Shown here: piece by piece, positions 1 to 64,000 of the stretch
Numbering within the stretch: the stretch's first letter is position 1
How the letters are laid out: each line of letters starts with the position of its first letter
Source: Amphiscolops sp. MND2022
Taxonomy: Eukaryota
Reading direction: 5' to 3'
Length of the DNA stretch: 64,000 nt
NCBI GenBank assembly: GCA_964187785.1
Contig: OZ076409.1
Coordinates: 45,076,001-45,140,000, forward strand
Position numbers and translations under genes: made by a program
Notes under the pieces: model-generated
What the model was told of the DNA's origin: nothing
The model's input: only the letters and a program-made list of their open reading frames with translations
Database searches by the model: none

Positions 1-169
1 CGCCTCTGTGTTACACTTGCGATAAGCAAGTGTTATGGGAAAGTGCGGGTGTTTTTTTTCCGTGCGACAACTCTCTGATTTCACGCGGCAACTCGCACGT
101 TTCACGCGAGTAGTGGTGGTGTGTATGCCTTGAGTTTTCAGCGTAGTCGGGTCCTAAATTAAAGTAGAA

Positions 170-248
170 AAACATTTTGGTTGGTGGGGCTCGAACTCGC
201 GCCGGTGGGGTCGGAGTCAGATGGCTTACCACTGGGCCACGGTGAGCT
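170..248 (-). ncRNA. tRNA-derived Pol III unit in the left terminus (outward-facing)
   Basis: Reverse complement of the 19735-19814 unit. Confidence 0.55.
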
Positions 249-391
249 GAAATAGCTTGATTTATACTTTCATATAAAGCGTTCTGAGCTCGTAGCGGCG
301 TTTACATCAGTTTGCTGAGTATGTATTAATGGGTAGGAGGTATTTCTGCACCAATTTAAAAATGAAATTGCGTTTCAAAGATACATATACA

Positions 392-3300
392 GAAGATCGA
401 TTGCATATACCCAGTATATGCTCATGTATATCCAATCTCACCCGCTTTTGACTAGTGTTAGGGTTCTATCTCTTGGAAGGGATCACGTATAGCTTACATA
501 TGCCAAAGTATTACCAGACTTAGACACTTTTGAATGTTGTTAGCCTTCGATAAATTGGGAGATAGAGTGTATATACCCAGTGTATGCTCCTGTATGTCCA
601 ATCTCAGACACTTTTGACTAGTGTTAGCGTTCTTTAGCTTGGAAGAGATTACGTATAGCTTACATATGCCAATGTATAACCAGTCATAGACACCTTTGAA
701 TGTTGTTAGCATACTATAAAGCGGAAGAGAGACTGTATATACCCGCTATATGCTCATGTATATCCAATCTCACCCGTTTTTGACCAATGTTAGGGTTCTA
801 TCTCTTGGAAGAGATCACGTATAGCTTACATATGCCAAAGTATTACCAGACTTAGACACTTTTGAATGTTGTTAGCCTTCGATAAATTGGGAGATAAAGT
901 GTATATACCCAGTGTATGCTCCTGTGTGTCCAATCTCAGACACTTTTGACTAGTGTTAGCGTTCTTTAGCTTGGAAGAGATTACGTATAGCTTACATATG
1001 CCAATGTATAACCAGTCAAAGACACCTTTGAATGTTGTTAGCATACTATATAGCGGAAGAGAGACTGTATATAACCAGTGTATGCTCCTGTATGTCCAAT
1101 CTCAGACACTTTTGACTAGTGTTAGCGTTCTATAGCTTGGAAGAGATTACGTATAGCTTACATATGCCAATGTATAACAAGTCATAGAAACTTTTGACTG
1201 TTGTTAGCATACTATATACCAAAAAATAAACTGTATACACCTAGTACATGCTGATGTATAACTAATCTCAGACACTTTTGGCTAGTGTTAGCGTTCTATA
1301 ACTTGAAAGAGATTACCTATAGCTTACATGTGCCAAAGTATACCAATCTTAGACACGTAGTTTTCAACGTAGTCGGGTCCTAAATTAAAGTAGAAAAACA
1401 TTTCGGTTGGTGAGGCTCGAACTCGCGCCGGTGGGGTCGGAGTCAGATGGCTTACCACTGGGCCACGGTGAGCTGAAATAGCTTGATTTATACTTTCATA
1501 TAAAGCGTTCTGAGCTCGTAGCGGCGTTTACATCAGTTTGCTGAGTATGTATTAATGGGTAGGAGGTATTTCTGCACCAATTTAAAAATGAAACTGCGTT
1601 TCAAAGATACATATACAGAAGATCGATTGCATATACCCAGTATATGCTCATGTATATCCAATCTCACCCGCTTTTGACTAGTGTTAGGGTTCTATCTCTT
1701 GGTAGGGATTACCTATAGCTTACATATGCCAATTCATAACCAGTCCTCGACACTTTTGAATGTTGTCAGCATACTATATACCGGAAGATAGACTGTATAT
1801 ATCCGGTATTAGCTTATGTATATCCAATATCAGACATTTTTGGCTAGTGTTAGCGTTCTATATCTTGAAAAATATTACGTATGGCTTACATAGACCAATG
1901 TATAACCTGTCTTAGACACTTTTGAATGTTTTTAGCCTTCGATAAATTGGAAGATCGACTGTTTATACCCATTGTAAGCTCATTTATATCCAATCTCACC
2001 CGCTTTTGACTAGTGTTAGGGTTCTATATCTTGGAAGAGATTACGTATAGCTTACATATGCCAAAGTATTACCAGACTTAGACACTTTTGAATTGTTAGC
2101 ATACTATATACCGAAAGATAGACTCTATGCTCGGTATATGTTGATGTATATCCAATCTCAGACACTTTTGACTTGTGTTAGCATACTATATACCAAAAGA
2201 TAGACTGTATATACCCTGTATATGCTCATGTATATCCAATCTCAGACACGTTTGACTAGTGTTAGCGATCTATATCTTGAAAGAGAACCTATATCTTCAG
2301 CATTGTCATGTATATCTAATCTCAGACAGTTTTGCATAGTGTGTTTGCCTTTGCATAGTGTGTTTGCCTGTTGAATACTGAACGAGAGACTACCTAAATC
2401 GTGTATACGCTAATGCATACCCAATTTTAGACCCTTTAGCATGATGTTAGTCTACTATACACAGAAAATAGACTGCATACACCCTAAATAAGCTCATGTG
2501 TATACAAACATGGACACTTTTGACTAGTTTAGCGTTCTATTTATTGAAAGAGATTACCTAAACCCTCTACAATTTCTTGTATATCTAATCTTAGACACTT
2601 TTTCTTCGTGTTAGCCTATAAACACTGAAAAAAAGACTGCACAAAATGTGTATACGCTAGTGTATAACCAACCTCACACACTTTTGCATGGTTAGTCAGT
2701 ACTGTATACTGAACGATAGACTGCAAATGTCTCTTGTATATCCATCGTCAAGCAATTCTGGACAATTTTGGCTGGCATTAGCCTTCTATCTATTGGAAGA
2801 TAGACCGCATGTAACCAACAAGGACTCATGTATTTTCAATTTTGGACGGACTGCATGTAACAAGGCCTCACGTATTTTCAATTTTGGAGGGTTTCGGCTA
2901 GCAATAGCCTACTACATACCGAAAAATAGACTGCTTTTGACCTGAGTAGCGTCACTCTTATTCAATTTTAGACAATTCCAGATGCAATGTCCCAATATCT
3001 ACTGAAAGATACACTGCTCTTTAATAAATACTCTTATTTTTTGAAACTTTGACTGTTTCGACTTGTTCAAACGTACTATTTACTGAACGATGGACTGTAA
3101 ATACCCAACAGATGCTTAGGTACTTCCAATCATATGAAATTCTGGTTGGTTCTAACATGCTTCATGCTGAACGATAGATAGCAAATGTCACATGTATACT
3201 CGTATATGAACATTTTTGAACAGTTTTGGCTAGCATTAGATTTTTGTCTATTGGAAGACAGACTATATTTTCCACAGAGCCTCTTGTAATTCCAGTTCAA

Positions 3301-4360
3301 GACAGTTTAGGCTAGCAATGGCTTCCTATCTACTTCAAAATAGACGGCAAATGATCTAAAGAGCCTCTGACGTATCAACTTTCGAATGGTTGCGGCTGGT
3401 AAAGGCCTACTCTCTACTGCAAGATTCACTGCATTTTCTTATGAATGCTCATGAGTTTCGAAACTTGGACAGTTTCGACGAGTTTTAACCTACTATTTAC
3501 TGAACGATAGACTGCATATAGCAAGTATATGTTCGGGTACCTCTAATCGTAAACGGTTCTGACCGTTTCAACCTCCTATATGCTGAGCGATAAACTGCAA
3601 CTATCCTATGTATTACCGTATATGAACATTTTTACACAGTATTGGCTAGGATTAGCCTACTGTTTATTGAAGGACAGACTGCATTTAACCTACAAAACCT
3701 CTCGTATGTAGTTTAAGACAGTTCTGGCTAGCAAAAGCAAACTACAAGCTGAAAATGTTAGCTTTTGACCGAAATAGCGTCACATATATCCAGTTTTAGA
3801 CGATTGCGGCCGGCAAAGGCCTACTTTCTACTGCGACATAGACTCATAGACAGCTTTTATCTTATAAATGCTCATGAATTTCCAGTCTTGAATAGGTTCG
3901 ACTGAAGTTAACCTACTATATGATGAAAGATGGACTGTATAAATCCAATCTATGCGTACCAACTACAAATCGTAGAATTTTTTGGCTAGTTTGGATCTGT
4001 GTTGAACGATACACTGCATGTGTCTATTATATACCCATCTTCAAACAGTTTTAGGTACTTTTGGATAGCTTTAGCCTACTACATCCTAGAAATTCCTAGA
4101 AAGTATATTTTCAGCTGATGCTCATGTACATTAAATTTTAGACGCTTTCGGCCGGTACCCGCTCAGTGTGAATGGACAGACTGTCTGATAGAAAGATAGA
4201 ATAGAGAGATAAATTAAGATTTAGATGAATACCGTACATGCTTTTTTAAAAATCGAACCCAATCCTTGACACTTTTGGCTGGTGTTAGCCTGGTAAGTTA
4301 TGAACAATCGACTGTTTTTACCCTGTATAGGCCCAGTTACATGCAATCATAGGAAGTGGA
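392..4360 (+). repeat. 166-bp tandem satellite (two ~83-bp subunits), homogeneous near the terminus and decaying inward; interrupted at ~1358-1620 by a second copy of the terminal block
   Basis: ACCCAG/ACCCGC recurs at 409, 575 and 741 (period 166). Near-identical spurious ORFs 494-712 and 826-1044 are 332 bp apart. Half-unit motifs CTTTTGACTAGTGTTAG and CTTTTGAATGTTGTTAG alternate. Degenerate copies continue to ~4.3 kb; the inner boundary is approximate. Confidence 0.85.
1394..1474 (-). ncRNA. Inner copy of the tRNA-derived Pol III unit, left arm
   Basis: Lies in the duplicated terminal block ~1358-1620 and mirrors 17494-17573. Confidence 0.55.
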
Positions 4361-5061
4361 ATCGTATCAATTGTGGCAGATGCACTGCATATTCTTTATT
4401 TATGCTTGCGCACAGTCAAACATAGTTTTTGGGTTTCCAAGTGTTTGGATTGTCTTCATCTATTTTCAGCAATTTATTCAGGGTGGTTATGTGTTGAATT
4501 AAACAGTTATACAGTCTTTTCCAGACACTTCTTTCGGATAACAAAGCACGATGTTGGATCACTAGCAACGCTAGATGCGAATCGAGAACGAGTTAGATGT
4601 AAATATGAAAAATTCACGTCTAACAATTGCATTCATCATGTTTAATCGTGCTGAAACATGAATCAGCACACAGAAAAGAAGAGTGACCATTCATTGTTGC
4701 GGAGTCAGTTTCAAGTGTTCTCAGCGTGACGCTCCAGACCTGAGCCTTCGTAAACACATCTACGCAGTCAACGGTCAATATTCAGGCGGTTTGATTCGAA
4801 CTGATAACGAGCCTTGTTAGTTTCATTGAATAATATCCGTCAAAAACCTATTTGCTTGAGTTTTGTCAGTTCCATATTTCAATAAAGCAGAACTCTAGTT
4901 TAAAGTTCGATTTGAAATCTTTTTCGTTTTATCTTCCTTCGAAACTTCATTTTCCACTGACTGCAATTTTTTCCGCTGATGTTCTTATGTTTCCAACATC
5001 ACAGTTTTTGATATTTTTCAGATACTCGTTTTGAAAGTAACCTGCGACCTGTGATACAACC

Positions 5062-5412
5062 ATGATTTTTGGTACGACATTGGTGAAAGATCAAGAAATC
5101 GGAGATGCATATGTTGATGTGGCTACATCCGAAAAAAGGCTGATCCGAGTCACCACAAACACGTATCAAAGTTCTGGCGGCACTTACATCACAATAAAAT
5201 TGTTCAAACGGAGAGATGATCGGGACAACTTTTGTATGCAACAAAGGGTAGCACTGACTGTTAAAGAATTTCAACTTTTGATGGCAAATACAGAGAATAT
5301 ACGATTAGGACCTGTGAGCTCTGAAGACGCAATGAGGGAGAAGCCAAACAAGCGAGTCAAAGAAAACAATCCGGATGTGCCGGGGAAAAAAAGCAAAGAG
5401 ACCACGATATGA
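5062..5412 (+). CDS. PC4/Sub1-like ssDNA-binding protein, 116 aa (left arm)
   Basis: KRLIRVTTNTYQSSGGTYITIKLFKR...QQRVALTVKEFQLLMANTENI matches by eye the PC4 fold pattern (V-x-V strand, I-x-I-R/K strand, I/V-x-L-T-x-x-E/Q-W/F-x-x-L helix). ATG-initiated and open in both arms. Confidence 0.55.
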   Translation: MIFGTTLVKDQEIGDAYVDVATSEKRLIRVTTNTYQSSGGTYITIKLFKRRDDRDNFCMQQRVALTVKEFQLLMANTENIRLGPVSSEDAMREKPNKRVKENNPDVPGKKSKETTI

Positions 5413-5775
5413 AAGACAACTAATCTCTAAATCTTTCTGAAGTCATGATTTTTTACATATTGCTGTATTTGGTTTTCCGTTCACTCTATTCTGGCTAATA
5501 AATTGTATTCATGAAAACTTTGAGTCGTCTTCACAGATTGGTGGAGTACAAACCGTTACTCTACATGTTTGAAAAGTGATAAGTGGTGGGTTTTCAAGTT
5601 GACATTTGCACCTCATTCAAAGATTTAAAACGAGCAAAAAATCACTAGTGTTGGTTCGTCTACTGAGTCAAATTGAAGGTTGTAATCTTAGTCGCGATTT
5701 GCATGTAGTAGAATTGTTCAGCCATGTTTCTGTTCAATCAGTTGCATTCGCTATAGATAATGTTTCAGAAATTCA

Positions 5776-6372
5776 TTGGTTTGTGAAAAAATCATGGTTG
5801 AAGCAATGCACGAACAACATCCTGATTATTTCAAACAGCATCGAAAAAATTTCCGGTACCTCATGCTTGAAAATGAACCAAGGATTGGACTGGATATTCC
5901 ATCGGGATCAAACTATGCGTTCGGTTTTCATGCGTCGACTTCTGATCATCTCTGTGGTTTTGATAAACCATCACATTACCATGTTCTTTTTGAATGTGAT
6001 TCGGAGAAGAGGAAGAGTTACAACGTACCTTGCCTCTACTCAACATTCTGTCTCTTGTTAGCGGACTGCTCCGGCTTCGTAATGCATGGAGAAGTGATGA
6101 AACGATTGCATATGGCGATGCAGTACAACGTGAAAGAGAACAAAATGTTGCTGACCCAGGCTCGACGTAAAGTTCCCCTGGTTCAAATCAGGTGAGACAA
6201 AAGTACTCAAACTTGTGTTTTACCAACTGTTTCACTTATAAGATTCCAGCGACTGTCCCAAGGCCCCTCTGCTTCAACTTTGTACAAAATATTAGACATT
6301 CTTGATCATGGTTACAGGTGTATTAGCTCTAGTAGCTTATATTTCTCATTTGATGCTTCTGAAACGTCATAA
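5776..6372 (+). pseudogene. Left-arm copy of the HUH-motif ORF with a premature stop
   Basis: CGA>TGA at 6193-6195 relative to the mirror copy; the frame continues DKSTQTC... to TAA at ~6372. Confidence 0.55.
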
Positions 6373-7121
6373 TCTGTCCGCAATGCTTCTTATGGTTAAT
6401 TTTTGATCTCGAATTTAATCTGCATTCACAACTTTTTTTTTGAAAACTTACATTGATTGCGCTTAGCTAGTAAAAGGGTTTTCACGCATTGGATATTAGG
6501 CAGAACGATCCTCACATCTTGGATGATCCAGTGTAACTTCAATTTCCATTTTGGATTGAGTCAGAAAAGCAAGAGTCACTGAAAAAGAAAAAAAACAGCA
6601 AAAATGTAGCTGAAGTGGTACAAGTTTTAACAATTTAGTTTATTGCAGTTACTAACATACTTCGATTGAGTCTTGTGGTTGAGTGATAAAAACGGTTACA
6701 AAGCTAAATCGGTTTGATAGGCGTTCAAGCATTAACTTGTTCAGAAGTTGAATTTCATAAACATCTGGCTAAGTGCTTGGTGCTTAATTGTTTATATTTG
6801 TTTATCAATCTCCCTATCTCGGTCTCTCGCTAATCTAGTGAGTTAGTTCTGTAAAGTGACTTTTTGACCAACAAAACGGATTTTCTTTCATTTTCTCTGC
6901 TGCCCAGATACCATGAAACTACCGTTGCAGACTTTCAGATGTATCAACAATCACTCAAGATTCACGTTTTACGAAACTTGGTTTACCAGAACAATAGCAA
7001 TAGTCGAAGTAGATTTATGGGAAGACGTTTGGTCAATCAAAAGCTCAGTTTCAATTCCGAAAGATTTGTTTTCACTGTGAGAACTGAATGTTCGCCAAAG
7101 ATTACACCCCAAACTACCAAC

Positions 7122-7502
7122 ATGACGGACACAGTCGAAGAACCGTTCTCGACCACTACAGTCTATGATCGGTTCGAGTTACCCCCAGCCGTGCGGCAGC
7201 TGCTTTACGATATTGACTGCCGGAATGTGCCTTTTTCGGAAAACCAGATGGGCTACCTGTCAGACATGGAAACACTGGAATGGTACTGGGGTATCAAAGG
7301 TTCGCCCGAGTCACCTGACGATGGTTCAACCAGTCTTTACAACAATATAGGTGACGCAAAGCAAGTGTGTGCATCTGAGACACCAAAGAAACCAGAAATC
7401 ATCACATTGAAGGATTGCCCTCCAGCCCCAAAGAAAATGAAAAAGAGTGAAGGTGAAAAACCGACTTTTCAAGTGTCACAGTTGGACGTGACAGGGTTGT
7501 GA
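7122..7502 (+). CDS. 126-aa orphan protein (MTDTVEEPF...), with TPKK and CPPAPKK motifs
   Basis: The portion from ATG 7122 is open in both arms, while the upstream extensions differ by a frameshift. GC content is higher than the flanks. Confidence 0.5.
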   Translation: MTDTVEEPFSTTTVYDRFELPPAVRQLLYDIDCRNVPFSENQMGYLSDMETLEWYWGIKGSPESPDDGSTSLYNNIGDAKQVCASETPKKPEIITLKDCPPAPKKMKKSEGEKPTFQVSQLDVTGL

Positions 7503-7875
7503 CGAACTTACAATAGTGTTTCAGTTTTCCGTTTGTGTAACTCTGTCTTCGTTTTTTATTGTATATTTCATTACTCTTTGAAAAATTCCTCAAAAGATTT
7601 GAATTCAATTAATCAAATTTTCTAAGTTTCCAGAAGAGCTGTTAGCGTTATACCCTAGTTATGAGGAAGGTAATAGGACTTTCTTCAGGATGAAAGTGAA
7701 AGTTTTTGAGCTTGGAGTGAGAAATCATCAATTTGTTGAGTTCCATTGTTGCATCACTTTTGACATCTTTGATTCGGCTTGCAGCGTTTCCATTTTTCAT
7801 ATTCGAGACTTTTGTGCTATAGTTCACGATTTGTAAAAAAACTCTTCCAAATAGAAGGCTCCTTGGGTCCAGGGG

Positions 7876-10121
7876 ACAATAAGAATTGCTTTCCATATTC
7901 TTTTGTCGAAAATGACTGCCTGGGTGGAACAATGAACTTGAAATGTTTGCGGAGTAAATCATCAATGATGTCTTTGACGAGTAAAGTTTTGATTATTTTT
8001 TTTTTCGGAAATTGCCACACGGAGTAGCGTTCTTCTGAGTTCATAGATTTTTTTGGATTGGTGAACATCAAAAATCTTTTCAACGATTTCGCAAATGGTT
8101 TCGTTAAATCATGGGAAACAGGAAATGCTTCCGACAACTGCCGCCAGTGGCGAGGTGTAGAAGAAGCATGGAAACCACGCTTTCCCTTTTAGCCTAGCAG
8201 TTCATAAGACGGTTCAAATATATCTCAACAGGAACATTTCTGTCACTTCGGTTCGATTATTCAATAGTGACTTGAAGACTTATCAGTTCTCTCATGATTG
8301 ACTGGCTCTTGTGAGTCCCCGTACTGATCTAAATTGGGGCTCGAGCCTCTGTGTTGAGGCAAATTGAAATTCAAAAAAATGCAATTGAACTTGTTTGACC
8401 ATCATACCTGAATGGAACCAGCAGTTTTTCAATATTAGTTTCATGTAACAAACCAATAAACAATTAGATATTGTACGACTAAAGTTCAGAATTTTACTAA
8501 CGAGCAGAGTTTTTCTTGTGAAATGAACCCAAAGGGCAGACAAAATTCTCGACAAACCGCCTTACCGAAACTGGAATTTAGACTAGAAAAAATGATTGAT
8601 GAGGTAGAATTGTGGCGTCTAATCATTAGATGCGTACGTCTCTAGTACAATTTTGAAGGTGTCAATGCAGAGGACACATTCCTCTTCATATCGATTGCCA
8701 ATCATTCTTGATTGTAAACTCCGACAAAGCAAATCAAAAATTCACTCATTGGGTTTACTCGCAAAAAAGATGATGACCTAGTTTTTGCAGATTCACTTGG
8801 GTTACCTATACACTACTACAAGCATGGTTGCGACCGGCTATCATTCGCAGACAAAAGGATAAAGCGTGGTTTCCATGCTTCTTCTACACCTCGCCANNNN
8901 NNNNNNNNNNNNNNNNNNNNNNNNNNNNNNNNNNNNNNNNNNNNNNNNNNNNNNNNNNNNNNNNNNNNNNNNNNNNNNNNNNNNNNNNNNNNNNNNNNNN
9001 NNNNNNNNNNNNNNNNNNNNNNNNNNNNNNNNNNNNNNNNNNNNNNNNNNNNNNNNNNNNNNNNNNNNNNNNNNNNNNNNNNNNNNNNNNNNNNNNACAA
9101 TAAGAATTGCTTTCCATATTCTTTTGTCGAAAATGACTGCCTGGGTGGAACAATGAACTTGAAATGTTTGCGGAGTAAATCATCAATGATGTCTTTGACG
9201 AGTAAAGTTTTGATTATTTTTTTTTTCGGAAATTGCCACACGGAGTAGCGTTCTTCTGAGTTCATAGATTTTTTTGGATTGGTGAACATCAAAAATCTTT
9301 TCAACGATTTCGCAAATGGTTTCGTTAAATCATGGGAAACAGGAAATGCTTCCGACAACTGCCGCCAGTGGCGAGGTGTAGAAGAAGCATGGAAACCACG
9401 CTTTCCCTTTTAGCCTAGCAGTTCATAAGACGGTTCAAATATATCTCAACAGGAACATTTCTGTCACTTCGGTTCGATTATTCAATAGTGACTTGAAGAC
9501 TTATCAGTTCTCTCATGATTGACTGGCTCTTGTGAGTCCCCGTACTGATCTAAATTGGGGCTCGAGCCTCTGTGTTGAGGCAAATTGAAATTCAAAAAAA
9601 TGCAATTGAACTTGTTTGACCATCATACCTGAATGGAACCAGCAGTTTTTCAATATTAGTTTCATGTAACAAACCAATAAACAATTAGATATTGTACGAC
9701 TAAAGTTCAGAATTTTACTAACGAGCAGAGTTTTTCTTGTGAAATGAACCCAAAGGGCAGACAAAATTCTCGACAAACCGCCTTACCGAAACTGGAATTT
9801 AGACTAGAAAAAATGATTGATGAGGTAGAATTGTGGCGTCTAATCATTAGATGCGTACGTCTCTAGTACAATTTTGAAGGTGTCAATGCAGAGGACACAT
9901 TCCTCTTCATATCGATTGCCAATCATTCTTGATTGTAAACTCCGACAAAGCAAATCAAAAATTCACTCATTGGGTTTTACTCGGCCGCAAAAAAGATGAT
10001 GACCTAGTTTTTGCAGATTCACTTGGGTTACCTATACACTACTACAAGCATGGTTGCGACCGGCTATCATTCGCAGACAAAAGGATAAAGCGTGGTTTCC
10101 ATGCTTCTTCTACACCTCGCC
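7876..10121. other. Assembly gap (200 N, 8897-9096) flanked by a ~1.02-kb direct duplication
   Basis: 7876-8896 is repeated at 9097-10121 (offset 1221). ORFs 8292-8555 and 9513-9776 are identical. Confidence 0.9.
9813..10086 (+). pseudogene. Truncated, degraded adenain-type (C5) cysteine protease of Polinton origin; also seen at 8592-8860
   Basis: MIDEVELWRLI...FEGVNAEDTF, then after a stop and frameshift IVNSDKANQKFTHWVLL...VFADSLGLP. This matches the Polinton/adenovirus protease pattern IVNT-x(7)-HW...F-D-S-x-G. It is cut off by the right-arm junction before the catalytic Cys. Confidence 0.7.
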
Positions 10122-10778
10122 ACTGGCGGCAGTTGTCGGAAGCATTTCCTGTTTCCCATGATTTAACGAAACCATTTGCGAAATCGTTGAAAAGATTTTT
10201 GATGTTCACCAATCCAAAAAAAATCTATGAACTCAGAAGAACGCTACTCCGTGTGGCAATTTCCGAAAAAAAAAATCAAAACTTTACTCGTCAAAGACAT
10301 CATTGATGATTTACTCCGCAAACATTTCAAGTTCATTGTTCCACCCAGGAAGTCATTTTCGACAAAAGAATATGGAAAGCAATTCTTATTGTCCCCTGGA
10401 CCCAAGGAGCCTTCTATTTGGAAGAGTTTCTTTACAAATCGTGAACTATAGCACAAAAGTCTCGAATATGAAAAATGGAAACGCTGCAAGCCGAATCAAA
10501 GATGTCAAAAGTGATGCAACAATGGAACTCAACAAATTGATGATTTCTCACTCCAAGCTCAAAAACTTTCACTTTCATCCTGAAGAAAGTCCTATTACCT
10601 TCCTCATAACTATAACGCTAACAGCGGGTATAACGCTAACAGCTCTTCTGGAAACTTAGAAAATTTGATTAGTTGAATTCAAATCTTTTGAGGAATTTTT
10701 CAAAGAGTAATGAAATATACAATAAAAAACGAAGACATAGTTACACAAACGGAAAACTGAAACACTATTGTAAGTTCG

Positions 10779-11159
10779 TCACAACCCTGTCAGGTCCAAC
10801 TGTGACACTTGAAAAGTCGGTTTTTCACCTTCACTCTTTTTCATTTTCTTTGGGGCTGGAGGGCAATCCTTCAATGTGATGATTTCTAGTTTCTTTGGTG
10901 TCTCAGATGCACACACTTGCTTTGCGTCACCTATATTGTTGTAAAGACTGGTTGAACCATCGTCAGGTGACTCGGGCGAACCTTTGATACCCCAGTACCA
11001 TTCCAGTGTTTCCATGTCTGACAGGTAGCCCATCTGGTTTTCCGAAAAAGGCACATTCCGGCAGTCAATTTCGTAAAGCAGCTGCCGCACGGCTGGGGGT
11101 AACTCGAACCGATCATAGATTATAGTGGTCGAGAACGGTTCTTCGACTGTGTCCGTCAT
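10779..11159 (-). CDS. Mirror copy of the 126-aa orphan protein
   Basis: Same frame as 7122-7502 with a few amino-acid substitutions. Confidence 0.5.
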   Translation of the reverse strand: MTDTVEEPFSTTIIYDRFELPPAVRQLLYEIDCRNVPFSENQMGYLSDMETLEWYWGIKGSPESPDDGSTSLYNNIGDAKQVCASETPKKLEIITLKDCPPAPKKMKKSEGEKPTFQVSQLDLTGL

Positions 11160-11910
11160 GTTGGTAGTTTGGGGTGTAATCTTTGGCGAACATTCAGTTC
11201 TCAGCAGTGAAAACAAATCTTTCGGAATTGAAACTGAGCTTTTGATTGACCAAACGTCTTCCCATAAATCTTCTTCGAATATTGCTATTGTTCTGGTAAA
11301 CCAAGTTTCGTAAAACGTGAATCTTGAGTGATTGTTGATACATCTTAAAGTCTGCAACGGTAGTTTCATGGTATCTGGAGAGCAGAGAAAATGAAAGAAA
11401 ATCCGTTTTGTTGGTCAAAAAGTCACTTTACAGAACTAACTCACTAGATTAGCGAGAGACCGAGATAGGGAGATTGATAAACAAATATAACCAATTAAGC
11501 ACCAAGCACTTAGCCAGATGTTTATGAAATTCAACTTCTGAGCAAGTTAATGCTTGAACGCCTATCAAACCGATTTAGCTTTGTAACCGTTTTTATCACT
11601 CAACCACAAGACTCAATCGAAGTATGTTAGTAATTGCAATAAACTAACTTGTTAAAACTTGTACCACTTCAGCTACATTTTTGCTGTTTTTTTTCTTTTT
11701 CAGTGACTCTTGCTTTTCTGACTCAATCCAAAATGGAAATTGAAGTTACACTGGATCATCCAAGATGTGAGGATCGTTCTGCCTAATATCCAATGCGTGA
11801 AAACCCTTTTACTAGCTAAGCGCAATCAATGTAAGTTTTCAAAAAAAAAAGTTGTGAATGCAGATTGAATTCGAGATCAAAAATTAACCATAAGAAGCAT
11901 TGCGGACAGA

Positions 11911-12507
11911 TTATGACGTTTCAGAAGCATCAAATGAGAAATATAATCTACTAGAGCTAATACACCCGTAACCATGATCAAGAATGTCTAGTATTTTGTA
12001 CAAAGTTGAAGCAGAGGGGCCTTGGGACAGTCGCTGGAATCTTATAAGTGAAACAGTTGGTAAAACACAAGTTTGAGTACTTTTGTCTCGCCTGATTTGA
12101 ACCAGGGGAACTTTACGTCGAGCCTGGGTCAGCAACATTTTGTTCTCTTTCACGTTGTACTGCATCGCCATATGCAATCGTTTCATCACTTCTCCATGCA
12201 TTACGAAGCCGGAGCAGTCCGCTAACAAGAGACAAAAAGTTGAGTAGAGGCAAGGTACGTTGTAACTCTTCCTCTTCTCCGAATCACATTCAAAAAGAAC
12301 ATGGTAATGTGATGGTTTATCAAAACCACAGAGATGATCAGAAGTCGACGCATGAATACCGAACGCATAGTTTGATCCCGATGGAATATCCAGTCCAATC
12401 CTTGGTTCATTTTCAAGCACGAGGTACCGGAAATTTTTTCGATGCTGTTTGAAATAATCAGGATGTTGTTCGTGCTTTGCTTCAACCATGATTTTTTCAC
12501 AAACCAA
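11911..12507 (-). CDS. 198-aa hypothetical protein with an HUH-like motif (KPSHYHVLF); intact right-arm copy, first ATG at 12489
   Basis: Long open frame. H-x(14)-HYHVLF spacing recalls pMV158-type Rep 'PLHDKD...KKPHYHV'. No clear YxxK catalytic motif. Confidence 0.5.
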   Translation of the reverse strand: MVCEKIMVEAKHEQHPDYFKQHRKNFRYLVLENEPRIGLDIPSGSNYAFGIHASTSDHLCGFDKPSHYHVLFECDSEKRKSYNVPCLYSTFCLLLADCSGFVMHGEVMKRLHMAMQYNVKENKMLLTQARRKVPLVQIRRDKSTQTCVLPTVSLIRFQRLSQGPSASTLYKILDILDHGYGCISSSRLYFSFDASETS

Positions 12508-12859
12508 TGAATTTCTGAAACATTATCTATAGCGAATGCAACTGATTGAACAGAAACATGGCTGAACAATTCTACCACATGCAAATCGCGACTAAGATTA
12601 CAACCTTCAATTTGACTCAGTAGACGAACCAACACTAGTGATTTTTTGCTCGTTTTAAATCTTTGAATGAGGTGCAAATGTCAACTTGAAAACCCACCAC
12701 TTATCACTTTTCAAACATGTAGAGTAACGGTTTGTACTCCACCAATCTGTGAAGACGACTCAAAGTTTTCATGAATACAATTTTTTAGCCAGAATAGAGT
12801 GAACGGAAAACCAAATACAGCAATATGTAAAAAATCATGACTTCAGAAAGATTTAGAGA

Positions 12860-13222
12860 TTAGTTGTCTTTCATATCGTGGTCTCTTTGCTTTTTCTTCC
12901 CCGGCACATCCGGATTGATTTCTTTGACTCGCTTGTTTGGCTTCTCCCTCATTGCGTCTTCAGAGCTCACAGGTCCTAATCGTATATTCTCTGTATTTGC
13001 CATCAAAAGTTGAAATTCTTTAACAGTCAGTGCTACCCTTTGTTGCATACAAAAGTTGTCCCGATCATCTCTCCGTTTGAACAATTTTATTGTGATGTAA
13101 GTGCCGCCAGAACTTTGATACGTGTTTGTGGTGACTCGGATCAGCCTTTTTTCGGATGTAGCCACATCAACATATGCATCTCCGAATTCTCGATCTTTCA
13201 GCAATGTCGTACCAAAAATCAT
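12860..13222 (-). CDS. PC4/Sub1-like protein, 120 aa (right-arm mirror copy)
   Basis: Near-identical to 5062-5412; a 1-bp indel changes only the C-terminal tail. Confidence 0.55.
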   Translation of the reverse strand: MIFGTTLLKDREFGDAYVDVATSEKRLIRVTTNTYQSSGGTYITIKLFKRRDDRDNFCMQQRVALTVKEFQLLMANTENIRLGPVSSEDAMREKPNKRVKEINPDVPGKKKQRDHDMKDN

Positions 13223-16047
13223 GGTTGTATCACAGGTCGCAGGTTACTTTCAAAACGAGTATCTGAAAAATATCAAAAACTGTGATGTTGGAAACATAAG
13301 AACATCAGCGGAAAAAATTGCAGTCAGTGGAAAATGAAGTTTCGAAGGAAAATAAAACGAAAAAGATTTCAAATCGAACTTTAAACTAGAGTTCTGCTTT
13401 ATTGAAATATGGAACTGACAAAACTCAAGCAACTAAGTTTTTGACGGATATTATTCAATGAAACTATCAAGGCTCGTTATCAGTTCGAATCAAACCGCCT
13501 GAATATTGACCGTTGACTGCGTAGATGTGTTTACGAAGGCTCAGGTCTGGAGCGTCACGCTGAGAACACTTGAAACTGACTCCGCAACAATGAATGGTCA
13601 CTCTTCTTTTCTGTGTGCTGATTCATGTTTCAGCACGATTAAACATGATGAATGCAATTGTTAGACGTGAATTTTTCATATTTACATCTAACTCGTTCTC
13701 GATTCGCATCTAGCGTTGCTAGTGATCCAACATCGTGCTTTGTTATCCGAAAGAAGTGTCTGGAAAAGACTGTATAACTGTTTAATTCAACACATAACCA
13801 CCGTGAATAAATTGCTGAAAATAGATGAAGACAATCCAAACACTTGGATACCCAAAAACTATGTTTGACTGTGCGCAAGCATAAATAAAGAATATGCAGT
13901 GCATCTGCCACAATTGATACGATTCCACTTCCTATGATTGCATGTAACTGGGCCTATACAGGGTAAAAACAGTCGATTGTTCATAACTTACCAGGCTAAC
14001 ACCAGCCAAAAGTGTCAAGGATTGGGTTCGATTTTTAAAAAAGCATGTACGGTATTCATCTAAATCTTAATTTATCTCTCTATTCTATCTTTCTATCAGA
14101 CAGTCTGTCCATTCACACTGAGCGGGTACCGGCCGAAAGCGTCTAAAATTTAATGTACATGAGCATCAGCTGAATGTATACTTTCTAGGAATTTCTAGGA
14201 TGTAGTAGGCTAAAGCTATCCAAAAGTACCTAAAACTGTTTGAAGATGGGTATATAATAGACACATGCAGTGTATCGTTCAACACAGATCCAAACTAGCC
14301 AAAAAATTCTACGATTTGAAGTTGGTACGCATAGATTGGATTTATACAGTCCATCTTTCATCATATAGTAGGTTAACTTCAGTCGAACCTGTTCAAGACT
14401 GGAAATTCATGAGCATTTATAAGATAAAAGCAGTCTATGAGTCTATGTCGCAGTAGAAAGTAGGCCTTTGCCGGCCGCAATCGTCTAAAACTGGATATAT
14501 GTGACGCTATTTCGGTCAAAAGCTAACATTTTCAGCTTGTAGTTTGCTTTTGCTAGCCGGAACTGTCCTAAACTACATACGAGAGGTTTTGTAGGTTAAA
14601 TGCAGTCTGTCCTTCAATAAACAGTAGGCTAATCCTAGCCAATACTGTGTAAAAATGTTCATATACGGTAATACATAGGATAGTTGCAGTTTATCGCTCA
14701 GCATATAGGAGGTTGAAACGGTCAGAACCGTTTACGATTAGAGGTACCCGAACATATACTTGCTATATGCAGTCTATCGTTCAGTAAATAGTAGGTTAAA
14801 ACTCGTCGAAACTGTCCAAGTTTCGAAACTCATGAGCATTCATAAGAAAATGCAGTGAATCTTGCAGTAGAGAGTAGGCCTTTACCAGCCGCAACCATTC
14901 GAAAGTTGATACGTCAGAGGCTCTTTAGATCATTTGCCGTCTATTTTGAAGTAGATAGGAAGCCATTGCTAGCCTAAACTGTCTTGAACTGGAATTACAA
15001 GAGGCTCTGTGGAATATATAGTCTGTCTTCCAATAGACAAAAATCTAATGCTAGCCAAAACTGTTCAAAAATGTTCATATACGAGTATACATGTGACATC
15101 TGCTATCTATCGTTCAGCATGAAGCATGTTAGAACCAACCAAAATTTCATATGATTGGAAGTACCTAAGCATCTGTTGGGTATTTACAGTCCATCGTTCA
15201 GTAAATAGTACGTTTGAACAAGTCGAAACAGTCAAAGTTTCAAAAAATAAGAGTATTTATTAAAGAGCAGTGTATTTTTCAGTAGATATTGGGACATTAC
15301 ATCTGGAATTGTCTAAAATTGAATAAGAGTGACGCTACTCAGGTCAAAAGCAGTCTATTTTTCGGTATGTAGTAGGCTATTGCTAGCCGAAACCCTCCAA
15401 AATTGAAAATACGTGAGGCCTTGTTACATGCAGTCCGTGCAAAATTGAAAATACATGAGTCCTTGTTGGTTACATGCGGTCTATCTTCCAATAGATAGAA
15501 GGCTAATGCCAGCCAAAATTGTCCAGAATTGCTTGACGATGGATATACAAGAGACATTTGCAGTCTATCGTTCAGTATACAGTACTGACTAACCATGCAA
15601 AAGTGTGTGAGGTTGGTTATACACTAGCGTATACACATTTTGTGCAGTCTTTTTTTCAGTGTTTATAGGCTAACACGAAGAAAAAGTGTCTAAGATTAGA
15701 TATACAAGAAATTGTAGAGGGTTTAGGTAATCTCTTTCAATAAATAGAACGCTAAACTAGTCAAAAGTGTCCATGTTTGTATACACATGAGCTTATTTAG
15801 GGTGTATGCAGTCTATTTTCTGTGTATAGTAGACTAACATCATGCTAAAGGGTCTAAAATTGGGTATGCATTAGCGTATACACGATGTAGGTAGTCTCTC
15901 GTTCAGTATTCAACAGGCGAACACACTATGCAAAACTGTCTGAGATTAGATATACATGACAATGCAGAAGATATAGGTTCTCTTTCAAGATATAGATCGC
16001 TAACACTAGTCAAACGTGTCTGAGATTGGATATACATGAGCATATAC

Positions 16048-16740
16048 GGCGACGTATAACCAGGTCGAAAAAGTTTGGTCGAAAAAACTGAGGTCGAAAC
16101 TGGTCGAAAAATAATTGGGTCGAAATTGAATATGTAGCATTTTTTGATCGAACGATTAAGGTCGAACTGCTTTTCAAGATAGAATTTAGTCGAAAAAATT
16201 AACCAACAATCTTATTTAATCTAATTTCAGGTTTGGTTATGGGTGACCGCGGTCGTGAACACATCAAATGGCAGAGACTTTTAGTTTATATAATGTGGGG
16301 CATATGCGATGTATGCACGCTCGCCCTCACCGTCGCAAAGACCAGCTCCCACTACGATCGCTTCGCGATCTCCGTTCGCGCTAGGTCTTTGCTCCTGTTC
16401 GACCTCGCTTAGCAAGATGGGAATATAAGCGGCCCCAAGGGGCCGCGCGGCACTAGAGGAAATGGGGACATATCCGAGGCACGTTTTGTACTAAAAAAAA
16501 CCGCGTTAAAGTTCGTCCATTCTGCAAAAAATCGCATTTCTGAACGTTTTGACATTTTTTGAGCAATTCTGACCACTTTCTAGTTGTTCGACGCTTTTCC
16601 TATTTTTCTATTCGGTATATGTCCGTTTTTTGCAAACTTTCGACCATTTTCTTCGATCATTTTACTTCGATCAATTTCGTTCGATCACAGTTTCGCCCTT
16701 GCAATTCGACCGGATTATTTCGACCCGTTTCGTGTCACCC
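16048..16740. mobile_element. 693-bp MITE with 9-bp TSD (Mutator/MULE-like)
   Basis: TSD AGCATATAC at 16039-16047 and 16741-16749. The empty site is present in the left arm (~2216-2226). Imperfect TIRs carry GTCGAAA 16 nt in from each end, with many subterminal GTCGAA/TTCGA repeats. Confidence 0.85.
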
Positions 16741-17493
16741 AGCATATACAGGGTATATACAGTCTATCTTTTGGTATATAGTATGCTAAAACAAGTCAAA
16801 AGTGTCTGAGATTGGATATACATCAGCATATACCGAGCATAGAGTCTATCTTCCGGTATAAAGTATGCTAACAATTCAAAAGTGTCTAAGTCTGGTAATA
16901 CTTTGGCATATGTAAGCTATACGTAATCTCTTCCAAGATATAGAACCCTAACACTAGTCAAAAGCGGGTGAGATTGGATATAAATGAGCTTACACTGGGT
17001 ATAAACAGTCGATCTTCCAATTTATCGAAGGCTAAAAACATTCAAAAGTGTGTAAGACAGGTTATACATTGGTCTATGTAAGCCATACGTAATGTTTTTC
17101 AAGATATAGAACGCTAACACTAGCCAAAAATGTCTGATATTGGATATACATAAGCTAATACCGGATATATACAGTCTATCTTCCGGTATATAGTATGCTG
17201 ACAACATTCAAAAGTGTCTAAGACTGGTTATGAATTGGCACATGTAAGCTATAGGTAATCCCTTCCAAGAGATAGAACCCTAACACTAGTCAAAAGCGGG
17301 TGAGATTGGATATACATGAGCATATACTGGGTATATGCAATCGATCTTCTGTATATGTATCTTTGAAACGCAGTTTCATTTTTGAATTGGTGCAGAAATA
17401 CCTCCTACCCATTAATACATACTCAGCAAACTGATGTAAACGCCGCTACGAGCTCAGAACGCTTTATATGAAAGTATAAATCAAGCTATTTCA

Positions 17494-17573
17494 GCTCACC
17501 GTGGCCCAGTGGTAAGCCATCTGACTCCGACCCCACCGGCGCGAGTTCGAGCCTCACCAACCAAAATGTTTTT
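17494..17573 (+). ncRNA. Second (inner) copy of the tRNA-derived Pol III unit, right arm
   Basis: GTGGCCCAGTGGTAAGCCATCTGACTCCGACCCCACCGGCGCGAGTTCGAGCCTCACCAACCAAAATGTTTTT. Confidence 0.55.
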
Positions 17574-19054
17574 CTACTTTAATTTAGGACCCGACTACGT
17601 TGAAAACTACGTGTCTAAGATTGGTATACTTTGGCACATGTAAGCTATAGGTAATCTCTTTCAAGTTATAGAACGCTAACACTAGCCAAAAGTGTCTGAG
17701 ATTAGTTATACATCAGCATGTACTAGGTGTATACAGTCTATTTTTTGGTATATAGTATGCTAACAACAGTCAAAAGGTTCTATGACTTGTTATACATTGG
17801 CATATGTAAGCTATACGTAATCTCTTCCAAGCTATAGAACGCTAACACTAGTCAAAAGTGTCTGAGATTGGACATACAGGAGCATACACTGGGTATATAC
17901 AGTCTATCGCCCAATTTATCGAAGGCTAACAACATTCAAATGTGTCTAAGACTGGTAATACATTGGTCTTTGTAAGCCATACGTAATGTCTTTCGATATA
18001 GAACGCTAGCACTAGTCAAAAGTGTCTGATATTGGATATACAAAAGCTAATACCGGGTATATACAGTCTATCTTCCGCTATATAGTATGCTAGCAACATT
18101 CAAAAGTGTCTAAGATTGGTATACTTTGGCACATGTAAGCTATAGGTAATCTCTTTCAAGTTATAGAACGCTAACACTAGCCAAAAGTGCCTGGGATTAG
18201 TTATACATCAGCATGTACTAGGTGTATACAGTATCTTTTGGTATATAGTATGCTAACAACAGTCAAAAGTTTCTAAGACTGGTTATATATTGGCTTTTGT
18301 AAGATATACGTAATGTCTTTCAAGATATAGAACGCTAACACTAGTAAAATTTGTCTGAGATTCGATATACATGAGCTTACACTGGGTAAATACAGTCTAT
18401 CTTCCGATTTATCGAAGGCTAACAACATTCAAAGGTGTCGAAGATTGGTTATACATTGGCATATGTAAGCTATACGTAATCTCTTCCAAGCTATAGAACG
18501 CTAACACTAGTCAAAAGTGTCTGAGATTGGACATACAGGAGCATACACTGGTTATATACAGTCTCTCTTCCGCTATATAGTATGCTAGCAACATTCAAAA
18601 GTGTCTAAGATTGGTATACTTTGGCACATGTAAGCTATAGGTAATCTCTTTCAAGTTATAGAACGCTAACACTAGCCAAAAGTGCCTGGGATTAGTTATA
18701 CATCAGCATGTACTAGGTGTATACAGTATCTTTTGGTATATAGTATGCTAACAACAGTCAAAAGTTTCTAAGACTGGTTATATATTGGCTTTTGTAAGAT
18801 ATACGTAATGTCTTTCAAGATATAGAACGCTAACACTAGTAAAATTTGTCTGAGATTCGATATACATGAGCTTACACTGGGTAAATACAGTCTATCTTCC
18901 AATTTATCGAAGGCTAACAACATTCAAAGGTGTCGAAGACTGGTTATACATTGGCATATGTAAGCTATACGTAATCTCTTCCAAGCTATAGAACGCTAAC
19001 ACTAGTCAAAAGTGTCTGAGATTGGACATACAGGAGCATACACTGGTTATATAC

Positions 19055-19404
19055 GGGTGGCTGTAAATAGGTCGAATTTTTCTGGTCGAAAGGACAGAGG
19101 TCGAACCTTTTGATCGAATTGCAGGGATCGAAAGGAATGCGATCGAATTTTATCGTATTTGTTGTATGGCTCGGTCGCTTCGCTCCCTTCGCCAAGTAGC
19201 AACATTGAGGCATGACCATATGGCACGTCGCTCCGCTTCGCTTCGCTCCTGCATTCAGGGCACTAGGGGTATGTGAACATATCTGACTACGTTATAAAAA
19301 TTTCGATCTGAGTTGTTTCGATCCCATTCAAAAAATTTGGTATGTCGACCTGAGGACTAACTCTGATTTTCGATCCCGTTCCTTCGACCTACTTCCGCCC
19401 ACCC
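19055..19404. mobile_element. 350-bp MITE with 9-bp TSD (Mutator/MULE-like), related to 16048-16740
   Basis: TSD GTTATATAC at 19046-19054 and 19405-19413. Ends GGGTGG...CCACCC, with GTCGAA 16 nt in from each end. Confidence 0.85.
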
Positions 19405-19734
19405 GTTATATACAGTCTCTCTTCCGCTATATAGTATGCTAACAACATTCAAAAGTGTCTAAGTCTGGTAATACTTTGGCATATGTAAGCTATACGTGAT
19501 CCCTTCCAAGAGATAGAACCCTAACACTAGTCAAAAGCGGGTGAGATTGGATATACATGAGCATATACTGGGTATATGCAATCGATCTTCTGTATATGTA
19601 TCTTTGAAACGCAGTTTCATTTTTAAATTGGTGCAGAAATACCTCCTACCCATTAATACATACTCAGCAAACTGATGTAAACGCCGCTACGAGCTCAGAA
19701 CGCTTTATATGAAAGTATAAATCAAGCTATTTCA

Positions 19735-19814
19735 GCTCACCGTGGCCCAGTGGTAAGCCATCTGACTCCGACCCCACCGGTGCGAGTTCGAGCCCCACCA
19801 ACCAAAATGTTTTT
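19735..19814 (+). ncRNA. tRNA-derived Pol III unit (A box, B box, T-run terminator) in the right terminus
   Basis: A box TGGCCCAGTGG at 19743-19753, B box GTTCGAGCC at 19786-19794, TTTTT at 19810-19814. TCTGACTCCGA resembles the tRNA-Trp anticodon arm. No acceptor stem can form, so it is not a functional tRNA. Confidence 0.6.
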
Positions 19815-19876
19815 CTACTTTAATTTAGGACCCGACTACGCTGAAAACTCAAGGCATACACACCACCACTACTCAC

Positions 19877-19949
19877 GCGTTCGTGGTCTAGTGGTAAGAT
19901 GCTTGCTTTTCAACCCAGAGGTTTCGTGTTCGAACCCGTGGGTATGCGC
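19877..19949 (+). other. tRNA-Gly-like degenerate sequence at the insertion site, heading an AT-rich interspersed repeat body (to ~20450)
   Basis: GCGTTCGTGGTCTAGTGGTAAGATG...GTGTTCGAACCC has A and B boxes and a 5' end resembling tRNA-Gly(TCC). It is followed by TTTTCGGCACTATGAGACT motifs shared with the HINE-like family, including an 18-bp tandem repeat at ~20002-20062. Confidence 0.55.
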
Positions 19950-20858
19950 TAATTTTTTTACAAGTATTCCGAAGCAGAAGGTTCTGACTTTTTTCGGCAC
20001 TATGAGACTTTTCGGCTTTGTGAGACTTTTCGGCTTTGTGAGACTTTTCGGCTTTGTGAGACTTTTTTTTCGAAATTTTTTAAATGTCCCCAAAGAGTCC
20101 TCCTCTCAATTTTTTTTGATATTTTGCAAGAGAACGAATGTTAAAAAATCCCGAAGGGTCCCTTTTTTCAGAATTTTCGGCACTATGAGACTGTTCAAAA
20201 TTCTAATTTTTTTTCAAAAAGTTTTCAGACTCCCTTATTTTTTTCAAAATTTTTTTAATGTCCCCAAAGCGTCCTCCTTTCAATTTTTTGATATCTTGCA
20301 ACAGAACGAATGTTATAAAATCCTAAAGGGTCCCTTTTTCACATTTTTCGGCACTATGCGACTTAGCGGAAACTTCAAAAAAATTCGAAAAAAAAGTTCG
20401 GAGAATTTTTTCTCAATTTTTAGTTTTAAAAGACCGTTTTTTTAAAGACCGATCTTTTTTCTAGAAAAAAAAATATATATACCACATGGATATTTGATTT
20501 TGCTCCATCGCCAGGGTGGTCACTACTACTACCACTCGGGGTAGGCATTGATGAGACTCAAGCGCACGACACGTGTCGCTGAGAATAATCTGGGATAAAT
20601 TGAAACTGGGAAAATCAAACCCCGGTTTCAGTACGCGCGGTCCTTATAAGAAAGAGAGGGAAAGAAAAAAAAATTGGGAATGACTTTCAAATTCTTTGAC
20701 ACACGAAAACTAAGCGAAAAGAGATGAACCTTTGTCAAATCAATTTATTATGATCAAAGTGATTGGTTGCTGTATATACAATGTATATGAGTGTATGTTG
20801 TTTTTCAGATGGGTGATTTTGAATAATTTTACGAGGGTCACAATAGAATTGGCTGTCG

Positions 20859-23591
20859 ATGCCATTGACGGAAGCGCAGCAGCAAGTAATTGCCGAGAAA
20901 AGACGCTTGGCTTTACAGAAGCTGCAAAACGCAAAGAACAATCAAAACATTCCAAAACCAGTGTCCGCTCATTCATATTTTCCAACTTCAACACCCGCGC
21001 AGCAACCTACCATCCAAAAACCAACCTCAACTAGTAATCCCGGAAAACCAGCAGCGGCTATTTTTGGGAGAGGAAATGCAATTCCATCTAGCTGGAAAGG
21101 GAGCCCATCCGTTCAAAATTCCTTCTATGGAAGCGCGGCTTCACAAAATAGTGGCAAAACCAATGGGATAGCCTATAATAGTTTCGGAGGAGTCAAGCGG
21201 AAGTTTGAAAACACTCCTTGGGATAATTCCGCGGGATCAAAGAATTATAAACAGTCAAGTGGAACCAATGGCTGGAAGAAATTGGGATACAAGGATGGAA
21301 AATTGGAGGTGAACTTGGTTCTAGTTTCAGCCACTCATTTTGAAATCCGCAGCAAATTTGACAGCGATCTTGTTGCGCTAATCAAGACATTACCCCACCG
21401 AGAATATGATACATTGAGCAAATACTGGAAATTTCCATTTTCAATATATGATAATGTTTTATCGAAACTACAAAGCTCACCCAATCTCCAGATGACATTA
21501 ACAACTCCTCCTAAATTCATGTACAAATTGGCGGAGAATTATTCCAATTTCATAAAAAGGTTAGAGACGTTCAAACTAGATTGGAGCAAATTGCCAAATT
21601 CTGATCAACTTATGCCTTTCCAGAAAGAGGGAATAAGTTGGGCAATATGTCGCAACGGGCGAGCAATCATTGCCGATGACATGGGACTGGGTAAAACTGT
21701 TCAAGCGCTCATGTCTGCGTATTATTTCAAAAACGAGTGGCCTCTTCTGGTTGTATGTCCCTCTTCATTGCGCAATACCTGGGCCGATGCGGTTGTGCAA
21801 TGGCTACCTGATGTGGATCCTGGCGCAATTAGCGTTATTTACACAGCCAGTGATGCCCATTATGACTACAAACCCGAAGTTGTTATTGTGAGTTACTCAA
21901 TGGCTCCGAAAGTCAAAGCCGAGTTGTTGAAGACCAGTTTCAAAGTTGTGATTCTCGATGAGTCACATTTTGTAAAAACTGGGAAAGCTTTGAGGACCCA
22001 AGTTGTTCAGGAGTTGGTGCGAAGTACGCCTCGCTTGTTGTTGCTATCAGGAACCCCTATGTTGTCGAAACCCATTGAAATGTTTACCCAATTGCAACTT
22101 CTTGACAGGGCGTCATTTACTAGTCAAATGATATACGGTACCCGTTATTGTAATGCAAGACAGCAACCATGGGGCATGGATTATAACGGGTCGTCTAACT
22201 TAGAAGAGTTCAAGGTGCTTTTGACATATTGTGGATTTTTGAGACGGATGAAGAGCGAAGTTCTGTCACAATTACCCCCAAAAACAAGAAAGATTATTTC
22301 TCTGGATAAAAACGCAGTGAAGACCAAGGATAAAGGGTTCGCCTGTTTGTCCAAGAAGGTTTGCAGTTTAGAGGCTAGTAAATTAATGAGTGCTCAGAAT
22401 AAACAAATTCTTTTCGAATATTACAACGCTTCTGCTCTAGCGAAATTACCGGCAGTCATAAATTACATAACTGAGATTTTTGAAAGTGGAGTTGAAAAGT
22501 TTCTGCTTTTCGCGCACCACGTTGAAATGTTGGATGGGGTGAGCGACTATTTAAATAAAAATGACATCGATTTTATTCGAATTGATGGGAAGACTTTAGC
22601 TACTGATAGGCAACCTTTAGTTGATAAGTTCCAGACATCCTCGCAGTGCAAAGTTGCTCTTTTATCTATATCTGCAGCCAATACTGGGCTGACTCTCACA
22701 GCAGCTAGTTTAGTCATCTTTGCTGAGCTTTACTGGAACCCTGGAGACTTGATACAGGCTGAAGACAGAGCCTACAGAATAGGTCAACAGTGTAACGTCG
22801 TTGTACATTATTTAATTGCCGAAAAAACGGCGGATGATCAATTATGGCCGATGGTTAAGAATAAACTGGCAGTTATGAAACAAGCCGGTCTCACACATGG
22901 AGACGAGTTCAAAGATGCGGAGTACGGAATGCAGCAAGCAAAAGCTCCTGTGGGACAATCTACTTTGTCATTTTTTGAATCCTCGTCAAATTCAAAACGT
23001 TCTCTGGAGTCTAGAGATGAAGAAAGGGCTTCCTCGAAAACAATAGCTACCATTGAAAGCAAATCTGAAGCCTCGGGGATTAAGGAAGCGGATGCATCAG
23101 CGGTCACGGCCGATCTGACATTGACTCAATGGGACGCAGCTGGAAAGTTTGACGATGACCTCGGGGATCTTGCCGATGACCTCAATGATGATTGGGGTAA
23201 CGATTGCGATGACCTTGACCTCATACAGGCAGCTGATGATATTTTTGGTTCCCATATTCAAACTTGCAGAATCAGTGAATCTAACTGTGACAGCAATTGT
23301 CTATCAACATCGAAACTAGTTTCTTCTGAACCCGCCTCGTCGAAGGTCAAAGGCGTTTCCAATCAAACATCAAATGAAGTGACGGGAACCAGTAGTTTTG
23401 TAAGGACAATTCCGGGATCTTCGAATTCATATGAACTTTCTGCTGATTTAGATTTAACTCATTTGGAGAAGGAGAATGCGCTGAATGATGACAGTATTGT
23501 GTACTTGTCTGACGGAGATAGCAATGGAGATAGTCTGGCATCGGCAAAAATTTCTTCGCCCCAAATTGGCAAGAAACCTGAAGAGAATTGA
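20859..23591 (+). CDS. SMARCAL1: SMARCAL1/HARP annealing helicase (SNF2 family), 910 aa, single coding exon
   Basis: N-terminal RPA-binding motif MPLTEAQQQVIAEKRRLAL. One HARP domain (THFEIRSKFDSDLVALIKTLPHREYD...WKFP). SNF2 motifs ADDMGLGKT, DESH, LSGTP, RIDG, QAEDRAYRIGQ. Confidence 0.95.
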   Translation: MPLTEAQQQVIAEKRRLALQKLQNAKNNQNIPKPVSAHSYFPTSTPAQQPTIQKPTSTSNPGKPAAAIFGRGNAIPSSWKGSPSVQNSFYGSAASQNSGKTNGIAYNSFGGVKRKFENTPWDNSAGSKNYKQSSGTNGWKKLGYKDGKLEVNLVLVSATHFEIRSKFDSDLVALIKTLPHREYDTLSKYWKFPFSIYDNVLSKLQSSPNLQMTLTTPPKFMYKLAENYSNFIKRLETFKLDWSKLPNSDQLMPFQKEGISWAICRNGRAIIADDMGLGKTVQALMSAYYFKNEWPLLVVCPSSLRNTWADAVVQWLPDVDPGAISVIYTASDAHYDYKPEVVIVSYSMAPKVKAELLKTSFKVVILDESHFVKTGKALRTQVVQELVRSTPRLLLLSGTPMLSKPIEMFTQLQLLDRASFTSQMIYGTRYCNARQQPWGMDYNGSSNLEEFKVLLTYCGFLRRMKSEVLSQLPPKTRKIISLDKNAVKTKDKGFACLSKKVCSLEASKLMSAQNKQILFEYYNASALAKLPAVINYITEIFESGVEKFLLFAHHVEMLDGVSDYLNKNDIDFIRIDGKTLATDRQPLVDKFQTSSQCKVALLSISAANTGLTLTAASLVIFAELYWNPGDLIQAEDRAYRIGQQCNVVVHYLIAEKTADDQLWPMVKNKLAVMKQAGLTHGDEFKDAEYGMQQAKAPVGQSTLSFFESSSNSKRSLESRDEERASSKTIATIESKSEASGIKEADASAVTADLTLTQWDAAGKFDDDLGDLADDLNDDWGNDCDDLDLIQAADDIFGSHIQTCRISESNCDSNCLSTSKLVSSEPASSKVKGVSNQTSNEVTGTSSFVRTIPGSSNSYELSADLDLTHLEKENALNDDSIVYLSDGDSNGDSLASAKISSPQIGKKPEEN

Positions 23592-25068
23592 CTCAATTAT
23601 TACTTGTTTATTCATCTGATGATGTTGAAATTTGTGTTTGTAATTTATAGTTAGTAAATTCAATCCTAATTGCGGTTGTTCATTCGCATTCTGTTTCGAA
23701 ATCACTTTTGTTCATGTCTGTTGAGGTTTGCAATGCTTCAGCTTGAAGGCTTTACTGCGAAGTGTAATCTTGAAATGAGGTCACAAAGTTGAGAAGTTGA
23801 AGAGTTACTTTTTTGGCACCATTTCTTCAGCCTCATGTCAAAAGTTTTTTTTTTCAATTTCGTCAATGGTTTTGTTTCGCCGTATAGCAAGACTAAAATG
23901 CATCTGGCATCCCTTTTGCTTTTTATTGACACTGATTTTTGTGAAATTTTTCAAACTTTCCAAATGGTCACCGTTTCAAGATTTTTGTTTTCAGTTGCGA
24001 ATAAGCACTCGGTTCACTGAAAGGTCTCTCCTTCGATATATTCGATTTTTTAGTTAGGAATGAGTGTTTTTCTTCAGCCTAAAGAGTCCGAGCTAAAAGA
24101 TTTTTCAGCACAGCGTTTTTGAAATTTTCGATTTTTTCGATGTTTCAATTTAGGGAAAACCGTTCTTCGAGCCCGAAGGGCCCCTTCGGATAATTTCCGC
24201 ACTGTGAGATTTTAATGAACTCTTTCAAAAACCATCCCAGAGCACAATTGACTCGGCGCTTTCCGAAAGGGCCAGAGTCTGGCCCTTAAGCTTGGTGCCG
24301 ACTTTAGACGGTCCCTTTTAAATTGTTTTTAGCGTGTGTTTTGAAGATTCAAAGTGATGCTGCGGAGTATTTAATTCACCCGCAAAGGTAAGCATAGATG
24401 ACATTTTAGTAGAGGCTTGTTGTTCAAAGACAAGAAATAAATGACAAGAAGTTCATTTATGTTTTTGATTTTCCAATCCGATAACTTTTCGAAAGTCACT
24501 TTTTCGACAATTCATGGCAAGTATTTTTGTACTCTTAACAGATCGAAGTTTTCGTAATTTGTTCTTATATGCATGTGCTCTCAAAATTTTTTTCTTAGTG
24601 ACGTTTTTGTTGCAAACCAACAATTGCTCACCACACTATTTTTGTCACTACTGAAATTTTCACCTATAGCCTATCTCAATATATGGAGAAATAAACGGCA
24701 TAGCGTCAACTCATATCAAATTGAGAAAACGACAACTCATATCAAGCGATAAGTCATATCAATTAGGAAAAAGGTACAACTCATATCAGGTTTGTCTATA
24801 GGTTACAAATACCTAAATTTTGCTAATATCTAATTGTAATAATTTATAATTAACTACAATTAGAAATTTGTAATTATTTTCCATTTTATGCGCTATACTG
24901 AAGATTAGCTATACTGAAGATTTTCTCTGCAACCCTTTTGGATGAAGGTGTGATAAGCGAGTGATTACATACAGGACACTGATATTTACCATAAAATCAT
25001 TATTATCGTTACTGTTTCATTATTTTAGTAATTATTCATCAATTAACTAATGTTCCCTAATCATCTAT

Positions 25069-25473
25069 TTAACCCTTAATGGACCATAGTACGATTTCGT
25101 ACCAGTTAATTTCTGCAATCTTCTAAAGACACCAGCTGACCGTATCGTGAAGAAAACTCTCGTATAAGATTTTCATACGATTTTACATAGCATTGCACGC
25201 CTTTTCATGAAATATTGACATGATGTCTCCGAAATCATGAAAATGGGACCAAAACATCAGAAAAAAATGAGCGCAGATTTTCCGGTTTTCGTTTCTAGCC
25301 TGTTTATCCCACTAGTATTAAGATTGGGTCAAAGTGACTCTAGCATGTGTTGAAACATGCTGAAAGGCAATCAGAGACGCAAAGTTTTGGCGCAAAGTCC
25401 GGAGCCAGTGCGGCGAACATTCTCAGACTTAACCGGCCAATAAGATAGGTTTTAGCGACAGAAACAATCTTCG
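25069..25473 (+). repeat. ~400-bp interspersed repeat, copy 1 (TTAA|CCC start, piggyBac-like end)
   Basis: Highly similar to 34547-34960. Both start TTAACCCT and both stop at ACAATCTTCG. Confidence 0.75.
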
Positions 25474-25735
25474 AGAAGTAACTTCTCAATTGGTGGTTTG
25501 CAATACAACATTTCCATGTCAGAATTTGCTGTTATTTCTAACATGGAAATAAAAAATGTAGTAAAAACAGTGTCGACGCTTACTTTTGCGTGTTAGTGTA
25601 TTAGATGATTATTTGAATGAAAACATTCCACATGCATTTTTTGTGAACTGCAGTGACGATTGTCATGAAAATGCACATTGTAGACAATGACACTAGATGT
25701 CACTTTAATTTCAGGCTTTTTCATGAGCAGATCAC

Positions 25736-26491
25736 ATGGCACAGTTTAAAATCGGAGATCGAGTCTTTGCCAGAGTCAGATCTTATCCCTTCTGGCCCGC
25801 GAAGATTGAGAAGCTTCCTATTGGTAAAAACAAGAAGTACACTGTGATTTTTTATTTCACTTTACAGTTGGGCTACATAGACAAAAATTCAATCGAGCCT
25901 TTCAACGATGAAACAATCGAACGCTTCAAGCCGTTATGCATATCAAAGAATTACTTCAGGGAATCTTTAGAAGATGCATTGGTTGACGAAGCGCAAGAAG
26001 GTGTTATAATTAGAAATGAGAGTGTCAAAATGCTGCCCCTGTATGAAGAGCCTACTGTGAAGAAGAAGAAAGTAGTTGTTGCGCCAATGGATATGGAAGT
26101 ACCAACAACGAGTGAGTCTTCAAGCGATTGTGTCAAAAGTCAAGCAAAGTCCAATTCCACAAGCACAAAGGCTGAGGTGAAGTTGGAGCCCATTTTGATG
26201 CCGGCACCGGAGGATCTTTTTACTCTGCATCTGGACCTAGTCAAAAGTCTTCATCATAAATCGCCTGATCACGAAAAAGCTTTACAGACAATGAGCAAAA
26301 TACAAACTTTTTTGGATTGGCCATCGTTAATAAAAACGGTCCCTGATTTGATAGATAGCATACACAAAATATCGAGGTACTCTAAAAACAAGCAAGTGCA
26401 GTTGAAAGGCGTGCATCTTTACAACAAAATGAAATGGACCCTGTTTTGTAATCGGGAGATAGATTTTTTGGAGAAACAGTTTCCTCTTTAA
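25736..26491 (+). CDS. LEDGF/p75-HDGFL2-like protein: PWWP domain plus integrase-binding (TFIIS-N-like) domain, 251 aa
   Basis: N-terminus FKIGDRVFARVRSYPFWPAKIE is a PWWP domain. C-terminus LHLDLVKSL...LIDSIHKISRY...QVQLKGVHLYNKMK aligns by eye with the LEDGF IBD (IHAEIKNSL...TLKKIRRF...MLYNKFK). Confidence 0.85.
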   Translation: MAQFKIGDRVFARVRSYPFWPAKIEKLPIGKNKKYTVIFYFTLQLGYIDKNSIEPFNDETIERFKPLCISKNYFRESLEDALVDEAQEGVIIRNESVKMLPLYEEPTVKKKKVVVAPMDMEVPTTSESSSDCVKSQAKSNSTSTKAEVKLEPILMPAPEDLFTLHLDLVKSLHHKSPDHEKALQTMSKIQTFLDWPSLIKTVPDLIDSIHKISRYSKNKQVQLKGVHLYNKMKWTLFCNREIDFLEKQFPL

Positions 26492-26712
26492 TACTTGTGA
26501 TTTTTATTTTGATTTCGAAGTAGTTAGCTTGTTTATGTCGAGTTTTTCAATGGGTTTTATATAATGCTTTACGTAATTAAACCTGCAATGAAAAATTTCT
26601 TCATGTGAACTTTATGCTTAGAATGTTGAGTGTTTCGGCTCTTTTCTGTGACGCCCCCCCCCCCATTTCTGAACAATTGCGACGAAATATTTTGGTTTTT
26701 CAGAAGTTTTGA

Positions 26713-27479
26713 ATGAGATACGCCCGAGAGCCCGCGAAGGAGGCTAGCAGTGCCAAGGCCCATGGACGTGATCTTCGGGTGCATTTCAAGTGCACGAGGG
26801 AAACTGCGATGGCTATTAAAGGTATGGAACTGAACCGTGCTAAGAAATATTTGGAAGACGTCATTGCTCATAAAGATATCGTACCGTTCCGAAGATTCAG
26901 AAAAGGCCCTGGACATCATGCCCAATGCAAGAACCATACATGGCCTGTTGGTAGGTGGCCCGAAAAGTCGTGCCGATTTATCCAGAAATTGCTCCAGAAT
27001 GCAGAAGCCAACGCTGAATCAAAGGGACTGGACTCAGATAATTGGTTCATCACTCACATTCAGGCGAGACCAATTTTTTGAAGTTCTGTATTTCGACTGG
27101 TAGTTGGATGTATTCGTTTTGAGCTGGAACTCGTAAAGAGAATTAATCTTTTGGTTATGTTTCGAAATCAGACATTCATTGTGGTTTGAAAGAATGAGCT
27201 TTTTGTGCCCAGGGTCTGTGCGAAGAAGCCAGTGTTCATGCCAGCTTAACTCTCAGCGGTGATTTTAAATCGACAAATCGTGAATCAAAATCGTCGTTTC
27301 AGGTAAATAGAGCCCCCAAAATCAGACGGAGGACCTACCGTGCTCATGGTCGAATTAACCCTTACATGTGCAGCCCCTGTCACGTCGAGTTATTCCTGGA
27401 ACAGAAGGAGAAAGACAACATAGAGTTGCACGAAAAGAAGAAGAAATATGATAAGAAGGGTGCTGCCAAGAAAGCATAA
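26713..27479 (+). CDS. RPL17: 60S ribosomal protein L17 (uL22), 175 aa; exons 26713-27063 and 27303-27479
   Basis: [19 protein letters not shown]...GRWPEKS...HIQ | [29 protein letters not shown]. Phase-0 intron 27064-27302 with a GC donor and TTTCAG acceptor. Confidence 0.96.
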
Positions 27480-27899
27480 TCCTTTTCCCTCATGCATTCT
27501 TGTTGGCTCTCTCGTTCTCAGCAAAATCCTGAAATCAATGTCATTGAGTTTGATTTTTTGATAACATTGATTTTAATTGAGTTATCTACCGTGATCTGTT
27601 TTCCAATTTTCTCTTCAAATTCAGCAGTAATATACAACCATTCTATAGCTGCCTGAGCTTTTTGAACAATCATGGCGACTTTAAAGTAATACATAGCTGC
27701 CCTCTTCTGAAAAAAAAACTATATTCACGTTATAGCTCCGTGATTCAAGTTGACTTTATTTGGTCTTGGGCATATCTGCAAGTATTTTGAAAGGGTAATA
27801 TGATAAGAAAAGGAACTTTTATGTCCGATAACAACTGTACAGTTCGATTGTTATGAGATTAAACTTTCAACTTATACTTTCAGAATGATATAACGGAAC

Positions 27900-29930
27900 A
27901 GACCATAGATGTCGTGGATTAGAATGTTGAAAACGTTCAACAAGGCACAAATGCAATTTGTCAAAATTTCGACAGACTCCGTGGATCGGAACGTTAAAAC
28001 GTTCTCAAAGGTAAAAATTTGTTGTCCGATAGTTTTTATGAAGAGATAATTGCAGTTTTCTGAATGAAAAAGGTCTCAAATTGACACCGAAAAAGACAAA
28101 AACTCAAAAGTTTCCTAATTTCAAAGTTTTTATGCATTTGTTGAATGTTCGACAGGCTTCTTGGATAGGAACGTTTAAAAGGATCAACAAGGCAAAGGTT
28201 GGTTGTCCAAGGCTCTTTCATGAGGAGATATCTGCAGTTGTCTAAATGAAAATTGTCTCAAATTGACCCCAAAAATGATAAAAATCCGAAAAATATCCAC
28301 TTTTCAGTTTTTATGCATTTCCCCCCAATTTTCGACAGATTTTGCGGAGTGGATTGTTGAAAAAGGTCAACCAGGAATAAATGTGTTGTCCAGTTTGCTT
28401 AGTGAAGAGATAAATTCAGTTTGCTATATGAAAAATGTCTCGAATTGACATCGAGAAAGACAAAAGTCTGAAAATTTAATTCTTGTTCAATTTTTGTCAA
28501 TTCATCGATAGACTTCGTGGACTAGATTGCTGAGAACCCTAAACAATGGGAACAGTTGTTGTTAAATGAGCTTTCAACAAGAAATCCGGTCAATTTATAA
28601 AAAACGCCTCATATTGACCCTGAAATTGTCGGATAATTAGAATTTTTCGTTTTTGATGCAATTTCTGTACAATTTTCGCGAGATTTCGTTATAAGCTCCA
28701 ACACAATCAAAAACGAATGAACGTGCTATGCTCTTCTTTTTTGAAGAGAATATTGCAGCGTTTTGCTTCAAAAACACGTCAGAATGACTCCAAATGATTC
28801 GACGTTTTTTTAGAACTTGTGCTTTTTCAATGGTTTTGGAGTCAGAATGTTGGCAAACATTTACCAAAGATTGAACTCATTATCCAGTAGGTTTTCAAAC
28901 AAATATTTTCAGACTTCGGTTAGAAAATGATGTGAAATTGACCGCAAATTGTCGGAAATGTCAAAATTTTGGCCGATTTCTGACACATTTTCAGTGAATT
29001 TTTCTTCGAGTTTGGAAAAACTACGTGAGACAAAAGCTTCGAAAAACTCCAGATTATAAAACTAGGTCCCCGGCACCGACAAAAAGTACGCATATTTTCT
29101 GGACGAAAGTTTCCTCAGAATGACCCAAACAATGCAACAACAAAAATTTCAAGTTTTTTACGTTTCTAGGCAATATTTTGTACAATTTTTGAACTACTTC
29201 TTGCTTGAAATGGTGTAAAAAAAACTCAACAATGACTAATTCTGGTATCCAGTAGGCGATTTTGAAGATACATTTGCATTTTTTATGTTGGGGTTGGCCT
29301 TAAAAATAACCCAAAATCCATGAAACAACAAAAAGCACGGATTTTTGACAAATTAGTCCTAATTTATGTTCAAACCACCAATTTTTTGGAAAAGAACTTC
29401 CATTGACCTGAGCGTTGAAACAATAAGGTATTCAAATTGTAAGTTGAAAAAAAAGGGATGAAATTACTCGAGTTTACAACAGAATTGTCAACAAAATTTC
29501 CGAATTTTCTCATTTCCGACAACATAGTCCGAATTTGGACACTTTCCAAAAATTCATTTTAATCAGAAAGCCTAGAGGATCAGGATTGAAACGTGTAGCT
29601 ACCGGTAGTGTTTCGAAAAGATATCAGACTTATTTAAAAGCATATCTTTCAAAAACTTCACTTGAAAACGTAAACTTCGACCTTATTGGTCAAATATTTA
29701 ATATTCAATAAGTTTCACGCAAAATCATTAGATCAGGAGTGAACCTTCAAAAGAAAATGTTTTTCGAGATACTTCGTGTGCTAGATTGGTTGAAGCATTC
29801 AACAACCAACAACTAAACTCGGTGTCCAGTAGACTTATTTTTGAAGAGACATCTGTAGATTCAAGTTAGAAAAGTTCCCGAATTGACCCCAAAGTTGTCG
29901 AAAATATTTCCAGTTTTTGACAGTTTTGGT
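27900..29930. repeat. Degenerate tandem repeat, period ~170-182 bp
   Basis: (T/C)CTCA(A/G)ATTGAC-like anchor at ~28074, 28256, 28438, 28608, 28783, 28935, 29118 and 29880. Boundaries are approximate. Confidence 0.55.
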
Positions 29931-30070
29931 AAAACTATATGCAATAATATAACATACCGGGACCTCTCAAGTTTCCTAAACTTGCAAAGGACCTAGATTC
30001 GAACTTTTACCATTTTCTCAGTGTCAAAAACTACCCCAAGAAATACGCCTGAAACTCGGAAACCATTTTT

Positions 30071-30623
30071 TAGTGGCGCTTTTCGAAGAAAAACGCAGAC
30101 TATAGTAGTGACTTTTTTTAAGACCAACGAACTGACAGATTTTATAAAGAGTTATAAATAGCTGAGCGGACTTCACTGCACTAACAGTAACTGCAACGCT
30201 AGCTATCACTGCTGGCACTTGGCATAGAGGTTAATTAGGCTTTTTGAGTTTTTGAGGTCTGCCAAGCAGAAGGACGTGGGTTCGAGTCCCGTCCTTGATC
30301 AAATTTTTTGTGCAGGTTTTTTTCGGCTTTGTGAGACATTTTCGCAATTTTTTTTAATGTCCAAAGGGTCCACCCTTCATTTTTTTTCTATTTTGCATAA
30401 GAATGGATGTTCAAAACCTCCCAAAGGGCCCCTTTTACATTTTTTGGCACTGTGCGACTTACCGGAGACCAAAAAACTTCGAAAAAAAATTCAAAAAATT
30501 TCGGATTTTTAAAAAAATTTTTCCTCACGCGGGTACTGTGGAAGAGAATACTTGACACTTTGAAGTCCTTTTGCTATTTTTGAGCCTTAGATATGGCGCC
30601 GACTTGGGCCGTTCCCGGCTTGT
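30071..30623 (+). mobile_element. HINE/DINE-1-like non-autonomous Helentron element containing a tRNA-like segment (~30210-30300)
   Basis: 5' TAGTGGCGC; 3' GGCGCCGACT subTIR, GCCG-TTCC-CGGC hairpin and CTTGT end; T-rich flanks. Confidence 0.7.
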
Positions 30624-33477
30624 TCCTTTAATGAATCACTTGCAAGAACTACTTATTTCTGCTTTAGCAGGAATATTATTGAAATCTCAAACTGTCTACT
30701 TTTTTTGTTCAGTACAATTCTTGTGATACTGAATAATTCAGATATTTTGTTCGGCAGTGACTGTGAGCGTGAGAATTAAATTTCTCAAGCTGCCGACGAC
30801 ATTTCAATTCTAGTGCGATGGAACGAGCGAGTGGTAATTATCCATTCGTATGCTGAGATGAAGCGAGCGAATGTTCGTAATTGTGCTTTCGTTGCCCCGA
30901 GTTATTGAGATGAAGCGAATGGGTGTTAATCATTCGTTCACGGAGAGCTTCGCCTGCATTCAAATGCGAGTGCGAAAGTTCGTCTACGCTTAGTAGTTAT
31001 ATTTTCTTTAGTCCGAGAATTAAAGGCGGTGTAAACTTGTACAGTGATTAATTGTGCGCTAAATAATGATTAAACAGGAGTGTATTGGTATGCCAGATAT
31101 GATTTTTATTAATGGAAGATTAAAACAGAAATAGTACTGAGCCCAGGAGGGGCCTATTTTCTCAAGCCGAAATCAGCTATGTAAACAAGGGGGTACTCTT
31201 TGACCAAATGAAAGTTTCAAAAAGACGCACAGAGTCGAAAAAAATGAATTTAAGTATTTTCCACAATAAGAAAACTCATCAGTTCCCAATGATCAAAAGT
31301 AACAAAGAGGTCACCCTCAAGACTCGGGAAACTCATTTCGTTTACAGAAATTCTCAGAAATTGAAAATTGTGAAAAGTATTTTTCCAATATTGTTTTTAA
31401 AATTGTTTTCTTTACTCGGTAAGTCGCATAGTGCCAAAGAAACGAAAAGTGACAAGCTATCGCAGAATAGATATTTTAGGTGTTTCCTTTGAAAATGGGC
31501 TATGTTGAATCAAAGCTTTTCTTTTCTTCGAACTTATTTGCTATTCTTGAGCCTCAAATTTATGTAATTGTAAAACAGTTGGGGGCGGGAAATATCTCGC
31601 TGCTCAGCGGGCGTCTTGTTGAATGAAACACTTTGAACGACTTGAAAGACCGTATCAAATAATCGAAGGAATGAAATGAACTAAAATGATTCGCAGTGAA
31701 GCAACTTTAAATGAAATATTGACCCTCATTCATCAACTGAAGCTTGCCTAAGCTCATTATGGAAGAATGAAGCCTACCCATACCATGAGCAAAACCAAAA
31801 AAAACGATCCCAAGGCACCAGTTATCTACCATGGCTTGCATGTTACGATGTTTTTAAAGTTTTTACGCGAGATTTCAAGCATCATTGACCGGTCTCAACA
31901 AAGATCACTGATTGAAAAACATTTTCGAAATCGCCAAGGGTTTCAATAAATCGCCTTCACCTGGAGATGTCTCGGCTTCCGAAGCACCCATCTCTTTCTC
32001 CCAAGAAGATGACGGGTCTCTCAGATTTGTTCCATTTGTTGCTCATCATATGTGCTTGTTTGTGATAAAGAATTTTAACGCAGATTCAGACAAGAATTCA
32101 GAAAGCAAAAATTTGATGAATAAAATTTTCGGGATTAGTATTGGATTAACAAAGTAAGAAGGGTAGAAATGCAGAGATAGCAATTGTAAGTTGAGAGATA
32201 AGTAATGCAGTTTTTCCTATGTCAACCATTCAGAGAAATTTATATTTATTGCACAAGGAAATTTTAAAACTAAAAGTCATTTGCTTGGTCTGTAATAATC
32301 TGGCATGAGGGTGTTTCTTCGAGTAGAGAATACAAATGCTTAGTGCTTCGAACTGCATAATATCGCGTAGAGCAGAAAGTTGGCATTTGGGTTGCCCTTA
32401 AATGGTGATCCAAAACATGGATATTCTCAGAGGACAACTTTACCATTAAGAATATGGTGTACTAAATTCGGGTTCCTGGTAATCAATGTATTCTTTTACG
32501 TAATTTTGTTCTGCTTGCTTGTTGGTCCAGTGGGTCACTTTTTCCAATCCTATTTCGAATTTTCATCGTTGGCATCGCGTGATTTCAGAGAGAGTTTCGT
32601 TCACTGTGACAACAGCGTGGCACAAAAACCGCAAATAAAGTGGAATTTATTTACTTAAACTTTACAGTTTAACTTGAAATTCACAGTCAAAAGAACGTCC
32701 GAAGAGAAAAAAGAATATTCATTCAGCATTGGGAGGGTTTTTATATTGAACTTCTTGCTGCCACAGAAGTAGACTCAAAGTACAGAAAGAAGCTCACAAA
32801 AAAGGTCCACAATGTCCCAATATTGGAGAACCTTGCAAAAATTATTCTCGGATGAAAAATTTGACTTTTCAATTTGATATCAAATGCTGACTTAGTTTCA
32901 CAATTGTAAACTCAGGGACTGAATTTTGACTTTGCGAACACGGTAAAGATGTTTGTTCGTTCAAGCTTCCGGGTAAAAAACTCTTCAGCGGTGTATAACT
33001 TTCAGTTTCTTGTGGCGAGAAGTGAGAAAAACTTTCAGGAATTAACGAAAGTTTCATCTTGTAAGAAGAATGACGCCACTCTTAACCAAAACCTTGAGCA
33101 CTCGTTTGGTAATTAAATGCTGCTAACATGAAAGTGTTGTTAATATTCCAGTTCGGCAATAATTCTACTGTGCCTACTGGAATTCATATTCAAGACTTTG
33201 AATGTGGTTTTAACAGTTGATATTTACACGAACAATTTGCAATATTTTTGTTTCCATTTTGGTAACTGTTTTTGTTTGGGTCAACCCTTCGTTTGGGTTA
33301 GAAGCGTGTGAATTTCAGAATCCTCAATCTTAGAAGCGTGTTTATGGTTTAGATACTTTTGTTAAGAAATCCAATGGTATTTGCAAAAAAAGTTCTTTTT
33401 CTCAAACAAAAAATTTCAAGTATTTGGAATTGGTAATTTCTCTTTGTCCTGATCCATGGATGGACTTCATTGTCAAC

Positions 33478-36400
33478 TCAAGAATCTTCCAAAGACGCAA
33501 TAGATAGTGAGCTTCCAGTGGTGAAAGTGGTTCTGCTAGTTGTTCTCCCGGATGCGGATACTGGCTGTTTTTGTTCAGCCACGCCCGTTTTGTTCCCCTT
33601 TCTTGGCCTTCTCACGATGGTATCCGGGTTCACTTGTCTTTCAACCAGTCGTCCGGAATTGGGTCTCCCTTGAGAACGAGGGGTAGGGGTAGTAATGGCT
33701 GCCATCGAGGAATAGACTTTTCTGGCTGTGTCGGTGTTGAAACTCTGTCTCGAGTTAGATCGAGAGTTAGAATATTTTGGATAATTGCAGTGAGAAGCTG
33801 AAGATTTGGGGCGAAAAGGTTTACCAAGAGTGTCTGCTTCAAGAAGTCTTATGTCTTCTCTGAAAAAAAAACACTATTTTGAAAATGAAAAGTTGAACTG
33901 CTGAGTCTCAGGATCGTTTTTCTCAAATTACCCAGTATCTGAGATTTTAAAGCCTCGCCAAAATCTTGAAAGAATGTTGACAACATCATGAAAGATCTTT
34001 AATCTTGAATATCCAGACAAAATCTTTGCTTTTATTTTGGATATTTTTACAAGATCTTGGATACTTATTTGGACTTCTTCGATGATCTTTTGAAATGAAA
34101 ATTTTATTCAATGATCTTGATAATGTCAAACGCTTGATAAGCTTTAGTTAATTCTTGCATATATCTTAAGAAAAAACATTTTTTTCTACCCGATTAAAGA
34201 GGAACCGGAATAGTACGTCAAGGAATAACTTCTATAACAATCAAGTTTCTCAAGTTAACATGAATGAGCATTTCATCAACAATCAGAAATTTTTAGATGA
34301 TATTCCCTTATCTATAGATATATTTCCCGGTTCACGTGATTAAGCAGATTTAGTTCCGGGAATTACTTCTTTATCTGATTATGCTTAGAAAATATTTTGC
34401 TATCGATCGGCCGAATAAGCGTCGTCTCGAAGCTGTGGTTTCTAAGTTGCTTGCTCTAGCAAAACAAAACGAAGACGTGACGAAAAATTTCTTGCGGATA
34501 ATTTTTCACAGGAAGAATTTGCTTGGCTTACAGCTCTCCCGGAAAGTTAACCCTAAATGGACCATGGTACGATTTCGTACCAGTTAAATTCTGGAAACTT
34601 CTAAACGCACCAGCTGACCGTATGGTGAAGAAATCTCTCGAATAAGATTTTCAGACGATTTTACATAGCATTGCACGCCTTTTCATGGAATATTGACATG
34701 ATGTCTCCGAAATCATGAAAATGGGACCAAAAAATCAGAAAAAAATTGAGGGTAGATTTTCCATTTTTCCAGTTTTCGTTTCTAGCCTTTTTATCCCACT
34801 GGTATCAAGATTGGGTCAAAGTGACTCTAGCATGTGTTGAAACATGCTGGAAGGCAATCAGAAACGCAAAGTTTTGGCGCAAAGTCCGGAGCCAGTGCGG
34901 CGAACATTCTCAGAGTTAACCGGCCAATAAGATAGGTTTTAGCGACAGTAACAATCTTCGTGGGCAAACTAGAAGTATTTCAGAGGTAATTCACTGAAAT
35001 GGGAATCACTTTGATTTTCAGTGTTGTTTTTTTTTGGAGAAAAACCCATAGAAAACTTGAATATTGGAATATTTTGATTGATTCCATCGTGTTGATTCTA
35101 AAATTTGTATCATTGTGTTCATAACATGAAAATACTTCTTATTAGTCGGCGCTTCATGAAGTGAAACGCGACTAATATAGTGACTCTTTTTTTCAATCCA
35201 CACGAACTGACCAAAATAGTTCTTGAAAGTTATACAAAATATTATTGCACCAAATTGCACCATTTGCCCTAGCGAACTGAACCAAAAAGGTTTTTCCTGT
35301 TTTCCCGCGTAACATACCATACTAAAGGGCGAGACCAAAGGGTCCCCTCTTCAGTTTTTCTTTGATATTTTACAACAGAATGGGTGTTTAAAAATCCCAA
35401 AGGGTCCCCTTTCAGTTTTTCGGCATTGTGAGACTTTTCGAAAATTTGTTTTTTCCCCAAAGGGTCCCCTTCAACTGCGACAAAAATGTTGACAATTTCG
35501 GAAGTGCCTCCGTTTTAGCGCGCCAGGTCCATTTTTTTGGTTTTTCGATTTTCGAGTACTGTAAATTGACACTTGGAAGTCTTTTTTGCTATTTTTGAGC
35601 CTTGGATATGGCGCCGACTTGGGCCGGTCCCGGCTTGTTTTTTAATATATGGCTAAAAGACATTCAAACCATTCATCTCACCTTCGACTGGCAGGTCTGG
35701 ATCTGGATCGGGGACTGTCTGGGATGGAGAGCTTTTTGAGACAGGAAACTGTGTTTAGCCACTGCTGCTCTGTGGCCTGGTTCCAGAACATCGGACAGTC
35801 ATTCAGTCCACGGTTGATGCTCTTGATCTGGCACTGGGTAAGGATGTCGTAGATTACTGTTCTCTGAGCTTGCGACAGTTCATCCCAGTTTTTCAGCAAT
35901 GTCCTCCCTTTAATGAGCTTCAAACTTACTTGGATTTCTCTCAATCTTTCGAATTTCAACAAAATTTTACTGCAATATTCTAGTTCTGGTTCCAAATCTG
36001 AGGCTCTGGAATATGTAACTAAAGATGAATGTTTTGTTTTGGATGAAAGAAATCTTGGCTTAAGATCAATTGATCTCCATGGAACTTGCAAGAAAATTCC
36101 ACTTTCCAATTCGATCTTGGTGACCCCGGCCGAAGTTTTATTTTGGCACATATCTGGTCCGCGTGCTCAAGTAAAGCAACGCTGCCATTTTTAGTCGGCG
36201 CTTTTCTTTAGAAAAGAGTCGACTATAGTCATGGCTTTTCGTCAGTGTTTTTTAAGACCACCTGAACTGACCAAAATAGTTCTACCAAAAGTTCTACAAA
36301 ATTTTCAGAAGACGCCAAAATGTACCTGTTGGCCCAAGGAACTGAACCAAAAAGGTTTCCCGCGTAACATACAATACCGGAAGAGACCAAAGGGTCCATT

Positions 36401-37738
36401 TTTTCTTCACTGTGCGACCTTTCAAAAAAACTTTTTTCACCACCCCCCTTCAATTTTTTTGGAGTTTTGCAACAGAATGGATGTTGAAAAATCCCAGAGG
36501 GTCCTCCCTTTCAGTTTTTATGGAGTTTTGCAACAGAATGGATGTTGAAAAATCCCAAAGGGTCCTCCCTTTCAGTTTTTTTCGGCATCGTGAGACTTTT
36601 TCAATTTTTATTTCATAAAAGTAGTTCCAATTCACCAATACTTGGAAATGTTGAAGTCCTTTTGCTTTTTTTGAGCCTTGGATATGGCGCCGACTTGGGC
36701 CGTTCCCGGCTTGTTAAACTCAAAGTTGCGGTGCTAAATTAACTGATCTTTTTCCATTTAAAAGACACCGATGTTTTTCAGGCTCCAGGCAAACGAGGAA
36801 AATTTTGAGCGGAATGAAAAGTAGAGATCTGTTCATAGAAATGGTTGGTTTCCCATCAGAAGTGCTCATTTTTGAGAGAATTTGTCTAATCGTAAAACTG
36901 ATAGTTGAAACCACAAGAGCAGGAGGTACTAACCTTGAACTGTCTCGTCGTAGGATTTGGAAATTTGATCAACAAGTTTCTTCAAACAAGCCTCTCTCAA
37001 CTGTAGAGTCTCTTCCTTTCTTAGCTGAAGGGATCGCTGCGAAAGAGTCTTCAAAGCGAACTCTCCTCTCTTCTGACAGAACGGCTGCACTTTCTTCACG
37101 ATACCCTCGTTTAGTCCTACAAATTTCAGACTCTCGTCAAAAACAGCTATGATTATCTGAGTTTGCGTGAACTTGAATTAACCCTGGATTTTGGGGAAAA
37201 TTTTACACAAACGTTTTGTTTAATGAAAATAAGAGATTAAATGCATAAGAATTCAAGCAAATTAGAATAATTTATCCAAAATTAGTTGAGTCGAAATTGC
37301 AATAGGTTGAAAGTGTGTGCAATGGAAATGGCAGCAGTCGAATAAACATATGTTGATTTTGTTTGTATTGGTCAAAATAACATGTAGCCATGAAAAAGTG
37401 GTTCAGGTCAAATCCAAATTTCTTCAAACCCTGGAAACTTTATGTGTAAGATTTCCATACCCTTTAATTCAACCATATTCAAGAACATAAGTTTTTTGTC
37501 AAAACATTTTTTTCAAAATTAGGATTTCCCTGGAACAAAGTTTGGCTCCACTCGTTAAAATACAGCGAGGTTTTACCTAAATTGCGGAGCTCGACTGCAG
37601 TCCATTCACTGAGATCGATGTTTGTGGCCAACTCCACGCCTTGCTTGTTCTTCACTTTGCCCATCCGATCCAGTGGCAACTGCCCACGAGTACTGAAGCC
37701 ATGCTGTTGCTCAAGAAACTTCACGTCTAAGCCGCAAT
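33478..37738 (-). CDS. Multi-exon gene of unknown function; exons 37738-37577, 37116-36934, 36018-35682, 33859-33478 (5' end lies upstream)
   Basis: Four open exons with canonical AG/GT boundaries and matching phases (1,1,2): CGLDVKFLEQQ...RNL|G LNEGIVKK...ETVQ|V TYSRASDLE...PASR|R EDIRLLEAD...SLEDS*. No domain recognised. Confidence 0.65.
34547..34960 (+). repeat. ~400-bp interspersed repeat, copy 2
   Basis: Highly similar to 25069-25473. Confidence 0.75.
35143..35638 (+). mobile_element. HINE/DINE-1-like element
   Basis: 5' subTIR TAGTCGGCGC with nearby inverted GCGACTA; 3' GCGCCGACT, hairpin and CTTGT. Confidence 0.78.
36192..36714 (+). mobile_element. HINE/DINE-1-like element
   Basis: Same termini as 35143-35638; internal ~61-bp tandem duplication at ~36460-36580. 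Confidence 0.78.
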
Positions 37739-39614
37739 CTAAACAGAAAAGTTATTCATCCACTATACCAATTGGATTCAACTGACTAGACACTCACGTT
37801 TACGTGAGAACAAAACAGTTGAAGATGGATCTCCGTGACCCCATTAGACTTGAATTCTATGGCAAAAATATACAACCAGATTTGACGAGTCCTAGTCAGA
37901 CTGCTTAAGTCGGGATTAAATCAGCGTGTATCTTCTTAACATACCAGGTTGACCGTCAACACCCTCACAAAACACAATTTTCACTTTCGCTAGTACTAAT
38001 AGTCAATCATAGTCAATAAAACATTTTTTTATGAGTAGACTCGTCATGGAGTAATTCACATTACGGTTATTACTAGGCGAGCTGAACTGTCGTGAAATTT
38101 TATACAAGAAATTTCATGACAACGAAGTTTATGCAAACCTTCATCGTACTACGCTCTTATTAATCGTGGAACTCATGATACGACTTCTGCTGAGAAGTAC
38201 ACGTCTTCTGATAAACGATCGAGTTTGGCCATATAAGGTAGAATTTTTGTTCATTTGTGCGACGGCTCAACTTTTGTCTCGAGTATTCAGTCAAAACTTA
38301 TTTCAGTATTGATGTTGTTTGGAATTTACAGCTAGGACTGCGGGGATTTCTCCCGATGTGTTTTAGAAGAGACACTGTGAACTTGATGCTTATTACTGTT
38401 TTTCGTTTCATTGAGAAACGAATCATCTTAATTTTCGACGGTTTCTTTCCACTAAATTTTGCCATAACTTTTTATAACTTCCATTACGACGCCAATCGGG
38501 GAAGTTTTGATTTTTTCAAGAATTGACAAAAGTTGGTTTCCGCACCCACCAAAATGTGTTTTCAAGAATTCACAAAAGTTGTGCACTTCGAAGAAATTGA
38601 GCGTGCCGCCAAAATGATTGAAGATTCCACACACTGATATTAGCAGTGTAAAAAATGAATTTTTCAAGAGAAAAAATTGCTTTGAGAGCAAAAGCAATGA
38701 GAGCAAAAAAGCAATGAGAAAAATGCTTTGTGGATTCTTCATATTAATGATAATCTATGCTGCACATGTAACAGCATTGGTGTGAGGATTCTTGGCATTC
38801 TGTCATTTCTTGTCACTCTTTTGCCTAAGGGGTTAACTCGATTTTACCTCAAAGGTGGAAATTCTTCCTCTGCGTGGGATCAACTCGCACTGAAACTTTT
38901 TTTTTGTTTCCGAAGGTAGAGAAAATTCCCCTCTTTGGGAGTTTTTCGGCACTATGCACTGAACATTTAAAACCAGAGCCCACCTTTAATTTTTGCATAA
39001 ACAAAGGGTTTTGCGAGCATAGAGTCCACCTTAGGGTTTTTGGCACTGTGCGACTTACCGATGAAACTTTTACTTCGAAAAAAAGGCCTCACTTATTCTG
39101 TTTTTGTTTGGAGAAATTTTTTCTTTTAAAGAAAACAGTTTTCGAGTCCTAAGGGTGACGTCTTTGGTTATTTTTTGGTCTTGTGGGATTATTGAGTTTT
39201 TCAATAGTGGTAAAAAAGACCTTTTTCGGCTCTGTGCGATTTTTAACGAAATTTTTCTCTTAGTTCGAGCCTCAAAGTCACACCCTTGCGTAATTTCCAC
39301 ACAGTATACGACTTTTTCCGAACAAAAGTTTTCCGGAAAAGATTACGAAATCGTGTTAGGAAATGGATGTTTTCTGTTGAATTTTTTAAAAAATTCCTGG
39401 AAGTTCTTTGGAAATGCAAGAGTATATGATGGCTGCACTTCTCATTTGTTCCATCTTGTAAGTCGGATCATTTTGTAAGTCTAAAGCATTTTGTGATTAG
39501 ATTTTCTGATCAGAGCACACACAGTATCTCAATGGCGCCGGTACCTGGCCTAGTGATTAGGGAGCGTGCTCCGCAAGCATTAAGACTTGTGTTCGAACCA
39601 CGCGTATAACATTT

Positions 39615-40070
39615 TAGTCGCCGCTTCAGGAAGTGAAACGCGACTATTATAGTGACTCTTTTTTCAATCCAAACAAACTGACCAAACTGGTTCTGCAAAA
39701 GTTCTACGAAATATGGTGTCAAATTGAACCATTTTGCCTTGCGAACTGAACCAAAAAAGTTTTTCTTGTTTTTCCGCGTAACATACAGTACCGGGCGAGA
39801 CAAAAGGGGCCCCATTTCAGTTTTTTCAGCATTGTGAGTCTTTTTGATTTTTTTCCTCAAAGGGTTCCCCTTCAATTTTGCTACAATGGATGTTAAAAAA
39901 ATCCGGAAGCCTCCGCCCTTTTAGCGAGCCGGGAGCCCGCTAGGGCGGTGCGCCAATTCGGTCCAACGTTTGGGTTTTTCGGGTACTGTAAAAGAATACT
40001 TGACAATTTGAAGTCCTTTTGCTATTTTGAGCCTTGGATATGGCGCCGACTTATGCCGTTCCCGACTTGT
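39615..40070 (+). mobile_element. HINE/DINE-1-like element, preceded by a tRNA-like sequence (~39535-39605)
   Basis: TAGTCGCCGC...GCGACTA 5' end; GGCGCCGACTTATGCCGTTCCCGACTTGT 3' end. Confidence 0.75.
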
Positions 40071-40159
40071 TTGTAAAGCTGGAGAAGACCAAAAGGAGTC
40101 ACTTCAATGTTTTTTGTCGGCACTTACGAAGTGAAAACCTACTATAGCAGTGGCTCTTT

Positions 40160-40506
40160 TAGTCGGCGTTTTTCTAGAGAAACGAGTCGACTATAGTCAT
40201 GGATTTTCGTCAGTGTTTTTTTTTCGATACACCTGAAGTACCAAAAAGTTCTACAAGTTCTACAAAGTGTCAAATTAAATTGAACCATTTGGCCTAGCGA
40301 ACTGAACCAAAAAAGTTTTTTCTTTTTTCCGCGTATTCTACATTACCGGTCGAGACTGAAGGGTCCCCCTTTCAGTTTTTTTTCGGCATTGTGTTACTTT
40401 TTTTGAATTTTTTCCTGCTGTAGAAGAGAATACTTTGACACTTTGAAATCCTTTTGGTCTTTTTGAGCCTTAGATATGGCGCCGACCTGGGCCGGTCCCG
40501 GCTTGT
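40160..40506 (+). mobile_element. HINE/DINE-1-like element
   Basis: TAGTCGGCG...GTCGACTA 5' end; GGCGCCGACCTGGGCCGGTCCCGGCTTGT 3' end. Further degenerate copies at ~23790-24315, ~38900-39300, ~40640-41004 and (minus) ~31130-31500. Confidence 0.75.
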
Positions 40507-41018
40507 TTAAGGAGACACGAAGTAACATTTAAATAAAAATAAGTAATACAGTAACTTCTAACTTGGATTTTGTTTGAAATTTTCTGCAACGGAAACCCTT
40601 TTCCGAGTCCTAAGTGTGACCATATTGATGATTTTTTGTTCCTGTGAAGACATACGTTGTTTTTGGCACTGTGGAACTTTTCTTCCGATTGATTTTTTCG
40701 TTTGGTCAAAGTGTACTTCCTTCACATTCACAAAGTTTTCGGCTTGAAAAAAAAGCGTTTTGCGAGGTTGAAGTTCCATTTTTGGCACTATGAGACTTTT
40801 TTATTTAGAAAAAATTTTGAGTGAAAAGTTGTTTTTCAGAAAAATGGGTTTTTTGACAGTTCCAGTTGGGAAAAATGGGTTTCCAGGCTTATGCGTATCC
40901 CTGTATTGATTACAATTTAACAATAGTGTTTTTGCATATTCAAAAAACTTGTTTTTTCAAAAAAAACTTGAGCGAATTGTGGACTTGGGCCCTTCCCGGC
41001 TTGTTACTTTATAGTAGG

Positions 41019-43533
41019 TGTTACGACATGCTAACGAGACGTTTTGAGTTGAACTTATCCTCACTGACTTCGTAGGGGTATAGAAGTTTCTTGTTTCCTC
41101 TTCTACTTCTTCCTCTGTATTCTCCCTAATGGTTCCCCTTGTTTCAGGTTTCAAGAGTTTCAACATTTCCTTCTGAGATTCGACAAGAAGATTCTTAATC
41201 TCTGATGTTATTTCCTCTTTCAAGGAAGCCCTTAAACTTTCTAAGAGGCTGTTCTCAATCCGGGGGGATTTTGAGTTAGAGGGCCCCGCTACCTCATCGT
41301 CCTGGTTTAAGGAACAAGGATTTCCTACTACTATGGGTGAAATTAAGCCTTCACTTACGTTCTCATTGGTGCTTTGCTGACCATTCCTTCTTTTCTGGCT
41401 TCTTGTTGTTGACATTTTGTAGAAAAGTTTGATCTTGAAGAATTGATTTCTTTCAGATATATTTTCTAACAAGGTAGAACAAGGCAAGAGTTTGATGAAA
41501 TTGAAAATTCAACTGAATTGTGCAATTACAAAAGACTGAGTCCCTCAGTTAGCTAAAATCATCGTATATATACCCTCCTAGCATCATTTGATCACGAGTT
41601 AAGTCCTAATTTCCTTCGAATAATTAGTCATTTCCTGTATTTTCGGTGCAAAAATCATTTTGTTCCCAATTTTACGTCGACATTCCGTCAAATTTTAAGA
41701 CACGGCAAATCTAATCTAGCATTAGTCATCAACCGTAATCATATTATTTCAGCTCGGCGTCCTTTTGTTTCCTCCCAAGCAGGAAGTAGATATTACTTCA
41801 GTCTGTCAAACCGGAAATATTTCCCTGTTTTGCTGCTTTGGTTCGCAAGAAACTGACGCTGAGGTGACGCCGGCATGAACAACTAATGCCTGAATTTTGA
41901 TATTTCGCTCGGGAAAAATGCTATGACTAATGTTTTCAGCTCTGTAATTTCCAATGATGCTAAGAAGGAAATGAAATTAAGATTAAAGAATTAGCAACAA
42001 CCTCGAATTAGTTTCAAATTAAATAATTAATGGTTAACAAAATAAAACAACGACACATTGACGCTTGATGGCTTGATAGACTAAATTGTCTAATTCAGAC
42101 TTCTGCCCCAATTTAATAATATTTCAATCACAAATGCTGACTGATATTATTTTAGCATTCATCCGATGAATATACATAACACTCTGTCAACAGATTTTAA
42201 CTTGCACGTAAAATAATATTTCGAACAAAAAGTTTGACGACGTGAGAACGGCACTTTGTGGATTTTCTGAACAAGCAAGAGTTCAAAACCTTTTATCATC
42301 AGATCTTAATCATTACAAAAATGTACAATAGCAACACAAACATTTATTCTGAATTTATGCACATTGGGGTCAAAGCAATGACCATCCTGATTAGGGGACG
42401 ACGACGTACCGGCGTCCAATTAAACACAACAAGGTAATAGCACACGCTTTATGTAGTACAAAATACAAACGTATGAAAATTTATTTCCAATACGAAAACA
42501 CTATCGATTTACTTTCGTCATGCCCATAAACTGTGACTTTCACCTACATTACACGGGGATTTCCATTTCAACTTAAGTTTTAGAGCAGAATTAACCCGGC
42601 AAAGGAAATATTTGACGGAAACGTGGCGTAGGTCCTCAAATTCCCTACTAATTGTCTTGTTAAATCACCAAACACTTTAAACTTATTCCTAGCACTAATT
42701 AGTTTGATTGATATTCATCATAACTTTTGGATGGATTAAAACAACTTGTTTTGATGGAATTTGGACGTACCGTGGACGTACGTATTAGTATTAGGCCTGG
42801 TCCAGAATAGTGGACGTAACGTGGACGCAAATTTGAAGTAAGAATTAGTCCGCGCCTAGAAGACAACACCGTGACGTCACTATGGCGGAAAATTGGAATG
42901 ATTTTAAGTAGTGTCACTAATATAGGCGGTAAATTGGAATGGTTCTCTAGTGAGCGCGGACGGAACGGTGACGTCACACTATATACTTTCAAGTCTGCTT
43001 CTTACCGACATCTAATATACATGTATTCTTTATTTTGTTTACTTAGCGCAGTGCCAACGTCCTAATCCGTACTAATTGCTGTTCAAAGTGCAATTAAGCT
43101 GCCTTTCTTAGAAAAGGAGTGAATATCTCAATGTGTCATCTCAATGTAGTTTCTATTTTAGATTCAGATAATGTCCTTTTTCCAATGGTGATTTTGGATA
43201 TATTTTCATTTAGATCGGTCTATGGTCTTTATTTCACGACGTGTTTTAATTTAGTTTTCAGGTGGCGAATGTTTCTATTTTGGCGCACTAAGGACGTCCT
43301 ACCGGATATGTGTGAAATCATCTTATTTCAAATTAGTTTCTGTTTTCATTTTTGTTTAAACTTTTCGTAAGTTGGACGTTCGTTTTCGTATTCTTAGTCA
43401 CAGTTTATTCCAAAGATAAGGTTTTAAAGTTACCAGTTAAAATAAGATTTGGGGAATCTCAGATTGCCTCCGTGACCTCTCCCGATCTTCAGTCGTCTGC
43501 AACCACAAGCCAGACCGGGAGCGGGCTGTGACA
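41019..43533 (-). repeat. 3' LTR (2515 bp)
   Basis: TGTTACG...TGTGACA. ORF-track entries 42699-42992/56406-56699 and 43119-43370/56826-57077 are identical. Confidence 0.96.
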
Positions 43534-44127
43534 GGGCCGCTCTAGTAGGAAGATTGACTCTGCCCGGGGCTCTGAGTTGTGAAGCAATTGTCGGAGTAGT
43601 GGCGACTGGCTGTACTCTCCTCTCCAAATCGTTCAAAGGACTTGACTGCAAGAAATTTATCATCCTTGGCGTTCCCGGCGGGGTGTTGAAGTAAGAAGAG
43701 GCGTCTTCCTGGTGCACTTTTTCGAGATATTCTGCTACTTTACTGCTCGTTGTCGATTCTTTATCGTCTGCCGAGGGTTCAACAACAAATATGTCAGATG
43801 ACAAGCTCTCATCAGGGCTCTCTGGAGAGTCGGCCATTACTTCTTCTTCGGGGCTTTCCGACTGTGGGTATTGACCCGATTCCACAGTTTCGAAGCTCGT
43901 GCTGAGTTTCATTCTTTTGCATTCAGCTTCCAGGGAGTCTAGAGAGAGGTCGAGAAATTCTTCCTCATCTGCAGTAGCTTCCGCAGACGAGTTCAGTATT
44001 TCGACAATTATTCTGGGATATTCTTTGTTGCCCTGGGTAGCGGGGTAGAAGCCCTCGTGATTTCACCTTCCTCTTCGCTTGACGACGAGATGTCGATCAA
44101 TTCGTATATATCTAGTAGATTATTCAT
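43430..44127 (-). pseudogene. Extra sense-strand acidic Ser/Pro-rich ORF (frameshifted near ~44050; 160-aa part at 43430-43912) running into the 3' LTR
   Basis: MNNLLDIYELIDISSSSEEEGEIT... (ATG 44127) shifts into a frame open through ...EEEFLDLSLDSLEAECKRMKLSTS...PKSYFNW*. Confidence 0.5.
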
Positions 44128-44282
44128 CTTCTTTGTGAGGTTTCTTTCCTTTTGCAGCTGTCGTTCGTATTTAATTGTCCCACAATGAATTTGGGATTAA
44201 TTAGGATTAAGGAGAATATTGGGATAAATCCCTCCATTCTGATTGGTTAATCAATCATTTTTAATCCTTTTAATCCTCGCGT

Positions 44283-44533
44283 GTTGACGTTATGTCAGCG
44301 TCGCGTTTTTATTGGCTGCAAATTAAAATAATCCGCTTAGCCAAACTTGTCAACGTTATGCTGACGTCATTCCGTTAGCTAGGCTAACTTTGTTTTGTCA
44401 TCGTTATGATGACGTCATTATAGATTATAGGATTAATTTTTTAACCCTAATAACCTTTTTGTCGACGTTATGCCGACGTCAATTTCGTTGGCGGTTACCA
44501 ACTTTATGTTTTGTCACCGTTATGATGACCTCA
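44283..44533. promoter_or_regulatory. Five copies of a GTCNNCGTTATG(N)2-3GACGTCA-like motif (CRE/ATF-like) in a putative bidirectional promoter
   Basis: Copies start at 44283, 44349, 44397, 44461 and 44513, with ATTGG (CCAAT) boxes nearby. The region lies between two divergent ORFs. Confidence 0.55.
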
Positions 44534-44564
44534 TTTTGGGTTTGTTTTCAGATTGTCCTTTGAG

Positions 44565-47500
44565 ATGTCTTCTTCTCATCGAGTGGACCTTGGTATGCAG
44601 AGTGGCAACGAGACACAGTACGTGTTTTCAGAGGGAGACGTGCATCCAAGTGATGCCGACAATGTTTGTCTGACAGCGGCAGGTGAGTTCATCATTCCCC
44701 GATCCATTAAGCTTTCGTGAATAATACTTTGCATAGTTAGGCCTTTTCCATGTTCGTATATTCACAGCTTAGATTTTCTGACGCGTCGATGATGGGAATG
44801 TGTGTTCTTTTTAGTTCCTGTTACGACTTCCGTCGTCCCTGCGCCAACTGTTCCCCCTGAGAAAGTCTCTGTTGTGGGTGCTGTTGTTTCTGCGTCGCCT
44901 GTACTTCCTGTTGAGGTTCCTGCTGCTACCGTTGTCGCTTCTGATCCGCCTGCTCCTACTCTTGGAAATGCTGATGCATCTGCTGGCGTAGCTGCTTCAT
45001 TGGTTTGTGCTTCTTCTCCCGTTCATCAAGAGGACTCAGATGTGCCTCTTTCTACATTCCTTGCAAGGCCAGCCAACACTGGGTTCATTTCTCCTCGCGA
45101 AGGTGAGGACGTCTGCCCCCCTGCAGAGAAAATGGGAGATGCGGACGGGAAAACCGGTCCAGAGAAAGAAGCTGGCAAGAATTCCAAGACTTCTCCATGT
45201 TTCTCGCGATATTTGCCTGATTTTGCCGCAACCTTTGGCATAGGGGAATCGCCTCCTGTTCAAAGCGAGTTTTTCATAGTTTGTTTTCCTTTTGTGAGTG
45301 GGGGGGTTTCGAAATTTCATGGGAATGAGGTGGCTTTGTGCTATTGGCGTATTTGGAGTTTGCCTGTTCTTATAGGTGCCTCATCCAAACCTGCTGTGTC
45401 CTCTGGGAAGCGACGTCGCACCGTCACTATGTCCACTGTTGCGCAGTCTCAAACTTTCCAGATTGAAAGTAGTGGGGGTGAGGAGTCGCGTGCCGGAGTC
45501 GCCGCTTATACGTCTCAACAAGCTGCTTTGTTCGGTGAAGCTGTTGCCTCTGAGTTGGAGACCCGGACTGTGGAGCCGTTTGTTGCGAGTTAGTAGATCT
45601 TTTTTACCTTATCAGTGTTTGTCTATGTCGTGGCAGATGATAGTGAGTTTTTGAGATAAGTTATCTGTTGTAGGTAGTTCAGTTAGGTTGATTGTCTGTA
45701 TGTTTGTTGTAGAATTTGAAGAGCTAGTGGCACGAGTAGAGACGAGCCTCGAGAATGTCAGTCCGTCACGACGACGATCACGTCCTCAGAATCCGCAGAA
45801 ACGTTTGCGGCGCAGCATGGTTAAAGAGCACCCTGCGTTTGAGCTATTCGTGAGCGGGTCGAGTTCTGGGGTTGAGACTGCTTTCTTCTGCACTATCTGC
45901 CAGCGGGACGTCTCGATTGCGACCAAGGGTATCCGCGAAATTAGCCGACATTTCTCGAGTGATAAACATTGGGCGCTCGATGTAACTTATCGTGTCCATC
46001 AAGGCTTGCAGGTTTACAACAAGTTGCTAGACCCGATGGAATTGAGCGACGCGCAGACGCGGGATTACTTAGCCCGGCCCTTCAAAGAGAAACCCGAAGG
46101 CTTCAGCTTTCCTGAAGACCTCTTGCCGGCTTGTACCCGGGTAGATTCAAGTGTGCCTCTCATTACAATGATAAACTGTCTGGTCGAGCTTCTACGAAGT
46201 GGCGGTGATTACCTTCTGCTGAGGAAATTGTGGGGGCATTTCCGAGCTACGCTGGGCACAGATAGTCCTTTGTACAGTTTGACGTGGAGCCGGGGAGAAT
46301 CTTTGGTGAGTTTTATTATTATATTTCCTTGACAACCGCATTTTCCTGTTTTTTTTCTCTTCCTCTCTTTTTGTTTTTTGAAGTCTTCCTCTTTTGTCGG
46401 GGTTCATCATGGTTGTCTTTGTACTAAGTTGTTTTTGGTATGTTGTAGTCATTGCTGTGCCAAGGCTTGTTCCCTCGTGTTCTCCGTGTGCTGATCGCTC
46501 GGATTGGCGAATTCAAGTGCTACAGTGTTGTCTTCGTGGACCTGAATGGCGGGAAACAGTGTCTTGTGCGGACATGGGAGAAACACGTCATGCTGGAAGT
46601 GTGCGTCGATGTGCAGACGGCAGGCCAGCGCATCCCACTGGCTGAATTGAATTCTCTGTCCTGCATCTTGGGAAGTGTTCCTGGCGGTCAGTTGCCGTTG
46701 TCTGTGGAGGGCGCAAGCCCCTCATTGCTTCGAGTGCTGAGTGATAGTCGTAAAGATGGTCATCAATTTATTCTCAGCCGTAATTTTACTGAGGAAGCTT
46801 TTCTCAGTTGCTATCGGCAGGCCCATCAGGAGGTGTTGGGTATGATGGAAGTCACTGCGATGATCGACTACCTGATGCTGCGCTTGAGAGGTGCTCTGCG
46901 AGAACCTTGGCTCGAAGATGCTGCTGTGCTCCGTCGCTGTGTGGTCGCCGGCCGGGTGTCTTTCAAAGATCTCCGTGATGTCGCCTCTGAGTTGATCCCT
47001 GTGTGGAATTCTGTGAGGGAGTTCGTCCGCTACACAGGGCCCCGCCACATCAAAATCGAAACAGATATGGTTAGTATTCTTGGTTTCTGTTGGCTCATTT
47101 GTGTGATAATTTTCTTTTCCTCCTGTTTCGTTTCTTTCTCTTTTCTTTTTCGGGGGGGGGGGGGGGGGTTGCGAGATCAGAATGGGCGCAAGTGTACCTT
47201 TATTGTTTTGTTGTAGATGAGAGGCACTGACAGTCAGGTTTATTGCGACAATACGAATCGGCTGCGACTGGGACTCCTTGTGCACATGCTCGACCTTTGT
47301 AAGTGGACGTCGTCTTGTCGTCATTCTTTGTGATTGATGGTCGGTATAAGTAATTGTTGTTTAGATCGTAATAATAGTTGTACCTTCAAGAAACAGTTGT
47401 CTGGGCGTGAGGACTACGGTTTTCACTGCTACATGGAGATTTGTCAGTTTGTGTACTGCTTGCTTTCCCGTACCCGTCAGCTTTCTGAGTTGCCTGATCT

Positions 47501-48572
47501 TCACGACTGGGAGGCCTATATGGATGTTACGAAAATTGAAAAATTCAAGAAGATTGACACTACTGACTTTTTATTGAGTCACGATTTCGGAGAAGAATTG
47601 CAGCGAGGGAAGACTGGAGAGATGCAGGAATTTCGTAATCGCTGTCGGGAATTTATGGATCGTTTGGTGGACGTGCTTCTGGAGTCTAGCCTTGTTTCGT
47701 CAGATTTCTTGCAAGGCGTTTATGCTTTTTGCCCTGAACTTTTGCTTGAAGGCGATGATCGTTATATCTTCCGACTGTTCAGTAAGTTGTTGCGTGTCCT
47801 GGAATGCAGCGGCGCTCTAAGCAGTGAGGAGGCCAAGTCTGGTTCGGAAGAGTTTGTGACTTTTGTTGTAGACGCACGACGCCGTCATGCCGATTCTGAG
47901 AGTAGTGCTGAAAAGATTGCAGATGTCGTGAGTTATCTCCTCAATGATTATAGTTTCTTGGCACGGAAGGATTTGTGTCGTATTTTGAAGTTATGTTGCT
48001 TGGTCATTCGTCGTCCCGCTTCCGGATATCCTGACGTAAATATCTCTCTGGAAGGTTGTGTCGTGCCTGCTTCTGTCATTGCTTCCTGTTTACGTGGGGT
48101 GCAGAGTTACGTTCGAGGTCCTGAGTTTAAACTGGGGGCTTTTTTCACACAGCATACCATGGATTGTGTTCGCGATTCTGTTGCTGGGGCCCGAGATTTC
48201 ATGACTGTCGCTTCCAGTTTTGATCCATGGAGTCGTGTTTGTGTGAGTGATCGTGCTGAGTTCGTTCGTCACTACAGCGCACTATTTGAGGCTCACATTG
48301 CCCGCAAGAAAGATGAGTCGTATCAGCGATTTCGAATTGCCAATCAACGTGTACATAGTAGTTCTGTTGGTGTTAATGTATTTCCTACGCCGTCCTGTAG
48401 TCGTTCTGCATGTGGAAGCTCGTCAGCTGTTGGGGGTGTTTCTTGTAAGACGCCCGCTAAACGATCTGTTGTCCAAACGTCAAAAGAAGCAAAGAAGAGT
48501 GAGTCATCTGCCAAGAGTACGAAGAAGGGGTCAAAGAGACAGTCGAGTGGTTCTTCTAGCTCGAAAAAATGA
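44565..48572 (+). CDS. Antisense spliced gene inside the retrotransposon, ~1094 aa, zinc finger, hAT-transposase-like; exons 44565-44682, 44815-45264, 45376-45588, 45713-46305, 46449-47069, 47217-47298, 47365-48572
   Basis: All six introns have GT (one GC) donors and pyrimidine-rich TAG acceptors with consistent phases (1,1,1,0,0,1). The spliced length of 3285 nt is open. CTICQRDVSIATKGIREISRHFSSDKH is a C2H2-type finger of the kind at hAT-like transposase N-termini. Confidence 0.8.
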
Positions 48573-48708
48573 TGGATTTATATTATTGTATTGAACTTTG
48601 TTGGTTTGTTTATGTACTTTCTTTGTTTATTTCTGTTCAAGTAGACATTTGTAGTATTAGTATGGAGTTGTATTTGGAAAAATTGTAGTATGTCTATAAT
48701 TGAAGTTG

Positions 48709-51700
48709 TCAGATCGGTTCGGTCTGGACTCCAGATGATATGTTTTCGTCTTCCGTAGTCGTAGTTATAGCGTCAAGACGTCTGAAGTCAGGCTTAGCGT
48801 TAGGTTTAGGGTTAGGTCTCAAGTTATACTTTGCTATTTTCCTCGGGTTATATCCGACGTTTGTAGGCGGTGATCTTGGGGGAATAGGTGGACTTTCAAC
48901 GGGTGGGGGGCGGCGTATGTATGGATTGTCCCCCGCGTCAGTAGTGAGATTTGAAAAATCCGGAGATGGCGGTGTTACGTCATTCGTGTCTTCAGCTTGA
49001 TTATCGGTTACTTGTTGCGTGATCGTTTCGCCATTTGTGTTCGGCACTTCTTGTGTGACTGTTTGTTGGTTATGTTCTGTACTTTTTGTCATTTCGTGCT
49101 CGTCAATTTGTTAGCCAAAATCCATTTCCCATGATACCGCATACCATTCATTGTGTGAGACTTTGACTTCTGGGTCAGGAAGGTAATTGTCGGCTCGTAC
49201 TGTGACGTCAGGCAAGCGTTGTTCTGGCACGTAAGGTCGTATGCGAATTCTGTGTAGTGTTTGTGTATATCTTGTGCCAATTTTTCGTATTGTGTAGTTG
49301 TTGTTTGAGAGCACTTTGATTACTACATACGGTCCTGTCCAGATGCAATCTTGAAACGCAAACTTTGCCGCTTGATTGTCGGCTTTCGGGTTGAGTATAT
49401 AGCAGTAGTCGTTAATTTTCAATGGAGCTGCGGTCGCTTTGCGGTCGTAGTATTTTTTGTATTTGAGGTAAGATAGCATGATGTTGTCTTTTGCCGTCGC
49501 TCTCACTTCGTCGATTTGTTTTTGGAGTTGTTCTGCTATATCCGAGTGGGGGGTGGTTTTCCACTTTGGCTTGATGCCTAGTTTTAAATCAAGAACGTTG
49601 TAAGGTATACGTCCGTGAAATACTGTAGACGGTTCGCAGCCCAGAGTTTCATGGTATGTTGTATTGTAATTCATCACTGCGATTTGGACATATTTGTGCC
49701 ACATTGAGCGTCGTTCGCCCGTTGATATTTTTAGAGCAGTTTTGATTGAAGCGTGCGTTCTCTCCAAAATTCCGATTGTTTGTGCATGTTTTGTAGCTGC
49801 GTGGCTGATTTGAATCTCGAGTATTTGGGCTATTTCTGTGACGACTTCTGATCGAAATTGTGAGCCCTTGTCTGATAGGATTAGTGTTGGCAAGTATGCA
49901 TGTCTTGTCATAACGTCGACAATGCATCGTCCGATTGTTTTCGCTGTGACATTCTGCGTTGGATATGCAAATAGGTAACGTGAAAATACGTCGATCATCG
50001 TAACGATCTTCTGGTATCCTGCAGAGTTTGGCAAATTTGGTAGTATGTCAATTTCAAGAATGTCCTCCGGACCAAGGACGTGTTCCGTATTGTTGATCAT
50101 TTTCGGTCTGATTTGGCTGTTGTTGATTCGTTTGTATTTGATGCAGTCTTCGCATTGCATTACCCACTGTCTGATCCTCTTTGCTAATCCGGGGTAGTAA
50201 TACTTTGATCGGCATTCTTGGATCATTTTTGTGATTCCTGGGTGCTTTCCCATTTGTCCATGAATTGCTTTCAAGAGTTCTGTGATTAAATGTTCAGGGA
50301 TTAAAATTTGATGGTGAGTGACTTGGCCACATTCCCCGTAGTATTTGCGCATTAGTATTCCATCTTTCACTATTAGTCTGTTCTCGTGGAGTAGGAGACG
50401 TTTAGCTGTCGGATCGGTCTGTAGAAGGTGTTTGTCGTATTCTTCACATATCAGTTTCTTTTTGATTGCTTTGAAAACCAAATTCGAGTCTTGTTCGACT
50501 CTAATGCGTGCGTCTTCTTTTATTGCCCCAAAAGTATAAGATGCTTTATTTATTGGAATTGGGGTGGTTTCTTTGATGGCTAGTTTAATTTTGGGCGTCC
50601 CCTCGTCGCGCGCATTTTGTCTAGCTTGTTCCTTCTGCAATAGGATTTCTTCTTCTGTTTCAATTGTTTCATCCGGAAGGAAGAAAAGTTGTTCCTCATC
50701 CGCGACGTCCGTTGATTGAAGATTCACTTGAATTGGCCTGATTGTAATATCCTCTCTGATTTTTAGCTCAACTCTTTCTTTGGGATTGAGATCAATTCTT
50801 GAGAGGAAATCGGCCGCCGTGTTTTGCGTACCCGCGACGTGCATTATGTGGAAGTTGAATTGTAATACATAATCACATGCATTCCACAGAGTGGGCGGGA
50901 TCGCTTTTGTTTGAAAAAAAACGCGTTACTGATCTGTTGTCGGTCATCACGAGAGTTGGTAGGGTTGTTTCCCATAGAATATGGCTGTATTCGAGGAAGG
51001 CATGATAGATTGCTAGGAATTCCTTGCAATAGATTGACATTTTGATTTGGGCCGGGGAAAACACTTTTGATCCAAATGCGACTGGTGCAAATGTCTTCTT
51101 TTTTGAATTGAGTTTTTTGTCATTGTCCTCTTCAATCATTAATGCATAGCCGGAGGCTCGAAAGCTGGCATCCGTCATTAGGACGTATTGACGTCCTGTG
51201 ATTGGTTGTTTGAGAGCCAATCCGCAGGCTTGCGATAGCGCTGCGTTGATCGCCTTGTAATGGTCGAGTAGTTCTTCAGTGATTTTAATTTGTTTATCTG
51301 CTTTCAGCAGCTCATAGAATCCGAGTAATTTTTCAGATAATCGCGGGATGTAGTTGCGATAATAATTGACAAAGCCGATGTATCTTTGTACTTGTTTCTT
51401 TGATTTCGGAAATCGTATATTTGCTAGGAATTTTTGAATTTTATGATCCTGCGGGGCGATTCCTTGTGGTGTGATCGTTCTTCCAAGGAATTCGACTTCG
51501 GTTACTCCGAAATGGCATTTTTCGATGGTTAATTTGAGTCCCGCTCTTCTGATACATTCAAAAACTGCTCGAATGTTGCGTATCAGTTGCGCCACAGAAT
51601 TGGCCGCTATTCCGATGTCGTCCACGTACTGCGCGCATTGATCGGCTTTGATTACTTTATCCAAGTATTCTCGCATGAAGCTTGAAAATGCCGACAGTGC

Positions 51701-53692
51701 TCTGCTCAGTCCTTGTGCTAGGCGTTTGTAGGCGAACGTTCTGCTTGTAAAGTTGAAAGCTAGCATTTCGATTGATCGTTGGTCTGCCATCTGTAGGCAA
51801 TGATATGCCTGTGAGCAGTCTAATTTGCAAAACAACTTTTTCCCAGCTAGGTGTTGGGCTGCATCTGACAGGGTGCTGACTGGGTGGTTATTGTTGATGT
51901 AATCATCTGAGATTAGTGCGTTTATTTTTCGTAGGTCGACGAGTAGTCGTAACTTGCCATTCGGTTTGCGTTGTGCGAAGATTGGGCTTGCATATTTTGA
52001 GAATGGTAGGGTCGTTATTATGCCGTACCTATGCATTAGTGCTAACTCGACTGTTAGATCTTCTTTCAGGTTGATTGGTACCGGCAAGCTTTGCGTGTAA
52101 ATTGGACGCTCGTCTTTCGGAGTTAGTTTGACTTTGAAGCTATTGTTGATTCCAATGTCAAGGCGATGGCGGGCAAAGATATCATTGTATTCGACTATTG
52201 TTTGCTCGAGTTGCTTCCTGTCGTTGCCTTCAATTTGAGAACCTTCCCATTGAAACATGTCGAGGAACTTTTGTCTTGAATCCTGGTCTTTGGTTGGGTC
52301 TAATTCTTCTCTCTGTTTTAGTTCACGGATTTCCTTCAGGATCCGTCGTTGGATTGGCGTATGTTCTTCTTCGTTTCCCGGATTCTCAGGTGTGGGGAAC
52401 CAGAAATTTTCATCACCTTGTTCAGTTTCGTTGGCTTTCATGAGTTCATTGACGTACATGTGGGTGTCATCAGGATCTTCTAGCAATTTGAGTGCGGCGG
52501 CGTCTACTGGTCGTATTTGTTTCGTGTCCTCGGGTCTGAGGATTTGTAGTTCAGCCAGTTTTGTGTGATTCTTTATTGTATGAGGGAAATCCGTTAAGTT
52601 GGCGATTCGGATGTTGAGCCTTTTATTGTGGGCTGTCGCTAGTGCTGGTGCAACAATGATTGTTGCTGCTTCATCAAATTGTGGTAGTGGTTGTACCGCT
52701 CCAGTGACGTCATGCATGTTTGTGGTTATTACTATTGCGTTCACTGTTGTTGTTTGTTGGGGCGGTAGGGTTTAATTTCCTTCTGCCATTATTTGGAGCG
52801 GTTTCGGGTTGCATTTTTTCATCTCGTCCGTCATGGCTAGCGTTATTTCGACGTGCGGGAAATTGATGGTTCCGTTGGCAGTGTCAATTACTGCTTGGTG
52901 ATTTCTCATGAAGTTCAATCCTATGATAGGGAATGACGTTTTCGATAGGATGACGAAGGTATCTGTGAAGGTATATGTTCCAATATTGAACTGGATGTCC
53001 GCTGTGGCTATTGGTTGCTCTAGTTGGGCGTTTGCGCATTCGATCTTGAAGGGAGGTTGAGGGTATTCTTTTATGACACAACTATCACTGTTCATTTTGA
53101 TTGCGTTGTAGTCTGACCAGGACATGGCATTGATGAACGCGCCTGAGTCGACGAGTCCATCCATTGTTATCTCGCCGAATTCGAGTGGCAAATACAGCAT
53201 TCTCCTTCTATTCTTGAGGACTATGGTGGAATGGAGGGGTATGTATGTTTCCCCATCCTTTTCGGCTACGTACTCCTTGATTGAGTTGAGTGATGTGGGA
53301 AAATCGTCTGTGGACAGAAATGCTGTGGAGGAGTTGTGGTTATCTCCTTCAATCTGTTGTGACGATGGGCGGTCGTCGGGGGCGTTTTCATTTTGTTCTA
53401 ATTGGTTTGCAACGGGGAGTTCTCTGTTGATGAGGGGTAAGTTGGTAGGAAGATTTGCTTGTTTAGGATTGTCCCTGTAGTCTTTATCGTGAGTGTAGGT
53501 TTCTGCTTGTTCAGTTTGTGGATATGGCCTTTTTATAGAAGCGAGTGCTTGTCGTCTTAGCCAGTCTTCTGTTGGTGTGCCATTGCATTCAATCGTTGTG
53601 TTGTTAACATATGTGGTGGGGGGATCCTCGGTTGAATACGCCCTCGCGTCTACTTTTTCCCCAAAACGCAGGCGCGGCGTAATTAGTTTTTT
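48709..53692 (-). pseudogene. pol: Pol (aspartic protease, RT, RNase H, integrase), entered by -1 frameshift and interrupted by two stops and one frameshift
   Basis: LVDSGA (PR), YVDD (RT), TDAS...E...TDN (RH), H..H..CxxC and DDE core (IN). In-frame TAA at 52772-52774 and 49111-49113. Frameshift in the A8 run near 50913-50920, possibly a sequencing error. Confidence 0.92.
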
Positions 53693-55122
53693 GGTTCGGA
53701 GGCAAAGTCGGTTGTTGTCAGCTGGTCTGGGGTGTCCCTTTTTTGTTCCTGTGTAGTGTGGCGCTTGGGACGCGGATCGTTGGCAGCATTGGCTCCATTC
53801 CAACAATTTTCTGTTTTGTGGGGCTTGCCGCACGTGTCGCATTTAAATGGTTTGCCTGAACTGCTGCTGGTTTGGCCATTGTTTCTCTTGGTTTGCATCC
53901 ATTTATCTCTTTTCATTTTCCTACACTCCGCTTTGTAGTGTCCAAATTTGTTGCAGTAGAAGCAATACCCTTTCTTGGTGTTTCGCGTCGTGTTGTCGGC
54001 CTGTTTGGACTCAGTGTTTGGTGGGGCCGGTTCTACATTGTTTAGTGGTACCAGGTTTACTTCATCTGACGCCCCGAGGCCGTTAAGTCTCATTTCCCTT
54101 TCTAGATGCAGTACGATGTCGTTGTGGGGTTTGTCTTCAAGGTACGCTCTATTTAATATTTTCTTTACATGGTCTGGCATTTTTGCATAGATCGCCTTAT
54201 CAATAAATTGTTGGGCTTCAGAGCCGAAGGCTTCTTTGGCGGTTTTTTGAAGTACATCCAGAAATTCGTGGAGTTTCTGGTTCGAGTGATCGAATTTGAG
54301 CGCATCCCATTCGCATCTGGCCTTTGCCATGGACAAATAATCTCCGAAACGTCGTTTGAAAATCGTCATGATTTCATCAAGGGAATCCTTTTTCGTGTCT
54401 CCGATATTACAAAATGCTTGTAAAGCATCTCCTCTGAGGAGGGAGTGGAAGTAGTTTATTTTTTGGATTTCCGTAAGGTGTGGGTACATTTTGATATTAT
54501 TGCGAAAAAGGTCTTCGAAAAGCTCGAATTTTTCCGACTTCCCATCGAAGGTCGGGAATGACGTCGTGAGTGCTTTTGGCATGGGCAGAGTAGTGCCATC
54601 ATTTTTATCTGTTGCAAATAAAGTCCTTGCCGCTACTGGACGTTCTTTTGACGGCGGTTGGCTCTGAGACCTGGCTTTTGTTCTTTTTGGCTGGTTTGTG
54701 GAATCGGTTAGGACTCCTGTCACCATGTTACGACATGCTAACGAGTCGTTTTGAGTTGAACTTATCCTCACTGACTTCGTAGGGGTATAGAAGTTTCTTG
54801 TTTCCTCTTCTACTTCTTCCTCTGTATTCTCCCTAATGGTTCCCCTTGTTTCAGGTTTCAAGAGTTTCAACATTTCCTTCTGAGATTCGACAAGAAGATT
54901 CTTAATCTCTGATGTTATTTCCTCTTTCAAGGAAGCCCTTAAACTTTCTAAGAGGCTGTTCTCAATCCGGGGGGATTTTGAGTTAGAGGGCCCCGCTACC
55001 TCATCGTCCTGGTTTAAGGAACAAGGATTTCCTACTACTATGGGTGAAATTAAGCCTTCACTTACGTTCTCATTGGTGCTTTGCTGACCATTCCTTCTTT
55101 TCTGGCTTCTTGTTGTTGACAT
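53683..55122 (-). CDS. gag: Gag (479 aa from MSTTRSQK) with two CCHC-type zinc knuckles; starts inside the 5' LTR
   Basis: PTFDGKSEKFELFEDLF capsid-like segment; CFYCNKFGHYKAEC and CDTCGKPHKTENC; ATG at 55122. Confidence 0.9.
   Translation of the reverse strand: MSTTRSQKRRNGQQSTNENVSEGLISPIVVGNPCSLNQDDEVAGPSNSKSPRIENSLLESLRASLKEEITSEIKNLLVESQKEMLKLLKPETRGTIRENTEEEVEEETRNFYTPTKSVRISSTQNDSLACRNMVTGVLTDSTNQPKRTKARSQSQPPSKERPVAARTLFATDKNDGTTLPMPKALTTSFPTFDGKSEKFELFEDLFRNNIKMYPHLTEIQKINYFHSLLRGDALQAFCNIGDTKKDSLDEIMTIFKRRFGDYLSMAKARCEWDALKFDHSNQKLHEFLDVLQKTAKEAFGSEAQQFIDKAIYAKMPDHVKKILNRAYLEDKPHNDIVLHLEREMRLNGLGASDEVNLVPLNNVEPAPPNTESKQADNTTRNTKKGYCFYCNKFGHYKAECRKMKRDKWMQTKRNNGQTSSSSGKPFKCDTCGKPHKTENCWNGANAANDPRPKRHTTQEQKRDTPDQLTTTDFASEPKN
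54713..54725 (-). promoter_or_regulatory. Primer-binding site (probably tRNA-Leu)
   Basis: TGGTGACAGGAGT immediately follows the 5' LTR; one mismatch from TGGTGTCAGGAGT, the complement of the tRNA-Leu(CAG) 3' end. Confidence 0.7.
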
Positions 55123-57240
55123 TTTGTAGAAAAGTTTGATCTTGAAGAATTGATTTCTTTCAGATATATTTTCTAACAAGGTAGAACAAGGCAAGAGTTT
55201 GATGAAATTGAAAATTCAACTGAATTGTGCAATTACAAAAGACTGAGTCCCTCAGTTAGCTAAAATCATCGTATATATACCCTCCTAGCATCATTTGATC
55301 ACGAGTTAAGTCCTAATTTCCTTCGAATAATTAGTCATTTCCTGTATTTTCGGTGCAAAAATCATTTTGTTCCCAATTTTACGTCGACATTCCGTCAAAT
55401 TTTAAGACACGGCAAATCTAATCTAGCATTAGTCATCAACCGTAATCTTTTTATTTCAGCTCGGCGTCCTTTTGTTTCCTCCCAAGCAGGAAGTAGATAT
55501 TACTTCAGTCTGTCAAACCGGAAATATTTCCCTGTTTTGCTGCTTTGGTTCGTAAGAAACTGACGCTGAGGTGACGCCGGCATGAACAACTAATGCCTGA
55601 ATTTTGATATTTCGCTCGGGAAAAATGCTATGACTAATGTTTTCAGCTCTGTAATTTCCAATGATGCTAAGAAGGAAATGAAATTAGGATTAAAGAATTA
55701 GCAACAACCTCAAATTAGTTTCAAATTAAATAATTAATGGTTAACAAAATAAAACAACGACACATTGACGCTTGATGGCTTGATAGACTAAATTGTCTAA
55801 TTCAGACTTCTGCCCCAATTTAATAATATTTCAATCACAAATGCTGACTGATATTATTTTAGCATTCATCCGATGAATATACATAACACTCTGTCAACAG
55901 ATTTTAACTTGCACGTAAAATAATATTTCGAACAAAAAGTTTGACGACGTGAGAACGGCACTTTGTGGATTTTCTGAACAAGCAAGAGTTCAAAACCTTT
56001 TATCATCAGATCTTAATCATTACAAAAATGTACAATAGCAACACAAACATTTATTCTGAATTTATGCACATTGGGGTCAAAGCAATGACCATCCTGATTA
56101 GGGGACGACGACGTACCGGCGTCCAATTAAACACAACAAGGTAATAGCACACGCTTTATGTAGTACAAAATACAAACGTATGAAAATATATTTCCAATAC
56201 GAAAACACTATCGATTTACTTTCGTCATGCCCATAAACTGTGACTTTCACCTACATTACACGGGGATTTCCATTTCAACTTAAGTTTTAGAGCAGAATTA
56301 ACCCGGTAAAGGAAATATTTGACGGAAACGTGGCGTAGGTCTTCAAATTCCCTACTAATTGTCTTGTTAAATCACCAAACACTTTAAACGTATTCCTAGC
56401 ACTAATTAGTTTGATTGATATTCATCATAACTTTTGGATGGATTAAAACAACTTGTTTTGATGGAATTTGGACGTACCGTGGACGTACGTATTAGTATTA
56501 GGCCTGGTCCAGAATAGTGGACGTAACGTGGACGCAAATTTGAAGTAAGAATTAGTCCGCGCCTAGAAGACAACACCGTGACGTCACTATGGCGGAAAAT
56601 TGGAATGATTTTAAGTAGTGTCACTAATATAGGCGGTAAATTGGAATGGTTCTCTAGTGAGCGCGGACGGAACGGTGACGTCACACTATATACTTTCAAG
56701 TCTGCTTCTTACCGACATCTAATATACATGTATTCTTTATTTTGTTTACTTAGCGCAGTGCCAACGTCCTAATCCGTACTAATTGCTGTTCAAAGTGCAA
56801 TTAAGCTGCCTTTCTTAGAAAAGGAGTGAATATCTCAATGTGTCATCTCAATGTAGTTTCTATTTTAGATTCAGATAATGTCCTTTTTCCAATGGTGATT
56901 TTGGATATATTTTCATTTAGATCGGTCTATGGTCTTTATTTCACGACGTGTTTTAATTTAGTTTTCAGGTGGCGAATGTTTCTATTTTGGCGCACTAAGG
57001 ACGTCCTACCGGATATGTGTGAAATCATCTTATTTCAAATTAGTTTCTGTTTTCATTTTTGTTTAAACTTTTCGTAAGTTGGACGTTCGTTTTCGTATTC
57101 TTAGTCACAGTTTATTCCAAAGATAAGGTTTTAAAGTTACCAGTTAAAATAAGATTTGGGGAATCTCAGATTGCCTCCGTGACCTCTCCCGATCTTCAGT
57201 CGTCTGCAACCACAAGCCAGACCGGAAGCGGGCTGTGACA
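54726..57240 (-). repeat. 5' LTR (2515 bp)
   Basis: Direct repeat of 41019-43533 at offset 13707, with roughly a dozen substitutions seen by eye and no indels. Confidence 0.96.
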
Positions 57241-57336
57241 GTAGGTCTCAACTTGCTTCAAATGCCATAAATTCCAAGACTTCGATAATTTTAACCTGTC
57301 ATATCTTTAACAAAATCAAATCAAGATCCGACTTAC

Positions 57337-57466
57337 TACTGTGAGTGAATGTCCAGTATTCCCTCCATTCTGGTACTCCTTCAATGAGAGGAGTCTCGCT
57401 GATGTCAGTGTAGCCTTCTGTCGAAACGTCAGAAGGTTTGTGATAAAATATTTTACCTTGTGTCAT
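57337..57466 (-). CDS. Candidate upstream exon of the minus-strand gene (MTQG...GYTDISETPLIEGVPEWREYWTFTHS)
   Basis: ATG at 57466, open frame, strong GTAAGT donor at 57336. Phase 1 is compatible with the exon ending at 37738. Confidence 0.4.
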
Positions 57467-58583
57467 AGCAAACGCTCAAAACTAATTTAACGCACAGAGA
57501 TAATTGAAAAGAATTATAATTTCATGTATTAGAAGTACCGTGGATGTACTGTGAAGGTATTTTAACAAAAGATCTCATACCACCAATGAAGTCAAAAACG
57601 AAGTGTTTTCAAATGCAATGTAACTTCGAGTATAACATGAGAGACCAAACAATCGAAGAAAAGTAGCCAATACAATTTGATGCTTCTACGCCGAGACGAA
57701 AGTTCAATCCAAGCGTGAAAAATTATTTTGCAAAAAATATAAAAGCCGTTCATTATATCTCAATAATGTCGATTGCAACCCCAGAATTTCATGAATCTTG
57801 TTTTTTCCTGAAAAGCAATAGTGCTTGAGAACCTTGTAGGATCTTTTAACTAAACTACTGCTGGAGAGACAATTTTTCATAAATGTTTTGAAGATATCTT
57901 GATCTTTTAAAAGATCACGATATCTTCAAAACATTCATGAAAAATTGTCTTCCAATTGTGATTCCAAGCATCCAATCCTCAAGTATAAAATGCAAACTGA
58001 TCTGAATAAAGCGAGATAAATAAAGTCTTTGGTAGTAATGAAATCGAATCAGCACAAAATCAGTACTGGCACATATCCAAGTAAATTTACAAACAATTAA
58101 CTTCAAGGTTTCGGCTGCCGATTTTGAAAGTTATCCACCAAAAACGTTGGTGAGTCGCTGTCGATTTCACGAGAACATGAACAAAACCACTCTGCAAGAC
58201 ACCTAGAAATCAGAGCTTTTTCAAAGTTATTTTCATGCAGAATCAGAATTTTGAAATTCGTGATAATACCGTGCTGCTCTTTGTGTGAATTGGAAAAAAA
58301 ACATTTGAGGGAATTTCGATTTTCAAAGAATTTTGGTGTCGATATAAAAAATTATGATAATACTGAAACATTTGCAGCCTACATGTGGCTTAAAGTCCAA
58401 ATAAGTATTTTGAAAATGAAAAAGAAGACCCATTGCCATTGAATGATTTTGACATTATGGCAAAGAGATTTTGGCATTCAGCAAAATTTGGTTATTTAGA
58501 CTGAATTAAAAAACGACGATAAGCCAATATAACAGTCGCGCTTACATTCTTAAACTACTCTCTCAACGATAGAAAAACAGCAT

Positions 58584-60667
58584 TGTGATAGATTGACATT
58601 GAAAGTTAGACGAAACGCATATGTGTGAACATTTTATTTACACCTGTCAACAATGTTAGATATCGATAAAGTTCAAATATTCATTTGCTGTTGGCGCTGC
58701 CATCAAGATGGCGCTGCCAGCAAATACAGCGTCTCCCCAGAGAGATAACCACCCCTCGTTATTGCTTGGGTTGCCTTTATTTTGGTCTGACCCCACGAAA
58801 TCCCGATCAATGGAATGGGGGAGATGATTTGACCTCTTCACTGTGGCTGTCATGGCCAAGTATTCTATCTCTGTCGAGGAACTGACCAGAACGGTGGACG
58901 CCGATCACCCTAGGGTAAAGGCACTAATTGGGGATATGGCGGAAGAAGCAGCAGAGAAGAAAGAGGTAACCTGGCTGTTCCTTTCGGTGGGAGAACCTGC
59001 GAGAAAGATGTTCAAGGACAAATATTCAGAAGTTTCTGTTTGGACCCTTCGAGCACAAGAAATGATAGATAGATGCGTAACTTGCCTCCATGTTGCCCGC
59101 AATAGAACGTTGGACAGGCACAAATTTTTATCAAGAAAGCAACAACCGGACGAATTGTTGCAATAATTCTGGCATTCGCTTAATGGCCTGGCGTCTAGAT
59201 GTGAATTGGGTGAAATTACCCAAACACTACTGCACAAAGTGTTTATCTTCAATATGAAAGATACGAAGGTGCAGGAGAAATTGTGTACAAATCCTTACGA
59301 GAATCCGCAAGACGCCCTTCAGTATGCCATTTCCTACGAAGGATATCAAGAGACAGAAGTCAATGGGCGTGGGACTGGCAGAAAGTTCGAAAGTGGCAAT
59401 AAAGAGTGAGATGGTATATGCTGTGGACAGAGTAAACGAAAGAGAATGCTCTCGTTGCGGTGTAGGGAACTTTACTATTCAACATATAAAGAGATGCCCG
59501 GCCACCAACCATAAATGCGAATATTGTGACATCATGGGCCATATGGAAAACTGTTGCAATCAGAAATATCCCGAGAGAAAACAACAAATGAAACAACTAC
59601 GTATCGGAAGACTCAGAAGAACTAGAAGACGATGAAATAGTACTGCAAGTAGAAGGGAGTAGCGTGAGACCATTCATGATGGAAGGCCTGATGTGCGGTA
59701 ACAAATTCAAAGCAATTATCGACACTGGATCACCAATCTCTATCTTTGCAGTTGATGAGCTAAAGAAAATCATCGGAGAACACTGAGTTGTTGTAAAAAA
59801 AATCGACAATGAGAGATTTGTGGCTTTTAACAGACGCCCTCTATCACTACTGGAATACATGTTTGTTAGCGTACAAGTGGGAAAAACAAGAATGTCAAAA
59901 GGGAGAGTGCTGGTTGCGAAGAAGGGATCGAAGTCCATTGTCGGCTGTGATTGTTTTACAGCACTAAAGTATAACATTGAGCAACCAATTGCGAAAGGTG
60001 AGGATCCAGTAAATAGCATTTCCTGGGAAAGCTCATAACCTGAGAATAAGCTAAGTCCGGACGCGAAGCAATTAGTTGAAGAGTTTTCAAATCTAGAGAC
60101 GCGGTAGAGTAAACAATTATAAAATTGAAATAGAAATGAAAGACAGCACGCGCGTAACTCAGCAAAAGGTTTGGAGAATTCCAATACAGCTGCAAGAACA
60201 AGTTGACCAAGAAATCAAAAACCTACTAAAACAGGGGCATATCGAAAAAGTAAATAGCCTGAAAGACGACGTTTTCAAACAACCCGTGGTAGTAACAGTT
60301 TAAAAAGACCGGTCTGTAAAATTGACCCCAGATTCGCGCGCGTTAAGTAACTCAATTGCAAAAGACAAGTACCAAATGCCAAATCTTGAAATTTTTCCGA
60401 AAGAATCTGAAACTGAAAAACATTAAAACCTTTGAGAGTCATGTAATCTGAAATGAATACCAGTGATAACAATACCTGTACAACATAAAGAACTCAGATT
60501 GATGAAAAAAAAAGTAACACAAGTTTTGTCTAAAAAATGGGGAGTGTGATAGATTGACATTGAAAGTTAGACAAAACGAATATGTGTGAACATTTTATTT
60601 ACTAACACCTGTCAACAATGTTAGATATCAATAAAGTTCAGATATTCATTTGCTGTTGCCTTTTACA
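58584..60667 (+). mobile_element. Decayed, internally deleted Mag-like Ty3/gypsy element with short LTRs (58584-58691, 60545-60667)
   Basis: LTR TGTGATAGATTGAC...; PBS TGGCGCTG at 58692; purine tract AAAAAATGGGGAG before the 3' LTR. Gag remnants RKQQPDE...LASRCELG and CSRCG...HIKRCPA...CEYCDIMGHMENCC; PR IIDTGSPISI; RT start (IPIQLQEQVDQEI...DKYQMPNLE). Many stops and frameshifts; no TSD recovered. Confidence 0.85.
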
Positions 60668-62129
60668 TTGCTATCTAGTTGCTAATTCATTCTTCATCAT
60701 CTATTTCTGCTTTTATTCTCAATGTCTACTTCAATAAGCATTCTTTTCACAGAACCGTGAGGTTTTTATGAAAAGAAAGTTTCTGAATTAAACCAAAAAG
60801 TGTCAATAAATTTTTTGCGCAATTTTCGTAGTGTATTGGCTACGCTCGAGCCCCAAAAGTATAGTGTCGCTAAAATAGCAGAAAATATTCCGGTGCTCAG
60901 CAGTAACAGTTACCGTACGAAATTTTGTGCTCTCATCATAAAGGAATGTTTTGGGAATGGTCAAAACGTAATTTGATGTCAGTTCCATTGATTGAAATTT
61001 TATTTTTAAAAGGTAAGGGGGGAATGATGAAGAATAACCCAAGTTTTATTTTTGACCTTTTTTCGGGTCTTTCCTTTTCCTCGAAGAGTTTCTTTATAAT
61101 TTACACTGCTTTATAATTTACACACACTTTATAATTTACACTACGTTTTTTCGATAAATCGTAAAACAATTTTTTCACACTATTTTCATGACATCACAAA
61201 ACTTAGCGTGATCAGAAACTAGGTTATCATTCACTTCCGAATTTTCGATGTTGAGGGTCAAAGAAATACTGCAACTTTCTATTGCTAAAAGTTCGCGTCT
61301 CTTTCACATTAAAAATATCAATCATAATTGCGTCAGTTGAAAGATGAGCCCAGAATTGTACATATAAAGATAAAAGACTAAGGTCATAGAGTCGAAGATA
61401 TTGATGGAATCTGTTTTGGATTCCTTGGATTCCATCTAACGTTCAATTCAGACTCGATCAAGGTTTCAAATCCTCACAGCAAATTTTGTTCGCTACGGGT
61501 TATGGCGCGGTAGCTGACTCCAATGGTACAATGGTATGTTCTTCTCATTGTGAATTTGGATAATTTTTTTCTTCATTGTTCAGTCAGACGTGTGAATGGA
61601 ATTGAATTTTAAAATCACGTGCTCTTTAATGCCGCCAACAACGATTCAATAGAAGTCGATTGAGATACTTGGACTTGCATAAAAAGTTAGTTTTGTCATT
61701 ACCGTAGCTTCACTCTAAGAAAATGTGAAAAGCTTAAACCTTTATGGTTAAGAGTACTTTTGAAACTATGGATGAAATTTTTCCACACAGATTCATCTCT
61801 CAAAGATTGAATCATTTTATTGTTGAATTGCGTTTCTGTTGTGAAATTTTCAACTCGGATATATTTCTGGTGATTGAACCAGACTTTTAAACAGGGTACA
61901 ACTTACAAAATCATTTAGTGGCCCAAAAATCATAGAATTACGAAATCAATTGTTGCATGAAGCATCCTATTGTGAAAGCGTGTTTGACATCGCTAATCGC
62001 ATGTTTTTTCGCTAACCGCTTAAACCGCTAAGTTGCAAGTAGCTATTTTGGTGAAAATTTTTCTCAAAACTATCAAATGTTTGACATCAAGTTTATATAA
62101 TTGCAAGCAGTAATCGGCCGATTAACGCA

Positions 62130-62714
62130 TTTGTCTTGAGTTTCCTCCTCGTCCTCGTTCTCGTCTTTAATTAGGTTTCAGGGGAACGCGTCTCTAGAGC
62201 TACTCCTGAACTTGCGGTTAAAGGCATCTTCAGGTCTATGTTCCGGTCCCTCAGCCGGGACATTCCATCCTTTACGATGTACCTGTCCTTGTCCGGACCT
62301 AAGAGTAGCTTGAATCTGAGGTAAAACGTGTTAATTAATAGCTTCACTTATGGCTCTCTGAAATTGTGTGCTCACGCTACTCATCAGGTCATTCATTTCT
62401 TGATCGATCCTTTTATTCAATTCCCCTGACTGTCTAATAATTTCGCTACTAGAATCCGCTTCTCTCAAATTTTGGCCGTTTCCGGCAAAGCCCCTAATTT
62501 CATTCCCTCTAGAATTAGAGTGGGAATACAAAGTGTGGTTTGTAAAGGCATTATAACTAGGAGATTCTGGCCTTCGGACTGAATTGGTAAGTTCGCATTC
62601 CTCTCTTTTGTAGTGATTGCTATCTAGCATTATTTGCATGTTTTCTGTATCTGGTTACATATCAGTTTCTCCTGACTTCCTAGCTTTACTTTTCTGCTTT
62701 CTTGTAGTAGGCAT
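62130..62714 (-). pseudogene. Degenerate gag-N-terminus-like remnant (MPTTRKQK...ELNKRIDQEMNDLMSSVSTQFQRAISEAIN)
   Basis: ATG at 62714, a start motif resembling MSTTRSQK of the neighbouring gag, a coiled-coil-like segment and internal stops. Confidence 0.4.
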
Positions 62715-64000
62715 GGAGAATATCCAATAATAATATTCGAAATATTTTATCGGAAAGTTAGAACTTCATAAACGTCTTGAACACAGGTAAGTTTGGAAAC
62801 ATTGTGTCAAGCTTAAGGAGTTGGAGCCATTTCCATTTTTTACATATCATCAATTGATTAGTAAATACATCAACTGAAAGAAAATCACATGAATCCTGGC
62901 TATTGCATTCTTGAAAGGTCACCTGACCGTCAACGGCAAGGAACATCAACATAACGGGGAATACTCAAAATTGCTACATAACATTTTGGAAGCAACTTCA
63001 AACAAAACAATTTATCGCTCTCAATCAAAACAAACTCTTAGGGTGTCAATGAATGGTGAAAGGAATCAAATAAATGCATCATCAACATCAAGCACGCGCT
63101 AACACGCGAGACATAGTTGGTTATAAAAACAGAGCGTACTTCAAATTACATTGTTTGGAATATTGGATTAATTATTGAAATCTTGTTTGTTAATGCCCCG
63201 ACGGATTTATTGCCTCCTGAAAAGATTTCGTATTTTCAGTGTAAAGATTGATAGGTAGTTATTGTTTCGGTAATCATTTCGGACCGAACTATTTTACGAG
63301 GTGGCTCTTTTTCTCAGAAGTGACGAAACGTTTTTGAGGCACAAGTTGCTCATGCAGCGTAAGTAAAAATCTTCATTTTCGAATCGATGATCGCTTTGTC
63401 TTGTTCACACAAGTGTGAAACGAAGCTGACTATTGCTTTCTGACATGACTACTATTTTCTGTGCAAACATGCGAGCAATACGTTTTAATATGGGAAGTAA
63501 ATTATTTCTGCGTAGGTGGATATTCTGTGCTAAACTTTTGGGGGACAGATAAATTTTTCGCTGATAGGCTGGTGGGGGGGCATTAGCGAACAAGATCCAA
63601 TTATTGTTGTAGCCTAATACAGCCAATATTCACGATATTGCATTTCAAATAATAGCCGGAATAGGTCCGAGGAAATAATAGCTTCATAAGTACAATAATG
63701 ACAACAAAACAATTATTGGCCGAAACCGGCCAGTTGCCTAATTATAACCACACAACATTATGGTCAAATGGCCGTGATCAGCGATCAATATTACCACCAG
63801 AGTATATGAAGCGCTGTGATTGGCTATTTGTTTGCCAGAAAGTCTCGCTGCCGTGAAAGTACGGCAGCTCATTTGAACTCGTTTCCGTGCTTCTACGCAG
63901 TAATTCACTTTCGCATTGCATTGTAATTTTACATTTCAAGAATTCCCTCATCAAGGCGGATTATCTAGCAACCGTTAACAGACTAATTGCACATAACATC

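Follow-up and report, generated by a model that had tools for sequence, protein, structure and literature searches.

The window analysed here, a stretch of 64,000 nt from Amphiscolops sp. MND2022, holds a young Ty3/gypsy-type LTR retrotransposon on the minus strand (positions 41019-57240), with the 5-bp target-site duplication (TSD) GTAGG on both flanks. Its LTRs are 2515 nt each, have TG..CA ends and differ by 11 mismatches; the 3' LTR occupies 41019..43533, where GTAGG ends the left flank, and the 5' LTR occupies 54726..57240, where GTAGG begins the right flank. A putative primer-binding site with a TGG start (54708..54725) abuts the 5' LTR, and the stretch preceding the 3' LTR is conserved and is not a plain purine run. 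The gag open frame (53683..55215) starts within the 5' LTR and carries DUF1759 and a zinc knuckle. The pol region (48709..53842) encodes protease, reverse transcriptase (RT), RNase H and integrase with a C-terminal tail. The order of Pfam domains after gag was Asp_protease, RVT_1, RT_RNaseH, Integrase_H2C2 and rve, and this Ty3/gypsy order, rather than an RT tree, is the basis of the assignment. All of these features are on the minus strand. A previous reading of the sequence alone had listed three pol lesions, and all are real: an in-frame stop at 52772-52774, where one sister copy reads through, a disruption of the frame near 50873-50925, and at 49111-49113 a premature stop, whose flanking motif was present in 28 of 32 sister loci, which read on. 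No env or bZIP match was found by Pfam among the open reading frames (ORFs) of the carrier.

Between the end of the integrase and the 3' LTR lies a gene on the plus strand (44565-48572), antisense to pol, which is referred to here as the cargo gene. The sequence-only reading had described seven phase-consistent exons and 1094 codons at this place, and both the splice-site combinations and other copies of the gene bear this out. Twelve donor/acceptor combinations were tried and two gave an open frame, one of 1094 aa and an alternative of 1107 aa that uses an upstream exon 4 acceptor; the peptides quoted earlier are present in the translation. Exon 1 (44565..44682) provides the start codon, and exon 2 (44815..45264) is of low complexity, rich in S, A, P and V. 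Exon 3 (45376..45588) contains a basic cluster at aa 201-204, possibly a nuclear localisation signal. Exon 4 (45713..46305) encodes a CxxC-x16-H-x5-H finger and a helical region, and is homologous to the N-terminus of hAT5-like transposases. Exon 5 (46449..47069) begins with a helix and three strands that appear to match the start of the RNase H-like core of these transposases, followed by helices; the positions of the first and second catalytic Asp are not conserved. Exon 6 (47217..47298) is short, and exon 7 (47365..48572) is all-helical and shares homology with the C-terminal half of the hAT5-like transposases, with the region of the third catalytic residue not conserved, and ends in a serine/lysine-rich tail and the stop codon. 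The protein thus consists of a low-complexity region (aa 1-260), the finger (aa 321-347), the helix and three strands, a long helical body and the tail. The finger had been recognised before, with a spacing of x17 that is in fact x16; its ligands, which would bind zinc, are invariant or nearly so in 20 copies.

The introns are 66-147 nt long and contain 39-54% T, compared with 25-32% T in the exons. In the window copy the donor of intron 2 is a non-canonical GC, so that to call this copy intact presupposes GC-AG splicing of intron 2; the donor was canonical in 20/20 other copies. When the introns were projected onto 19 copies (one of 20 was dropped; one site failed to project), 113 of 114 had GT..AG ends, with lengths varying among copies. 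Among five copies compared, identity was 44-71% for introns 2-5 versus 57-81% for exons 2-5. Of the 19 modelled copies, 9 retain a full spliced frame (1037-1102 aa) in which all six intron phases are identical, and in 10 the frame is broken. Introns 4 and 5 keep their positions in distant lineages. Intron 6 is missing from 5/12 distant copies, belonging to two separate lineages, in which exons 6 and 7 are contiguous. That it is precisely missing from more than one lineage would agree with recombination involving a spliced cDNA; alternatively, the intron may have been gained in the copies that have it. The database protein P0110 spans junctions 5 and 6 in one frame (alignment, E 3e-32), and together with the copies lacking intron 6 it confirms these two junctions from natural sequences. 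Splicing is deduced from conservation across copies, and the cargo is almost certainly a functional spliced gene.

Head-to-head with the cargo gene lies ORF3 (43430..44129, minus strand), which is sense to pol, acidic and serine-rich, and ends inside the 3' LTR. The window copy of ORF3 has a frameshift close to the start; in most sister copies the ORF is 232-254 aa long, and it has allele classes of its own. No Pfam match was obtained for ORF3. Its N-terminus carries a hydrophobic-then-acidic motif that is kept even in the most distant lineages, and which we take to resemble a SUMO-interacting motif. The segment between ORF3 and the cargo gene (44130..44564) is a candidate divergent promoter, to judge from its three CCAAT boxes and four CGTTATG-NN-GAC(G/C)TCA repeats, the latter occurring nowhere else in the window. 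This block of about 450 nt is better conserved than ORF3 or the cargo: in 17 close copies of other allele classes, positions 44063-44564 were 83-93% identical, and the cargo segments 70-82%. The repeat contains a CRE-like palindrome that is also found twice per LTR; the window contains eight TGACGTCA palindromes, all within the carrier, with four in the LTRs and two in the promoter-like block. The repeat was absent as a subterminal array from nine hAT5-like elements.

The distribution of the gene was assessed across 1.07 Gb in 1929 contigs. In a search with exon 7, 131 of 7392 candidates were scored, at 69-100% identity. A 24-nt degenerate cargo probe, which recovers 30/32 known copies, gave 867 matches genome-wide, versus 0 for a control and 1793 for an integrase probe. 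Thirty-two copies, 20 close and 12 distant, were chosen for inspection to span the identity classes. In 20/20 close and 12/12 distant copies the cargo was antisense and directly 3' of pol, and in 31 of the 32 an integrase core was present within the 10-kb locus. As an unbiased check beside these chosen copies, probe pairing was examined on contig C1 (1-69 Mb). An integrase-probe match lay tail-to-tail, 2-7 kb away, for 35 of the 49 cargo-probe matches, and on the same strand for 0/49. In this region 35 of 100 integrase-probe matches were paired and 65 were without a nearby cargo-probe match, so the wider clade takes in elements without the cargo, with more diverged cargo, or with deletions; related elements may be spreading without the gene. 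Neither CAGGG-type ends nor an inverted pair bracketing the gene was found around it. The cargo is therefore a stable part of the family, as the sequence-only reading had proposed, and not a nested transposon.

The cargo protein is under purifying selection. For eight diverged intact copies compared with the window copy, exons 4-7 had a dN/dS of 0.04-0.09 and exons 1-3 one of 0.24-0.35, with some dS values saturated; presence in other copies and dN/dS had been set beforehand as a check. The integrase gave similar values to exons 4-7 (0.04-0.07), and one near-identical copy gave a cargo dN/dS of 0.49 from few changes. That one young copy combines an intact cargo with a broken pol does not by itself show selection; the evidence for it comes from the between-lineage comparisons. 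For the same pairs of elements, dS of the cargo was 1.0-3.4 or saturated, versus 0.06-0.57 for the integrase; the pair L043/L045 had a cargo dS of 3.09 and an integrase dS of 0.06. The reverse pattern was seen between the window copy and L033 (cargo dS 0.01, integrase dS 0.12). Copies whose LTR and integrase were 93-96% identical to the window had cargo genes just 70-76% identical. Trees of exon 5 and of the integrase (25 sequences; eight loci with short matches excluded) agreed at deep nodes and overall rejected each other, with AU p-values of 1e-42 and 5e-5 from 2000 replicates, which is below the advised number. The dS contrasts and the tree comparison indicate long co-inheritance of cargo and integrase together with recent swapping, and thus the cargo is exchanged between elements as a module. 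These old cargo alleles on near-identical pol, and the sense ORF3 with its common divergent promoter-like block, are new beyond the earlier reading.

The closest kin detected for the cargo protein were the DDE transposases of hAT5-like elements in the same genome, with a colinear order of parts. Searched against 2124 pieces, an exon-7 profile matched transposase fragments with E-values from 1.8e-7 to 4.9e-5; against 10,022 pieces it matched at E 8.4e-7 (best reversed-sequence control 0.39). The C-terminal block aligned over 154 columns by hhalign (E 1.5e-4; 18% identity in the best block), and the fingers aligned pairwise at E 2.6e-4. Six of 1000 shuffles aligned as well as the helix and first strand at the start of exon 5, and the far C-terminus aligned no better than 52/1000 shuffles. 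An exon-5 profile had no match among the transposase pieces, most of exon 5 being unmatched. Atlas features of exon 4 placed hAT-derived families at 0.83-0.85, which was taken as a lead only. The homology is based on deleted and fragmentary transposon copies from one genome, many of them internally deleted and with clean TSDs. The kin elements have CAGGG ends and TSDs of 5 bp (12/17) or 6 bp (4/17), with none of 8 bp (0/17), so that the 8-bp TSD by which the sequence-only reading would have recognised a nested transposon was the wrong criterion. They are called hAT5 by TSD length, ends and visible motifs, not by a tree with named hAT5 sequences; hAT5 and hAT6 are described as hAT groups with 5- and 6-bp TSDs, of a lineage shared with Blackjack (PMC12730594). 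Comparison of the cargo with Ac/Hermes-type and Tip-type hATs gave nothing significant, and Pfam, PDB-sequence and Foldseek searches returned no match for any cargo exon; a fold search had been among the checks suggested earlier. The Pfam hAT dimerisation domain (PF05699) was matched neither by 42 cargo members nor by the kin transposases, which Pfam does not recognise at all. The earlier proposal of a hAT transposase origin therefore holds with moderate statistics for kin of the hAT5/hAT6 type, and does not hold for Ac/Hermes.

In an alignment of 99 rows, the column of the first catalytic Asp held D in 0 of 78 residue-bearing rows; the register has a gap here, and in 68/78 rows the column that follows holds D or E. 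The column of the second Asp held D in 0 of 98 residue-bearing rows, and the Glu region was variable in 71 rows, both columns being placed by eye from motifs. Near the CxxH region, C was present in 79/99 and H in 75/99 rows. By this column census the DDE triad is not conserved in the cargo, in agreement with the non-catalytic state proposed before; that the gene is both of hAT5-like origin and non-catalytic is very probable. The cargo resembles hAT5/hAT6 transposases in its type of finger, which is of the N-terminal, BED-like C2H2 kind, the helix-strand start of the core and the C-terminal helical block, in the same order. It differs from hAT5/hAT6 elements in lacking the DDE triad, terminal inverted repeats (TIRs) and a TSD of its own, in its 260-aa low-complexity N-terminus, and in being borne by an LTR element.

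Host-domesticated hAT proteins such as ZBED, FAM200, GTF2IRD2, ZNF862 and DAYSLEEPER illustrate the passage from a transposase to a non-mobile DNA-binding protein; for the cargo, by comparison, the domesticating host is another transposon, and the gene is still mobile in hundreds of copies. VANC proteins are anti-silencing proteins of plant MULEs that target DNA methylation. The cargo belongs to a different protein family, and there is little sign of DNA methylation as a target here: CpG o/e was 0.8-1.1 and CpG transitions were 1.6x other C/G transitions in pairwise, non-independent comparisons, and such weak CpG decay speaks against a role directed at DNA methylation. The extra ORF3s of bdelloid LTR elements, accessory genes thought or shown to counter host control, are likewise of a different family, and no antisense multi-intron gene appears in the part of that account drawn on here (PMC5408684). 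Third genes with an internal promoter have been described in Oikopleura Tor elements (PMC4402516), and accessory genes on the opposite strand in giant DNA transposons (PMC12477816).

From plants and fungi, antisense ORFs have been described in the interval that separates pol from the 3' LTR; their origin and function are given as unknown in the sections of the literature used here (PMC7264820, PMC11963269). The plant aORF-3R (Retand TRP28, maize Grande gene23, RIRE2) is antisense and kept in most copies, with DNA binding and regulation proposed as its roles, and Grande gene23 is driven by an internal promoter of its own and encodes a nuclear protein (PMC7264820, PMC11963269). The cargo shares the antisense position between pol and the 3' LTR, yet just 35/100 integrase matches of the wider clade were paired with it. 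Its conserved promoter-like block and basic clusters may reflect an internal promoter and a nuclear product, the two traits of Grande gene23. Unlike the plant ORFs, it contains no TRP28 domain (PF04195) by Pfam, and has six introns and about 1100 aa; the word "intron" does not occur in the main text of the Retand paper. Its descent from a DNA transposase is traceable, whereas an origin of this kind is reported to be lacking for the plant ORFs (PMC7264820). In animals, HTLV-1 HBZ and HTLV-2/3/4 APH are spliced antisense accessory genes whose products are nuclear regulators of LTR transcription (PMC10186651). The cargo is like them a (predicted) spliced antisense accessory gene of an animal LTR retroelement. 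HBZ and APH, however, are small proteins, most of them bZIP-like, that are expressed from the 3' LTR and do not derive from a transposase, whereas the cargo has a candidate internal promoter and six introns. The earlier statement that no multi-intron animal equivalent was known is therefore to be narrowed: spliced antisense genes exist in HTLV, as the part of PMC10186651 drawn on here describes, but they are not transposase-derived. An LTR element with a six-intron, transposase-derived antisense gene was not found in the literature searched, outside of which lay Repbase Reports, subscription journals and supplements.

Taken together, an ancestor of this Ty3/gypsy-type clade would have acquired, in antisense orientation to pol, the gene carried by a hAT5-like DNA transposon, with loss of the TIRs and DDE residues and retention of the zinc finger, DNA-binding helices and helical body. 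The genomic RNA bears the cargo as its reverse complement, so its splice signals would not be read and the introns would be copied along by reverse transcription. This sparing of introns, proposed in the sequence-only reading, follows from LTR replication and fits the result that, against 867 cargo-probe copies, no intron-less exon 4/5 junction was found. Integrated copies would be transcribed from the internal promoter head-to-head with ORF3, and the transcript spliced like that of a host gene. As the cargo would be expressible only from integrated DNA, nuclear action in trans is indicated, and the product may be a nuclear, non-catalytic DNA-binding accessory protein acting on copies of the family. 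Given the retained finger, the lost triad, the basic clusters and the promoter-like block shared with ORF3, the protein most likely serves as a transcriptional accessory factor. Such a protein would most likely promote or license transcription of the family, as a transactivator or an anti-silencing factor, with ORF3 as a possible cofactor, and template switching between co-packaged RNAs would place old cargo alleles on new pol/LTR backbones. We put the positive-regulator role at somewhat under an even chance, and the explanation as a whole likewise falls a little short of even.

A positive or anti-silencing effect is favoured mainly because a pure brake should vanish from a spreading family. 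It is nevertheless conceivable, if unlikely, that the same origin produced a repressor or copy-number brake, possibly with the antisense RNA pairing with the genomic RNA. Non-catalytic forms of transposases are known as repressors, and the antisense position of the cargo and the CRE-like palindromes in the LTRs would suit such a role. As described in the sources drawn on here, HBZ and APH suppress 5' LTR transcription (PMC10186651), and silencing by antisense RNA has been proposed for plant antisense ORFs (PMC7264820). Deletion mutants would, however, escape a brake that acts in trans for the common good, and yet the cargo is selected as strongly as the integrase (dN/dS 0.04-0.09 versus 0.04-0.07). 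A part in integration, in which the protein anchors the integration complex to particular DNA or chromatin or aids nuclear entry, seems rather unlikely. The retained finger and basic clusters and the long co-inheritance with the integrase at deep nodes would agree with it, as would the nuclear entry suggested for plant antisense ORFs (PMC7264820, as far as drawn on here), but cargo alleles swap freely on near-identical integrases (L043/L045, dS 3.09 versus 0.06) and copies are spread along the listed contigs.

An indirect benefit, through a dominant-negative decoy that blocks hAT5-like transposons or a host defence factor, or through action on germ-line host genes, is improbable. Internally deleted copies with clean TSDs indicate that hAT5-like elements were once mobile in the same genome, and many old cargo alleles persist; against this, the extreme divergence from resident transposases (18% identity in the best block) makes mixed oligomers unlikely. 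That the protein has kept nuclease or transposase activity through a displaced active site has very little probability: the D/E in 68/78 rows after the first Asp column and the C (79/99) and H (75/99) near the CxxH region could be read in this way, but the second Asp column is never D, the Glu region is variable and no TIRs surround the gene. The idea of a single nested DNA transposon insertion or of a neutral passenger, for which transposase ancestry and nothing else speaks, is refuted by 867 probe matches versus 0 in the control, the fixed position in 32/32 copies and a dN/dS near 0.06, and retains practically no weight.

The 2020 review, in the part used here, gives the origin and function of antisense extra ORFs of LTR elements as unknown and reports no similarity to other transposons (PMC7264820); in the present case a DNA transposase is the traceable source, and the donor group is still in the same genome. 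One class of transposon has thus been domesticated by another, which suggests that one jumping gene made another its own regulator, and a retrotransposing element can retain spliceosomal introns over long periods and, it appears, also lose or acquire them. Conservation of the finger exon and of the promoter repeats from allele to allele argues against allele-specific recognition of a co-evolving, lock-and-key kind. The cargo and ORF3, with its SUMO-type motif, might form a swappable anti-silencing module on their common divergent promoter, with frequency-dependent selection against host silencing maintaining the deep alleles as pol sweeps; the existence of such an exchangeable counter-defence cassette is speculative and on balance doubtful, and pol sweeps, if frequent, would explain the swapping pattern as well as rare-allele selection would. 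Since the family offers hundreds of copies, numerous intact frames and several alleles per backbone, both the function of the accessory gene and its exchange are directly testable.

The second accessory ORF of the retrotransposon was located at positions 43430-44129 of the window, on the minus strand, with a length of 232-254 aa in the sister copies of the element. Its N-terminal motif was conserved and appears similar to a SUMO-interacting motif; a Cys/Gly/Arg segment at the C-terminus was encoded partly inside the LTR. The allele classes of this ORF recombined independently of the cargo, the antisense gene of probable hAT5-like origin. For gag, the open frame has its start within the 5' LTR (region 54708-55215), which places the primer site inside gag. 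The sequence just ahead of the 3' LTR (43534-43565) was conserved, yet does not form a plain polypurine tract.

In one distant copy of the cargo (L061:5562-7810), exons 4-5 were tandemly duplicated. A single small contig of the same genome (G000:C149:10636-52847) harboured four cargo copies at a spacing of ~13.8 kb, which suggests a tandem array of whole elements.

Several families of hAT5-like DNA transposons were present among the loci L173-L198 (e.g. L177:1318-2626 and L194:1160-3305). Every copy sampled carried an internal deletion, and TSDs of both 5 and 6 bp were made by one family. A Pfam search with the transposases of these loci gave no match. The database proteins P0110 and P0151 were distant relatives of the cargo (23-29% identity), and introns 5 and 6 were absent from P0110. 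No close counterpart of P0110 was found in this genome, the best identity being 29%.

The window also contains a very large inverted repeat, with arms at 105-8002 and 10266-19877 that are 97-99% complementary, 83/166-nt satellite arrays at its outer ends and an assembly gap of 200 N (8897-9096) near its centre. This structure may be a foldback element, or it may have arisen artificially during assembly. Two intronless frames lie on the plus strand: a SMARCAL1-like SNF2/HARP helicase frame of 914 codons (20847-23591) and an HDGF/LEDGF-like frame with PWWP and LEDGF-type domains (25727-26491), the latter ~15 kb from the element.
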